64,000 nucleotides of DNA. Source: Massalongia carnosa (lineage: Eukaryota). Shown piece by piece: positions 1-64,000 of this stretch (position 1 is the stretch's first letter; each line of letters begins with the position of its first letter). A model generated the notes under the pieces. That model ran no database searches. It was given only the letters and a program-made list of their open reading frames with translations, and was not told the origin of the DNA. The translations under genes and the position numbers were made by a program. The stretch spans positions 868,001 through 932,000 of the forward strand of contig OZ287086.1 in assembly GCA_965645245.1 (NCBI GenBank). Reading direction: 5' to 3'.

Positions 1-381
1 ATTATAGGGGTGGAAGTAGGAAACAACAGCAAAAAGTACGTGCGATGATCAAGCTGATCCAATGGCAGGCTACTAATGATTGATTGAAAATGACTGAGGC
101 TATCTATGGGGTCATATAGCCCATTATATACCGCTGCCTGCCTTGAGCACGATTCTCCCACTTTCTATGTGATCGGTCAGTCAAATGCTGATATGTAAGC
201 TCGTCTTTGTCGGAGTTCCAAAGCTGACATATTTGCCTCATTATCAATCCACTGTAGAATGTTCGAATGTCTCCTAGAATATCAGACGCGGGATGTTGAT
301 GATAAATCCCAAGGTGGCCAATCCAAATACTTCTAATAGCTAGTGCGCATTGGGGTTAGTGCCATTTTCTATAAGCAGACA

Positions 382-1518
382 TCTCGGCTATCCTCAACAG
401 ATTTAACCGGCCTTGGGCCGATTAAATAATAAGAGGCAACTGCCGCACAATCTCACCTAGTGCCTTAATGAGGCATAATTGCCAAAAAGAAAGGTCTTTG
501 TGCCTTCGATCAATGAGTTTACTAAGCTCTTTGATGTCCGATGGATTTTGTATTTTTGCGTGTCCAGAATTCAATCGCGGTTGAACCTGAGGCTTTGATG
601 ATATTTGTACCAATGGGGGCACTCAGGCCCAGGAATATACTTTTTTGCCATCGACCATCGAGCTTAGCAAGCTCTTTGGTGTCCGAGGACTTGGTTGCCT
701 TCGACCATCGAGCTTAGCAAGCTCTTTGGTGTCCGAGGACTGGGTTGCCTTCGACCATCGAGCTTAGCAAGCTCTTTGGTGTCCGAGGACTCGGTTGCCT
801 TCGACCATCGAGCTTAGCAAGCTCTTTGGTGTCCGAGGACTCGGTTGCCTTCGACCATCGAGCTTAGCAAGCTCTTTGGTGTCCGAGGACTCGGTTGCCT
901 TCGACCATCGAGTTTAGCAAGCTCTTTAGTGTCCGAGGACTCGGTTGCCTTCGACCATCGAGCTTAGCAAGCTCTTTGGTGTCCGAGGGCTTCGGTGTAG
1001 TACGATCATTGTGTTCATGCTCTTTCTAAAACGCAATTTTTGTACTTTTGACAAGAAATCGCTGTGTACAGAAGAGAGAACTGATTAATGTGATTTGAGG
1101 GATCGTTTCTAAAGACACAGAAAGATTTTAGTCATGTGTCTACGATTCATTGAATAGGAATGATGCTTAGCTGATTGCACTGCGATGCTGCGGATTAAAA
1201 GCTTCGATTCGTTTTAAATCGATAGCACCCTTCCGGGCTCATAACCTGTTAAAATAGGTATATGACTATGGCTATATGGCTATGTAATAATAAAGGTATG
1301 TATGACCGTGATGTTAAGGATGAAGAGTCGCTATGCAGCAATCTTTTCCTATTACTGGTCACCCTTCTAAGCGAGGTGATCTTATCTTAACTTGGGACTA
1401 AGCCTAATGCGGCATCTACGGTTTCCGTAGATCATCTGTCAATCTAGGGCAGCCGTAGGTGCTATGTTCATTGAATTGATAGGTGTTCATTGTGCTGGTA
1501 GGAATTCGATATTCAACA
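382..1518 (-). mobile_element. 5' part of a Ty1/copia LTR retrotransposon (5' LTR 1247-1518, PBS, 5' UTR), inserted into gypsy pol; left limit uncertain
   Basis: TG...CA LTR at 1247-1518 is similar to LTRs at 53002-53233 and 58884-59114. PBS GGTTATGAGCCC lies on the minus strand at 1235-1246. Region 1090-1246 resembles 58730-58883. Confidence 0.8.
647..990. repeat. 50-bp tandem array (~7 copies) in copia 5' UTR
   Basis: AGCTTAGCAAGCTCTTTGGTGTCCGAGGACTCGGTTGCCTTCGACCATCG recurs at 661, 711, 761, 811, 861, 911 and 961; a degenerate copy lies near 502-545. Confidence 0.95.
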
Positions 1519-4500
1519 GGAGCAGTCGTGAAAACAAGTCCTAATTTTTGAATGATTCCTTGGCTTCCTTTGTGAACGTAAACTGGCCGTCGAATTTACC
1601 CCTTTTTCCTCCTTTGAGAAGGGTAGTAAGGGCAGTTACTATCCGCGAAAATCCGTCTATAAATCGTCTATAGAAGTTCGCAAAACCAAGGAAGACTTGT
1701 ACGTCTCTATGATTATTGGGTTCTGGCCAGTTTGTTATCGTCGTTATGCGAGAGGGGTCCATTCTTATGCCCGTTGGAGTCAAAATAAATCCTAAGTATT
1801 CAATCTCGGAATTATCGAAAAGGCATTTTAGAGAGTTTCGCATGCAGATTATATTTCCGAAGCTTCTCGAGTATCATTCGAACGTGATTTGCATTCTCTT
1901 CGATTTTTTTAGAAAATACCAAAAATATCGTCCAGATACACTAATACGAATACGTCCAGGTATTCACTTAGAGCTTCGTGAATATACGCCTGAAACGTGA
2001 CAGGTGCATTCGCTAACCCAAAAGGCATTACTAGATATTCGTAGTAACCTTACCTGCATCTGAACGCGGTCTTCAATTCGTCGCCGGCTCTAATGCGTAT
2101 AGAGTTAAAGGCGTCCCGAATGTCGAATTTGGTAAAGATCAGCGCTCCTATCAACACTTCAACGATCCTTGAATTAATAGGAGTGAATAACGGTTTTTGA
2201 TCGTTACTGCATTAAGACCTCGATAATCGACGCATAGTCGCAGGCCACCATCTTTTTTCTTCGCGAATAATATTGGTGCTCCAGCCGAGGACTTGTTTGG
2301 AACTATGTAACCTTTAGCTAATTGCTCGTCCAAATACTCACGGAGTGCATTTAATTCTGTCAGCGATAAATTATAAATAGGCCCGAAGGGAATGTTTCCT
2401 TCGGTCTCAATCGCATGATCATGAGGTCCATGTTTCGGTAGTTTATGTGCTTTCTCTTTGGAGAACACATACATCACTATAGTCGGCATATTTGGAAGGG
2501 ATTTCAGTTGGTACTTCAGCTACAGAACCAATTACTGTTCCCGTTTGGTCGAGATCTTGAACATTTAGAAGAAATACTTGTATTCCCTCCTCTGCGCAAA
2601 GCCTTCGAGTCCATGCGAGTCGAGTACCGCTATATCTGGATGACTATTGGAAGTATTACATCGAGGGACTTGTGTCCGCTCGACTACAGGCTCACTAGTC
2701 TCAAGGTCATAGACCTCATGCAGACACGCCTGACCGTCCTCGTTTTCCGATAGACGAACATGGAATAATTTGCGCTCATGCTAGCGGATAACCGGATCAA
2801 CCTGATCTAACCGGGGCATTCCTAGTATCATATCAACGCAAAACATGTCAGCACCCACGAACGTTTGATCCGCTCGTAACTCTACACCCTTATCATCAAC
2901 GACTCCAACTTGTAGAGTGTGATTATGATAAGTTTATAGAGGCGTTCCATCCATTGTCTTCAACTCCGACGGCGGTGGGGACTCGACAGGAATTCGTAAC
3001 GCAGCCTCCTTCACCTTTATTTGGGAAAAGAAATTCCAAGTAGTACCGCAGCCAATCATAGTGCGTATTTGCAGAATTACCTTGTCAATGTATAATGTCA
3101 CTACAGTAAATAGATGTTTTACCGTTTTACCTCTTTGTCTGCGAGCCAAAACAATCGAGGCAACATCGATTGGCTCTAGGCTTTTCCCGACCTTCGAGAT
3201 GGTGCTCTACACTCGGAGCGTTGTGACCTTTCTTGTTACAATTCCAGCATGTAATTCCAGAGTTGTCATAATTTTCTTCACGAGGCCTCTTGGAATTAGG
3301 TCGAGTAACAACAGCCTGTGTCGTGTTAGCGTTCTTGGGCTTATCGGCTTTAGAAGAGGTAGTTCTCATATAGGTAGAGGATCGCCGGGCGTACGATGGT
3401 CGCGAGGATCTCTCTCTATTTTCAGAACGAGATTGTGTTCTAGTAGAGGTGGTGCGAAGAAAGTCGGGTTTCGGCTCCATTCGCTCGGCCACTCGTGCGG
3501 CTTCGATCAACTCTACACGATTCTAGCCTTATGAGTTGGCACGAATAATAGCTCGTTGCAAGTAGTCATGTAGGGATTGTTAGAGGTTACTATGCTTTTG
3601 TGACTCCGAAGGCCTTTCCGGTAGTTGATCTTCGAGAGTTTCCAAGTAAGAAACTAATTCCGAGACGGATTGACCCGGACGTTGTTTAAGCTTCTTTAAT
3701 TGACCGCCGATGTCTAATAGTCGGACGTGATTAGGTTTGAGTTTCTCCTGTAACAAGTGAGTCATATGTTCCCACGTATAGGAGGGGTGGTCTGGGGTTG
3801 GTGCCGTCAATAAAGTTCTCAGCATAGAGAATCTTTGCCCTGTCAGTCGCATAAGTGATGGGTTTAGTCTCGAACGTCCGTTAACATTCTCTAATAAAGG
3901 TCTCATAGTCCTTCTGATTAGTACCCGTGTAAAGCTTAGGGTCAGCAACTTCAAAGGACTTTTCGAGACTAAGAGGGTCCACTTCCTTTGCTCTGATGGG
4001 TATTGTCATAGTAGGAGGTTCTGTTGGGAAACCAGCGTCCCGTTCGGCCCTGGTCTTTTCGAGGTTAGTTGCCAATTGGACTCGGGCGCGCTGGTCGTTG
4101 ATATCATCCAACTCCTTTTGCGTCTCTTCTATAGTTGGTAGTCGCTGGTCATTACCAGGCCCTTCGCCAGAGGTACGCGTTGTAGAAGAATCGTCAATTC
4201 CTTCAGGTTGGGTAATGGTGTTACCTCTAGCAGATGCAGCAGGACGACCTCGTGGTGCCATATCGTAGTCGGACCGTTCTTCGATTTAAGACTGATCAAT
4301 ATGTGAGGCGAAGTACGAACAGTGTGACTATATGGCCCTACAGTAGTAGTATGACAATAGAATAGGAGTCGCTATAGAATAGCATTAGGTGGAGTGTAAT
4401 CAATAGATCGATCAGTGTCCCTTCGAAAGAGGTCGGCGAAGGGCTCTTTATCCTATAGCCCAACCTTGATCAGGCCACGTTCGTCAAACTAATTACTATT

Positions 4501-4600
4501 ACATGATTGGACCGGTTAAGACTATCGCATGGGTGTCTTCCCGCGAACCCCCTGCAGAAGTGTGCGACCGCTTCATGTCTTGTGGGAAGCTGTCCTGACA
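1519..4600 (-). mobile_element. Degenerate Ty3/gypsy retrotransposon (5' LTR, gag, protease, RT), interrupted by the copia at 1518
   Basis: Putative LTR 4323-4600 (TG...CA). Gag fragments 4261-3127 include zinc knuckle CWNCNKKGH. Protease relic at 2934-3149. RT motifs [27 protein letters not shown] (~1925-1937) and FLGFANFYRRFI. Multiple frameshifts. Confidence 0.9.
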
Positions 4601-4659
4601 GTATTCTTCAAAGATTTTGAAAACTCGACAGGCTTCTTGCACGAAGATTCTAAGACAAT

Positions 4660-5010
4660 TCAGATGATGACGTTGACATAAAGATAGATTTTAGGCTTAC
4701 TTTTGCTACATTTTTATTCAGATGATAACGTTGAACCAGAGGTAGATTTCAGTCTAGTTTTTACTGCATCATCATTCAGATAATGATGTCAAGTCGGAGG
4801 AAGATTTAAGTTTGACTTTTACTGCATCATAATTTATCTTACTTTAATTCAGAAGCATATTTCAGTTTAAACTTTTTGCTTCATTATTATATATTTTACT
4901 TTCATTCCAGAACAAGTTACTTTAAAACTCTGATTTTTGCTGCATCATCATTCGACTAACGTTGATTCAAAAACAGATCTCAGTTTGACTTTTATTGCTT
5001 CATCACTCAA
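4660..5010. repeat. Highly degenerate ~60-bp tandem repeat in AT-rich relic DNA
   Basis: Recurrent CAGATGATRAYGTTGA...AGATTT...TTTT(R)CTGCATCAT units near 4660, 4719, 4777 and 4950. Confidence 0.55.
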
Positions 5011-5407
5011 TTAACTTTGATTCAATGACAAAAAATCTGAATTGCCTTTATGATCTGATTTCTGCTGTATTATCTTTCTTGATTCAGAGAAAGATCTCCA
5101 AAATTCAGTTTCAAGAAGTTTACTTCGCTGCATTATTATCTACAGATGAGACCTTTCGAATTATTTATTACTTACACGACAGAAGTAATCAGATTTCCAA
5201 TAAAAAATCGTCTAAAAAGTCTCGATATTGATAATTACAGATTTTGAGATAATCTTATTTTATTTAACAGGCTCGATCTGTTGAATTTGTAACGGTTCGA
5301 CAAAGCGTGGTATAGACGGCAGGACCTACAGCGAACATAGCAGGAGTCCCAGTTATAGTAGGATAGAGCTTGGTCTGCGGACTAAGTATTGTGCCTTTTT
5401 GTCGGGA

Positions 5408-5523
5408 GGACAGGTGGCGCAATGGCAAAAATCTATTCACTATCTCGCTTCGTCACAGAATACTTAGTAATCAATCGGTGTACTAGTCGTGAGTTCGATT
5501 CCTGACCTGAGTTCCTCGCTTTT
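5408..5523 (+). promoter_or_regulatory. Putative tRNA-like Pol III unit in the TRIM (A box, B box, T-run)
   Basis: TGGCGCAATGG at 5415-5425, AGTTCGATTCC at 5492-5502 and TTTT at 5520-5523. All three are conserved in copy 2 (minus strand: 27692-27702, 27615-27625, T5 at 27593-27597). Confidence 0.55.
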
Positions 5524-5814
5524 CGCCTTGTTTCGACGGACTGAATCTAGGACGAAACGGGAAAGCGTAGGATGAAAACTCCTTAAGTCGGATCGGCGAG
5601 GGCCGTACGATAAGAAGAGCCCATTCTTCGGGGCTAACTATAACTGGAAGCGGCTAGGGGCTAGCCGCAGCTAGACGGGCGGTAATGTAACGGTTCGACC
5701 AAGCGTGGTACGGACGGCAGGACCTACAGCGAATATAGCAGGAGTCTCAGTTATAGTAGAATAGAGCTTGGTCTGCGGACTAAGTATTGTGCCTTTAGTC
5801 GGGAAGGACAGGTG

Positions 5815-6573
5815 ATGATGATGATGATAATAATGATTCTTATTCCAATGTGGTACCGGCCGAAGGCCGGCCCATGCGGGCGAGTCTATCTAGTTTTATA
5901 GTATATGGAAAGCCTTTTGAGGAAGAAAAACCATGCAATCCTGTGTCCGGCCGAGGACCCTCCGGGTCCCAGCCGTGTACTCCATGAAAAAACCTTTGAC
6001 CTAAGACAAGTATGAAAAATGAAACAAAGCATGCCTACTATTAGCAGTATAGATGCTGTGCTGTCAGCGATAATTTGGAAAATAAACCTGTCTTCATTAG
6101 CTACTTTGTGACTAATTTCATTACTTCAGATGACTCAGTGATTAATCGATAGTTGTTTGTGCCTATCTTATTTAGCAGAGTTTTTCTGTTGTCGTTGAAT
6201 TTGCAAAACATGATCACATGTTTTACAGTCTTTTTATGCCAGCCACATGAGCAGTTCGGGGACGAGACGTCTGGGACTCGGTATCTATGTAGGAAGGCGG
6301 CTAGGCCTATCTTTTCTGAGCGTATCTGTATGGCTAGCGCGCTATCCGCTTTGGCTAGAGTTTCGTGCAATTTGATGCGTTTTTTAGAGAGTGAACCTGA
6401 TTGTGCCGGGGTGGGAACGGGTGTGCGTTCCTGATATGATCTCCACGAGGCCTGCCATGCAAATGTGTGTAGTTTTTCTATTTGAGCAGTTATTTTGTTA
6501 TGAGCGGCGCGTGCCTCCCCTATTTCTCGGGCGAGATTCGGGGGGGATTCGGCCCATGGTGGATTTGGTGTCA
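5815..6573 (-). mobile_element. 5'-truncated Tad1-like LINE (3' end)
   Basis: 14-bp TSD GGGAAGGACAGGTG (5801-5814 / 6574-6587), (ATC)n-type tail and C-terminal CSCG...HVIMFC motif. Near-identical to 35945-36704. Confidence 0.92.
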
Positions 6574-6748
6574 GGGAAGGACAGGTGGCGCAATGGTAGA
6601 AATCTATTCACTATCTCGCTTCATAACAGAATAGATCGATAAAGTCATGATTCAAAACGTCTTTATCTTCATATCATTAAGTAAAAGTTTTATTATTGAA
6701 TAAAAGTCTTTCATGAGAACAAAAGAGTTGTGAAAAATAGGAAACAAC

Positions 6749-7233
6749 TGTAATAGGGTAGGCCTAGTATGCGTTCGTTGGAACGTATGACTGGCCTATA
6801 TGGCTATGTGGGATACGTATAGCCAAAACAACTAACAAGACAATAATGTCCCGCCTAACCCAGTTAGGCCTAGTATAGGGACTTAACTTATTATGGAGGT
6901 GTTTTCGTAGTACACGAAGTATCCCCTCTCCTCGTCTTACCTCCCCTAGCTCGCCTGCCTAGTCTCATCTAACCGAGTGTTTCGGAGAACGAAGTATTTC
7001 GGAGTCCGAAAATACCAGGTAGTATGGGCAAGGTATAGAAGAAGAGCTTAAGTTGGGGATTTTCTTATCCTATATAGATCAATGATCAAGCACTTCAAAA
7101 GGGTAGCATTTTGTCTACCCTTTGACCAGACCCTATCGATTTGTACCTCTATTGTGACTATCACGTTGTGTAGCCCCTGTGGATTCCGTCTTCCAGTACT
7201 GAATTCCTGCTGTGAGAAGGTCTCCCCGTTTCA
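6749..7233. mobile_element. Probable solo LTR
   Basis: TGTAAT...GTTTCA ends. Flanks ACAAC/ATAAT fit a 5-bp TSD with two C-to-T changes. GC content is higher than in the flanks. Confidence 0.55.
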
Positions 7234-7249
7234 ATAATACAATTTGATA

Positions 7250-7475
7250 TCGCCGAGAAGAATCGTCTGTTTATATAATGATCACATACTATCTTATTCT
7301 TCATTTTTTTCAGTACAAACTTTACTTTGGTTTTTATTTCAGAAACTTAAATATTTATCAGAAAAAAATTACAAAGTTTACTTAAATATCTTTTTCTTCT
7401 TTAATTCTATCTTTCTTCATTCATAGGCCGGCCTTCGGCCGATGACACAAGGGCGTAAAAATAATCAAATCAAAA
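7250..7475 (+). mobile_element. Heavily eroded LINE 3' end
   Basis: Retains the GGCCGGCCTTCGGCCG hairpin (7426-7441) seen at the other LINE 3' ends, followed by an AATC-type tail; the rest is AT-rich. Confidence 0.45.
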
Positions 7476-7763
7476 TTTTCTTCATTATATTTTTCTCAAA
7501 TGTCATCAATTTTACAAAAAATTCTTATCTTGTGAAAAAGACAGAATTTTTTCGATACGAATTAATTATATCAAAAGAATTCTCTTTAAGTACAACTGAA
7601 ATTCAATTATATGGAAGACTTAATCAGATATTACATTTGATTTTATTAGAGGGAATTACATTGACTTAAACTTTATTTAAGTCGGTTTTATTATCAGTAT
7701 TCTTATTAAAGAACTTCGAAATAACATAAATAAACAAAAAACTATAATGATAAAGACTAATGA

Positions 7764-9142
7764 TGACGATAATTATGATAAATTCTTATACCGATATGTC
7801 ACCGGCCGAAGGCTGGCTTATACGGGCGTGGTTCTATATGACTATTGTACATAGGAAAACGTTTTAAGGAATAAAACCCCAGTACCCAGTAATATCGCCT
7901 GCGGGATAACCATGATCCCTCAGTTTACCTAATAACGTGTCTCTGTGAGGTCTTTGAAAGAAAAAGGAGAAGAGCGAAAGAAAAGGGGAAGAAGTCAAAT
8001 ATTTCAAATGTTGTGTCGACGGGAACTATCCGTACAGCATAGTCGCTTCAAATGAAAACTGTTTTGGTATATCTGCCCGCATTAACCATGCTGTCAACTT
8101 TTTCAATTTTGCGGAATTTTCAATTATCGTGCGATATTTGACAGTTTTCACTTGATTAAATAATTCATTTCTTCCGTCTATCAGCTGACAGTGCATGATG
8201 ACGTGTTTGGCCGTCCGCCTTAGCTATCCACATATGCACGCCGGTAAGTTAGCATTGGGTACCCTTCGGTTGAAAAGAAAGTTGGCCAACCCGATTTTCT
8301 CCGTGCGTATTTGCGTTGCTAGTGAACTCTCCGCTTTTGCCAAATTGCTGTGAGTTTTTAATCTCAAGCGAAGCTTGTTGAGCCTCGGTGGGGAGTGGAA
8401 TGCGATTTTGATAAGTCGCCCATATTGACTTCCATATTTTCATATGAAGCTCCATGAGCCGCGTATGATGTGCCCGTTAGGCCGTTCGCGCTTTACTCAG
8501 CTCCTTGAGATATTCTGGACTGGCCTCGTACCATTGGGGCGCGGAAGGCGGTAATCTAACGGCGGCTTCTTTATTTAACATTGCCTTAGCCCATGTGTGT
8601 TTCAGTTCTCCGGTTCTTGGCGGCGGAGTTTTTCTTCGACCCGCTCTTTCCCGTAGCTTATTAGCTATTATCTTGCATGCGGAGTTAGCGAGCGCTTTTT
8701 GCCCCGTGATTCGTAGTCGATATCTGGCTTTAGCCTGCAGTTGATCCAAATACATATCTATTGGGGCTATGTGTGTTTCTGCCTCCAGCACCGGTATCGG
8801 GGTAGCCTTGAACGCTCCGATGACTGTGCGTAGGCATCTGTTCTGAATGACCCCCAATTTGGACGTTATAGATTTATTTCTATTTACGTCTTTCAGTGTG
8901 TGCCAGACGATTGAACCATATATCATGGCCGGCCGCACCACCGCCGTGTATACTTGCCTGGCCCTAGCGAACGAAGCTCCCCAGATAGACGTGGAAATTT
9001 TGTTAGGGCCATGCTCTGCTTGACTATCTTCTCCTGCGTTTTCCGTATGTGAGCAACCCAATTAAGTTTGGTATCTATTTGAAGACCGAGTATTCTTATA
9101 TCCGCTTTTGGTTTGATTAAGCTGTTTTCTATATTAATAGGC
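7764..9142 (-). pseudogene. LINE ORF2 C-terminal part and 3' UTR (3' portion of chimera A)
   Basis: IRILGLQIDTKLNW, ARQVYTAVVRPAMIYGS, GAFKATPIPVLEAE and a C-terminal Cys/His motif; frameshifted. Confidence 0.88.
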
Positions 9143-12100
9143 AAATCAAATACTTCTTCAAGACTCTATTCAGTTATTGAATATCTGTATATGATATAAA
9201 CCAATAAGAGATACGGAGGTCGCGATGAATATTCAACTCGAAAACACGTTCGTGATCGCGCACGCGGTGCAGAGAGATCAACTGCTGTATATGATAGATG
9301 ACTGTCTGATAGGCATAGGAGACGGAGAAGAACCGGAGGGAACAGGGATTCTAGAGGAGGTGGAAATTTTTCTCGATAATCAGAGAAGCATCGACAACGA
9401 CAACGAAAACATACCGAAGCCTATTCACGACACCATGACTGAAATACAAAGAAGTCTAGCCCGTATCGAAAGTGCTAAGACAGCCACAACAACCACAAAC
9501 AGCTATTCCGCAGCCGCCACCAGAGGTCAAGCCTCCGAGGCCCCCCCGATTCCCCGCCTCACCAAGCCAATCACTTCTTCAAAACAATCCGAACCCTAAT
9601 CACAAGAAGTTCGTCAGGCAAGAGCAATGACCGTAGTCATTTCCAGCGCAAGCGACAAGGAAAAAATAAAGAACATGCCCACAAAAGATCTCGTGTAGAC
9701 ACTACAAGCAGAAACGGAGGGGATTCGGGGAGTATCGCGACTCATCAGCGGAGATCTCAAAATTCACACTGAATCACTAGAAGTCAAAAAGACTCTACAA
9801 GAAAAGTCGGAATGGACCCGAAAAATAGCCGACTCAGCGGCGATTAAGACACGGACATACTCGGTCAGAGTAAATGGTGTCAAGATGGAACATATCAAAA
9901 CCGCCAACCAATCGCAGGCCATAGGGTACCTGCAGACCGCTAACGCACGCCTGCACCCGGACATGCAGATAAAGAAAATAGCCTGGTCCACCAGGGCTAT
10001 AAGGGAAAAGAAGGCGTTCTACACGCTACATATGGAAGTCGCCACCGCCGAAACGGCCAATCGGGTCATAGCCGAGGGTCTCATAATCGACTATGAAATC
10101 AAAGACTGTGAAAGATTTACAAAGGGATGCACCATGACGCAATATTTTAATTGTCACAAATATAGTTATATAGGTCGATCATATCCCAACCCCACCGCCT
10201 GCGGTCACTGTGCTGGGGCTCATCCTAGCACCAAATACAAAATGGAAACAACAGGTAGATATCGAAGATGTGAGGCATGCAGTGAAAAGGGGCACGAAGC
10301 CTGGTCAAAATCCTGCGAAATCAGGAAAGTCGAAAAACGCAAAGCAGAGAGGGCCATGCAAAAACGGGTCCCATTCTACCCAGTAATCGCCCCCGTACCG
10401 GCTCCGTTCAGGTTCCAGAGCGAAAACATTAACCCGGTCCTTGGCAGCACAAACAGCAAAAAGAGGAAAACCGCACTTCCCTCCGATATCCCCCCGTATC
10501 CCCCACGAACGGGAACGTCCTGGGCTGACACGGACATCATAAATCTAGAAAACATGACAAAGGCCCTTGCAAAACCAGTTGTAGATAGAGCCCCACTCAG
10601 ACCCCGAGCTGTATATACTGCCCCGGCGATAATCAGAGCAAACAACACCACCAACGACCCCTCGACCTCCCAGGCCGAATCAATAGACGTCCTATGAGGG
10701 ACACGAAATCTATCTCTATATTGCAGTACAATATCAGAAATAACAGAGTGAATACAATGTTACGCTTCTTAGCCGATCCGAACACTCAAGAATATGATAT
10801 TATCGCAATTCAGGAACCCTAGCGCAATCTATCTATTCCTACCACGTTAAGCTCTCATTAAAGTTGGTTTCATTTATTATATCGCGCAAATGGAGACACC
10901 AGAGTGTGTTTCTACATAAATGATACTATTGAACCTGATAGCTGGGAAGTAGAGTATCCGTCGGCCATCAGGTGTACCCTAATAATTCGAATGAAAGTTG
11001 GAAACACATCAGACGTGATCGACATCAACAATGTGTATAATCCCTCTCCTATTTCCTATTCTTCTATAGACAGTCCGTCCACGCTAGCAATAGTGAAACG
11101 CCAATTAATTGCAGAGACAAAACACTTTTTACTGGGCGACTTCAACCTATATCATCCATTGTAGAATCATTCGTCGAGGGCTAATCAACATGCGGAGTCG
11201 GAAAAATTACTGAACATAATTGAAGAGGCAAATCTATCACTAACACTTATAAAAGGCACCATTACATAGGTGGCTAGACAATCGTCTAGCACAATCGATC
11301 TTGTATTCATATCCGAAGAATTAACGGATAGACTAGAACATTGCATGTCAAGACCGGAAGTTAATCAGTCGTCCGATCACATTCCGATCTCTACCCGAAT
11401 TGCTTTGAATAGTAAGGTTCAAACAATCAGAGAACGCAGGGCCTGGAAACTGACGAATATGAGAAAACTGAGAGAAGCGGAAAAGAGTGCGCCCCCCCCG
11501 AAGACCCCCCGATCCCCCGCAGAATTCGATGCTTAAACAGTTTCAATTTAAAATTTCTTCAAGAAGTGATAGAAACCTCTATACCTTAGGCTAGACCCAG
11601 TAAGTACGCCAAACCCTTTTGGAATGATAAATGCAGTATGATCACGAAAGAAACTCGTAGGCTCAGACGTGTCTGGTCCAATTCAAGAGACATTTCTGAT
11701 TGGATAACATACACAAAATCTGTAAGGTTAGACTAAGCGTGATGCGGACGGCAGGACCTTCAGCGAACATAGCAGGAGTCCCAGTTATAGTAGAATAGAG
11801 CTTGGTCTGCGGAATAAGTATTGTGCGTTTTGGTCGGGAAGGACAGGTGGCGCAATGGTAGAATCTATTCACTATCTCGCTTCGTCACAAAATAAAAAAT
11901 CATTCAAAAGGCTAAAAGACTATCGTTCCGCAAGGAAATAGAAAAAGCCACCGAATCGCCAACTCGTCTCTGGCGACTAGCCAAATAGGCGAAATACAAA
12001 AGTGACCAGACAAGAGAAATTCCAAAATGCCCAATATCGTTCGAGACGACCAAATAGCAGAGACGTTCGAGGAGAAATCGGACATGCTAAAAGAGAAATT

Positions 12101-13288
12101 CTTTCCACCCGCCCCTCCGGCCGACCTCAGCGATATAGAGGGTTCATTTTACCCCAGCCCGCCACAATATCCAATGATCATAACCTAACTAGAGGTGATG
12201 GAAGCCATTCGCCGACTCAAGCCCGATACGGCCCCGGATCCGGACAGAATAGCCAACTGAATTGTAAAGGTATGCTCAGAAAAGCTAGTCGAATTACTCA
12301 CCCCACTGTTTCAAGCCTGTGTAGAACAAGCATATCATCCTCGTACATTCAAAATCGCCAACACAATTCCGCTCATGAAAACAGAAAAGGATAACTATTC
12401 GGCCCGAACGTCGATCGACCCATAGCACTCCTAAACACGCTTGGAAAAGTAGTAGAGTCCATCAAGTCACAAAAAATAACCCATCTAGCGGAAACCTACC
12501 GACTCCTGCCCGACAACCGGATGGGCGCCAGACGAGAAAGATCAACCGAATCTGCACTAGAATTGTTGACTGAAAGAATTTATACAGTTTGGGGCCAAGG
12601 CACAGACAAATTAGCTACATTATTGAGCATGGAAGTAGCAGGAGCTTATGACACAGTGACACATCGAAGACAGATTCACAATCTTCGCAAAAGGAAAATC
12701 CCAAAATGGATTACTGACTGGGTTAACAGTTTTTTGAATGAAAGAAGCACTACCCTGGCGGTTCACAGCCGAGTCACGGGCATATTCGATGTAAAAACCG
12801 GAATCCTACAAAGCTCTCCCATTTCTCCTAATCTTTATCTGTTCTACAATGCAGACCTACTCAACATATGTGAAAGACCAGGCAGCAACACGAGTACTCT
12901 AGGCTTCGTAGATGACATCAATGTGCTAGTATACGGAAAAAGCACCGAAGAAAATTGCAAGACGCTAGAGGTAATTCACAAAAAATATGCAAAATGGGCA
13001 AGTCGACATGGTTCAGTCTTCGCTCCGAAGAAATACGAATTGATACATCTGTCAAGAAATCCGAAGAAATTCAACATGTTCAATGTTATTCAAATAGGAA
13101 ATAATATCATAAAACCAAAGACAGACATCAGAATTCTAGGACTTCAAATCGATTCAAAATTGAAATGGGGTGCTCACACAGGGAAAATCCAGGAAAAAAT
13201 GGCAAAATAATCCAGGGCATTGACAAAAATATCCACCTCCACATGGGGCGCCACTCTTCTAAAGGCACGCCAGGTTTAAACCGCCGTA
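9143..13288 (+). mobile_element. Tad1-like LINE (ORF1 + ORF2), 3' end deleted
   Basis: ORF1 ~9225-10697 has three Cys/His knuckles (e.g. CGHCAGAH). ORF2 starts at an ATGA overlap at 10694 with APE motifs (LQYN, IAIQEP, LGDFN, TIDLVF, SDHIPI) and RT (GFVDD). Stops and frameshifts are present. Confidence 0.92.
11721..11889 (+). mobile_element. Solo LTR of the TRIM family inside LINE ORF2
   Basis: Matches 5288-5457; flanks AAATC/AAATA. Confidence 0.9.
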
Positions 13289-13470
13289 CTCAGTGTGTAT
13301 GCACCGCGTGGTAGAAGGACGGTCTCGTTGCGTTCAACATGGAACAAGGGAGTGGTTTTACCCTGGGGGCCAGGTTTCCACTTCCTGACTGTTGTTTATG
13401 TACATAAATAGCAGTCACAGCGTCATATCCTTAGGATGCATACGCTTAATGAATTAATAATAATAATAAA
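13289..13470 (+). other. Short unidentified sequence ending in a (TAA)n tail, possibly a SINE/LINE 3' end, at a deletion junction
   Basis: Unrelated to either neighbour; ends GAATTAATAATAATAATAAA. Confidence 0.4.
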
Positions 13471-13515
13471 TTGGTAGGTTGTGGCTCCAGGTAGTGTGGC
13501 TGTGCTGATTTGGCT

Positions 13516-15921
13516 TTAGGTCATCTGCATCTGTTCGACAAAGGTGTGGAACTTTGCGTGCGTTAGGGCCTTCGTCAGGCCGTCGGGGATCATCTCCCCA
13601 GTTGGCACGTAGGTCAACTCGATTCTCTTTGCCTCCACCTCGTCTCGGATGTAATGGTGCTGTATATCGATGTGTTTGGTCCTGGCATGGAATACTGGGT
13701 TGTGTGCCAGAGCAAGAGATCCTTGGTTGTCACCTTTGAGTGAAACAGTGGGGTCTCCGTCGCTGGGCTTGAGGCTGTTGAGGTCTCTGTTGATCGCTTG
13801 TACGCACGAGTTCTTGTTGGAGACCTTGATCTCAGCATGCTGTTGGTCCGCTTCCAACACCCAAAGCTCTGTGAGGAGTAGACGAAGCCAGGTGGCTTCT
13901 TTGGCGGCCAGCGTGAGTGCGATGTATTCCGCTTCTGTGGAAGAGAGAGCAACTTTTAAGTGCCTTTTAGAGCACCAGCTTATCGGTCCCCCGTTCAGCA
14001 TAAAGATGAAACCGGATGTTGACTTCCGGCTGTCCTTGTCACCTGCCCAATCCGAGTCCGAATAGCCTTCGATTTTCAGTTCTTCATCCCCCCCGTAGGT
14101 TATGCCTCGATGTTTCGAGCCCTTGAGGTATTTGAGGATGGTTTTGACTGCTTCGGTGTGCTGATGGCTCGGGATCTTGGCAAAGCGACTTACGAGGGAT
14201 GTGGCGAAGGCAATATCTGGTCTGGTCTCTACCATGGAGAACATTATGGACCCCGTCATTCCTTGGTATCTCTCCTTCTCTGATGGTGAGGCTTCTCCTT
14301 CCTCGCGTTGGGAGAGTGGCACAGATTCTTTCATCGGGGTGTTGACGGGGTTGGCTTTGTCGAGATGGAATCTCTCCAACACTTTTTCGATGTAGGCCGG
14401 TTGAGACAGGTTGATGGTTCGTTGCTTTCGATCCCGATCTATTCTCAGTCCTAGGTAAATGCTGATGGGACCCATATCTGACATAGAGAATGCAGCTGTG
14501 AGTTCTGCTTTGACTCGCTTGATTATCCCACTGTCCTTTGGCGCCATAATCTTGATGTCATCTACGAAGACGCTGAGTACGGGACCTTTCAGCCCTGCAC
14601 CCGATACGAATATACTGTGGTCTGCGTGGATGCGTTTCAAGCCTAGTTTGTCGAGGAGGAAGGCTAAAAAGCGTTCGTACCAGAGGCGGGGAGATTGTTT
14701 GAGGCCGTAGATAGCTTTCAACAGTTTGCAAACCATATTCTTTGTGGCTTCTGTCTCAGTTCCCTTTGGAATCTCCATATATATCAGTTGATCAATGAAG
14801 CCATAGAGAAAAGCCGTTTTTACGTCCATCTGGTCGATGTCCAGGTCGAAGAAGGCGGCAAGGGCGAACAGGGTTCTGAAGGCCATTGGCTTCACCACGG
14901 ATGCGTAGGTTTGATCGAAATCAACACCAAACTGTTGTAGATACCCTTTGATAACCCATCTGGCTTTGAATCTAGATACCTTGCCTTCGACATCACGCTT
15001 GACCTTGTACACCCACTTCCCCCCCAGAGGTCGATGACCTGACTCCATCTCTTTCTTTGGTATGAGAACCCAGGTCTTGTTTTCGTGTAGAGAGTCTATT
15101 TCTTCTTTCATTGCCTGTGCCCACTGCGAGGCGTGGGGGCATTGCATTGCCCTGTTGTATGACTCAGGTTCTTCGACATCTAATTGGGTGGCAAGGACGT
15201 AGTCTCCTTTACTTTGGGCGTTGGCCTGAATGAGCCTCGAAGTCAAGATTGTGTATGAGTCGTCGTCTGCATCATGGCCGTCCTCCTCGCATTCGATGTT
15301 TGTCAGGAACGCGTTTGCTTTTTCCTCCGAGTTGTGTTCCCAGTCAAGGTCTAGCAGCTTGCTGAGATGTACTATCAGATCTTGATCTTGAGCCTTTTGT
15401 GTAGGCCTTATCGTTCGGCCAGACCGAGACTTCCTTGTCTCCGTAGTTTCATTTGACGCTCCAGTAGTTTCATCTCTAGTAGTGACCTTTCGGCCCTTCC
15501 TAGGGGTTACTTTGCTGGGAGTTGACTCGCTGGCACCTGTTGCATTGTTGACCTTTCGGCCTACATCCAACATCTGTGTGTTGCTCATCGCCTCGTCATC
15601 GTCATCGGAGAGTAAGAAACCTGAGAAGGTGGGAGTGTTTTTGTATTCAGGAAGCTCGGTGGACGGCTTGGCCTCGTAGTCTTCAAAGATTCTGAGATCT
15701 TTGATGCGAATGACTTTGCTCTGTTCTCGAATGTGGACTCTGTAGATTGTATGACCATCGTATCCAACAAGAATACCGCGTAAGGCTCGTGGGTTCCACT
15801 TCTCAGACTTTAAGGCTCGTTCCTCTTCGTGTAGGAGAATGTACACTGTCGAGCCTAACACTCGGAGGTGTTGGATATCTGGGTGGATTTTCTGCTGTGC
15901 ATGGTATAGGGTTGTCTCCAC
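13516..15921 (-). pseudogene. Copia pol fragment: integrase C-terminus, RT, RNase H (801-aa ORF)
   Basis: KARWVIKGYLQ, QMDVKTAFL, LKQSPRLW, VFVDD, YSDSDWAG, SSTEAEY and TKHIDIQHH motifs; frameshifted from the upstream integrase. Confidence 0.93.
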
Positions 15922-17414
15922 CTAAAGCCTTCGTGGGGCGAACGTTTTTGACGTACGTCATCGCAAGAACAATTTCAGGCCACAGCTCGTCATCAAGGCT
16001 TCCATCTAGAATTGTCGCTCTTGTCATATCCATAATGGTTCTTCCCATTCGTTCTAACACGCCGTTTTATTCCTGAGAGTACGGTGCTGAGGGTTCAAAA
16101 GTGATGCACTTCTTCGCAAACCATTCCTCTACCCTTTTGCTCTGCAGTTCTGATCCATAATCTGAACGTAGGCGTTCGACTGGTCTCTCCTTGTGTGACC
16201 TGGTTTTGCAGAGGTTGTAGAAGGTCTTGAGACATTTGAACCAATCGCTTTTCCGGGCACTAGTGTACACTTCGGTATATCGCGTGAAGTCATCCGTAAA
16301 TGTGAAGAAGTATCTCTCCCCTCCAAAACCAACAGGGTTGATGGGACCTACTAGGTCTGTGTGTATAAACTGGTACGCCTCGCTTGCTCGTTTCTGAGGC
16401 TCGTGGCGGTTGTAGATTTTTGTGGCTTTCGCACGTTGGCAGCTGTCACACACGTACTTTTCTGAGTCGTCCACGTAGTCGATCTCCAGTTTGTGGAGAT
16501 TTTGCTTCAGTGAGGGGAAGTTGAGGTGGCCGAGTCGTTTGTGGAGGTTTTTCTTCAGTGAGGGGAAGTTGAGGTGGCCGAGTCGTTTGTGCCAGGTGGT
16601 GAGAGGTAGTTTTGATGAGGTGGTGGTCCTGTAGGCGTGTGGTGGCCACTCGTACGTGTTGTCGTCGATCCGCTTTAGATGAGTTGCAGAGACAGAGAGG
16701 TTGAGAGGGTGAACAGGAAGCTGGTTCTCCACCTTTCGGCGTAAGCCAGGGTTTCCTTTGTTCTTCTATCATAGAGTGTCTCGTTCTCATTTTCATAGAA
16801 AATTCCATGAATGTTAAGAAGGCCGAGGCTGACAAGAGTATAAGGACTGTGGGGAAGGAAAAATGTGGGGAAGGAAAAACACGTTGTTCAGATTCAGGAT
16901 CACTCCTTCGCGACCATCTTTCAGGCTGAGGCGAAGGCGCACCTTTCCACGGCCTGGTGAAACCCCATCTGCAGTTGAGCCTCCGATCCGGGTAGGCTTT
17001 TCGTGGTACTCAGTCATCAAGCTTCGATCATTGCACACGTGCACGTCCGCCGCGCTGTCAACTAGCCAGGAAGCGTCTCTCGGCCCTTTGACCGCTAGCA
17101 CCTTTGGTTGTCAACTTTCGCGGGACGGGGTCTCGGAAGGGCTCTCTGTCTGGCTTTGGAGGTTTTGCCTAGAGCCTTTTGTTCTCATCTGGTGCAGCGA
17201 GTGTTTTGGCCGAAGTTCGGGGTATCTCAGGAAACAACGGTCTGTGTAGTGCTGTGTATTTCCCTTCTTGATGCAATCTGGGTTTGTGCAGGTCCCCGGG
17301 GGTGCTCGATTACTAAGCTTTGGTGGTTTGGAGGTGAAGAGTGCCGATTGTTTGGGTGTGCCGGATTGTCCTGGAGTTTGGTCGTTCTCTTTCCTGATTT
17401 CTGCAAACCGGATA

Positions 17415-19734
17415 ATCGTGCCATACCACCAGTAATCGTTTTCGCTTACTAGTGTGACGGTTCGACCAGGATGTGGAATTGACTATCTACTGGGAAGCTA
17501 TGCAATAGAAAATATCAAAGATGCAGAAAGGAAACAAGCAAAAGGTGCTCTCTCTAGGAGTCTATATAGATAATCGCTTTGCCCGATCCAGCTGTTTGCA
17601 TCTCCATCAATAAGTGAACAGTTTGGTCAAACAGTCTTTCTGCCCTTTGTCCCTTTCATCCATTTGTGTTTGCTTTAGAAGGTCGTTCCGATGCGTCCCT
17701 TTCAGTCCTTTCAGACCTCCGTTGATTGCCCCTATGATTGCTAAAAGGGTTGAGTAACGGAAGCGGTTAGTGCGCCGGCAGATGCCGTACTTTCCTTTGA
17801 TTGGCCTTGGGTGGATGTGGTTGAATCGTGACAACTAGTGCCCAACGGCTCAAAGTCCAAAACGGTTCAAAGACCAAATTAACTAGCATGTTCAATTTGA
17901 CTACGAAAAACCTTCCACCATTTGGTCCTTTCAACCTCCCATTTTACGTGCTCGGAGGAAGATATTGGCCTCACGACACAGTCCTTTCCAGAGCTTCTTT
18001 TCGGCGTTGTCGATGACCTGTTGCTTTTTCAATGCAGCCGCTTTAGCTCAGTCCAAGACCTTCTGTGCCTTTTCCACCTCATCTTCATGTCGTTTGGTGA
18101 CTTTAGCACGTACATCTCGAACGGTGATGACCCCACCTGACTGAGCAACAGTTCCAGCAAGCTTTTTACGCGCTACCTTAGCAATTGAGGCTCTGACTGA
18201 GGTCAATAAGTCTCTTTCAGCCAATTGCTGAGCATGAGCGCTAGCCATAGCACCTTTGAAAAAGCGATCGACATGCAACCTATAATTTCCGTCGATAGCA
18301 TCATTTGTCTGCATGCTTCTTTGAAGTTTAGTGCCAAAGATGATGACCTCAGTGGAAGTGCGAGGTGTTCTGGCCAATAATGGGGCCAATGGTGGGGGTG
18401 GAGGGGTAGTCGGCCTTTGACGACTTTGCGCCTCGATTTTCGAGATGACCACTTTCGGATTATAAGGCACTAGTCCTGTGTTTCTGAATGCAGCTAAAAT
18501 CGTCGAGTGAATGTTTGGAGGCGCATATCCTGAAAAATCGACAAAAAGTCGATCTTGTTGAACTCCCCTCCACGAATAGCCTCATCAATGGCCTCAGCAT
18601 GATAGTGTTTAAAAGGCTGCAACCATCCAACGTCCAGTGGTTGGGTCAAATGAGTGGAATGAGCAGGTAATCTGAACAATTCGATGTGCTTGCTCTGTGC
18701 ATACTCGAAAAATTCATACGTCATATGAGATCCATATCCGTCCAAAATCAACAACCTCCATGCACCAATTTGCCCTTTTGCACTATGTTTATCAAAATGT
18801 TTCAACCAATCAGTAGCGAGATCATTATTCGAATAACCAGTTGAACTGACGACGAAAAGAATGTCATCATCCAAATCATTGTCCAGGGCCCATTTCTTTT
18901 TGATTTGTACGCCAGGAAGTATGATCATGGGGGGAATATCCCTTCCTCCACCACTACTACTCTCCACCGAGGTAATGTAGTCTCTGTTGTCTGGATCCTT
19001 CATCAAAAGAGGCTTATGAGAACGAGTCGAAATTACCCAATGAGCTTTTCCACAGCCAATTCGAAAGCCCGTTTCATCCATGTTCCAGGTGTCCTCGTCA
19101 GCGATTCCCCTCAATTCTCGAATGACCTTGTACTGCTCAAAATGCTTTATCATACTCTCCGAATCGTGTGAATGTTTACGCTCAACAGCGAGGGGTTTTT
19201 GTTTACGTTTGAAGTACTCCGGATGACCTTTTAAAAATCGTCTGGTCCACATGGCGCTTACGGTAGGAAGTGGAGTGTCGGTTTGATCACGATCAATTTT
19301 TCCAACTAATGCTCGACCGAGCAGGTAATTAGCAGCTCCACGAACCATCGAGAGCTTAGCTGATTGTTCCATATGATCCAATCGCTCAATATAAGCACAA
19401 ATAGCTCATTCTTGTGCATCTGTAAGTGCTTTGTTGCTTGGTGAACGAGTTGATTTCGAAGCCCCTCCATTGAGCCTTCGACGAAGTGTCCTCGAATCGA
19501 CGTGAAATTTTCGAGCGACAGCGCTGGCACTAGAATAATCACCACTGTTATACGCGCTGATGGCCTCATCTAGACGATTTTCAGAGTCCCAGAACGAATC
19601 AGACATGGTGGTGTGGAGTAGGCACGCGTTTGGTGAAGGATGGAATAAATGGTTAATTTGGTTTTTGAACCGTTTTGAACTTTGAGCCGTTGGGCACTAG
19701 TAAGCGAAAACGATTACGGGTGGTGTGGCACGAT
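17415..19734 (-). mobile_element. pogo/Fot1-like DNA transposon (frameshifted transposase ~19606-17920)
   Basis: TA on both sides, ~80-bp TIRs starting ATCGTGCCA, an N-terminal HTH and NMDETGF, ILDGYGSH, QPLDVG motifs. Confidence 0.93.
17453..17833. mobile_element. Solo LTR (381 bp) inside the left pogo TIR
   Basis: TGTGAC...GTGACA ends with perfect TSD ACTAG; the TIR resumes after it. Confidence 0.9.
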
Positions 19735-20463
19735 TAAGCTTTTTAGTGCTCTCGGCGATGTTTGTGTTCCCCATTTTCCACTCTGTCTCCATCATGGAGA
19801 CGATCCCCGAGTATTCGTTTCCCATTCCAGTGAGCAGTCCTGCCTGCAGGAGTACCTCGGCTCCTTTTGCGGGGATCTCGGAATCAGTGGGAATGATGCC
19901 GCACACAGTGTCGTAGGCCTCTTGGTATTTGCTGCAATATTCGTGAATGTCTGTGCAGTCCGATATTCATAATTTGGTGGTCTCCAGGATGAGTCGCGAG
20001 ATGCTCATTGGAGAGATGTGCTGAAATTTCGTTTGTAGGGTTTCCCACATTTCCTTGGCTTCTTTGCCCTCGATAGCTGCTTGGTGTTTGGAGGCTACCG
20101 AGTTTTTGATGATGCCCTCCGCTTTGCTCAGGGAGGCTCGGTGCTCTTTAATTTCGGTGGAGAGGGCAGTCCAGAGTGCTTGGGCCGTCATTTCGGTGGG
20201 TTTGAAGCCCATGGCTATGATGTCCGATCTGACGGACTCCTTCGTTGGCTCTGGCTTTCCGGTGACTGCCCAGGCGCAGTTCTTCTGCTTGAGCTCTCCC
20301 AGAATGTAGGATCGCCATAATGTATAGTTCTCGGAGCCTTGGAGAATGATGCGGGGAGCCTTCTCCTGCTCTTCTCGTCGGTCTGACATTTTGTGGTTTT
20401 TTGGGCGAAGAGTTCTCAACGCCTTTGGGTTGTAGGAAGGTGGGTTGCCATGTAGCTGTTGTG

Positions 20464-20875
20464 GTATGCGAGCGTCTTCGCTTCGTAACCTTTGGTATAT
20501 GAGCAAGTTCTCCGCCTCGTAGCCTTCGGTATGTGAGCGTTCTGCTTCGTATGAGCGTCTTCGCCTCGTAGCCGTCTGGTATGTGAGCGTCTTCGCTTCG
20601 TAACCTTTGGTATATGAGCAAGTTCTCCGCCTCGTAGCCTTCGGTATGTGAGCGTTCTGCTTCGTATGAGCGTCTTCGCCTCGTAGCCGTCTGGTATGTG
20701 AGCGTTTTCGCTTCGTAACCTTTGGTATATGAGCGAGTTCTCCGCCTCGTAGCCTTCGGTATGTGAGCGTTCTGCTTCGTATGAGCGTCTTCGCCTCGTA
20801 GCCGTCTGGTATGTGAGCGTTTGCCTCGTAGCCTTTGGTATATGAGCGTTCTACTTCGTATCCTTTCAGTATGTG
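20464..20875. repeat. 115-bp higher-order tandem array (~3.5 copies, built from shorter subunits) in copia 5' UTR
   Basis: GAGCGTCTTCGCTTCGTAACC recurs at 20470, 20585 and 20700. Confidence 0.9.
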
Positions 20876-21238
20876 GGCGGAGCACTCTTCCTATCTATTG
20901 TGGTAGGTGGTCAGGCGCATTGGCATGATTCCACACCGCCATTTCAGACTTGGCTCCTTTTGGTAGCCAAGTGGTCTTAACCCTCCTGCCTCACACCATT
21001 CCTCCTTTTCGGGTAGGAAGTTCTTCGTTCTAGGTGCTTTGCTCTGGGGGTTGTGGGGTATTTGTGGCCTGTCGCTAGCGAAGATTAATGAGCTTATGCG
21101 CTGGCCGGGCTCATAACCTGTAGAAGTATGAGGTTATTCATTTTGTTATATTAATGATTCTATGACTCTACTTCTAATCGTCGGCTCGCTTACCTCCGGG
21201 ATCCGACTTGAAAAAATGTCGACCGCATTTTAGTCGGG

Positions 21239-21436
21239 GAAAGCGGTTGCATCCCGGAAAGCGGTTGCATCCCGGAAAGCGGTTGCATCCCGGAAAGCGG
21301 TTGCATCCCGGAAAGCGGTTGCATCCCGGAAAGCGGTTGCATCCCGGAAAGCGGTTGCATCCCGGAAAGCGGTTGCATCCCGGAAAGCGGTTGCATCCCG
21401 GAAAGCGGTTGCATCCCGGAAAGCGGTTGCATCCCC
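21239..21436. repeat. 18-bp perfect tandem repeat x11 within the left TIR
   Basis: GAAAGCGGTTGCATCCCG x11; only 2 copies in the right TIR. Confidence 0.97.
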
Positions 21437-21629
21437 CCAAATTCAAATTTCTTCATCTTTTTGATCATTGACCAACAACCACATTGATTAAAAATCAGCC
21501 GATACCGTACATAGCTTGAAAATCATCGCCGTCATCATCACCGTCGTCAAAATCATTTCCCTTGACTCCCCTGACCCCCTGACCCTCGTGATTCTCCGCT
21601 TACTCCGCATACCCCGCATACCCCGCATT

Positions 21630-23642
21630 CTAACAATCATTCGCATCTCCTGGTTGAAAAGATGCTTCCGAATCGAATTCTTTCAATGATTCTTCCAAAT
21701 CGAAAGATACGAAATCATCTCGTAGCCATGTTTCTCCTTCTGGAAGATCTGGAAGGATTGAATTATCTCCATGACCAGTGCTATCTACGATAAACGTGAC
21801 ATCTTCCTCATTGACATTGGCACGCGGATTCTTTCTAATTTCCTTCTTCGCTTCCTCAGCTATCCATACCTCATTCGTGGCCTTCCATAATGCCTCGGGG
21901 TCAAGAATCTTCTCACACATCTTAATTGGAATGGGACCGAGCATTTTCTGCATTTCTTTCAGCTGTTTAACTCGATCTCTTTCTGCTTTTCGAGCAGCCA
22001 ATCCCTTGACATGCATTTCGTCTCTTTCTATTCGCCATAGCTTCATGAAGCTATTATTCGCTCGTTTCTCCTCAGCCTCTTGATCCTGTTCTAGTCTGAT
22101 GGCTATAGCCTGCTTTGCATCTTCCGCTGTGATTCCCAATCTTCCGGTTTCTGGTCTCAGACGTTTACGAGACATTCGACTGTTATTTAACTGACTTCTT
22201 CTTGATTCTCGATGCATTTCCAGCTCCATGCCATCGATAATCGTATTCGAAACAACTTCATTTGTATTGTCTACAAATAAGTCCCATTCCTCAGCCCGAG
22301 CGGGATCACTCCATTGCATGGAATTTCCGATATTCGGTCTCCATTGACTCAAACTATACTCAATGTCAGCTACTTTTGTCTGTTGGATTTGACGAGGTGG
22401 GGGTAGAGGTAATGAGGGCTCATTATTCGTATTCAGACTGTTTAATGAATCATTGGGATCATTGGGATTGAAATTTTTCAGCTGACGAATGCATGCCTTT
22501 GGATCAATCGGCCACATTCCCGACTTTTCAAATGCATGCCGAATCGTAGAAGTCTTGAATGTATGATTTCTGATTTTGGTCAAGTCCTGTATAAATTGAG
22601 ACAGAGAATACTCGACAAATGACGACGCAACGACTTCCTCAATAGCTTTGCAATGCCAATGCTTATAAGGCTGAAATACGCCCACATCCAATGGTTGCAT
22701 GCAATGAGTTAAATGCGGTATAAAGGGAAAGGGTCGAATGCGATTCTCATTGGCCAAAAGTGAAAATTCAGGGGTTGTATGACTGCCATGATTATCTATC
22801 AGCAATAATTGCCATTCCGCATCAGGTCCTGCATTTGTATGTTTGATAAGATGCTTCAAATATTCAATTGCTATCTTATCAGATGTAAAACCACTGTTCG
22901 AGGGCACGACATACGTGCCCTCGGGCACACCTTCTAAAAACCATGTGGCCATGATGTCATGACCCTGTACGATGATCATTGGAGGGGGGGGATAGTCGCC
23001 GGCAGCATTGATAGTCTCAATAACTGTCGCAGATCTGCGATTTTCCGGGCTGACGGCGTAGAATTGTTTGATTTCCTCAGGAACAATGATTTCCTGACCC
23101 CTCATGCATCCAACCCGAAAACCAGCTTTATCAAAGTTCAAAACGTTCCGACTTTTTCGAATTTTCAACTCTTTCAACACCTCTCTATACCTTTCAAACC
23201 ATTCTATCACATCTGATTCTTGGGCAGCTTCATAACGAATCATTGCTAGTGGTTTTGTCTTTATTTTATGAAGTTTGTTACATTTCCACCAGCTCCGAAA
23301 CCATCTTCTTGACGGGCCTACCTCGAGGGGATTATGGGCCTTTTTCAGACTTACAATAGCCTTGAAAACCATCTGATGTGTAGGAAGAATTCCATGCATC
23401 AATAAGGACTTAATAAAGCCAGTAATTGACCTTGCCTCATGCTCCCTCAGTATCTGATTTTGTCCTCCATTTTTCCTCCCTTCTGGTCGACGAATGGAAG
23501 ACGTCAAAGTTTTGACGTTGATATTGTAGATTCTAGCTGCAGTCGTTTTACTTTCTTTGGGATGATTTGTCAGAAATTCCTTCGCCTTTTCCAATCTTTC
23601 CATGGGGTTGAGAGTGGAGACAAGGGAGGCGTCGTTATCCAT
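21630..23642 (-). CDS. pogo/Fot1-family DDE transposase (670 aa, uninterrupted)
   Basis: N-terminal HTH-like region, NFDKAGF, LIDNHGSH and QPLDVGVFQPYK motifs. Confidence 0.92.
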   Translation of the reverse strand: MDNDASLVSTLNPMERLEKAKEFLTNHPKESKTTAARIYNINVKTLTSSIRRPEGRKNGGQNQILREHEARSITGFIKSLLMHGILPTHQMVFKAIVSLKKAHNPLEVGPSRRWFRSWWKCNKLHKIKTKPLAMIRYEAAQESDVIEWFERYREVLKELKIRKSRNVLNFDKAGFRVGCMRGQEIIVPEEIKQFYAVSPENRRSATVIETINAAGDYPPPPMIIVQGHDIMATWFLEGVPEGTYVVPSNSGFTSDKIAIEYLKHLIKHTNAGPDAEWQLLLIDNHGSHTTPEFSLLANENRIRPFPFIPHLTHCMQPLDVGVFQPYKHWHCKAIEEVVASSFVEYSLSQFIQDLTKIRNHTFKTSTIRHAFEKSGMWPIDPKACIRQLKNFNPNDPNDSLNSLNTNNEPSLPLPPPRQIQQTKVADIEYSLSQWRPNIGNSMQWSDPARAEEWDLFVDNTNEVVSNTIIDGMELEMHRESRRSQLNNSRMSRKRLRPETGRLGITAEDAKQAIAIRLEQDQEAEEKRANNSFMKLWRIERDEMHVKGLAARKAERDRVKQLKEMQKMLGPIPIKMCEKILDPEALWKATNEVWIAEEAKKEIRKNPRANVNEEDVTFIVDSTGHGDNSILPDLPEGETWLRDDFVSFDLEESLKEFDSEASFQPGDANDC

Positions 23643-24013
23643 GATACGAAAGGGGAGATTGGTTTGGGGGATTGATTCGAGAGGAAAGAATTTGAATTGA
23701 TGATCAGTTGGGTCGGAGAAATAATTTTCAAGCTATGTACGGTATCGGCTGATTTTTAATCAATGTGGTTGTTGGTCAATAATCAAAAAGGTGAAGAAAT
23801 TTGAATTTGGGGGGATGCAACCGCTTTCCGGGATGCAACCGCTTTCCCCGACTAAAATGCGGTCGACATTTTTTCAAGTCGGATCCCGGAGGTAAGCGAG
23901 CCGACGATTAAAGTCTAAAATCATCCTAGTCCAGGATGCGTGCCGCATACCGGAATAGGTCTACTATTACACGTGATCATAATAATGTCTAGCGCCATAG
24001 GTTGGTATCCAAC

Positions 24014-25180
24014 ACTAGTACATTGATGTCATCGACGAATCCGAGTCCACTCGTTTTCGTGCCGGGCCTGTTACATATGTCTAGTAAATCCGCATTGTAG
24101 AACAAATACAGAATGGGAGAGATGGGTGAACCTTGCGGAATTCCGGTTCTCGCATCAAACTCGTCGGTGGTTCGTCGGTTAATCGTAAGAGTCCTTCTGT
24201 TTTTCGAAAAGCATTCTATCCAGTTGGTGACCCACTGTGGAATTTTTCTTCTTCGAAGATTGTGGATCAGTCTTTGATGCGAAACCGTGTCGTACGCGCC
24301 GGCCACGTCCATGCTGAGCAGCGTGGCAACTTTATCATTACCTTGACCCCACACTGTGTGAATCTGTTCGGTTAACAGCTCTAGTGCTGACTCGGTGGAC
24401 CTTTCCCGTCTGTCTCCCATCTGGGTGCCTAGTAGTAACTCGTGCTTTTCGGCCATATGAGTGATCTTGCTTGCCATGATGGCTTCTATCACCTTGCCTA
24501 ACGTATTCAGCGGTGCTATCGGACGATAGGCCTTTTTCAGCGTTATCGTATGCGCTGTACTGAATGCTCGCGGGTGATATCCCAGATTTACGCACGCCTG
24601 AAATAGAGGAGTTAACAACTCGGTCAACGTCTCAGAGCACGCTTTGAAAACTCTGTTGGGTATGCCATCCGGTCCAGGAGCCGTGTCGGGTTTGAGGCGT
24701 AGAATCTTCGTGAGCACCTCTTTCTTCGTTATGACTGTTGGGCCCTCCGAGGCTGCCGGATAGACCGACCCGGGTATGTCCTGTAGATCCGCCGGAAGCG
24801 GAGCAGGAAAGAAGATGCCTTTTAGCATTTCAGCCTTCTCTTCGAAGGTGTTCGCGCTGTGATTGTTGAAAGTCAGTGTTGGCATTTTTGGTATTTCGCG
24901 CGACTTGTGACTCTTGTCCTTTGCCCATTTCGGCAGCCGCCATATGCCCTGAGATGATTCAGACGCTTTACTGATAGCGTTTCGGAATGACATTGTTTTT
25001 TGCTTTCTTGATTATCTTTTGCTTTTTATCATTCAATTTCATGTACGTTTTCCAGTAATTGAGATTTCGAGAGGCTGTCCGAATTTTTTGAATTCTGCTT
25101 GTTTCTCTCATGGCGTTGTTGCAGTCCTCGTTCCAGAATGGTTTTGCATAAGCACTAGGCATTGCCCATGGAACGGCCGC
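24014..25180 (-). pseudogene. LINE ORF2 RT region (part of chimera A)
   Basis: APGPDGIPN, YRPIAPLNTLGK, DVAGAYDTVSH, GIPQGSPISPILY and GFVDD motifs. Confidence 0.92.
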
Positions 25181-27079
25181 AGCTAAGAATGATAAAATAG
25201 AGTTGACGTCTCCTTTGTGAAGTCTCTATTCCAGTTTTCGTTCATCTTACTTGTGCGTATTACGGCCCAAAAATATTGATGAATTCTACGATTGGGGTAA
25301 ACGACGTCCCTTTCGCCCAGGTCAAACCCAGTTTACTCCTTAAGCATATATCAAGGGCGAGTCTAGCCGTAGCCCATGCGCCAGCGAACCGACGGTATCT
25401 AGTTACGAGCGAGATAGACATTCCCTGCTCTATATACACCGACTTGCGCATACTGTCCTCTAGGGCTATGCAGATGGTCTCCGAACGGTGGCAGCCATTG
25501 CACACCACGCCTCACGGGTTTTTTACACCCACTTCGCGTTATTCATAAAGGTCTCCCGTTTATGAACCGACCATGTCTCGCAGGGATTTCGACCACTATG
25601 CTCCTGACCAGGCAGTATAGTATCGATTTTCCGTCCCTACTAACCAAAACGAATCGAGGACAACTCGGAGGGGTGCTCGTTTGAAATTCGTCTATTAGCT
25701 CAGGGCCTAGACTGTTATCAATTAACGGGTTCCTCGTATATTGCCCTCTTCTTGTCCCAAGGGTGTCCTATTTGATGACTAGGTTGCCTCTACCATCCCC
25801 GGTACGACTCCGGTTCGGGCCGTATTGCTCACGGTAGCCATCAATCGGATGGTTTTCATAACCCAAATCCCTCGGTATCGTGTAGGGTATGACCCTACAC
25901 TATGTGTCTATATGTTTTATTTCTTTCAGCCGGAGGGCTCTGTGTTGTAGACGAAGGAGACCCGTTTTATAGAAATAGCTGACCCGTGTCGTACGTCTCT
26001 AGCTCTCAGCCAATGACTGCATGAAAGGACTTGAACCTTTAAGAGTATGACCGAACGTTGTTAACGAGGTCTATGAAAATCTTATTAACGAGGTCTTCGA
26101 GAACAATATTAACGAAGTTCCGCTGAACTCTTTTCATTCGTTTTGTGATCTATCGAGGTCTACCCGTGTCAAGTCCACACCATGCCCGTGTCAAAATGCA
26201 TTATTTTCAGCTGATGACTGCTAGAAAGGACTTGAACCTCTAAAAATATGTACTCCGATATTAACGGGGTGCAGATCTGTCTTAACGAGCCCCCGCAGAA
26301 CCCCCTTCACAGGGACGTGTTATTGATTTGTTACTGTGTTTTTTGTGACTGTATTTTTTGTGACTGTATGTTTTGTGGCTGTGTGTTTTGTGACTGTGTG
26401 TTTGTGACTGTATGTTTGTGACTTTGTGCTTTGTGACTGTGTGCTTGGTACAACGTGTGATTGATGACTATATTTTTTGTGACTCTGTGTTTTCCTCGAT
26501 TTTATTTAATAGGCCGGGCCTGTTAAATGGGATATTTTTATTCTGCTCCGAGATGGAGTTTTCTTGATGTGACAGCATTCGCCCCGGTGCCTTTACACGT
26601 TCTGTTGATCCAAGCTGATGACTACATGGGGAGACTTGAACTCTCAGGAGCTAGAATGCGTGTCGACTGTGCCCGGGTAGGGGATGATGCGGCTCCTTTG
26701 GTCCACATCTTCTTCCAGCTGATGACTGCATGAAGGGACTTGAACCCTTAGAAGCATGGTGCAGGGAGGCGCGCATTCTACCCCCCGGCGGTTGGTCTTC
26801 GTATCCTCTTCCGTACGTACGTCTGCGACGCGTGTGAACGCGTTAAATTTGAATTATTTTGATGCGAAAAGGTAGGAGCAAATCTATATGTTTGACGGTC
26901 GCCCCACGGTGAGGCCATTGGCGTCTCCGTGGTGAGGGCCGATAGTGTAGAAGGAGGAGGACCGATGGTGTAGAAGGAGGACCGATGTTGTAGAAGGAGG
27001 AGGACCGATGGTGTAGAAGGAGGAGGACCGATGGTGTAGAAGGAGGAGGACCGATGGTGTAGAAGGAGGAGGTCCGATC
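25181..27079 (-). repeat. Non-coding passenger sequence, copy A (inverted relative to 33541-35480)
   Basis: Colinear reverse complement of 33541-35480, with mostly transition differences in the stretches compared. Includes a 23-bp array (26937-27079) and a TGTGACTGT-type array (26335-26480). Confidence 0.92.
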
Positions 27080-27260
27080 GATAAAGACTAATGAAATCAT
27101 ACACGAAATAATTGTATTGTGATATTTTAATCTAATCAACACAAAACTTTCTGTCAAAATATGAGCAATCTTGAAGACTAAATTTTAAAACGTAACATCA
27201 ATAAATATCATTAATGTCATCTTGAAAATCAATATAAATAGAATGAAAGATTGTGAAATC

Positions 27261-28282
27261 TGTGACGAAGCGAGAAAGTGAATAGATTTCTACTATTGCG
27301 CCACCTGTCCTTCCCGACCAAAAGGCACAATACTTAGTCCGCAGACCAAGCTCTATTCTACTATAACTGGGACTCCTGCTATGTTCGCTGTAGATCCTGC
27401 CGTCCGCACCACGCATGGTCGAACCGTTACACTACCGCCCGTCTAGTTGTGGCTAGCCCCTAGCCGCTTCCAGTTATAGTTAGCCCCGAAGAATGGGCTC
27501 TTCTTAGCGTACGGCCCTCGCCGATCCGACTTAGAGAGTTTTCATCCAACGCTTTCCCGTTTCGTCCTAGCTTCAGTCCGTCAAGCAAGGCGAAAAAGCT
27601 AGGAACTCAGGTCAGGAATCGAACTTACGACTAGTACACCGATTGATGACTAAGTATTCTGTGACGAAGCGAGAAAGTGAATAGATTTCTACCATTGCGC
27701 CACCTATCCTCCCGACCAAAAGGCACAATACTTAGTCCGCAGGCCAAGCTCTATTCTACTATAACTGGGACTCCTGCTATGTTCGCTGTAGGTCCTGCCG
27801 TCCGCACCACGCTTGGTCGAACCGTGTCAAGGACTGGGCAGGGGATTGAACTAATGTTCCTTGGAATTGGATTGGGTGATCAAGATGTCTTTATTAATAA
27901 GGCTATAGCTAGGTGATGGATTGCTATACAAGACGTCGGACAAGGAGTCAACAATCTAATTAACTTGTCCTTCCTTTTATATTTGTCTCGAACCCCTTTG
28001 CATGAAGATTCGATCAGTGTTCATCTCCCCCTATTAGGAGACGTACGGCACGAAGGTTTGACGAGGTGTTTGACGATAAAAGGTGGAGATGAGGATCTCC
28101 TGTCGTTGGTACGCTTTGATGGTGATGGTACAGCTTTGACCTGAAGCCGTTGAGAGGGGTCTAAACTCGATTAAGTTAATGAGATTCTGACTAAGCTGAA
28201 TAGAGGAACGGGAGCTTAGTCAGATTCATCTGCGGGATTGATTCTGGATCGGGTTAGTTCGATTTCATGACAAACCGTTACA
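27261..28282 (-). mobile_element. TRIM copy 2; 5' LTR split by a solo LTR
   Basis: LTRs at 27261-27431 and 27660-27824 plus 28278-28282; internal domain 27432-27659 matches 5458-5685; perfect TSD AAATC. Confidence 0.93.
27825..28272. mobile_element. Solo LTR (448 bp)
   Basis: TGTCA...TGACA ends, TSD AACCG, near-identical to 57350-57796. Confidence 0.93.
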
Positions 28283-28622
28283 AAATCGTAGATTAAAATT
28301 GTATAGAATATAATGATGCTTTCAATCAAATCAAGAACAAATTAATCGACGAAGTTAAAATGAATATAAGCTTCATAAAGATTCTGATACAAGACTTGTT
28401 ACTTAATAATATTACAAACAAGTATGATTTACTCATTGCACAATTTCTGCAGAAATTAAACACATGATATCATAAATTTCTCAAAAATCACAAAAAATCC
28501 TCATTTTATATGCAAAAAACAATACAAACTTTTAGATCTTTCACATTAATATTAACACTTTATTCTATAGAAGTAGATCATTTATAATAAGTTGTAATAT
28601 TTCAGAATACTTAATTAGAAAT

Positions 28623-28855
28623 TGTTATGATCTATCTAGAGACAAGTTATAGGGACGCTAGAAACGAATACAATAAAGATAAAGAAGAAAAAAGACAATT
28701 GACAACCAGAACCTGCTCCTATATATCCTCTTCTGCGTTGGTACCCATGTGGTATAGTCGTCATGGAATCTTCTAGTAGCTATGGGAACGAAATGGAAAG
28801 TGCCTGCGTGTTCCACCTACGATTCTCCTTGCCGGTGCCGAGTAGAATCGTGACA
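28623..28855. mobile_element. Solo LTR (233 bp)
   Basis: TGTTATGA...TCGTGACA ends with TSD GAAAT. Confidence 0.8.
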
Positions 28856-29132
28856 GAAATAGAACTTGTCACTAATTGTTGAATATTTAACTCTTACGAG
28901 TTTAATGAACATAGCATCTACGATTGCCCAAGATAAACAGAGCACCTACAGAATCCGTAGATACCGTATTAGGCTTAGCCTAAAGATTCGATAAGATCGG
29001 CTCGGATTATCTTATCACCGCGGTTAGTAGAGGGTAACTAGTAATGACAAAGACTGCTGAACAGCACTCTTTATCCTTAACAAATACTATCATAAATACA
29101 AATTTTATCATAGTTATATAGCTATAGTTATA

Positions 29133-31860
29133 GGGTACGGATAGAAGCACACCCCTTTGGTTAGCCACACACCCCCCTCGGTTAGCCACACACCCCCCTC
29201 GGTTAGCCACATACCCCCCTCGGTTACCCACACACCCTACCCTATAGTAGCTTAAGTTTGAAAAGTTTCTTCGGCCACCTTTCCTTATTGGCTGACCACC
29301 TTTCCTAACTAGGTTAAGCCGTTAAACTTTTCCCCACAACCTAATATTTTACTTAATCACCTGGCACGTGCCTAGCTGTACACCCCTTGCCAGCTCTGAC
29401 CCAACTTTTTCAAACGGAATCGATTGAGACCATCTTCGTCAATCAGACCACGATTTGATTAGACCAGTCTTTATGCAGCCTAGCTACTCCGCCTGTGGCC
29501 TGTATCCCGTGCCAGCTGATTCTGATTATCCCCCCGTGCCAGCTAATTCTGATTATCCCCCCGTGCCAGCTAATTCTGATTGTCCCCCTATGCCAGCTAA
29601 TTCTGATTGTCCCCCCATGCCAGCTGATTTCGGTTGTTTCTTTCTTCCACCTTGTCCCGCCTCTTTTCCTACACCTCGGGGTCGACCTCGTGGCCTTCCT
29701 CGTTTTCCGGGTGCTGGATCGGCTCTTTGTATAACACGTTCCACCTCTGGATCGACTATCTCGTTTATCCCAGCTGTCTCCATCTCGACACGTTCGAATT
29801 GAGAAGGTACTCGATTGGTAGAGGCCTCAAATGCTATGGTCCTTCTGTTGAGATTATCAGCTCCTTGAGGACGTCCTCGAGTTCTTGCCATCTCCGGTTC
29901 TTGCACCAATAGTAAGTCATTCCTCGTATTGGCAGGCATGGTTCTCTGAAACCTACAATAGTTAGTAATCGCAGGGAAACTCTGAATGTATCCAATAACC
30001 TACCTCCAATGTGGATGAACGTCTTCAATCAACAGACTTCCTTCCTCATACAACTTATCCTGGATTTTATGACTACATGGAAGTCCAGTTGTGATGGTGT
30101 AAGCATGGGTGCAAGGCCCCAATACTATTGGTCGTCCGACCACAAGATTGTACTGAAGAAGCATCTTTCGTAGGGCATGAGGGGTGACGAATCCGGTTAA
30201 TCGCTGAAACACTGGTTTTCGAAGATCCATGGGAAGTGGGTCTCTGGCTTCGTTGAATGTAATAAGATAGTTGTGAAGTTCATTGACCAATAGTAAGTTG
30301 ATGCCATCCACCACCGTCTTCAGATCTCCGGTCGATGATCCCAGCTGACGTTTCAAAACTGCATGACCGCCTTCACCTCGAGATGTCGTCGTGGTATCAA
30401 AATGCAACATCTTGTCAGTGTAGCATTTGACGAAATGATGCCGAAAAGACAAATAAGTTGAGGTGATATACTCCACGCAATTTCCAGGAATCGTACCACA
30501 AAATCGCCCCCATAGTTGCCAGAATTCCGGTTCGGTAGTGGCGTATACGATGGATTTCCATTCAGCAAAGAAGGCATCCCATGCTTCTTTGGTATCAAAG
30601 CTTTTCTTACAACTGGCTACGATGTTGTTGTTGATGTACCAAATGCAAAGAAGATGATTAGTGTTCGGAAAAGTCTGATCAATAGCGGACATCAAAGCAC
30701 GTTCCATATCAGTGACGATAACGACTGGATCAGGAAGTTCGAGTTGCAAATACAATGCCTTCAGATGAGACAATACCCACGTGTAATCGGCGATGGTTTC
30801 TGATGCCATGAAACAGAAAGCCACATAGAAATTTGTATGCAGACTGGTCTGACCACTTACAATAAGAAGAGGCATGCGATATCGATTTGTCTTGTAGCTG
30901 CAGTCCATTACCAACACCTCATAGTTTGTCTTCAGAAGAGTTTGGGAGCTTTCTCTGACGAAGAAGAGATGAGTGATACGATTCAGCTCATCTTTCTGCA
31001 TGTGGTATGTCCAATGCCCTCGTTCCAACTCTCGAATCAATGCCTGCACGGGGGTAATAGGTCCCAGAATGTCGCGACGCATCTGAGCTTTGTGATTATA
31101 GATATCTCGAGGTTTGAAAAGAGGATTAATAATCTGAGGATCGGCCGGATCGTCCGTGTTGACTGATCCCAAAGTGGGATCAGGAATGCGAAGACTAGAT
31201 AAAACTTTGGAAGGTGCTACTTGCACTGTTAATTGACGAGATATCTCATTTTTCACTTCTGCTGTCATAGCCATTCTTCTATGAACCGGATGGGCGCCAG
31301 CGAGACTGGACGAATGATTATGTTCCTCATTTACCACCTCCAGAATCCAGGCACCTCCATCTTCTTCCATTCGCTTAGCAGTCAGAAGAAACGGATATTC
31401 TATGCATCTACTGCTGGTATGACGTCTTTCCTGTCCCTGAGGACCTCGGTGCTTTCCTCCTCGATCACAAATCAATCAGGCCTTTCTTCTTATTCCGAGT
31501 TTCGATTTCTTGGTCCGGCTTAACACGATGGCATATCCTTGTGGGGCGGCATGCTCATTAACACGAATAACAAGGTCATCCAGTGATTCGAAGGATTGTC
31601 CATCTTCTGGAGGACGAAGACTCATGATGACGACGTGGCGTCAGTAATGCGGGGTATCAATGCAGGGAAAACGCAGAATGAAGATGCAGGATCAAAATTC
31701 CCTAGTTAGGAAAGATGGTCACCCGATAAGGGAAAGTGGCCGAAGAAACTTTTCAAACTTAAGCTACTTTAGGGTTGGGTATGTGGGTAACCACCGGGGG
31801 TGTGTGGGTAACCGAGGGGGGTGTATGGGTAACCAAAGGGGTGTGCTTCTATCCGTAACC
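29133..31860 (-). mobile_element. Mutator-like (MULE, Hop-like) DNA transposon
   Basis: TIRs of ~160-180 bp starting GG(G/T)TACGGATAGAAGCACACCCC with internal 21-bp subrepeats; TSD TAGTTATA (29125-29132 / 31861-31868). Confidence 0.93.
29450..31628 (-). pseudogene. MULE transposase (FAR1-like N-terminus, DDE core, SWIM-like motif, RGRP AT-hooks); disrupted or intron-containing
   Basis: VMDCSYKTNRYRMPL, VTDMERAL, HLLCIWYIN, TTSRGEGGH and GLPCSH in ORF 30000-31475; RGRP repeats in ORF 29553-29939. Confidence 0.88.
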
Positions 31861-32185
31861 TAGTTATATACCTATTTCAACACTGATTAAATGAATGTTT
31901 TCAGAAGTTTCCTTTTCTAAAGAGAGTAAGACAAATCAAGTCCTTCAATTTAGAAACAACGACTGACTCGGATTTTTTCATTATAAAACCTTCTATATTA
32001 AACATATGATTCATATTAATTATGATTATGTCAAACTTAAATCGAGACATCTGACTTTTTGACAGCGTCGCAGACATATACGTATGAAATCATAAATACT
32101 TTTTTATTGATTACGTAATACCTTCTACAATCTGACGATATCTATTTCGAAAAAAATATTTTCAGAAAGAATAACTATCGAGAAA

Positions 32186-33185
32186 CACGGGCGTTCAAGG
32201 CAACACCCGTCGAAGTTCTCGAAGCGGAAACGTTCATCGCCCCCATGGAGTTGCATCTGGACAATCTACAGATAAAATCAAGGTATCGTCTACGGCCCGC
32301 AGGGCAGGCGAAACTGATTTCCAAAACCTGCAACACAATAGCGAATAAGCTACAGGGTAAGGCAGGACGCAAAAGAACGCAACACCTCACCCCAGGAGAG
32401 TTGAAATAAATGGGCCATCAAAATGTTAAATAACGAGGCACCAGTCACAATGCCACCATCGCCCCCGCCCTGGTCCACACCCGACCCGGCGCACCTCGAA
32501 AAATGCACCACGACAAGCCATACCATAGAGAAACACACAAAGGCCACCACAGAACGCATCAAGGAACACTGGGACTCCAAATGGAAGACGTACCAGAACC
32601 GCATTCCCCGCCCGACAGAGGCAAAGTTGGGATCTCTCAGTAGGACAAGACTGAAGATGCACAACGACCTGATGAAAGCGGAAAGCGCGCAAACAACGTA
32701 AATTCGCACCGAAAAAATAGGCTTGGCAAACTTCCTGTTCAATCGTCGGGTACCGGGCGTTATGACCCCGGCCTGCTCGTGCGGATAGCAGAAGCAGATA
32801 GCCAAATACATTATTCTTACTTGCAGGCTAATCTACAGCAGATACGAAGTACTAAAACAAATAGGCACCAACGATTATCGAACGATCATTAGCTCGTCGA
32901 AAATGTTGAAAAAACTAACCACATGGATAATAAAAGCAAATTTGCTGACCCAATTTTCACTAGCATCGCAACTGTTATACGAGTGATAACTCTCATTTTG
33001 TCAAGGATTTCACAGAACATCGAGCGAAGAATGCAGTCCAGAAACGGAACACTTTTGGGATAATGGCGAAGTCTACATGGTTTTTATCTCTATAAAAGAT
33101 TTTCCCTGTAAGAATAAGTAGATAGCCCGCATGGGCCAGCCTTCGGCCGGTGTCAGATCGGTACAAGAATCAATCATCATCATCC
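32186..33185 (+). mobile_element. 5'-truncated Tad1-like LINE (third subfamily)
   Basis: AFKATPVEVLEAE and IRTEKIGLANFL motifs, 3' hairpins and (ATC)n tail; approximate TSD ACTATCGA(G/A)AAA at 32174 and 33186. Confidence 0.87.
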
Positions 33186-33295
33186 ACTATCGAAAAAACG
33201 TTGAGATCACTAAACGATTTATTCTCGTAATTGTTAATCTTAGATAACGAATTTTTTATTTTACTGTATTTAGTAAATGTTATCACTCTAATATT

Positions 33296-36200
33296 CAATA
33301 CCTATTCGACTTTCGACATGAAATAACAGACGCTGCTTCTCCGCCGAAAGTCTTACGAAGCGAAGTTACATCTGACTCGTCGTGGATTTATCAACATGAT
33401 CGATTTACAGCTTGATCACCCGCTAATACGCCTCAGATTCTTGCCCATTATCTTTAAACATTCATACTCCTTATTCGCTTCGGATCTTATACATCACAGT
33501 CATATACATTGTCATTTATTAAATAGCTATATAGTCAGACACTATCGGTCCTCCTCCTTCTACACCATCGGTCCTCCTCCTTCTACACCATCGGTCCTCC
33601 TCCTGCTACACCATCGGTCCTCCTCTTTCTACACCATCGGTCCTCCTCGATCTACACCATCGGTCCTCCTCGTTCTACACCATCGGTCCTCCTCGTTCTA
33701 CACTATCAGCCCTCCTCCTTCTACACCATCGGTCCTCCTCTTTCTACACCATCGGTCCTCAATACGGAAACGCCAAAAGCCTCACCGTGGGGCGACCGTC
33801 AAACATATAGATTTGCTCCTATCTCTTCGCATCAAAATAATGCTAATTTAACGCGTTCACACGCGTCGCAGACGTACGTACGGAAGAGGATACGAAGGCC
33901 AACCGCCGGGGGGTAGAATGCGCGCGTCCCTGCACTATGCTTCTAAGGGTTCAAGTCCCTTCATGCAGTCATCAACTGGAAGAAGATGTGGACCAAAGGA
34001 GCCCTATCATCCCCTACCCGGGCACAGTCGACACGCGTTCTAGCTCCTGAGAGTTCAAGTCTCCCCATGCAGTCATCAGCTTGGATCAACAGAACGCGTA
34101 AAGGCACCGGGGCGAATGCTGTCACCTCAAGAAAACTCCATCTCGGAGCAGAATAACAATATCCCATTAATAGGCCCGGGCTGTTTAATAAAATCGAGGA
34201 AAACACAGAGTTATAAAACACATAGTCATCAATCACACGGTGTACAAAGCATACAGTCATAAAGCAAACAGTCACAAATATACAGTCGCAAACACACAGT
34301 CATAAAACACATAGTCACAAAAAACACAGTCACAAATCAATAACACGTCCCTGTGAAGGGGGTTCTACGGGGGCTCGTTAAGACAGATCTGCACCCCTTT
34401 AATATCGGAGTATATATTTTTAGAGGTTCAAGTCCTTTCTAGCAGTCATCAGTGGAAAATAATTTATTTTGACACGGGCATGGTATGGATTTGACACGGG
34501 TAGACCTCGATGGATCAGAGAACGAATGAAAAGAGTTCAGCGGAACTTCGTCAATATTGTTCTCGAAGACCTCGTTAATAAGATTTTCATAGACCTCGTT
34601 AACAACGCTCGGTTATACTCTTAAAGGTTCAAGTCCTTTCAAGCAGTCATCGGCTGAGAGCTAGAGACGTACGACACGGGTCAGCTATGTCTATCACACG
34701 GGTTTCCTTCGTCTACAACACGGAGCCCTCCGGTTGAAAGAAATAAAACATATAAACAAATAGTGTAGGGTCATACCCTACACGATACAAGGGATTTAGG
34801 TCATGAAAACTATCCGATTGATGGCTACCGTGAGCAACACGGCCCGAACCGGAGTCGTACTGGGGATGGTGAAGGCAACCTAGTCATTAAATAAGACACT
34901 CTTGGGACAAGAAGAGGGCAATATACGAGAAACCCGTTAATTGATAACAGTCTAGGCCCTGAGCTAATAGACGAATTTCAAACGAGCACCCCTCCGAGTT
35001 GTCCTCGACTCGTTTTGGTTAGTAGGGACGGAAAATCGATACTCTACTGCCTGGTCAGGAGCATAGTAGTCGAAATCCCTGCGAGAAATGGTCGGTTCAT
35101 AAACGGGAGACCTTTATGAATAACGCGAAGTGGGCGTAAAAAACCCATAAGGCGTGGTATGCAATGGCGGCCACCTTACGGAGACCGTCTGCATAGCCCG
35201 AGAGGACAGTATGCGCAAGTCGGTGTATATAGAGCAGGGAATATCTATCTCGCTCGTAACGAGACACCGTCGGTTTGCTGGCGCATGGGCTAAGGCTAGA
35301 CTCGCCCTTGATATATGCTTAAGGAGTAATCTGGGTTTGACCTGGGCGAAAGGGTCGTCGTTCACCCCAATCGTAGAATTTATCAATAGTCTTGGGCCGT
35401 AAAATGCACCAGTGAGATGAACGAAAACTGGGATAGAGACTTCACGAAGGAGATGTCAACTCTATTTTATCATTCTTAGCCAGGGCATTGACAAAAATAT
35501 CCACCTCCACATGGGGCGGCACTCTTCTAAAGGCACGCCAGGTTTACACCGCCGTAGTCCGGCCGCCCATGACGTACGGCTCCACCATTTGGCACATGCC
35601 AAAAGAAATTCAAAAATCAAACGTTATCTCAAATAAACTGGCTGTCATACAAAACAAATGTCCAAGAAACATAGCCGGAGCTTTTAAAGTAACGCCCATA
35701 GCTGTACTTGAAGCAGAGACATTTATAGCCTCAATTGACATAAATTTAGATCAACTACAGGCCCAGACCAGACAACGCCTGTGTCGAAATAGTCAAAAGT
35801 GTTTCATCACAAATGCATGCAACAAAATAGCCAATAAACTTCGAGGTCGGGCAGGACGCAAGAGGGCCCCAGTCATCACTCCAGGAACGCTGAAATACCC
35901 CTGGGCCAAGAGAATTACATCGGATGCATATAACCCTCCAACACCGACACCAAATCTACCATGGGCCGAATACCCCCCGAATCTCGCCCGAGAAATAGGG
36001 GAGGCACGCGCCGCTCATAATAAAATAACTGCTCAAATAAAAAAACTACACACATTTGCATAGCAGGCCTCGTGGAGATCATATCAGGAACACACACCCG
36101 TTCCCACCCCGGCACAATCAGGTTCACTCTCCAAAAAACGCATCAAATTGCACGAAACTCTAGCCAAAGCGGAGAGCGCGCTAGCAATTCAGATACGCTT

Positions 36201-36704
36201 AGAAAAGATAGGCCTAGCCACCTTCCTACATAGACACCGAGTCCCAGACGTCTCGTCCCCGAACTGCTCATGTGGCTGGCACAAACAGACTGCAAAACAT
36301 GTGATCATGTTTTGCAAACTCAACGACAACAGAAAAACTCTGCTAAATACGATAGGCACAAACAACTATCGATTAATTACTGAGTCATCTAAAGCAATGA
36401 AATTAGTCATAAAGTGGCTAATGAAGACAGGTTTGTTGTAACAATTTTCGCTGACAGCACAGCATCTATACTGCTAATAGTAGGCATGTTTTGTTTTATT
36501 TTTCATACTTGTCTTAGGTCAAAGGTTTTTTCATGGAGCATACGGCTGGGACCCGGAGGGTCCTCGGCCGGATATAGGATTGCATGGTTTTTCTTCCTCA
36601 AAAGGTTTTCGATGTACTATAAAACTAGATAGACTCGCCCGCATGGGCCGGCCTTCGGCTGGTACCACATCGGAATAAGAATCATTATCATAATCATTAT
36701 TATC
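33296..36704 (+). mobile_element. Chimeric retroelement B: non-coding passenger (33296-35480) fused to a 5'-truncated Tad1-like LINE (35481-36704)
   Basis: 14-bp TSD ATCACTCTAATATT at 33282-33295 and 36705-36718. The LINE part starts ALTKISTSTWGG (matches 13212-13288) and ends in hairpins plus an (ATC)n-type tail. Confidence 0.87.
33541..33760. repeat. 23-bp minisatellite (~9.5 copies) near the passenger 5' end
   Basis: CTACACCATCGGTCCTCCTCCTT units; ~6 copies in copy A at 26937-27079. Confidence 0.93.
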
Positions 36705-37019
36705 ATCACTCTAATATTATTCAATCGTTATGACATTTACTATGAAAATTTAAACTGAATTCTATTTCTTTAATTTAGTAAAATATTCATAAAAATGTTT
36801 CAAAATTCAAAATAAACTTCATAATAAAGATTTGAATAGTTCGAAAATGATTTTACGTTTTATATAAGTAGACAATTAAACTTTCTATAATTTAATATTG
36901 TTGTTTATCATTTATTAAACAGAGTAAAGTTAATAATATAACATGTACGTATTGATCATCTGAAAATAAATTACTTGTCCTACTTACTTATAACGATTCG
37001 ATTTATTTTACTCGAACAA

Positions 37020-40000
37020 TGTCAGCAAGGATTGACATTGTATCAGGTCACGCACGTCCTGACATAAGCTAATTGGTTGTTATAACCGATCTCCGATGTA
37101 ATGGGCTACGAGACCAGTAAGCTTATCACGAGTAAGCTTATCACGAGCGACACTGATCTCGAAAGGGGAAATACTCAGCGTGAGAGGTGGAAGATAGCTA
37201 CTACGTGCTGGTCTCGGAGAGTATACGTGATCCAAAGAACTAATGGATGTGGAAGTGCTTAGACCAAGAGATCTCGTCCGAGACCCATACGTAGGTTGTT
37301 CATAGAATAAAACTAATTGCTAACGAATACTACAGGATTCGTTCTGGTATTTATCCTACTCACCCTAAGCCTATAGCCTTGGGAGCCTTGGAACCTTAGG
37401 AGCCTTGCAACCCACTTCTGACCTTATCGTCTTACATCTAACCATCCCTCAGGATCCATCTACGAACTCGGCGTTCGCTGGATCATCTAGTCAGCCTCGA
37501 GCAGCCTTCTAGATCTTCCTTGCAAAGTAGAATACTTCTACCTCCTGCTAGATCCCTCACTACATTGCTAGCCCGCCTCTAAATATAAAGTCTAGACGCC
37601 AAGGCTATGTAGCTTCATTTCGCCGTCACCACTACTAACGTAGCGATGGAAGGTTACCTCTGACTGAATCTCTGTCTACACTGCGGACCTGTCTCTAGAC
37701 ACAAGGCCTAGACCACAAGGTCATGTAGGTATCAAGCTGTATGGGCTAATGTGGAATATGGGTGAAAAGGAGTGGTGTGTATTGATCTATGGGAGGTCTA
37801 GGCTAGCTAACTGAGGGATATCTCATAGGGGTTCGTGGGTCATGTGACCCATGGCGGGTCATGTGACCCCTAATCGCCTGACACACCCCCCCAGCTTTGA
37901 CCAAAGCTGCCATGACCGAAAAACCTATATTAGGTGAAAATTTCCATGTTTTACCTTGATTTCTAGTGATTTTGGCCGATTCAATTTGTGGCCGTATTTC
38001 CCTTCTTCTGATTGGCCAATTTCTTCTGATTGTTGACCAGGTCCATGGCATTGACTAGCCCTAATAGCTTGACGAAATGTTGATGCTTTTGAAGAGGTAG
38101 GATCTTGGTTAAACCATCTGCGACCATCTGATTGGTCGGCACATAGTCAACACATAATTCCCCCCTTTGCACAGATTGCCTAAGCCAGCATTAGGCGACG
38201 TCTATATACTTCAATTTAGTGTCAGTTTTTCCCATTTCGGAGGTTAAAATGCGAATTGTCTGTAGGTTATCGTTATAGATAACTATATCTTGATCCGGGT
38301 TAAATTGTAGCTTTTCAAATAGATGTATCCACCATATGAGCTCTTTACCCGCATGAAGCATAGACAGTAACTCGGCCTCAGTGGTTGACGTGGTCACGGT
38401 CAGTTGCTTCCTAGCGGCCCAGTTAATCATCCCACCAAATAGCTTGAATGAATAGCCCTCGGAGCTTTTTCTATCTGGGTTATTTGCATAGGATGCATCA
38501 GCCGTTGCCTCAAAAACCTGCTTATTAGCCGGAACTGGTCCATGATTTGCCATAGTAGTGATTTCACCGCCCCCTTTGGCCGAGTACTGAATTCCCAGAT
38601 ATTTCGTCCCATAAAGATAACGTAGGCAATGGTCTGCAGCCCTCATATGACTAGGTCCCGGGTTGGTCAGATATTCAGCTAATTTTGAAGCTGATTTTGC
38701 TATATCTGGCCGAGTCATAATAGCTGGGTAGCATATTGATCCAACTTTCTTCCTATATAGATGCATTCTGGCCGGATCCACCTCCCCCTCATATGGCGCC
38801 AGTCCTTCATTGAATATGGGCGTTAGAGCTGTTTTAGCCTCCGACTTTTCATCTATGTCATACTCCTTGGCTAATTTCTTCATATATGAGTCCTGAATCA
38901 AGTGGATCGTCTTTTCTTCTATGTTATGAATGACCCGTACGCCTAGAAAATAGGTTAATGGACCCATATCCCGTATTTCGATCATCTTCATGAAACGTTG
39001 CACATATTCCTCGACTTCGGCTTCTTTTTCGGGCCGATACGCCATTACTATATCGTCCACATAGAAGAATAGTATGATTCCCTCCGTATAGAATAGGCAT
39101 GGTTCGCCTGGCACCTGTTTTAAACCTAGTTCTATGCATTTGCCTATTAGCATTCGTAGCCATAGAAGGGGTGATTTTCTTTGACCATATAGCGCTTTTT
39201 TCACATTTAGCAACTTCTTTCTAAGCTTAAAACCATCAGGCAAAAAGCAGTAAATAGGCTCGTCATTGTGAGCGTTTAGAAAGGCGTTAATAGCGTCCAA
39301 CTGCCTCGTTTTCAGCCAGAATGCAGCAACTAATGCCATTAATGCCCTAAACACCTTGAAGGCTAATGTAGCTGCATAAACATCTTGAGCATTATCTTGC
39401 TGTAGGTCACCTCTAAGCACTAGACGTGCTTTAAACTTTGCAAAATAGCCGTCCGAATCAGTCTTATAGGTGAAAACCCATTTGAGGGGCAATATTGGCT
39501 GTATAGCCTCATCTTGATCAACTATTTCCCATGTTTCTTTGTGGAAAAGTGCCTCCCATTCAACGTTAGCTGCTTTCCTGAACTCATCTGCATAGGGATG
39601 CCTTAGCAGAGCTCGCAAATGAGATGGGGGGTCGGGCAAATCATCAGTTCGGAGCTGATTTGTCAATCTCGCCGTCCCCGCCATAAACGCTATATGAAAT
39701 TGAGGGAATTTCGACATTTCTTCTGCTGACCAAGCTCCATTTGCAGCGTATCTAGGGTTTGGTTTCCTAGTACGTTTTCCCTCTATAACGTTTGCCTCAT
39801 TTATCCTATCGCTCCTTTTTCCTGATGCTTGCTCTATTTCCGTCACATTGAGGGGCGTTCGGCCCGTTTGCGGGAGTTGTGGAGGGTCAATTGTTGATGC
39901 CCTCACCTTTTTGGCCCTTCTTTATCTATTGAGACATTGGGGCTGATATCTGGTTCAGGTGTTTCTATTGGCGTTTCCAGTTGTATGGGCGTTGATGAGG

Positions 40001-43000
40001 GAGTTATTTTCTCCTGTATTTCGTCCTGACTAGGTGAGTTATCTTCTATGGTCAATTGCTCTATACGCTTATTGACTGATAAGTCTAGCCATTCTTCTTC
40101 CTCACTATCTATCTCCTGAAATGCGGGGCGTGGTTCAACTACATAAAACTCTATAAAGCTCGCTTTTTCAGTCTCCTTTAGCAATAGCTCCTTATTCGAC
40201 GTATAGGCGCTATAAAGCTCATCTTCGTTGAATATGACGTCTCTATAACCGCTGACATCTCCCTTTTCTAGATTCCATATCCTGAAGATATTGGTTGAAT
40301 CATAGCCAACCAAATAGCCAACAAATGCCCTAGGTTTCAACTTATTGCTTTTGGGAGGAGCATCGGCCCCTTTTAGCAATGGATACGCCTTGCAACCAAA
40401 CACTTTTAGATGAGCCAGCTCGTATCTGACTGAATGACCCGGATTGGTCAGTTTCTGCAATTTAACCAATGGGGAGTCCCATTCCAGAGCTTTATTAGGG
40501 GTTCGATTCATCAGATGGGCTGCAACTAAATAGCACTCCGGATACAGGTCTTCTGGCATTTTTGCATATTCCCTGATGCATCGAGGTTTTTCAGTTAATA
40601 GGGCTCCGAAACGCTCCGAAACGCCATTTTGCTCAGGAGTATTCTTTGCTGACCATGACCATTCTATGCCTTGCTGACTGATCCATGCTTCTAGGGCTTT
40701 TCCTATTGATGTTTCTTGCCCTGTGCGAATCGTGGTTACCATTGAATTAATGGAAATGCCAGCTCTATCGCATTGATTGATTAAGCTTTTGAAGAGGGGC
40801 AATAGGGTCTTTTCCTTATGATCATTCAATGGATAAACCCATACATATGAGGTAAATTCATCCGTAAAATGAGCTATACAGCTCGTTCCATCGAACCCCT
40901 TATCATTGATAGTTAGTCAAAATGAAGCACCTGATATGGCTTGATGGCACGCCCTGACGGAGCTTTATTGATGACTCTATGCATTTTGGAGACTGCACAC
41001 GTTTCGCATTAAATGGTCCTAGGTGCGTTTTCACCCCCTACGCCTTTTGAAACTGTCACCTCATCGATCTTCTTTAGCTGGTCAATCACCTCTGGCCGTC
41101 AATGACCGAGGCGAAGATGCCATTTCCATGGAGTTGCTTTTGACGTATCGCGTGGCTGCACTGAGTTAGCAAACCCTATATCTATGGATTCAGGGTTATA
41201 TTCTATGATTGAGAGCCCATAGTGCTCCTTTATTTCACATATTTGTTGCCCTGTCTCCTTAACTATAAGGGTATCAGTGAACATATCCCAGAAAAAGCCT
41301 CGTTTTTTCAACTTATTTGCCGAAACCAACGTCACTGATGAATCAGGAATATAAGCTGTTCCTTCGAATAATAGCTTCCTTTTCTGGCCATTCAATAGGC
41401 CATTTACCCTCATTGTGCCATGACCATGGATTTTCATCTCCCCGTCGGGGGTGTCCACCCACATGTCTGACGAAGTTGGGGTTATCTCTCCTATAAACCG
41501 TGATTTATCATAGGTCAGAGGGTTATCGCATCCAGAGTCAAAGATGACGCTTTTATGCAAGGGGTTTTTTGCCCTAGATGTAACGTTCGCAAACGAGAAG
41601 GATTGACTAGGCAATTCAATGTGATTGCCCTGATTATGTTGATCATTCTCTGCTTTTTGGGAGCTCTTTTTGACTGACTCCTCAGTTATTCCATCTAGTA
41701 TGTTGGTGTCGGTGACCTTCTTAATGGCCATGAAAAACCGAATGTTTGACTGAATTTTCTGACGTATTTCATTGCGTACGGTTTAATCTTCCTTCCATGC
41801 AGGGGGGCGAGCTGATTTGACGATATATGGGCATAGCCTGAACAGGTGTATTTTCCCACATACGCACTTTCTATCCTTGAATCTGGCCTCTTTTGATTGG
41901 CCATTTTATTGACTTGATTGGCTAGGCCCCGGACCTTTATTTTCGTCTTGCATTTGCCCCTGCAGCGAGGCTGCATTAGCTTGATTTCTAGACGTTGATT
42001 GTGCCTCATTCAGGAATGATTCCACGGCTAAACGATATTCCCTGGTTGTCTCGTAAAATTCAACCGTCGTCTTAGCAGCCCTATGCTGCATTACCCAGTT
42101 TTCACAGAAATTGGGCGCCCATTTCTTCCCTGATTGGAGAAATTCATTGATGAATATGGTCTCGGAGCCAAATAGGCCCGTTACATTGAGCTCTACAATT
42201 TGTCCCTTAATATTCTCCCAATCAGCTACCCATGCCTCTATTTTACCTTTAATGGGCGGGGTTTTTAGGGCTAGAAATTGCTCATGCAATTGCTCTATGA
42301 CTTGGTCATCTGACCGCTTATATCTTGCAGCCAGAATTTTCACTATTTCCCTAACCGATGAAGCCATCTTATTGGGGGGGATGTATGCCCGTGCGGAGCT
42401 CTTTAGTGCATTGTCTACTATTCTGAGTCCTTAGGCGACCTTCTCCACCTGTTTTTCCTTCATCTTATAGGCTGATATCTCCATTTTATAGTCCTCCTTT
42501 TGCTCAGCCGATAATCGCCGTATTTCTCAGCCGATTTCGTGGCTATTACAACTCCACCTTCTATAATGGGGTAACCAATTCCACCTGCTGGCTGTACTTG
42601 AATAGGGACTTGATATTGTGTAACTTCCGGATATTCTCCCTCTTCGGGCTCCGGTTTTGAACCATTGGGGTCCACATATTGCCATACCTTCGCTTTCTTG
42701 GATATTCCTTGTAATTCCCTAATCTATAGATGATAATTCTTGGGAGTTAGGGCGATCATCGTTGCTTTGTTGGTCTCCTCCATTTTGATCGTTTTGTTGG
42801 ATCGTTTTGGGAAGAGGGTTTTATTCAACTAGATCAATGAGTAGAAATTGAAGCTTCTATGCTCTCCGGGCTCATAACTATCAAGCTGTATGGGCTAATG
42901 TGGAATATGGGTGAAAAGGAGTGGTTTGTATTGATCTATGGGAGGTCTAGGCTAGCTAACTGAGGGATATCTCATAGGGGTTCGTGGGTCATGTGACCCA

Positions 43001-43540
43001 TGGCGGGTCATGTGACCCCTAATCGCCTGACAGTAGGTTTATTCAGCCGACATCACTACCAGCGTAGCAATAAAGGTGGAAGCTGAAGTTTACACCGGGG
43101 AGGCCGAGCTCAAGCTGCGTCAAGCTAGCCGTGCCTCCTGCTACAACTCTTGATCAATCAAGAAATCGAGTAGCTCCGAGTAAGCCAGTAGATTCCATAT
43201 AGAGTTCACGGCTTCTCCACAGGAGTTCGCCTTACTCCATGGCAATCTACCACCACGGCCTCGACAGGTGTTTGATCTGTAAGTAGTATAGAACGTAGTA
43301 ACAACTAATTCGGAGTTGTGTGGCAAGGTGGCGTCGTGTCAACCTCGACGGCTATGCGACTAAGTACTACGGCCTGGCTCATGCTAGTTAATCCCGCAAC
43401 CGCCGTAGGCGATCACGTATCCTTCTAGCGCCATCCGTATTACATCCGATCTCAGACTTGGATACGGCTCGTATTCGTATTCTTCATTTAATTGTACCAA
43501 TCATAATCATTGTAATTAAATCAACGGACTCGTGACCCGA
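37020..43540. mobile_element. Possible long solo LTR or LTR-element relic (37020-37729 plus 43038-~43540) hosting a copia
   Basis: Starts TGTCAG at a sharp AT-to-GC transition, is non-coding and TpA-rich. Right end and TSD were not found. Confidence 0.35.
37730..43032 (-). mobile_element. Full-length Ty1/copia retrotransposon with disrupted gag-pol
   Basis: 154-bp LTRs at 37730-37883 and 42879-43032 (1 mismatch seen), TSD GTAGG, PBS GTTATGAGCCC and PPT GGGGGGGTG. Motifs IFDSGC, WHLRLGH, EQNGVSER, FYVDD, ADASYA and TSTTEAEL. Confidence 0.96.
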
Positions 43541-43846
43541 AGAAGTGGGGCTAAAGGCTAAAAATCTGTTTGCCTACTTCTTTCGAGGGGTTACTGATCA
43601 ATTTATTGATTTACCAGTCACTATTCGTATATTCATCACGAATTCATATAGTAGTCACGCTGTTAGACTTGACCCCTTATATATTGTTCATTTTATGAAC
43701 TCGAAAAGATTACAAATATATCCAATAGAATACTTGAAAAGAAATCTACATACAATTTTTCAAAAGATTCATTCAGATTTGATCGAATTTATCAAATCGA
43801 CAAAACTTTTCGAGAAAATCTTCTTTATCATATTTATATGAGACTA

Positions 43847-43994
43847 CGCCGCGCAACGGGTTGGGTTTTCGCCACGAAATTGCTTTTTCGCCGTCGGGGT
43901 TTTCTTTCGAAACTCAACCCGGACACCAAAAATCATAGGGTTTACCACAAACGGGTTTGGTTTTCAATAGAGAAACCCGACCCGTTGTGCGGCT
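43847..43994. mobile_element. MITE, ~150-bp form
   Basis: TIR CGCCGCGCAACGGGTTGGGTTT / AAACCCGACCCGTTGTGCGGCT, flanked by TA. Confidence 0.8.
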
Positions 43995-44796
43995 TATCTG
44001 TGACGTCAGCAGATAAACATATGTTTATATCGATATAAAGAAAAGCGAGTGATTAGATCATTTGTCAACATATTACAGCCTAATTCAAATCAGACAGAAA
44101 AGAGCAAATAAATAAGCTTCTTTTACATCGATTATAATATCGAACTCTGATGTCTGAAATCGAACGACTGATTTCTAAAGAAAGAAATAACGTTTGAATT
44201 CTTCGCATCATATTCACAGAAACAGAACGAAATGTTCGAATAAACGGATAGAATCATAATAATCATGATCAGGTTTATTATTATGAAGGAGGCATTCCGG
44301 ATTATTTAATCTTTTATGTTACTTTATCTCTAAAATTACGTCATTTGATACATATACGCCACGCAACGGATTAGGTTTATCTCGTCGGGTTTGGGTCGGG
44401 TTTTTGGGTTGGGATAGACTCCCTCGAATCCGACCCGACTGGTTAGGGTTTTTTAAGCGGGTTTCCGGGTTAAACCTTTCAACTCGGTCAATTTTTTCTG
44501 TTAATTAATTATAAGAATTCGACGAAAATAAGACATTTAAAGTGATAAAATTTTTGCTTACTAATCATAATTTCTTGATGACTAATTTTCAAATTTGTTT
44601 AAAACTGTAGGTACCAAAAGGGGGATTCCAGAAGAGGATTCTAGGGGGATTCTAGAAGGAAGGGTGGACCCACACTGATCAGTTTTCGAATTCAGATCAG
44701 AAACCACCTTCGGAATCAACTCTAGAAACCTTATCTCACCTATCCCTAAGATCAGAAACTTTTTCATCTAGTCGGCAAATCAGAAAGCATCCAAAA

Positions 44797-47700
44797 ATGT
44801 CGAACCAACCAGACCCATCTCACGAGGAATCCAGTTTTCTTGAAGGAATCAGCACCATGAATCTCGATCCCACCGCGGCCATCGCCGATATAACACTCTT
44901 TCGTAAGTACACCACCAGCGCATTTAACGAGTACATCAAAGCCAACATGGAAGATTTTCGTCTTTGGGAAGCCATATACTACCACTTCCAGAATTGGGAG
45001 GAAAAATATTGGAAGTAACTGGACACCGTTACCTGGGCTCTCATCAAGGATTATTGCCTACCCCGCGGAATTTGGATCGATAACTTTGGGAAGAAGGGAA
45101 GTAGAGCCAAAATCATGATAAAACTCGTCCAAGATGACTACGATTGAGAATGGGACATAGAGAGAATTTTGTACGTGGAGAAGAACTATCATCGTTTGTC
45201 AAGGTATATCCAGAGTCGTAAAAATCATCTGCTAGGTAGAACTAGTGATGCCTCTGCATCTGCACCTCCAAGTCCATCGATAGCATATGCAGGGGCACCG
45301 CTACTCCCACCTACCGAAAATCAACCCCTGGGTCAACCAATAGGGCAGCTTCATTTTTCCCCTGCTGCCCCGATACGGCAAACCCAACCTATGGCTCGAC
45401 CAATCAGACAGCCTCGTTTACCAGCTGCAACGGGAAATCCGATCTATCAAGATCGACCGACACCCTACAACGTCTCTCGGCATCCCGAGCCTTCATACGC
45501 CCCGCAGCGGCAAATGCCGAAACCTTACGAGACTGCCTATTACGAGCCACCGGCACCTACATGGGCCCCAGGACCAACACCTGGACCAAGTCAATATCCC
45601 AATCCGACTCCTGGCCATCAGTCTCACTATTCCAGTCCGACATCAGGAACTCAGTATTCCAAAGAATTGACTCAGTTAGACAAAATCTACAAGTCCGAAG
45701 ACAAATTTAGCGGTACCGGAGACAATTTCTCTTTTAAACTAACCATCTACTATGACAAATGTAGACTGGTCGGATTGCCGCCAGAGGCCTACATTCAGGG
45801 AGCCTCGATCATGCTTTCTGGACAGGCTCAAAATCACTACTATGCAAATCGGGGGGATGCTGCCTCATTTGAAGAATTCTGTCGGAAGATGCAACTCTTT
45901 TTTGAAGGTCCCGAATGGAAACGTTTGAATTTGGCTAAATGGCAAACAGTCAGCCTAAACGATACAATTGCGGCAAACCCCACCTTGAATACTACCGAAT
46001 GCCTCCGGAAGATGTGTACCGAGATCGACACTATTCAACGAGGCATCGATCCCGCATACCATGGACCAGTACACCTCCGAGAAAACATCATTCGGGCCTG
46101 CCGCGGGCATCCCGCGCTCGCCGCCGGACTCACCAATCCTGTCTCAGACACCTCCGGTCTGGTCAATAATCTATACGCATCAATTATCAATTACGAGGCG
46201 GTGCGCAAACCCACTTCAACGAGTGGATACGTGCAATCTTACAACGAGGTAGATGACGAGGCGGAGGCATACTTCACCGACCGACGGTACCGAGGACCCG
46301 GTCGAGGCAGAGATGGGTTCAAACCCTACCTCTCAGGCGGACCTACACCATCCCGACAGTTCGGAGTCCTGTCATCCCGAGGGTTCTCGCGTCGGAAGAA
46401 ATGCTTCGTATGCGGAAAAGAAGGATGTTGGTCTAGTAATCATACTCAGCAAGAACGGGATGATTCCAAAAAGCGATTCGCTAATCGCTTTCCTCAATAC
46501 AAGAATCGTTCGGGATACGATCAGTATCTTCAGCAATATATCGCTCACTGTGAGGGCGATGAAGATGAAAATGATGTAGCCTACTTTTTCGACAATCTAT
46601 CAATTGATGCTATCAATGACCCCATGCCTGCGTCCGAGGCAGCGGAGAATGAGCTATTCCTCACCTCCATTGGTCGAATCAAAATTCCCGAGTCCGAACA
46701 GACGACCAACTTACTAGCCGACAATTCTTTTAAACACCGAATTACATCGACAGATGAAACGATCACTTCCATCGCTCCGATTCCCTACACGTTCAACACG
46801 TCATCCAATTCCTGTAACAGGGGTGGTAATAAGTCACCTAAGCTACTGAGCCAAAAGGCTACTATGGTAGTTCTCCTATGGAGACACTACCGCTTATTAC
46901 ACTACATATAGGTGCCCCGCGCCCGGTACGTCACCGTACCTCCTTAGGCGCTCATGTATTGCGCCCGCTGGCTAGCAGTACTGAGTACCGCTGTAACAAT
47001 TCCCGATACGATGAATCAGAATTCAAGGGACTATTGATAGACTCGGGGGCCGCCACCAGATCCACGGGTGGCATCGGCCAGTTAAAAGCTCTGCAGAAAA
47101 TTGACGACTCGATAAAATTAGACGTCAGCACTGCCGGGTCAGCCAGTTTTACATTTGGAATTGGAAGCACCGCATCCATAGGGACGGTACTATTGGAGAC
47201 ACCCATGGGACCAATTACATTCTACATAGTGAAAGTTAATACACCGTTCCTACTATGTCTGGCAGACATGGACCGGTTGGGAGCATTTTTCAACAATACC
47301 ATTAACCAAGTTGTCCAAATCGGGCCCGGCACCGGTCGTTCTCATCCAGTCATTCGGCGGTACGGTCACGCATTTCTTCTATGGCGTACATCTGCTTACT
47401 CGGTCATCACCGAGTCTCTCAGCCAGAATCCTTGCTTTCTGACCGAAATAGAATTACGTCGCCTGCACCGCCGCTTCGGACATCCATCAGTACGCCGCCT
47501 ACATCAGATTCTAGAACGATCCGGCCATGAGGTGGAAATGCAGGCATTGCAGCATTTGACCAAATATTGCGAGCATTGCCAAAAGTATGGAAAATCGCCT
47601 GGCCGATTCAACTTCAACATTAAAGAAGACGATATCAACTTCAATTTCAACGTCATAGTAGACATTCTTTACATACAAGGCAAACCGGTTCTACATCTGG

Positions 47701-50230
47701 TCGATGAAGCTACTCCGTTTCAGGCGGGACGATGGTTAAAAGACATCTCTGCCCGGCATGTTTGGGACCAGCTGCGGACCTGCTGGATCGATACCTATCT
47801 CGGCCCACCAGATATCATCTCCTCCGATACAGGGAAGCAATTTACATCTCGGGAATTTAAGCAATTCGCGGCAAATATGGGAATTGTCATAAAGAATGTT
47901 CCAGTGGAAGTTCATCATTCCATTGGAATGGTTGAACGGTACCATGGACCACTACATCGGGTATACAATATAATCACTTATGAAATTCCCGGGATCGACC
48001 CTGCGCTGGCCCTGCAGATGGCATTCAAGGCAATCAATGACTCGGTCGGTCCGAATGGACTAGTGCCCACTCTATTGGTATTCGGAGCGTACCCAAGAAT
48101 GGTGGAGTCAGATACCACTCCGACAATTACTCAACGCGCTGTAGCCATGCGGAAGGCAATGGATGAGGTCAGAAAAAGCATAGCATCCCGTCAGATCAAC
48201 GATGCGCTTAATACTAGAAATGGACCATCTACGGATTCCATACATGGACTGTCACTAAACTCCCCTGTCCTAGTATTCCGAGAGGGTAATGCGGGACAGA
48301 CGGGGTCATGGAAGGGACCGTTCCGACTCATCTCCATGCAGGATGAGTCGATCATCGTCGAATTGCCAAGTGGCCCGACCAAATTTAGAAGCACGTCAGT
48401 CAAACCATACTACCATCTAAATCCCGAGAATGAATTTCCCAATGCTGCCGAGAATGAAATTCCAAATAACGCAGAATCGGACCCGACAAATCATGAACCA
48501 CAGAATCCCGAGTCCGATCCAATCTCGGAACCAGTCTCGGCACCAGTCAAACGTGGCCGCGGGAGGCCCAGAAAGCATCCAGCCCAGGCTAACCTTTGTT
48601 TCGTCATGAAAGAAGACGAAAATCAATTTCCCATGAAAAATGGAAACCAATTTACCGCATCAAGGCAAAAAGAAAATTCCGGACTACTGGAAAAAGGAGT
48701 ATTCAAACTCGTTCAATTCGAAGACATCCCGGCCGGTGCCCGAGTCTTCAATTCCCGATTTGTAGATGAGATAAAGAATGCCGGGACTGAAAAAGCATTC
48801 GAAAAATCGAGACTAGTGGTACAGGCCTACAACGATATCAATAAAAGCCTGGTACTGACTCAATCACCGACAATCCAAAGGGTGAGTCAGCGACTACTAA
48901 TCTGCCTCGCTACCACCATTTCGAACACTAAGCTCTACCTTCGAGACGTTACTCAAGCGTACGTTCAATCAACGTCAGATTTGAATCGAGACTTCTACAT
49001 TCGCCCGCCTCATGAATTAGCTACGCTACTAGGTGCCCCATCCGACTGCATACTTCAGGTCGTAAAACCACTATACGGGGTCCCGGAGGAAGGTAATCAT
49101 TGGTTCCCTACCTACCACGGGCATCAGCTGAATAGACTCGGGATGACGGAGTCGACATACGATCCGTGCCTACTGTATAAGACCAATTCATCGGAATTCG
49201 GAATCGTCGGAATGCAAACCGACGATACATTAATTCTAGCCAATGACATCTTCGCTACCAAAGAGGAAAAAACCATCAAGGAAGCAAACATCCTGACCAA
49301 GCAACAGGACTGCCTCACCCCTGGCAGCCCAATCAAATTCAACGGAACCAAGATCGACCTAGGCCCAAACGGGGAAATTAAAGTCACGACTAATGCTGAA
49401 GGCATTTCATTAATAGCAAATCACAATGCCGCATCAACTAGCTCTAAGGGAAAAGTCCGGCCCAGGCTATCACCAAAAGACCAATATGTGGCCCAAAGGG
49501 CACGAGGTGCATACATCGCCTCAATCTGCCAACCAGAAGCAGCTTTTGATCTGTCCCATGCGGCGCAGTCCATCGAATTTTCATCAGATGATGTTGCCCT
49601 ACTAAATAAGCGCCTGGATGGGCAATTGGAAAAATAAGACAAGGGGTTTAAAGTATGTCCAACTAGATCAGAATTCACTTCAACTATTAGTCATCTTCAC
49701 CGACGCCTCATTTGCAAATAACCGGGATTTGTCGTCGCAAATTGGATTTGTCATCTGCATTGCAGACTCAACAGGCAAAGCCAACATCATTCACTGGTCG
49801 TCAATCAAGTGCAAACGAGTCACCAGAAGCGTATTAGCTGCGGAACTGTACGGCATGGCAAATGGCTTAGACACCGGCGCGGTGGTCCAGGCTACTCTGA
49901 CAAAGATGCTCGGGTCGTCTGGATCTGAACATGAGATTCCGTTGATACTGTGTACGGATTCCAAATCATTATATGATTGTTTGGTCCGATTGGGAACGAC
50001 CAATGAGAAACGTTTGATGATCGATGTAATGAGCCTCCGACAGTCATATGAAAGGCGAGAAGTGACAGAAGTAAAGTAGATTCATGGTCAGAATAACCCG
50101 GCAGATTCAATGACCAAATCCAAACCATCTTCGGCACTAAAGGCAGTCATCGACATCAATCAGATCTACCTGGACACTTCCGAATGGGTAGAACGGGAGT
50201 TCAAAAAGGGAGCTGGGAATCAGGGGTAGG
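44797..50230 (+). pseudogene. GalEa-like gag-pol (ORFs 44797-45018, 45169-46911, 46878-49637, 49618-50079)
   Basis: Colinear gag-PR-IN-RT-RH, broken by stops, a frameshift and a solo-LTR insertion. Confidence 0.9.
46813..46998. mobile_element. Solo LTR (186 bp) between gag and protease
   Basis: TGTAAC...GTAACA ends with TSD ATTCC. Confidence 0.88.
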
Positions 50231-50783
50231 AATCGAGGCAAAGGGGTAAATTCCGGTCAAAAAGCGACCATTTTTTCCATCTTTCAAAGAGTGCCCAGTG
50301 TAGGTACCAAAAGGGGGATTCCAGAAGAGGATTCTACGGGTATTCTAGAAGGAAGGGGACTAGCCAGATAAGGCTAGAATGGAATGGATCGGAAGGGCTA
50401 GAACAAGCGGGCACGTGCTTATCACGTGTTCGCCCACTATAGATAGTAGCCCTTCCCAGATAGAATCCATTCATCATCTACCAAACCAAGCACCAAGACG
50501 TAATCATCGTATTACGCCAGGTGCAGGTAGGTGGACCCACAAAAACATCTAAAAAACAAGTTTAAAATTGACATAAAAAATCTACCTCGTCCGAAGGGTC
50601 GAATTGGTAAACCCAGGAGCGGTTCCCCAACCCGGTAGTGGGTCGTGTTCGACTAGTCAAAACCCGACCCAACTTGACCCGTTGCGCGGCGTAGATATAT
50701 TTATAACTTGCAATAAACACATTACTTTGCCGCGCAACGGGTTAGATTTTCGTCACAAATTTTCTTTTTCGTTATCGGGTTTT

Positions 50784-52984
50784 TGTTAAGGTTATGGAAT
50801 TATCTATATAGTACTGAAGTAGTAATAATGCGGAGAGGACGTCGTGCGGACAGGAGCAAAACCTTCCCTCTTGCCTCCACCGTACCAGACCGTTTCACTT
50901 CGTCAAACTTGATACATCAACTGATCCTGTGGATATCAGTCCGTATCGCGAAAACTACGTTCTTTTACGCCCGTTGTGGACTGTGAGAGGTGGTCGTTAT
51001 TTGAGGTTTTCATGTTTTGATGTTCCCGAAAACCGCGCTAAATCCGTCCGTCTAACGAACTTGCAAAAAACCTCGATTCGGTTTAACGTTGACTCGATGT
51101 AGTTTAGTGTCGATTATGTCAACATTATTATTGATTTGTTAACGCGTTGTTACTTCATCATTTACTTCATAATCTTCTTTATCTATTTCATAATTTATTT
51201 CAATTATCATTAATTACTGACTATGCAATGATTTTAGTAGTAGACACAAGGTGGTTTGGCAGGTGGACAAAAGATGGTCTGGGTGATAGACAAAAGGAGG
51301 TCTGGGTAATAGACAAAAGATGGTCTGGCAGGTGGACCAAAGGTAGTCTGGGTGATAGACAAAAGGTGGTCTGGGTAGCTGGGTGATGGACACAAGGTGG
51401 TCGGGCAGGTGGTCTGGCAGGTGGTCTGGAGGATGATCAAAAGGTGATATAAGTGATAGACAAAAGTTGGTCTGGCTGGTAGAAAAAAGGTGATATTAGC
51501 GGTAGACAAAAGGTGATCTGGCAGGTAGAAAAAAGGTAGTCTGGGTGATGGACAAAAGGTGGTCTGGCAGGTGGTCTGGATTATGATCAAAAGTTGATAT
51601 GATAGATAGACAAAAGATGGTCAGACAGGTGGACAAAAGGTTGTCTGGCAGGTGGACAAAAGGTGGTCTGGCAGGTAGACAAAAGGTGGTCTGGCAGGTA
51701 GACAAAAGTTGGTCTGGCAGGTAGTCTGGCAGGTTGTCTGGACGATGATCAAAAGGTGAAATGAGGGGTAGACAAAAGGTGCTCTGGCAGGTGGACAAAA
51801 TGTGGCCTGACAGGTAGACAAAAGGTTATATTAGTAGTGGACAAAAGGTAGTCTAGATGATAGACAAAAGGTGGTCAAAAGGTTGTCAAAAGGTGGTCGG
51901 GACGATAGACAAAAGGTGATCTGAGTGATGAACAAATGTGGTCCTGGCAGGTGAAAAAAAGGTTATTAGTGGTGGACAAAAGATGGTCTGGGTGATGATC
52001 AGAAGTTGGTCAAGACGATAAACAAAAGATGATATAGACGATAGACAAAAGACAATATGGACGATAGAAAAAAAGATGATCTAACAGGTGGACAAAAGAT
52101 GATATGGGAGGTGGAAAAAAGGGGATCTGAATAGTGATCAAAAGGGGGTCTGAGTGATGGTCAAAAGGTAGTCTTGCAGGTGAACAAAAGATAATATGTA
52201 CGTTGGTCAATACATGATATGAGTGATGGACAAAAGATGATATAAATAGTGGTCAAAGAGGGTCTGAATGATGGACAAAAGGTGATGAGGGTTATGATTA
52301 AAAGATGGTCTGGACGATGATCTGTCAGTTGATCTGGACGATAGACAGAAGATAGTCTGGAGGGTAGACAAAAAGTAATACGGGTGACGATCAATGTGTG
52401 ATCAGGGTAGTGTAGTGGTCAAAAGGTGGTCAGGACGGTTATCAAGAGATGGTTTGGATGATTGACAAAAGGTGGTCTAGATGGTACATAGATAAACGGT
52501 GTTCTGGGTAGCAGACAAAAAAATGTCGAGGTGGAATTTTAGAGAAAAAAGGGAGGTTATTTGAAAAGCGGCAGAGACTATTTGAAGGCTATTTAGGAGC
52601 TAGATGTGGGGCGTTAGTACAATCAGCGGAGGCTATCTGGGAGACTATTGGAAAGATGCTTTGACAGATGCTTTGGCGGGGGTCAAGGAGGAGATGGTGC
52701 AGGGCCGTTGCGGAGCGAAGCGGAGCAGGTCCGGAGCAGAAATCCGAGATATTTTGAGATTCGCATGAAAAAATAGCAAGCCAAATAGTAAGCAAATGAA
52801 AAGTAGTAGCAAATTAATCTCAGGTCTGAGATGGCACAGTCTCGTGGTATTATGACTATAGTCGTAGCTCTATTTATGGGAAGTCTCAATTGAGACTAGC
52901 GTATTTTAAGCTTATATAGGCGAGTTGACCTGCTCATTTAATCAATATCCTTTAACACTCGTATAATCTTGCCTAGACGCAACA
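50784..52984. mobile_element. 2.2-kb non-coding TG...CA element (very long solo LTR?) containing a minisatellite
   Basis: TGTTAAG...GCAACA ends with 5-bp TSD GTTTT; the host MITE resumes after it. Confidence 0.7.
51240..52520. repeat. Degenerate ~23-bp purine-rich minisatellite with 12-bp subunits
   Basis: GGTAGACAAAAGGTGGTCTGGCA-type units over ~1.3 kb. Confidence 0.92.
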
Positions 52985-55900
52985 GTTTTTCTTTGAAAAC
53001 TTATTGAAATAGGTTTATGACTAAGGCTATATGACTGTACAATAATAAGTGTATGTATAACCGTGATGTTAAGAATGAAGAGTGCTGTTCAGCAGTCTTT
53101 ATCCTATTACTGGTAACCTTCTGTTAAGTCAGGTGATCTTTATCTTATCTTGGGACTAACTTAGGCCTAATGCGGCTTCTACAGTTTCCAAGATGCTATG
53201 TTCATTGTACTGATAGGAGTTGGATATTCAACATCTCCCCTCAAGTCCTATCATACTCTGAACCGTTAGATCTTGACTGACTGTCCGTGATTTCCATGTG
53301 CAGCTGTCTGATAAAAGAGAAGAATTTCACATGGGTCAATGGCTTAGTCAGGCCGTCCGCTACCATATTTTCCGTCGGTATATAGGATAAGTTGATTCGT
53401 CCATCAATGACTTCGTTTCGGATGAAGTGATGCTGAATGTCTATGTGTTTTGTCCTAGAATGTAAAACGGGATTGTTGGCTAGTGCGATTGCACTTTGAT
53501 TGTCGCATTTTAGTGCTATAGCACATTTCCTTTTTAGTACGTTCACTGTTGGAGAGGTATCATCTGTCTTTATCAGGCCGAGTACAGTCATCAATAAGCG
53601 TATCCATATGGTTGCCTTAGCAGCCAAGGTGAGTGCCATATATTCTGCTTCTGTAGATGACAATGCGACGGTTTTCTGTCTCTTGGGACACCAGCTGATA
53701 GGTCTATTGTTTAGCATGAATATATAACCGGAGGTGGATTTGCGATCTTCCCTGTCTCCGGCCCAGTTTGAATCGGAATATCCCTGTACGGTCATGTCAC
53801 CTCCACCATAGGTAATGCCTCTGTCTTTGGTGGCACTGAGGTATCTGAGGATAGTTTTGGCGGCTTCCATGTGTGTTTTGCCAGGATTTTTGGCATGTCT
53901 GCTGACCACTAATATTGCAAAGGCTATGTCTGGTCGTGTTTCTATCATAGCACATATTATGGAGCCAACTATCGCTTGATATTGTTTGATTTCTTTATCA
54001 GAGGCCTGAGAGTCATTTCTGAAAAGACTACCTTCTTTCATTGGGGTAGTAGAGATTTTTGCGTTCTGCATATGAAATTTCTCGAGGATCTTTTCAATAT
54101 AGGCAGGCTGAGAGAGTTTGATTGTTTTGTTAACGCGATTCCGTTCTATTTTTAGACCCAGATAATGACTGATAGGACCAATATCTACCATTTTAAATGC
54201 GATATTGAGTTGCTTTTTGACCTCTGTAATCGTCGGAGAGCCTTTCGGGCCGATTATGTTCAGATCGTCAACAAATGAGGTGACAATGGGCCCTTTAATG
54301 CCAGCGGAGGTGGAAAAGATACTATAATCTGCCTGAAGTTTGAACAGTCCATATAGTGCCTTATTAAGTTTGCAAATCATGCCTGGCGTTTCATATCTTT
54401 TGGGAGTCTGGACGTAGATCAATTGATCAATTATTCCATAAAGGAACGCTATCACGACATCAAGCTGTTCGATGTCTAGGTCATAAAATGCTGCTATGGC
54501 AAATAGCAATCGAAAAGCCATCGGTTTCACGACGGAAGCATAGGTCTGTTCGAAATCTACTCTATACTGTTGGAGATAACCTTTCACCACCTATCTGGAT
54601 TTGAATCGTGTGATCTTTCTATCTATGTCTCGTTTCAGTTTGTACACCAATCTTCCGCTAAGAAAAATATGGCCAGGCTCTATTGAATCAGATGATACTA
54701 GGTCCTAGGTATTATTTTCTAAGAGACTGTTATGTTCGTCATTCATTGATCGACACCATTCTTCTGAATATGCAGAATTCATGGCCTGATGATATATTTG
54801 TGGTTCAGCAACGTCGAGTTGAGACAGTGCATCATAGTTTTCCAGGCCTGATGATCCTTTCTTTTCTAGTGTACTGGCCAGAAGGACTAGTGGATCTACT
54901 TCATCTCTGTCATCGGAAGTATAGACGTGATTTGGCTCAGTTAATGCTTTGTTTGATAGAAGAGATAATATGTGAGCTATATGAACGTGCTTTCTGGGTC
55001 TGCCTCGTCCACGTTTAGGAGATAGAATGGGAAGTATAGTGGTGACTGATTCTGACGGAATGATTATGTCGGGGGCCATGATGATATTATATGTAGGAAC
55101 TTCGGTCTGGTCTTTGGAGATGGCGTCTTCATGAATGCGTAAATCTTTGACCCTGATGACCCTGTAATCCTTTTCAAGAAATACCCGATAAATAGTATAT
55201 CCATCGTAGCCGCACAGAATACCACGTTGAGCTCGAGGTGAAAATTTAGCCGATTTGCTGTTGATGCCTTTCCGTTCTTCTTTATGAATAAGAACATAGA
55301 CAGTGGATCCCAAAACTCCTAGATGGTTCAGAGATGGTGGTTTTATTCATAGAATGTGTATGGGCTTTTGCCTGATAGAGCATTGGTAGGTCTAATATTC
55401 TTGACATGAACCATTGCTAGCACTATCTCTGTCCATAGATAGTCTGGAATGCCTCCCTTGATAATAGTGCACCTGGTCATGTCCATGATGGTTCTGCCTG
55501 CTCGTTCAGACACTCCGTTCTGTTCATGAGAATGCGCAGCGGAGGGTTCAAACGTTATCCTTTCTTTGAGGAACCATTCATCTGTTTTTTGACTTCGAAG
55601 TTCTGTACCAAAGTCGGTGCGAAAAATGCTGATTGGTTTGATTTTTCCAGACTTGTTTTGTGCCAGACTATAATAAGTCAATAGATGAGTAAACCATTCG
55701 CTTTTCTTGAGACCTGTGTAGACATGAGTGTATCGACTAGCATCACAGGTGAAGGTAAAGAAGTAGAGTTCATTCAGAAGTCCTAGGGGCTTGATGGGTC
55801 CAACAAGATCAGAGTGAACCTTCAGGAATAATTCCTCTGTCTTCTTCTGAGTTGACCGTTTATATTGCTTTGTTGCCTTTCCTAGTTCACAGGAGGAACA

Positions 55901-57349
55901 GTACCAATCATCCTTGGTGTCATCCAGAAACGATACGTCTAGACCTTTTAGATATTTCCGACAGCTTGAGATGTTGAGGTGACCGAGACGAGCGTGCCAT
56001 GTTGTCAATTTCACCTCGCTGGACTTGTGATAAATCGCCGTCTCAGGCCATTGAAAGATATCGGCTTCTATTCTTGTAAGATGAATAGCCAGGTCTGGGG
56101 TGTACAAGGTCTTCAGCATGAAGTTGGTATTGACTCTTGGTGCATAGCCTATGATGTCTCTGGATGAAAGAAGAAACAGATTCCAGTTCAGATTGTCAAA
56201 GTAGACCTTATGTTGATTGAGTAATCCAAGACTGACAAGAGTTACTGGACATTGTGGAATGTAAAGAACGTTATTAAGGCCGAATATTGACGAAGGTGTG
56301 TCATCTTCTGATGCAAACGTTATACGAATCATTCCCCTTCCTGGCGAAGTACCATTAGAAGTAGAGCCTGCCAGGTCTGTAGGATAGACTATGTAGTCAG
56401 CGAAAGAAGATCTGTTGTTACATACGTGCATGTCTGCGGCACTATCCAAAAGCCAGGAATTTCTGCTGAGACTCGTCATGGTCATAACCTTCTGCAGCCT
56501 AGTGGTCATGACCAATGTGAGCCAACTGTTCACAGTTGGCAAACTTGTTGTGGTGAGAGACATTGATGGTGTTTCAGTTTTTGAAACAGAGGTTTTTGTC
56601 CCTCTTGTTTTCATAGACTTCAATGGAAATTTGGGTCGTTTCTCAGGATACTTTTGCCAGCATCTTTCTGGTGCATGAGCGGTTGTTCCTTTACTCACAC
56701 ATTCCGAAAAAGTGCAAGTTCCTGGCGGTGTCTTATCGTTTCTACTTAAAACGTTGGTATGAAATGCCTTCTAGTCAAACATATTGACAGAATAAGAGGT
56801 AATTGCTCCGCACGCAACAGTGAGATTTGATTTGCCAGTGAGCCAGTCGCGAGGAAGTTGAGCTATAAGAGGTAGGTAGACATCAGAAACGTTCCGTAAC
56901 AAATATCCTTGAAGAACTTGTTCTGCACCCATTTCGCTCAATTCCGAGTTCTCTTCTATCATGCCCTTTATGGAGTTTAATGCATTTTCATATTCGACGC
57001 AAAATTTAACAGCGCTTTCATATTCTGTCATTCTTTTAAAGCTCATGTTGTAAAGAATGTCGGTGATGCTCATGGGTGCAATATCTTGAAACTTTGTTCT
57101 GAAAGTTCTCCACATTTCACCGGCCGATTTGTTTGCAAGAAGAGTATGATGCTGTTGTGCGACTCGCATTTGGATGATCCTTTCGGCCTTGAGCATAAGA
57201 TGATTCTGTTTTTCAATGTCCGCTCCGACTTTGGTGAAGATCTGTTCATCCTTGATATGTGAATCAGTGAATCCCATTCCCAAGTATTTAAGCTTGATTG
57301 TTTGATATGAGATGGCTAGTATATTGTCTTGAATAGCAAAGATACAGTC

Positions 57350-57796
57350 TGTCAAGGACTGGACAGGGGATTGAACTAATGTTCTTAGGAATTGGATTGG
57401 GTGATCAAGATGTCTTTATTAATAAGGCTATAGCTAGGTGATGGATTGCTATACAAGACGTCGGACAAGGAGTCAACTATCTAATTAACTTGTCCTTCCT
57501 TTTATATTTGTCTTGAACCCCTTTGCATGAAGACTCGATCAGTGTTCATCTCCCCCTATTAGGAGACGTACGGCACGAAGGTTTGACGAGGTGTTGACGA
57601 TAAAAGGTGGAGATGAGGTTCTCCTGTCGTTGGTACGCTTTGATGGTGATGGTACAGCTTTGACCTGAAGCCGTTGAGAGGGGTCTAAACTCGATTTAGT
57701 TAATGAGATTCTGACTAAGCTGAATAGAGGAACGGGAGCTTAGTCAGATTCATCTGCGGGATTGATTCTGGGTCGGGTTGGTTCGATTTCATGACA
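57350..57796. mobile_element. Solo LTR (447 bp) in copia gag
   Basis: TSD CAGTC; near-identical to 27825-28272. Confidence 0.93.
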
Positions 57797-58062
57797 CAGT
57801 CTTTTTGCTTTAAAAATGCTTCCGTGTGGGTTGCCCATTGTGAATAGTCTTCAGCTTTCTCTAATAACAGGACTTTATCCTGAAGAGAATTCGTCATCGC
57901 GGGTTGATAAGGTAAAATAAACAAATTGGATTGATATCTAAAGAGTTCTTATGACAAAAGAAATGTAGATGATGGATGTAGGATATGAGAAGTAAATTCC
58001 TATTAAGAAAAAACTAGACAGTGATCCCTTCCTTTAATCATTTTTCATTTCTTTGTTTCCCG

Positions 58063-58368
58063 TAGTATCTGTCTCTATGCCTGCATTCGGAAGAAAAACT
58101 TATATCCGATAGCGGCCTAAAAAGCTTTCGCATCCAGAAGAGAATTTCTCATATTCCGGAAGCGGCTTAAATGGTTTTCGCATTCGGAAGAGAAGTCTCA
58201 TATTCCGATAGCGGCCTAAAAAGCTTTCGCAGCCAGAAGAGAAAATCTCATATTCCGGAAGCGGCTTAAATAGTTCTCATATTCGGAAGAGAAGTCTCAT
58301 ATTCCGATAGCGGCTTTAAAATGCTTTCACATCCAGAAGAGATAATCTCATATTCCGGAAGCGGCTTT
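58063..58368. repeat. ~55-bp tandem array (~5 copies, alternating variants) in copia 5' UTR
   Basis: Recurrent GAAGAGAA...TCTCATATTCCG(G/A)(A/T)AGCGGC units. Confidence 0.88.
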
Positions 58369-59203
58369 GATAATATTTTGAAAGAAGTGATTTAGACTTC
58401 AAAGAGAGAGCGGAACTCGAATAACATGAATTTATCATGTTTCTTGACAGGCTCTCGTCTTTGAGGTGTGTATCTCTTCTTGTCTTGAGCTTTCTGATTG
58501 TAGTTTTGTCTCTGATCTTCGAAGAATCTATCTTAAATAGTTTCGCTCGATATTCAAGAGATTTACTAGTTTCATAATAGTACTCAAAGACTTTTTAAAT
58601 ATTATATCTTCTTAATGAAGCTCTTTCTTGCAACCAAGTCTTGTACTTGATAAGATGAAATCTCTTACCTTTATGAATCAAGAATAATCGTTGTAGTTTG
58701 TATCATTCTCGTAATAATAAATAGTCAAGGGGTTGAGATTGTTTCTAAAGACACAGACGATTCAGCTTCTTTCTGTAAGAATTCAAACAGATACGATTGC
58801 TTAGCTTAATTAGCACTGTAGTATTGCGGATAAAAGGCTTTCGATTCGTGTAGAATCAATAGCGCCCTTCCGGGCTCATAACCTGTTGAAATAGGTATAT
58901 GACTATGGCTATATGACAATGTAATAATAAGTGTATGTATAACCGTGATGTTAAGGATGAAGAGTGCTGTTTAGCTGTCTTTATCCTATTACTGGTCACC
59001 TTCTGTTAAGTGAGGTGATCTTTATCTTATCTTGGACTAACTTAGCCCTAATGCGGCTTCTACGGTTTCCTAGATGCTATATTCATTGTACTGATCGGAG
59101 TTAGATATTCAACAAAACTTAATCCGGTTATCAAAAATTATAGAATTCGTCACAAATAGTTGAGTTTTCAGTAGAGAAAACCGACTCGTTGCGCGACGTA
59201 TAC

Positions 59204-59428
59204 TGTTGTAATAGGTATATGACTATGGCTATATGACTATGTAATAATAAGTGTTATTTAACCGTGATATTAAGGATAAAGAGTGCTGTTCAGCAGTCTT
59301 TATCCTATTACTAGTCACCTTCTATTAAGCAAGGTAATTTTTATCTTGTCTTGGGACTAGCTAAATGCGGCTTCTACGGTTTCGTAGATGCTATATTTAT
59401 TGTACTGATAAGAGTTGGATATTTAATA
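59204..59428 (-). mobile_element. Solo copia LTR (same family as 58884-59114)
   Basis: Colinear with 58884-59114; TSD TATAC; terminal CA changed to TA. Confidence 0.88.
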
Positions 59429-59622
59429 TATACATTACATCTCTGAAACGATTCTACTTATTCAAGAGTCTAATAACGTTAAAACTCTTGAAATACATTT
59501 CTAATAGATTTTCTGTCGATAACTTAAAACGAGTCTAAAGTTCTTAATCCGTTGAAACGTCTGAGAAAAATGAATTAAAAGTTAACATTAATATGTAACC
59601 GTCTCAATACGGTTCTTGATTA

Positions 59623-59772
59623 CGCCGCGCAACGGATTGGATTTTATATCGAAAATTGCGTTTTTGTCATCAGGTTTTTTGTCTTAAAACCTAACCCGTA
59701 CACAAAAAATATATAAGATTCGCTACAAACGGATTGGGTTTTCCTATTAAAAATCTAATCCCTTACGCGACG
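59623..59772. mobile_element. MITE, ~150-bp form, eroded
   Basis: TA-CGCCGCGCAACGG ... CCTTACGCGACG-TA; colinear with 43847-43994. Confidence 0.78.
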
Positions 59773-59784
59773 TAGTCTTGAATA

Positions 59785-59823
59785 CGCCTCGCAACGGGTC
59801 GGGTTGGGTCGGGTTGGGGAACC
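59785..59823. mobile_element. MITE end interrupted by the gypsy LTR
   Basis: TA-CGCCTCGCAACGGGTCGGGTTGGG. Confidence 0.6.
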
Positions 59824-62800
59824 TGTAGTGCTCAACCTACTGGGTCGGGGAACCGTAAACAATGAAGTTGTGACGTTGTTCTTTAAGGTCGAAATCGTTC
59901 TAGTTATGATCGTTGAGCCATATCTACCGTAATCTTGAGTTTTGGGCTCAGACTTGCTACAGATTTGCTGCGTAGTCAGCCTGTTGACCCGAAGGGGCTT
60001 AACGTTCTGTAATGCTAACCCGTTGGGGCTTAGCCGGGCACGTCTGAGGTACTGAGGCAATCACTAAGGATCAAGTAGTCACTGATAACTAAGCAACGGT
60101 CTAGTAATCGCCCCAGTTATCCCATTAATTGGTCGAATCGCTTCCTGCCCATAGTACGAAAGATGACGCTGAAAGTCCTTGCTAGCGTACTTGAGACGTG
60201 CATTAGTGTTTATTAGCTTACAAGTGGAATATAGTACTAAAATAGTTTAGAAAATCTTAAATTGCTTCTGTTCTCGTCGTCAAAAGGACAGTAATACTAC
60301 ATCTGATATTCAGTAGAAAGTTTTAATTATCATCATCATCATGCCCAATGCACAGACGAATAGTCTCACGATTGCACAAAGAATACAGACTTTAGCGCTT
60401 GTAGAATACGGAATTGCGGCAAAAATCGTGCAAGCAGTGACTTGAGTCTCCACAAGATCGATTTCAGCTCTCAAAATCAAAGCAAGATAGCGTGGATATG
60501 ATCCAGCTGTATCTCGTGTTTTAGAAGTAGAATATATAGAAGATACACCTCGTGCAGGACGACCTAAAAAGTTACACCGGAGGTAGAGCAAGCTATATTG
60601 AATAATGTAGTGCAAGATCGAAATAGCAGAGAAAAATCATCAGCTATGATTAGCTTTAATCATAAACTCTCCTCCACAACTATACTTCCTACGCTTAAAC
60701 AGAATAGGTTTCGCCCCTGTAAAAGCACGAAAAAGCCAGGTCTAGATTCGATCATGAAAGAGGCTCGTCTGCAATTTTGTTTGCGATATCAGCACTGGAC
60801 TATTGATGATTGGAAGAACGTTATATAGACTGAAGAAGCAAGCATTATATTAGGTTCTAGACGTGGAAGAAGACTTCAGTGGCGTACCTCGAAAGAAATG
60901 TATGCTAAAACGTGTATTCTACGTAGATGGAAAGGATGCTCCGAGTTTTTGTTTTGGGGCTGTTTTTCGTACGATAAGAAAGGACCTTTTCATATCTGGA
61001 AAACAGAGACCGCAAAAGAGAATAGAGAGGCTCAAATTGAGTTAGATAAACTCAATGAGACTTTAGAATCAGAAGCTAAAGAGAATTGGGAGTTAGAAAC
61101 CAGCATGAGACGAATGAAGCTACGTAATCCAGGAGGTCGAAAACCTATCTGGAAATGGGATAAAACACACGGTAAAGTCGTTCTAGATGGCATGGGAGGA
61201 GTGGACTGGTATCGTTATCAAAAACTCGTCTTGATTCCTAAGCTTCTTCCGTTTGCAAAAGAATTTATGATAGATCGACCAAACACTATCGTATAGGAAG
61301 ACAAGGCCCCTAGTCACGCATCCAAACATCAAAATCTGATCTTTGTAGATTTCAACGTCATGCGTCTGTTATGGTCTAGAAATTCTACTGATCTTAACAT
61401 GATCGAGCCTTGCTGGTTCTGGATGAAGCGAAGAATCACTCGATTAGTGCTCCGCGAACTCGTTTTGAGGCTGAAAAGGCCTGGACAAAGTGATGGACGG
61501 AGGAGTTGACGCAGAAGAGAAATCAGTCCTGGATTAAACGTATAAAGCGACATGTTGACGAGGTGATATTGTTAGACGGAGGTAACGAGTATAGAGAAGG
61601 TAGAGAGATCGGAGTCGTACGACCGTATAATAAATATCTATCCATGCCAATATACCCATATAAAGTGGCTTTTGTAGCTGCATATTTAGCGTTAGCAAGG
61701 ACTTGCGGCGTCATCCTTCGTATACGTAACAGTACCCCCCTAGATCCTGTTCCTCTTGAATAATTCCAGTGTTTTTTTGGCGTTGTGTAGATTTTTTCCT
61801 GGTTCCCACGTGTCTTCTGTTTTGTCGTATCCTTTCCATGAAACCAGATATTTCCCGTCCTTGTGGTCGATGATTTTCTACACCTCATATTCTTTTGCTT
61901 TCTGTGGTTTCGTTGGCCATTTGGTGCAAAATAATTTTCGTGGATTGGCTTTGTCGAGAAGGCTGACATGGAACACTGGGTGAATCTTTTTTCCTTTTGG
62001 TAACTCCAGTTTATACGAGACTTTCCCTATTTTTTTCTTAACTAGGAATGGTCCGATTTTTATGCGGAAGAGTTTTCTGTTTTTTCTTCATTCTATGTTT
62101 CTGGTGTTTAGATATACTCTTTCTCCTTTTTCGATCTGTACATATTTTCTTTTTAGGTCTTCTTTTTCCTTCATTCTTCTAGCGATGAACTTTAGATCTT
62201 CAGCCAAAGCTTCTTGGAGTTGGACCATATCCTCGACTCGTCCTACTGCATACGGGTTCTTGGAAGTGGCAGAGGAGAGATTCTCCATCTCCCTTCCGTA
62301 GTTTGCGAAGTATGGTGAGTAACCCGTTGCGTCCGATTTGGTGTTGTTGTAGGTCATCATTGCTACTGGAAGTAGTTCTACCCAGTTGTCTTGTTTTTCG
62401 TTGATGTACATTCGTTTGTATTGTTCTAGGGTTTGGTTTACCCTTTCTGTTTGTTCCTCTGTTTGTGGGTGGAATACTGTGGACATCCTTCTTTCTATTC
62501 CCAGCATATCTGTTATTCCCTTCCACATTTTGGACGTGAATAATCGGTCTCTATCCGATATTATGCCCTTAGGGACTCCGTAATGTGATATTATTATCCG
62601 TTGAAAGATTCTGTTGAACTGTTCTGTGGTCATTGCTTTATTGCATGGGACGAACTCTGCAAACTTTGTGAGTTTGTCTACTATTACCCAGATGGAGTCG
62701 TAAGTTGTGCCTTCATCGTTCGCGCTTGGCGGGAAGTCTGTGATGAAATCTATTTATATGACTTCCCATGACCTGTTAGGTGTTCCTATGGGTTGCAGCA

Positions 62801-64000
62801 GGCCATGTTGTTTTTCTCTGGTTTTTTTGTTCATCCTGCACGGTACGCATTCTTCCAGGGATTTCGTTATCATTGTCCTCATTCCTGAGAAGTAATGTTT
62901 TCTTGATAGTAGTTCCCATGTCTTGTTTATGCCTGGGTATCCCATGTTTGGTGAGTCGTGGAATTTTTTGATGTATTCCTTTCTCAGACCTTTTGGTATA
63001 AAAATTCTGTTGCTTATCCATAAAATTCCGTCTTCAACCGTGTATCCATGTTCCTCTGGATCAGTCAGTAGGTTTTTCTCTTCTTCGTTGTATCCTTGTT
63101 TGATAATATCCTTCTCGTCGGTTTTTCCTTTCTGGTTCGCTGTATTACGCCAGTTCTAATCCGTTTTCTCTTTGAACAAAGTGTATCTTGGATTGTTTTT
63201 CTGGTAGTTCGTAATCTGACCTGCGGCTAAGTGCGTCCGCTCTTCCGTTGTCTTCTCCTTTGGTATACTTGATTTCGAAGTTATATTCTGATAACATTTC
63301 GGACCATTCTTGCTTGTCGCCTGGTCAATTCCTTGGATGTCGTAAAATGAATGAGGTTGTGATGATCACTGAAAACCGTAAATTTTTTGATCGTTCCTTC
63401 TAGGTATGGTCTCCATTCCTTGAAACAGTAAACAATAGCCAGTAGTTCCTTGTCGTGCACATTGTAGTTGGATTCTGCTGGTTGTAACTTCCTCGAGCAG
63501 TACGCCACAGGGTGACGTTGATCCTCATATACTTAAGTCAAACATCCCCCTATGGCCCCGTCTGATGCGTTTATCTCGACTATGCTTTCTCTTTGGGGAT
63601 CGTATGATCTGAGTATTGGTCCCGTGGTGAAGGCTTTCTTATAGTTCTCAAATGCTCTTTCGCATTCCTTTGTCCAATTCCAATTGACTTTCTTTTTTAG
63701 AAGCTCGAAGAGTGGCAAAATGATCTTAGAGTAGTTCTTTATCATTTTTTGATAAAATCCCGCTAGGCCGAGGAATGCTTGATCCTCTTTTACTTTTGTT
63801 GGCGTGGGCCATTCTTGCACCGCCTTAATTTTTTCTGGATCCATTTCGATACACCCTGGTGTGATAATAAATCCCAGGAATTTCACCTTCTTAACTGAGA
63901 ATGTACATTTCTTTATACTTAGTCTCAGGTTGTTCTCTTGCAGTTTCCCTAGAACTATTTCAACGTGTCGTTGATGTTCTTCAACTGTTTCGGAGTAGAT
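59824..64000 (-). mobile_element. Chromovirus-type Ty3/gypsy retrotransposon (3' part, runs off the window)
   Basis: RT end (FLGLAGFY), RNase H ([13 protein letters not shown]), integrase (IISDRD, HPQT..QTERVNQTLEQY) and chromodomain KYLVSWKGYDKTEDTWEP (~61760-61890). PPT AGGGGGG precedes a putative 3' LTR at 59824-61731. Confidence 0.9.
60220..61660 (+). mobile_element. Degenerate Tc1/mariner-like transposon in the gypsy 3' LTR (ends approximate)
   Basis: Transposase relic 60341-~61630 with RAGRPKK, WTIDDWKNVI, FWGCFSY, EDKAPSH and DLNMIEPCW motifs; many stops; TIRs not resolved. Confidence 0.82.

Follow-up and report, generated by a model that had tools for sequence, protein, structure and literature searches.

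A non-coding sequence of about 2 kb, here called the passenger, occurs twice in the window (the whole 64,000-nucleotide stretch of DNA analyzed, from an ascomycete fungus), each time ending at a common 3' terminus and passing directly into a same-sense, 5'-truncated LINE. The two LINEs are entered at different points and represent different families, a single target-site duplication (TSD) encloses passenger and LINE together in each chimera, and the passenger has a high copy signal in public read sets. It has neither coding capacity nor a LINE-like tail. The chimeras probably arose by recurrent fusion at the RNA level, through a template jump of the reverse transcriptase (RT) or RNA ligation, with integration by LINE target-primed reverse transcription; some of them would have multiplied as units.

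BLASTN of positions 33297-35480 against the 64-kb window identified a second passenger copy at 27078-25182 on the minus strand (91.9% identity over 1900 nt) and no third. This bears out the first-pass annotation, which had reported the same non-coding sequence twice. The pair also appears as inverted pairs I2, I4, I5 and I6 in the repeat listing of the window. For the copy in chimera B, earlier given as 33541-35480, the end at 35480 stands, but the copy extends 5' to 33296; these ~245 nt (33296-33540) are missing from the copy in chimera A. The features of the two passengers are as follows.

33296..35480, plus strand: passenger copy B, 2185 nt, non-coding (BLASTN, Pfam, Rfam)
33539..33760, plus strand: 23-bp tandem array in passenger B, 9.7 units (TRF)
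33943..34662, plus strand: repeat region of passenger B, four ~36-nt motifs and a 15-bp array (TRF, motif scan)
25182..27079, minus strand: passenger copy A, 1898 nt, with its 5' start inside the 23-bp array

The 23-bp array of copy A has 6.4 units (26934-27078, TRF). The ~36-nt motif, a T-arm/B-box-like hairpin with the core GTTCAAGTCyyyyCwwGCAGTCAT, lies at 33949, 34053, 34426 and 34627 in passenger B, and an array of the 15-bp ACAGTCAC type occupies 34200-34336. The motif has eight matches in the window, four per passenger copy and zero outside, with 0 expected. A tripartite chimera had been considered for the additional 5' 245 nt of B; the idea was dropped, as a loose end at 33537 in the X4 read set resembles, by eye, a duplicated upstream passenger motif.

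Both passenger copies terminate in ...TCATTCTTAGC, after which a 5'-truncated LINE ORF2 begins in the same sense. The 16-mer TTTTATCATTCTTAGC, with up to two mismatches allowed, was found in the window only at 35465-35480 (plus) and 25182-25197 (minus), against 0.09 matches expected. The shared 3' end proposed earlier is thereby upheld, with the end of passenger A corrected from 25181 to 25182. Past this end the copies are unrelated, B continuing into CAGGGCATTGAC and A into TGCGGCCGTTCC. The fusion is direct, with no filler and no poly(A) at the junction of either window copy (2/2). All five junctions, two from the window and three from read-set contigs, fall at passenger base 35479-35481, and recognizable LINE sequence lies beyond four of them. 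The passenger terminus is TTAG, TTAGC or TTAGCC, with any junction microhomology limited to 0-3 nt. The constancy of this position supports the earlier suggestion that a putative RNA is repeatedly captured at a defined 3' end.

The LINE partners, their TSDs and two related LINEs without a passenger are listed below. ORF2 coordinates come from tblastn with P0002, a full-length ORF2 relative of 1120 aa.

24013..25181, minus strand: LINE of chimera A, first piece, ORF2 ~292-694, RVT_1 (tblastn 25189-24013)
7764..9138, minus strand: LINE of chimera A, last piece, ORF2 747-1118 and 3' UTR (tblastn 9138-8032)
27080..27094, minus strand: 5' TSD of chimera A, TCATTAGTCTTTATC, 15 bp
7749..7763, minus strand: 3' TSD of chimera A, 15 bp
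35481..36704, plus strand: LINE of chimera B, ORF2 ~790-1118 (tblastn 35485-36471) and 3' UTR
33282..33295, plus strand: 5' TSD of chimera B, ATCACTCTAATATT, exact 14-mer
36705..36718, plus strand: 3' TSD of chimera B, exact 14-mer
9143..13291, plus strand: longer LINE of B's family, intact across the B entry point
5814..6573, minus strand: plain LINE of B's family, 5'-truncated, no passenger, inverted pair I1

As had been claimed, a same-sense, 5'-truncated LINE adjoins both passengers and the entry points differ, that of A lying at ORF2 residue ~292 and that of B at ~790. Chimera A extends over 7764-27079 because its LINE is interrupted by ~15 kb of nested elements; between the two LINE pieces lie the LINE at 9143-13291, a copia-type element and a pogo-type transposon (21400-23847), and ~46-52 ORF2 residues are lost at the nest site. 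P0004 has 87-91% identity to both A pieces and 54% to the B LINE. On this comparison the partners of A and B are different families, with ~54% amino-acid identity, as the first-pass annotation had held for the subfamilies. The B LINE shows 94% identity to the plain copy (5814-6572) and 96% to 13213-13291; the earlier statement that it matches the LINE at 9143-13288 rests on this 79-nt overlap. Its 3' UTR has a terminal ATCATT-type tail, and the final ~110 nt of the 3' UTR, which contain a TTCG-loop hairpin, are common to both partners. RVT_1 is present in the window LINE ORFs, while full-length relatives carry PF03372, PF14529 and PF00078. Judged by these domains, the partner, earlier labeled 'Tad1-like', qualifies as an APE-type fungal LINE, in which an endonuclease/exonuclease/phosphatase domain precedes the RT in ORF2.

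The 14-mer ATCACTCTAATATT has two matches in the window, both at the TSD sites of chimera B (0.04 expected). The 13-nt core of TCATTAGTCTTTATC, with up to one mismatch, has three against 0.11 expected, of which two are exact and lie at the element boundaries of A, and one, mismatched, is at 60201. These counts confirm the single TSD previously reported for passenger plus LINE (15 bp in A, 14 bp in B), seen in 2/2 window copies. The plain LINE at 5814-6573 serves as an ordinary insertion for comparison; it has its own 13-14-bp TSD, (C)ACCTGTCCTTCCC, directly at the truncated 5' end.

Site specificity would likewise give one fixed upstream breakpoint and LINEs of differing truncation, if the passenger were a separate element or locus into which LINEs prefer to insert directly behind TTAGC and the LINEs were ordinary 5'-truncated insertions. 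Nevertheless, the LINE 3' end is followed by a repeat of the pre-passenger flank, the 14- or 15-bp TSD, rather than by the remainder of the passenger, and BLASTN detected no passenger sequence downstream of TTAGC in either window copy. Two contrary outcomes had been named earlier: a TSD on the passenger alone was absent from both window copies, where the TSDs enclose passenger plus LINE, and so was a shared non-LINE continuation, unrelated LINE positions following instead. Insertion into a preferred site is refuted for the two window copies and is overwhelmingly improbable as a general account.

The combination of a constant upstream end and a variable downstream entry is also the pattern expected of splicing. 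The passenger might form the start of a LINE transcript, as its 5' UTR or first exon, and be joined by cis- or trans-splicing to cryptic acceptors inside the LINE; spliced integrated L1 copies (SpIRE-like) exist as a model. However, an AG precedes the entry point at neither of the two junctions for which the intact LINE is known (0/2). The intact LINE at 13200-13215 reads ...AAATAATC before the B entry point and CAGGGC after it (...AATC then CAGGGC; TC or AT before), and at the second of these junctions GGGC is followed by CCCAG (GC before). Moreover, the sole window LINE that reaches its 5' end (9143-) is without passenger by BLASTN, and a 92%-identical passenger sits on LINE families that are just ~54% identical. 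Splicing is accordingly regarded as very improbable.

The passenger itself resembles no known class of gene or RNA among those searched. Pfam gave no match for 10/10 passenger ORFs at E up to 0.1. Rfam gave 0 matches at the gathering score across the whole window and, for 33200-36800 at E up to 10, just four weak irrelevant ones. ARAGORN found 0 tRNA or tmRNA genes; neither it nor Rfam detected a tRNA-, 7SL- or 5S-derived head in the passenger, which holds just the four T-arm/B-box-like hairpin motifs. Folding z scores were -1.25 (sense) and -0.67 (antisense) for the last 691 nt, -0.92 for 33780-34200, and +1.14, +0.52, +0.24 and -1.72 for the four motif regions; these predictions give no support to a strongly structured or tRNA-like passenger RNA. 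Telomerase RNA in fungi is a long non-coding RNA with a processed 3' end. This candidate was rejected, since neither passenger copy contains a CCCTAA-type template 8-mer, or a 9-mer with up to one mismatch, for the canonical TTAGGG repeat, the only repeat to which the test applies.

Local alignment of the passenger to both LINE 3' UTRs scored 22, which is at the level of shuffled controls (mean 20.7-21.1, with 58/200 and 81/200 scoring as high). This score speaks against the passenger being a SINE with its own LINE-like 3' tail, in agreement with the earlier view that it has no LINE-derived tail. The observations contradict all three rivals: splicing, insertion at a preferred site and mimicry of a LINE tail.

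Contigs of four public read sets were compared with the passenger, and three of the sets add junctions. The X4 contig passes from 35479 to 35868; this is a third point of entry, and it lies in the LINE that B carries. The X6 contig departs at 35481 into a 30-nt consensus whose by-eye translation, LLNCLGKIAE, resembles by eye the ORF2 motif RPIALLNTMGK of P0002, in the RT-motif region. The X7 contig departs at 35481 into a continuation that could be non-LINE. In X1 the summed depth over the passenger was ~250,000-456,000 compared with 639-770 for two zero-difference unique flank contigs, corresponding to ~350-650 copy-equivalents, summed depth not being equal to copy number. X1 coverage is flat and high across 33829-35445, and none of the X1 loose ends listed lies at 35480. 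Elsewhere, a search with an antisense passenger ORF recovered spurious passenger ORFs in five protein clusters on Mb-sized public contigs, none with a junction-spanning reading. When metagenomes were scanned for the 21-nt end of the passenger, one locus, L001, was returned and was rejected as a passenger relative; it is an unrelated AT-rich chance match with just 22 nt in common.

One X4 junction contig has a depth of 128.2, compared with an adjacent bin mean of 133.4 at the passenger end. As this is nearly all the depth there, some chimeras seem to amplify as units, and at least in the X4 organism the chimera appears to spread through its captured LINE tail, not by fresh capture each time. 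The same figures, from the junction of 35479 to 35868, favor a reading in which the passenger has no stand-alone gene and is only the 5' module of non-autonomous, LINE-tailed retrotransposons, transcribed from a passenger promoter and copied whole by LINE proteins in trans, with the variety of junctions reflecting rare tail swaps. The flat, high X1 coverage is what such a family would give, and in Magnaporthe, as far as the accessible part of the account goes, there is likewise no solo copy of WEIRD, the comparable passenger (PMC2104539). Nevertheless, every tail swap would still need the passenger 3' end to be exposed at the identical base (5/5 junctions), so that either an RNA made of the passenger alone or exact cleavage of a chimeric RNA would be needed in any case. 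The junctions draw on two LINE families and at least four points of entry. We consider this account doubtful; it differs from recurrent RNA-level fusion mainly in frequency, not in mechanism.

For recurrent fusion, we infer an RNA intermediate, its defined 3' end, the chemistry of joining and a promoter. The passenger would be the DNA copy of a putative non-coding RNA of ~1.9-2.2 kb or more, with its 3' end fixed at ...UCAUUCUUAGC. During retrotransposition, this RNA would be attached by its 3' end on the 5' side of a LINE that has been copied only in part. Either the LINE RT quits the LINE template and jumps onto the passenger RNA 3' end, or the passenger and LINE RNAs may be ligated ahead of reverse transcription. 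Target-primed reverse transcription would begin at the LINE 3' tail and thereby leave a single TSD around passenger plus LINE. Joining would have recurred at different LINE positions and in two or more LINE families, after which some of the chimeras appear to have multiplied further as units via the captured LINE tail in trans.

A bolder version may be put forward tentatively, as possible though not the likelier case: the passenger would be a dedicated 5' hitch-hiker, a self-transcribed non-coding RNA with no LINE-like tail that multiplies only through its processed 3' end being joined to LINE RNA or cDNA, with hundreds of copies, at least two LINE families and several related fungi as hosts. 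Its 3' end might bear a ligatable terminus that the source gene produces through a cleavage signal. If true, capture by template jump or ligation would be a regular parasitic life style, not an occasional accident.

Chimeric retrocopies of the U6-L1 and MINE types are usually seen as side products of LINE reverse transcription. In the present case the passenger copy signal is comparable to or above that of the LINE partners, two LINE families are used and the passenger is present in the read sets of four organisms. This pattern suggests that a successful non-autonomous family can live by capture at a defined RNA 3' end. With one fixed breakpoint and many junctions, the system would suit the study of template change by fungal LINE RTs and would help in asking what marks an RNA end for capture. 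Automatic repeat classifiers would label the 2-kb passenger wrongly, either 'unknown' or the 5' region of a LINE.

No description of the passenger element was found in the literature searched. The Blumeria LINE 'Satine' was considered as a precedent with 5' satellite repeats and rejected, the accessible description being that of an ordinary two-ORF LINE. Mg-SINE/MGL, as outlined in PMC2104539, is a non-autonomous retrotransposon with a LINE-derived 3' tail. The chimeras resemble SINEs in needing LINE proteins via the LINE 3' end, and the dominant X4 junction behaves like such a family. However, the chimera tail consists of LINE coding sequence plus UTR and varies from ~0.8 to >2.5 kb, whereas a SINE tail is a short, fixed mimic, and the passenger has neither LINE 3' UTR similarity nor a SINE-type head (tRNA, 7SL or 5S).

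In Nicotiana RTE LINEs, 5' end switching is reported, with exchangeable, unrelated 5' regions on LINE bodies and 3' ends (abstract-level account, bioRxiv 10.1101/2022.11.04.512097). There, as far as that account goes, full-length autonomous LINEs gain new 5' UTRs, whereas here the LINE is truncated inside or after the RT, which makes the chimeras non-autonomous. Mammalian U6 snRNA/LINE-1 chimeric retrocopies consist of a full-length small RNA and a variably 5'-truncated LINE with flanking TSD, and are explained by template switching or RtcB-type RNA ligation in the portions available of PMC6789731, PMC4476161 and PMC11838501. On these descriptions, the likeness lies in the defined, non-polyadenylated 3' end of U6, the variable LINE truncation and the TSD. 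U6 is a known housekeeping RNA of ~100 nt with a 2',3'-cyclic phosphate end, whereas the passenger corresponds to a putative RNA of ~2 kb, and it is far more abundant relative to the LINE.

The closest precedent is MINE (WEIRD-MGL) of Magnaporthe grisea/oryzae, for which the accessible part of PMC2104539 describes direct same-sense fusions in which a fungal LINE, truncated at its 5' end, follows a non-coding 5' module whose 3' end is constant; EF585235-EF585237 are the accessions named there. Entry points are many, TSDs of 10-20 bp surround the whole and there is no poly(A) at the junction; the passenger, WEIRD, is 1.1 kb long and not LINE-derived, and 31 MINE copies are given. Five features are common to MINE and the present chimeras: the direct same-sense fusion of a constant-ended non-coding part to a truncated LINE, the many entries, the TSDs, the non-LINE passenger and a junction free of poly(A). 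Compared with that description, the present passenger is about twice as long (~1.9-2.2 kb vs 1.1 kb), its copy signal, a summed depth, is in the hundreds vs 31 copies, and it is internally repetitive (23-bp array, 15-bp array, four-fold 36-nt motif). Two LINE families are used here, with a single junction dominant in one organism (X4). The MINE junction motif on the LINE side, GCC just upstream of the switch point and A or U after it (PMC2104539, same portion), is absent from the B entry, the sole junction that is fully checkable. The architecture of both window copies (2/2) and the published account of MINE support the template-switch or RNA-ligation chimera, and the comparison with MINE, that the first-pass annotation had advanced. 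By architecture the present chimeras closely parallel MINE, the likeness to WEIRD itself being by description only.

The first-pass annotation had described one non-coding passenger present in two copies with the same 3' end, and this was borne out. Repeat search and BLASTN aligned 33297-35480 (+; copy B) with 27078-25182 (-; copy A) at 91.9% identity over 1900 nt, the one recurrence within the window. The 16-mer at the common end, TTTTATCATTCTTAGC, occurs in the window at these two places alone, even at 2 mismatches. Directly past it the copies are unrelated in sequence: copy B (+) continues as CAGGGCATTGACAAAA... and copy A (-) as TGCGGCCGTTCCATGG..., both continuations being LINE ORF2 co-oriented with the passenger. 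The LINE entry points were placed on the protein relative P0002 (1120 aa, full-length, with endonuclease and RT domains):

25189-24013 (-), LINE of A, first piece, P0002 residues ~292-694; entry between endonuclease and RT
9138-8032 (-), LINE of A, last piece, P0002 residues 747-1118
35485-36471 (+), LINE of B, P0002 residues ~790-1118; entry after RT

A second relative, P0004, is 87-91% identical to both A pieces, which therefore belong together, versus just 54% to the LINE of B, which places the LINEs of A and B in different families. The claimed differences in entry point (~292, before RT, against ~790, after RT) and in subfamily thus hold. Chimera A, the passenger with its LINE, owes its great length to elements nested in its LINE part. 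These are copia-type sequences, the pogo-type transposon at 21400-23847 and, at 9143-13291, a LINE from the family of B; some 46-52 residues of ORF2 are absent at the nest. Both LINE families have the final ~110 nt of the 3' UTR in common, a stretch that contains a GCC-GCC-TTCG-GC-GGT hairpin as well as an ATCATT-type tail. The 3' UTR ends at 7764-7880 and 36590-36704 are near-identical despite the ~54% protein identity of the families and, with their GC-rich TTCG-loop hairpin, are candidates for what the two reverse transcriptases recognise.

Each passenger plus LINE proved to be enclosed by its own target-site duplication, as had been proposed. Chimera B (33296-36704) has ATCACTCTAATATT on both flanks (2 occurrences in the window; 0.04 expected), and chimera A (27079 down to 7764) has TCATTAGTCTTTATC at 27080-27094 and 7749-7763. 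As a control, a plain LINE from the family of B (5814-6573, -) lacks a passenger and has a 13-14-bp duplication of its own that directly abuts its truncated 5' end. Had LINEs inserted at a preferred target within the passenger, more of the passenger would be expected past the LINE tail; instead, a duplicate of the passenger's upstream flank is found there, which contradicts that explanation.

Seven public runs contain part of the passenger, and the contigs of four read sets (X1, X4, X6 and X7), each with a different organism label, were compared with 32800-37200. In X4, one contig passes from 35479 to 35868, so that the same LINE as in B is entered at a third position; the contig's depth of 128.2 makes up almost the whole depth (133.4) at the passenger end in that set. 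A 3.2-kb contig of X6 departs at 35481, and its next 30 nt, translated by eye, give LLNCLGKIAE, similar to the RT motif RPIALLNTMGK of P0002. An 8.2-kb contig of X7 also departs at 35481 and continues without recognisable LINE sequence. Counting the two in the window, all five junctions fall at 35479-35481, and four have recognisable LINE sequence beyond. In X1, probably the window's own organism, no loose end at 35480 appeared among the rows listed; there are 255 further rows.

Splicing would also give a constant passenger end with varied LINE entry. It requires AG before each entry, but in the window's intact LINE the sequence is ...AAATAATC|CAGGGC at the B entry and GGGC|CCCAG at the X4 entry, so splicing is contradicted. 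The constant upstream end, variable LINE truncation, direct same-sense fusion and single duplication around both parts support the earlier proposal of repeated capture by LINE reverse transcription. At the level of sequence, this architecture is the supported signature of a chimera that would form as RNA or cDNA and then integrate by target-primed reverse transcription started from the LINE tail. Joining would be by template jump or RNA ligation, which are indistinguishable from DNA; possible junction microhomology is 0-3 nt, depending on the exact RNA end. The dominance of a single junction in X4 suggests that a chimera, once made, can multiply whole by means of its LINE tail, and the family can accordingly be read as recurrent capture plus secondary amplification, in whatever balance.

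The passenger is non-coding, its longest reading frame (174 residues) crossing a tandem array. None of 10 passenger ORFs tested matched Pfam, no Rfam family was found for the passenger, and no tRNA was found in it. Its repeats are:

23-bp tandem array, 9.7 units in B and 6.4 in A
15-bp array of ACAGTCAC type
~36-nt motif, four copies per passenger, with core GGTTCAAGTCC and flanking complementary bases, resembling a tRNA T-arm or B box

All 8 occurrences of the ~36-nt motif in the window lie within the two passenger copies. Folding did not indicate unusual stability. Similarity of the passenger to either LINE 3' UTR was no better than in shuffled controls, in agreement with the view that it has no LINE-derived tail of its own. 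Another 23-bp-period array, degenerate and ~1 kb long (51186-52236), is unrelated in sequence to that of the passenger (no BLAST match).

Over the unique flanks, two X1 contigs that match with zero differences reach depths of 770 and 639; summed depth over 33829-35445 in X1 is ~250,000-456,000, a passenger/flank ratio of several hundred, the summed depth not being a copy number. Depth is roughly ten-fold lower upstream of the 23-bp array, and a second drop follows upstream of 33388. Most copies therefore start within or at the array, few having the length of B. Five protein clusters are spurious translations of the passenger antisense strand; they sit on Mb-sized public contigs, which confirms dispersal, and none of the five reads across a passenger-LINE junction. 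A metagenome scan for the passenger gave one chance match and nothing else. Substitutions from copy B to the X1 family contigs are biased towards C and G, with 52 T>C and 29 A>G but 16 C>T and 15 G>A, which suggests that B has undergone C-to-T decay by deamination or a RIP-like process. Copies A and B differ by 75 transitions and 45 transversions.

Other repeats were noted in the window:

5288-5814, element of ~527 nt bounded by ~129-nt direct repeats (5288-5416 and 5686-5814)
27312-27825, its second copy (end repeats 27312-27427 and 27710-27825)
11720-11848, solo 129-nt copy of the end repeat, inside a LINE
21400-23847 (-), pogo/Tc5-type DNA transposon, 127-bp TIRs at 98%, uninterrupted 700-aa DDE_1 ORF
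29173-31841, MULE-type DNA transposon, 141-bp inverted ends (88%), 491-aa ORF with MULE transposase and RNaseH-like domains
37730-37883 and 42879-43032, direct repeats of 154 nt, 99%, spaced 5149 bp around copia-type ORFs, probably an LTR pair
27825-28272 and 57350-57796, direct repeats of about 450 nt, 98%, 29.5 kb apart
595-1044, tandem array, seven 50-bp units, up to 98%
20462-20820, tandem array, three 115-bp units, 98-99%, inside a copia gag region

The ~527-nt element, taken with its solo repeat, looks TRIM-like or solo-LTR-like; the plain LINE at 5814-6573 sits inserted in one copy. The pogo/Tc5-type transposon, which lies within the LINE of chimera A, may be recent, and a tandem array of ~18-bp units (GGATGCAACCGCTTTCCG) adjoins one end. 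Relatives of its transposase place the host among the ascomycetes.

Judged by sequence architecture, MINE of Magnaporthe comes closest among described cases. There, a 1.1-kb non-coding RNA named WEIRD is joined to MGL LINEs, with 28 different truncation sites among 33 elements, flanking 10-20-bp repeats and no solo WEIRD copy found (PMC2104539). The likeness to MINE put forward in the first-pass annotation extends to every structural feature open to testing, WEIRD being compared by description, not sequence. The present element departs from MINE in the length of its passenger and the repeats inside it, in how abundant it appears to be, in its use of two LINE families and, at the single junction examined for it, in having no GCC|A/U site motif. 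Given the unusually strong copy signal, the passenger as a 'dedicated hitch-hiker' is a reading worth testing. Mammalian U6/L1 chimeras provide a second analogue, and the element is best placed as a new, MINE-like addition to the known class of LINE-mediated chimeric retroelements.
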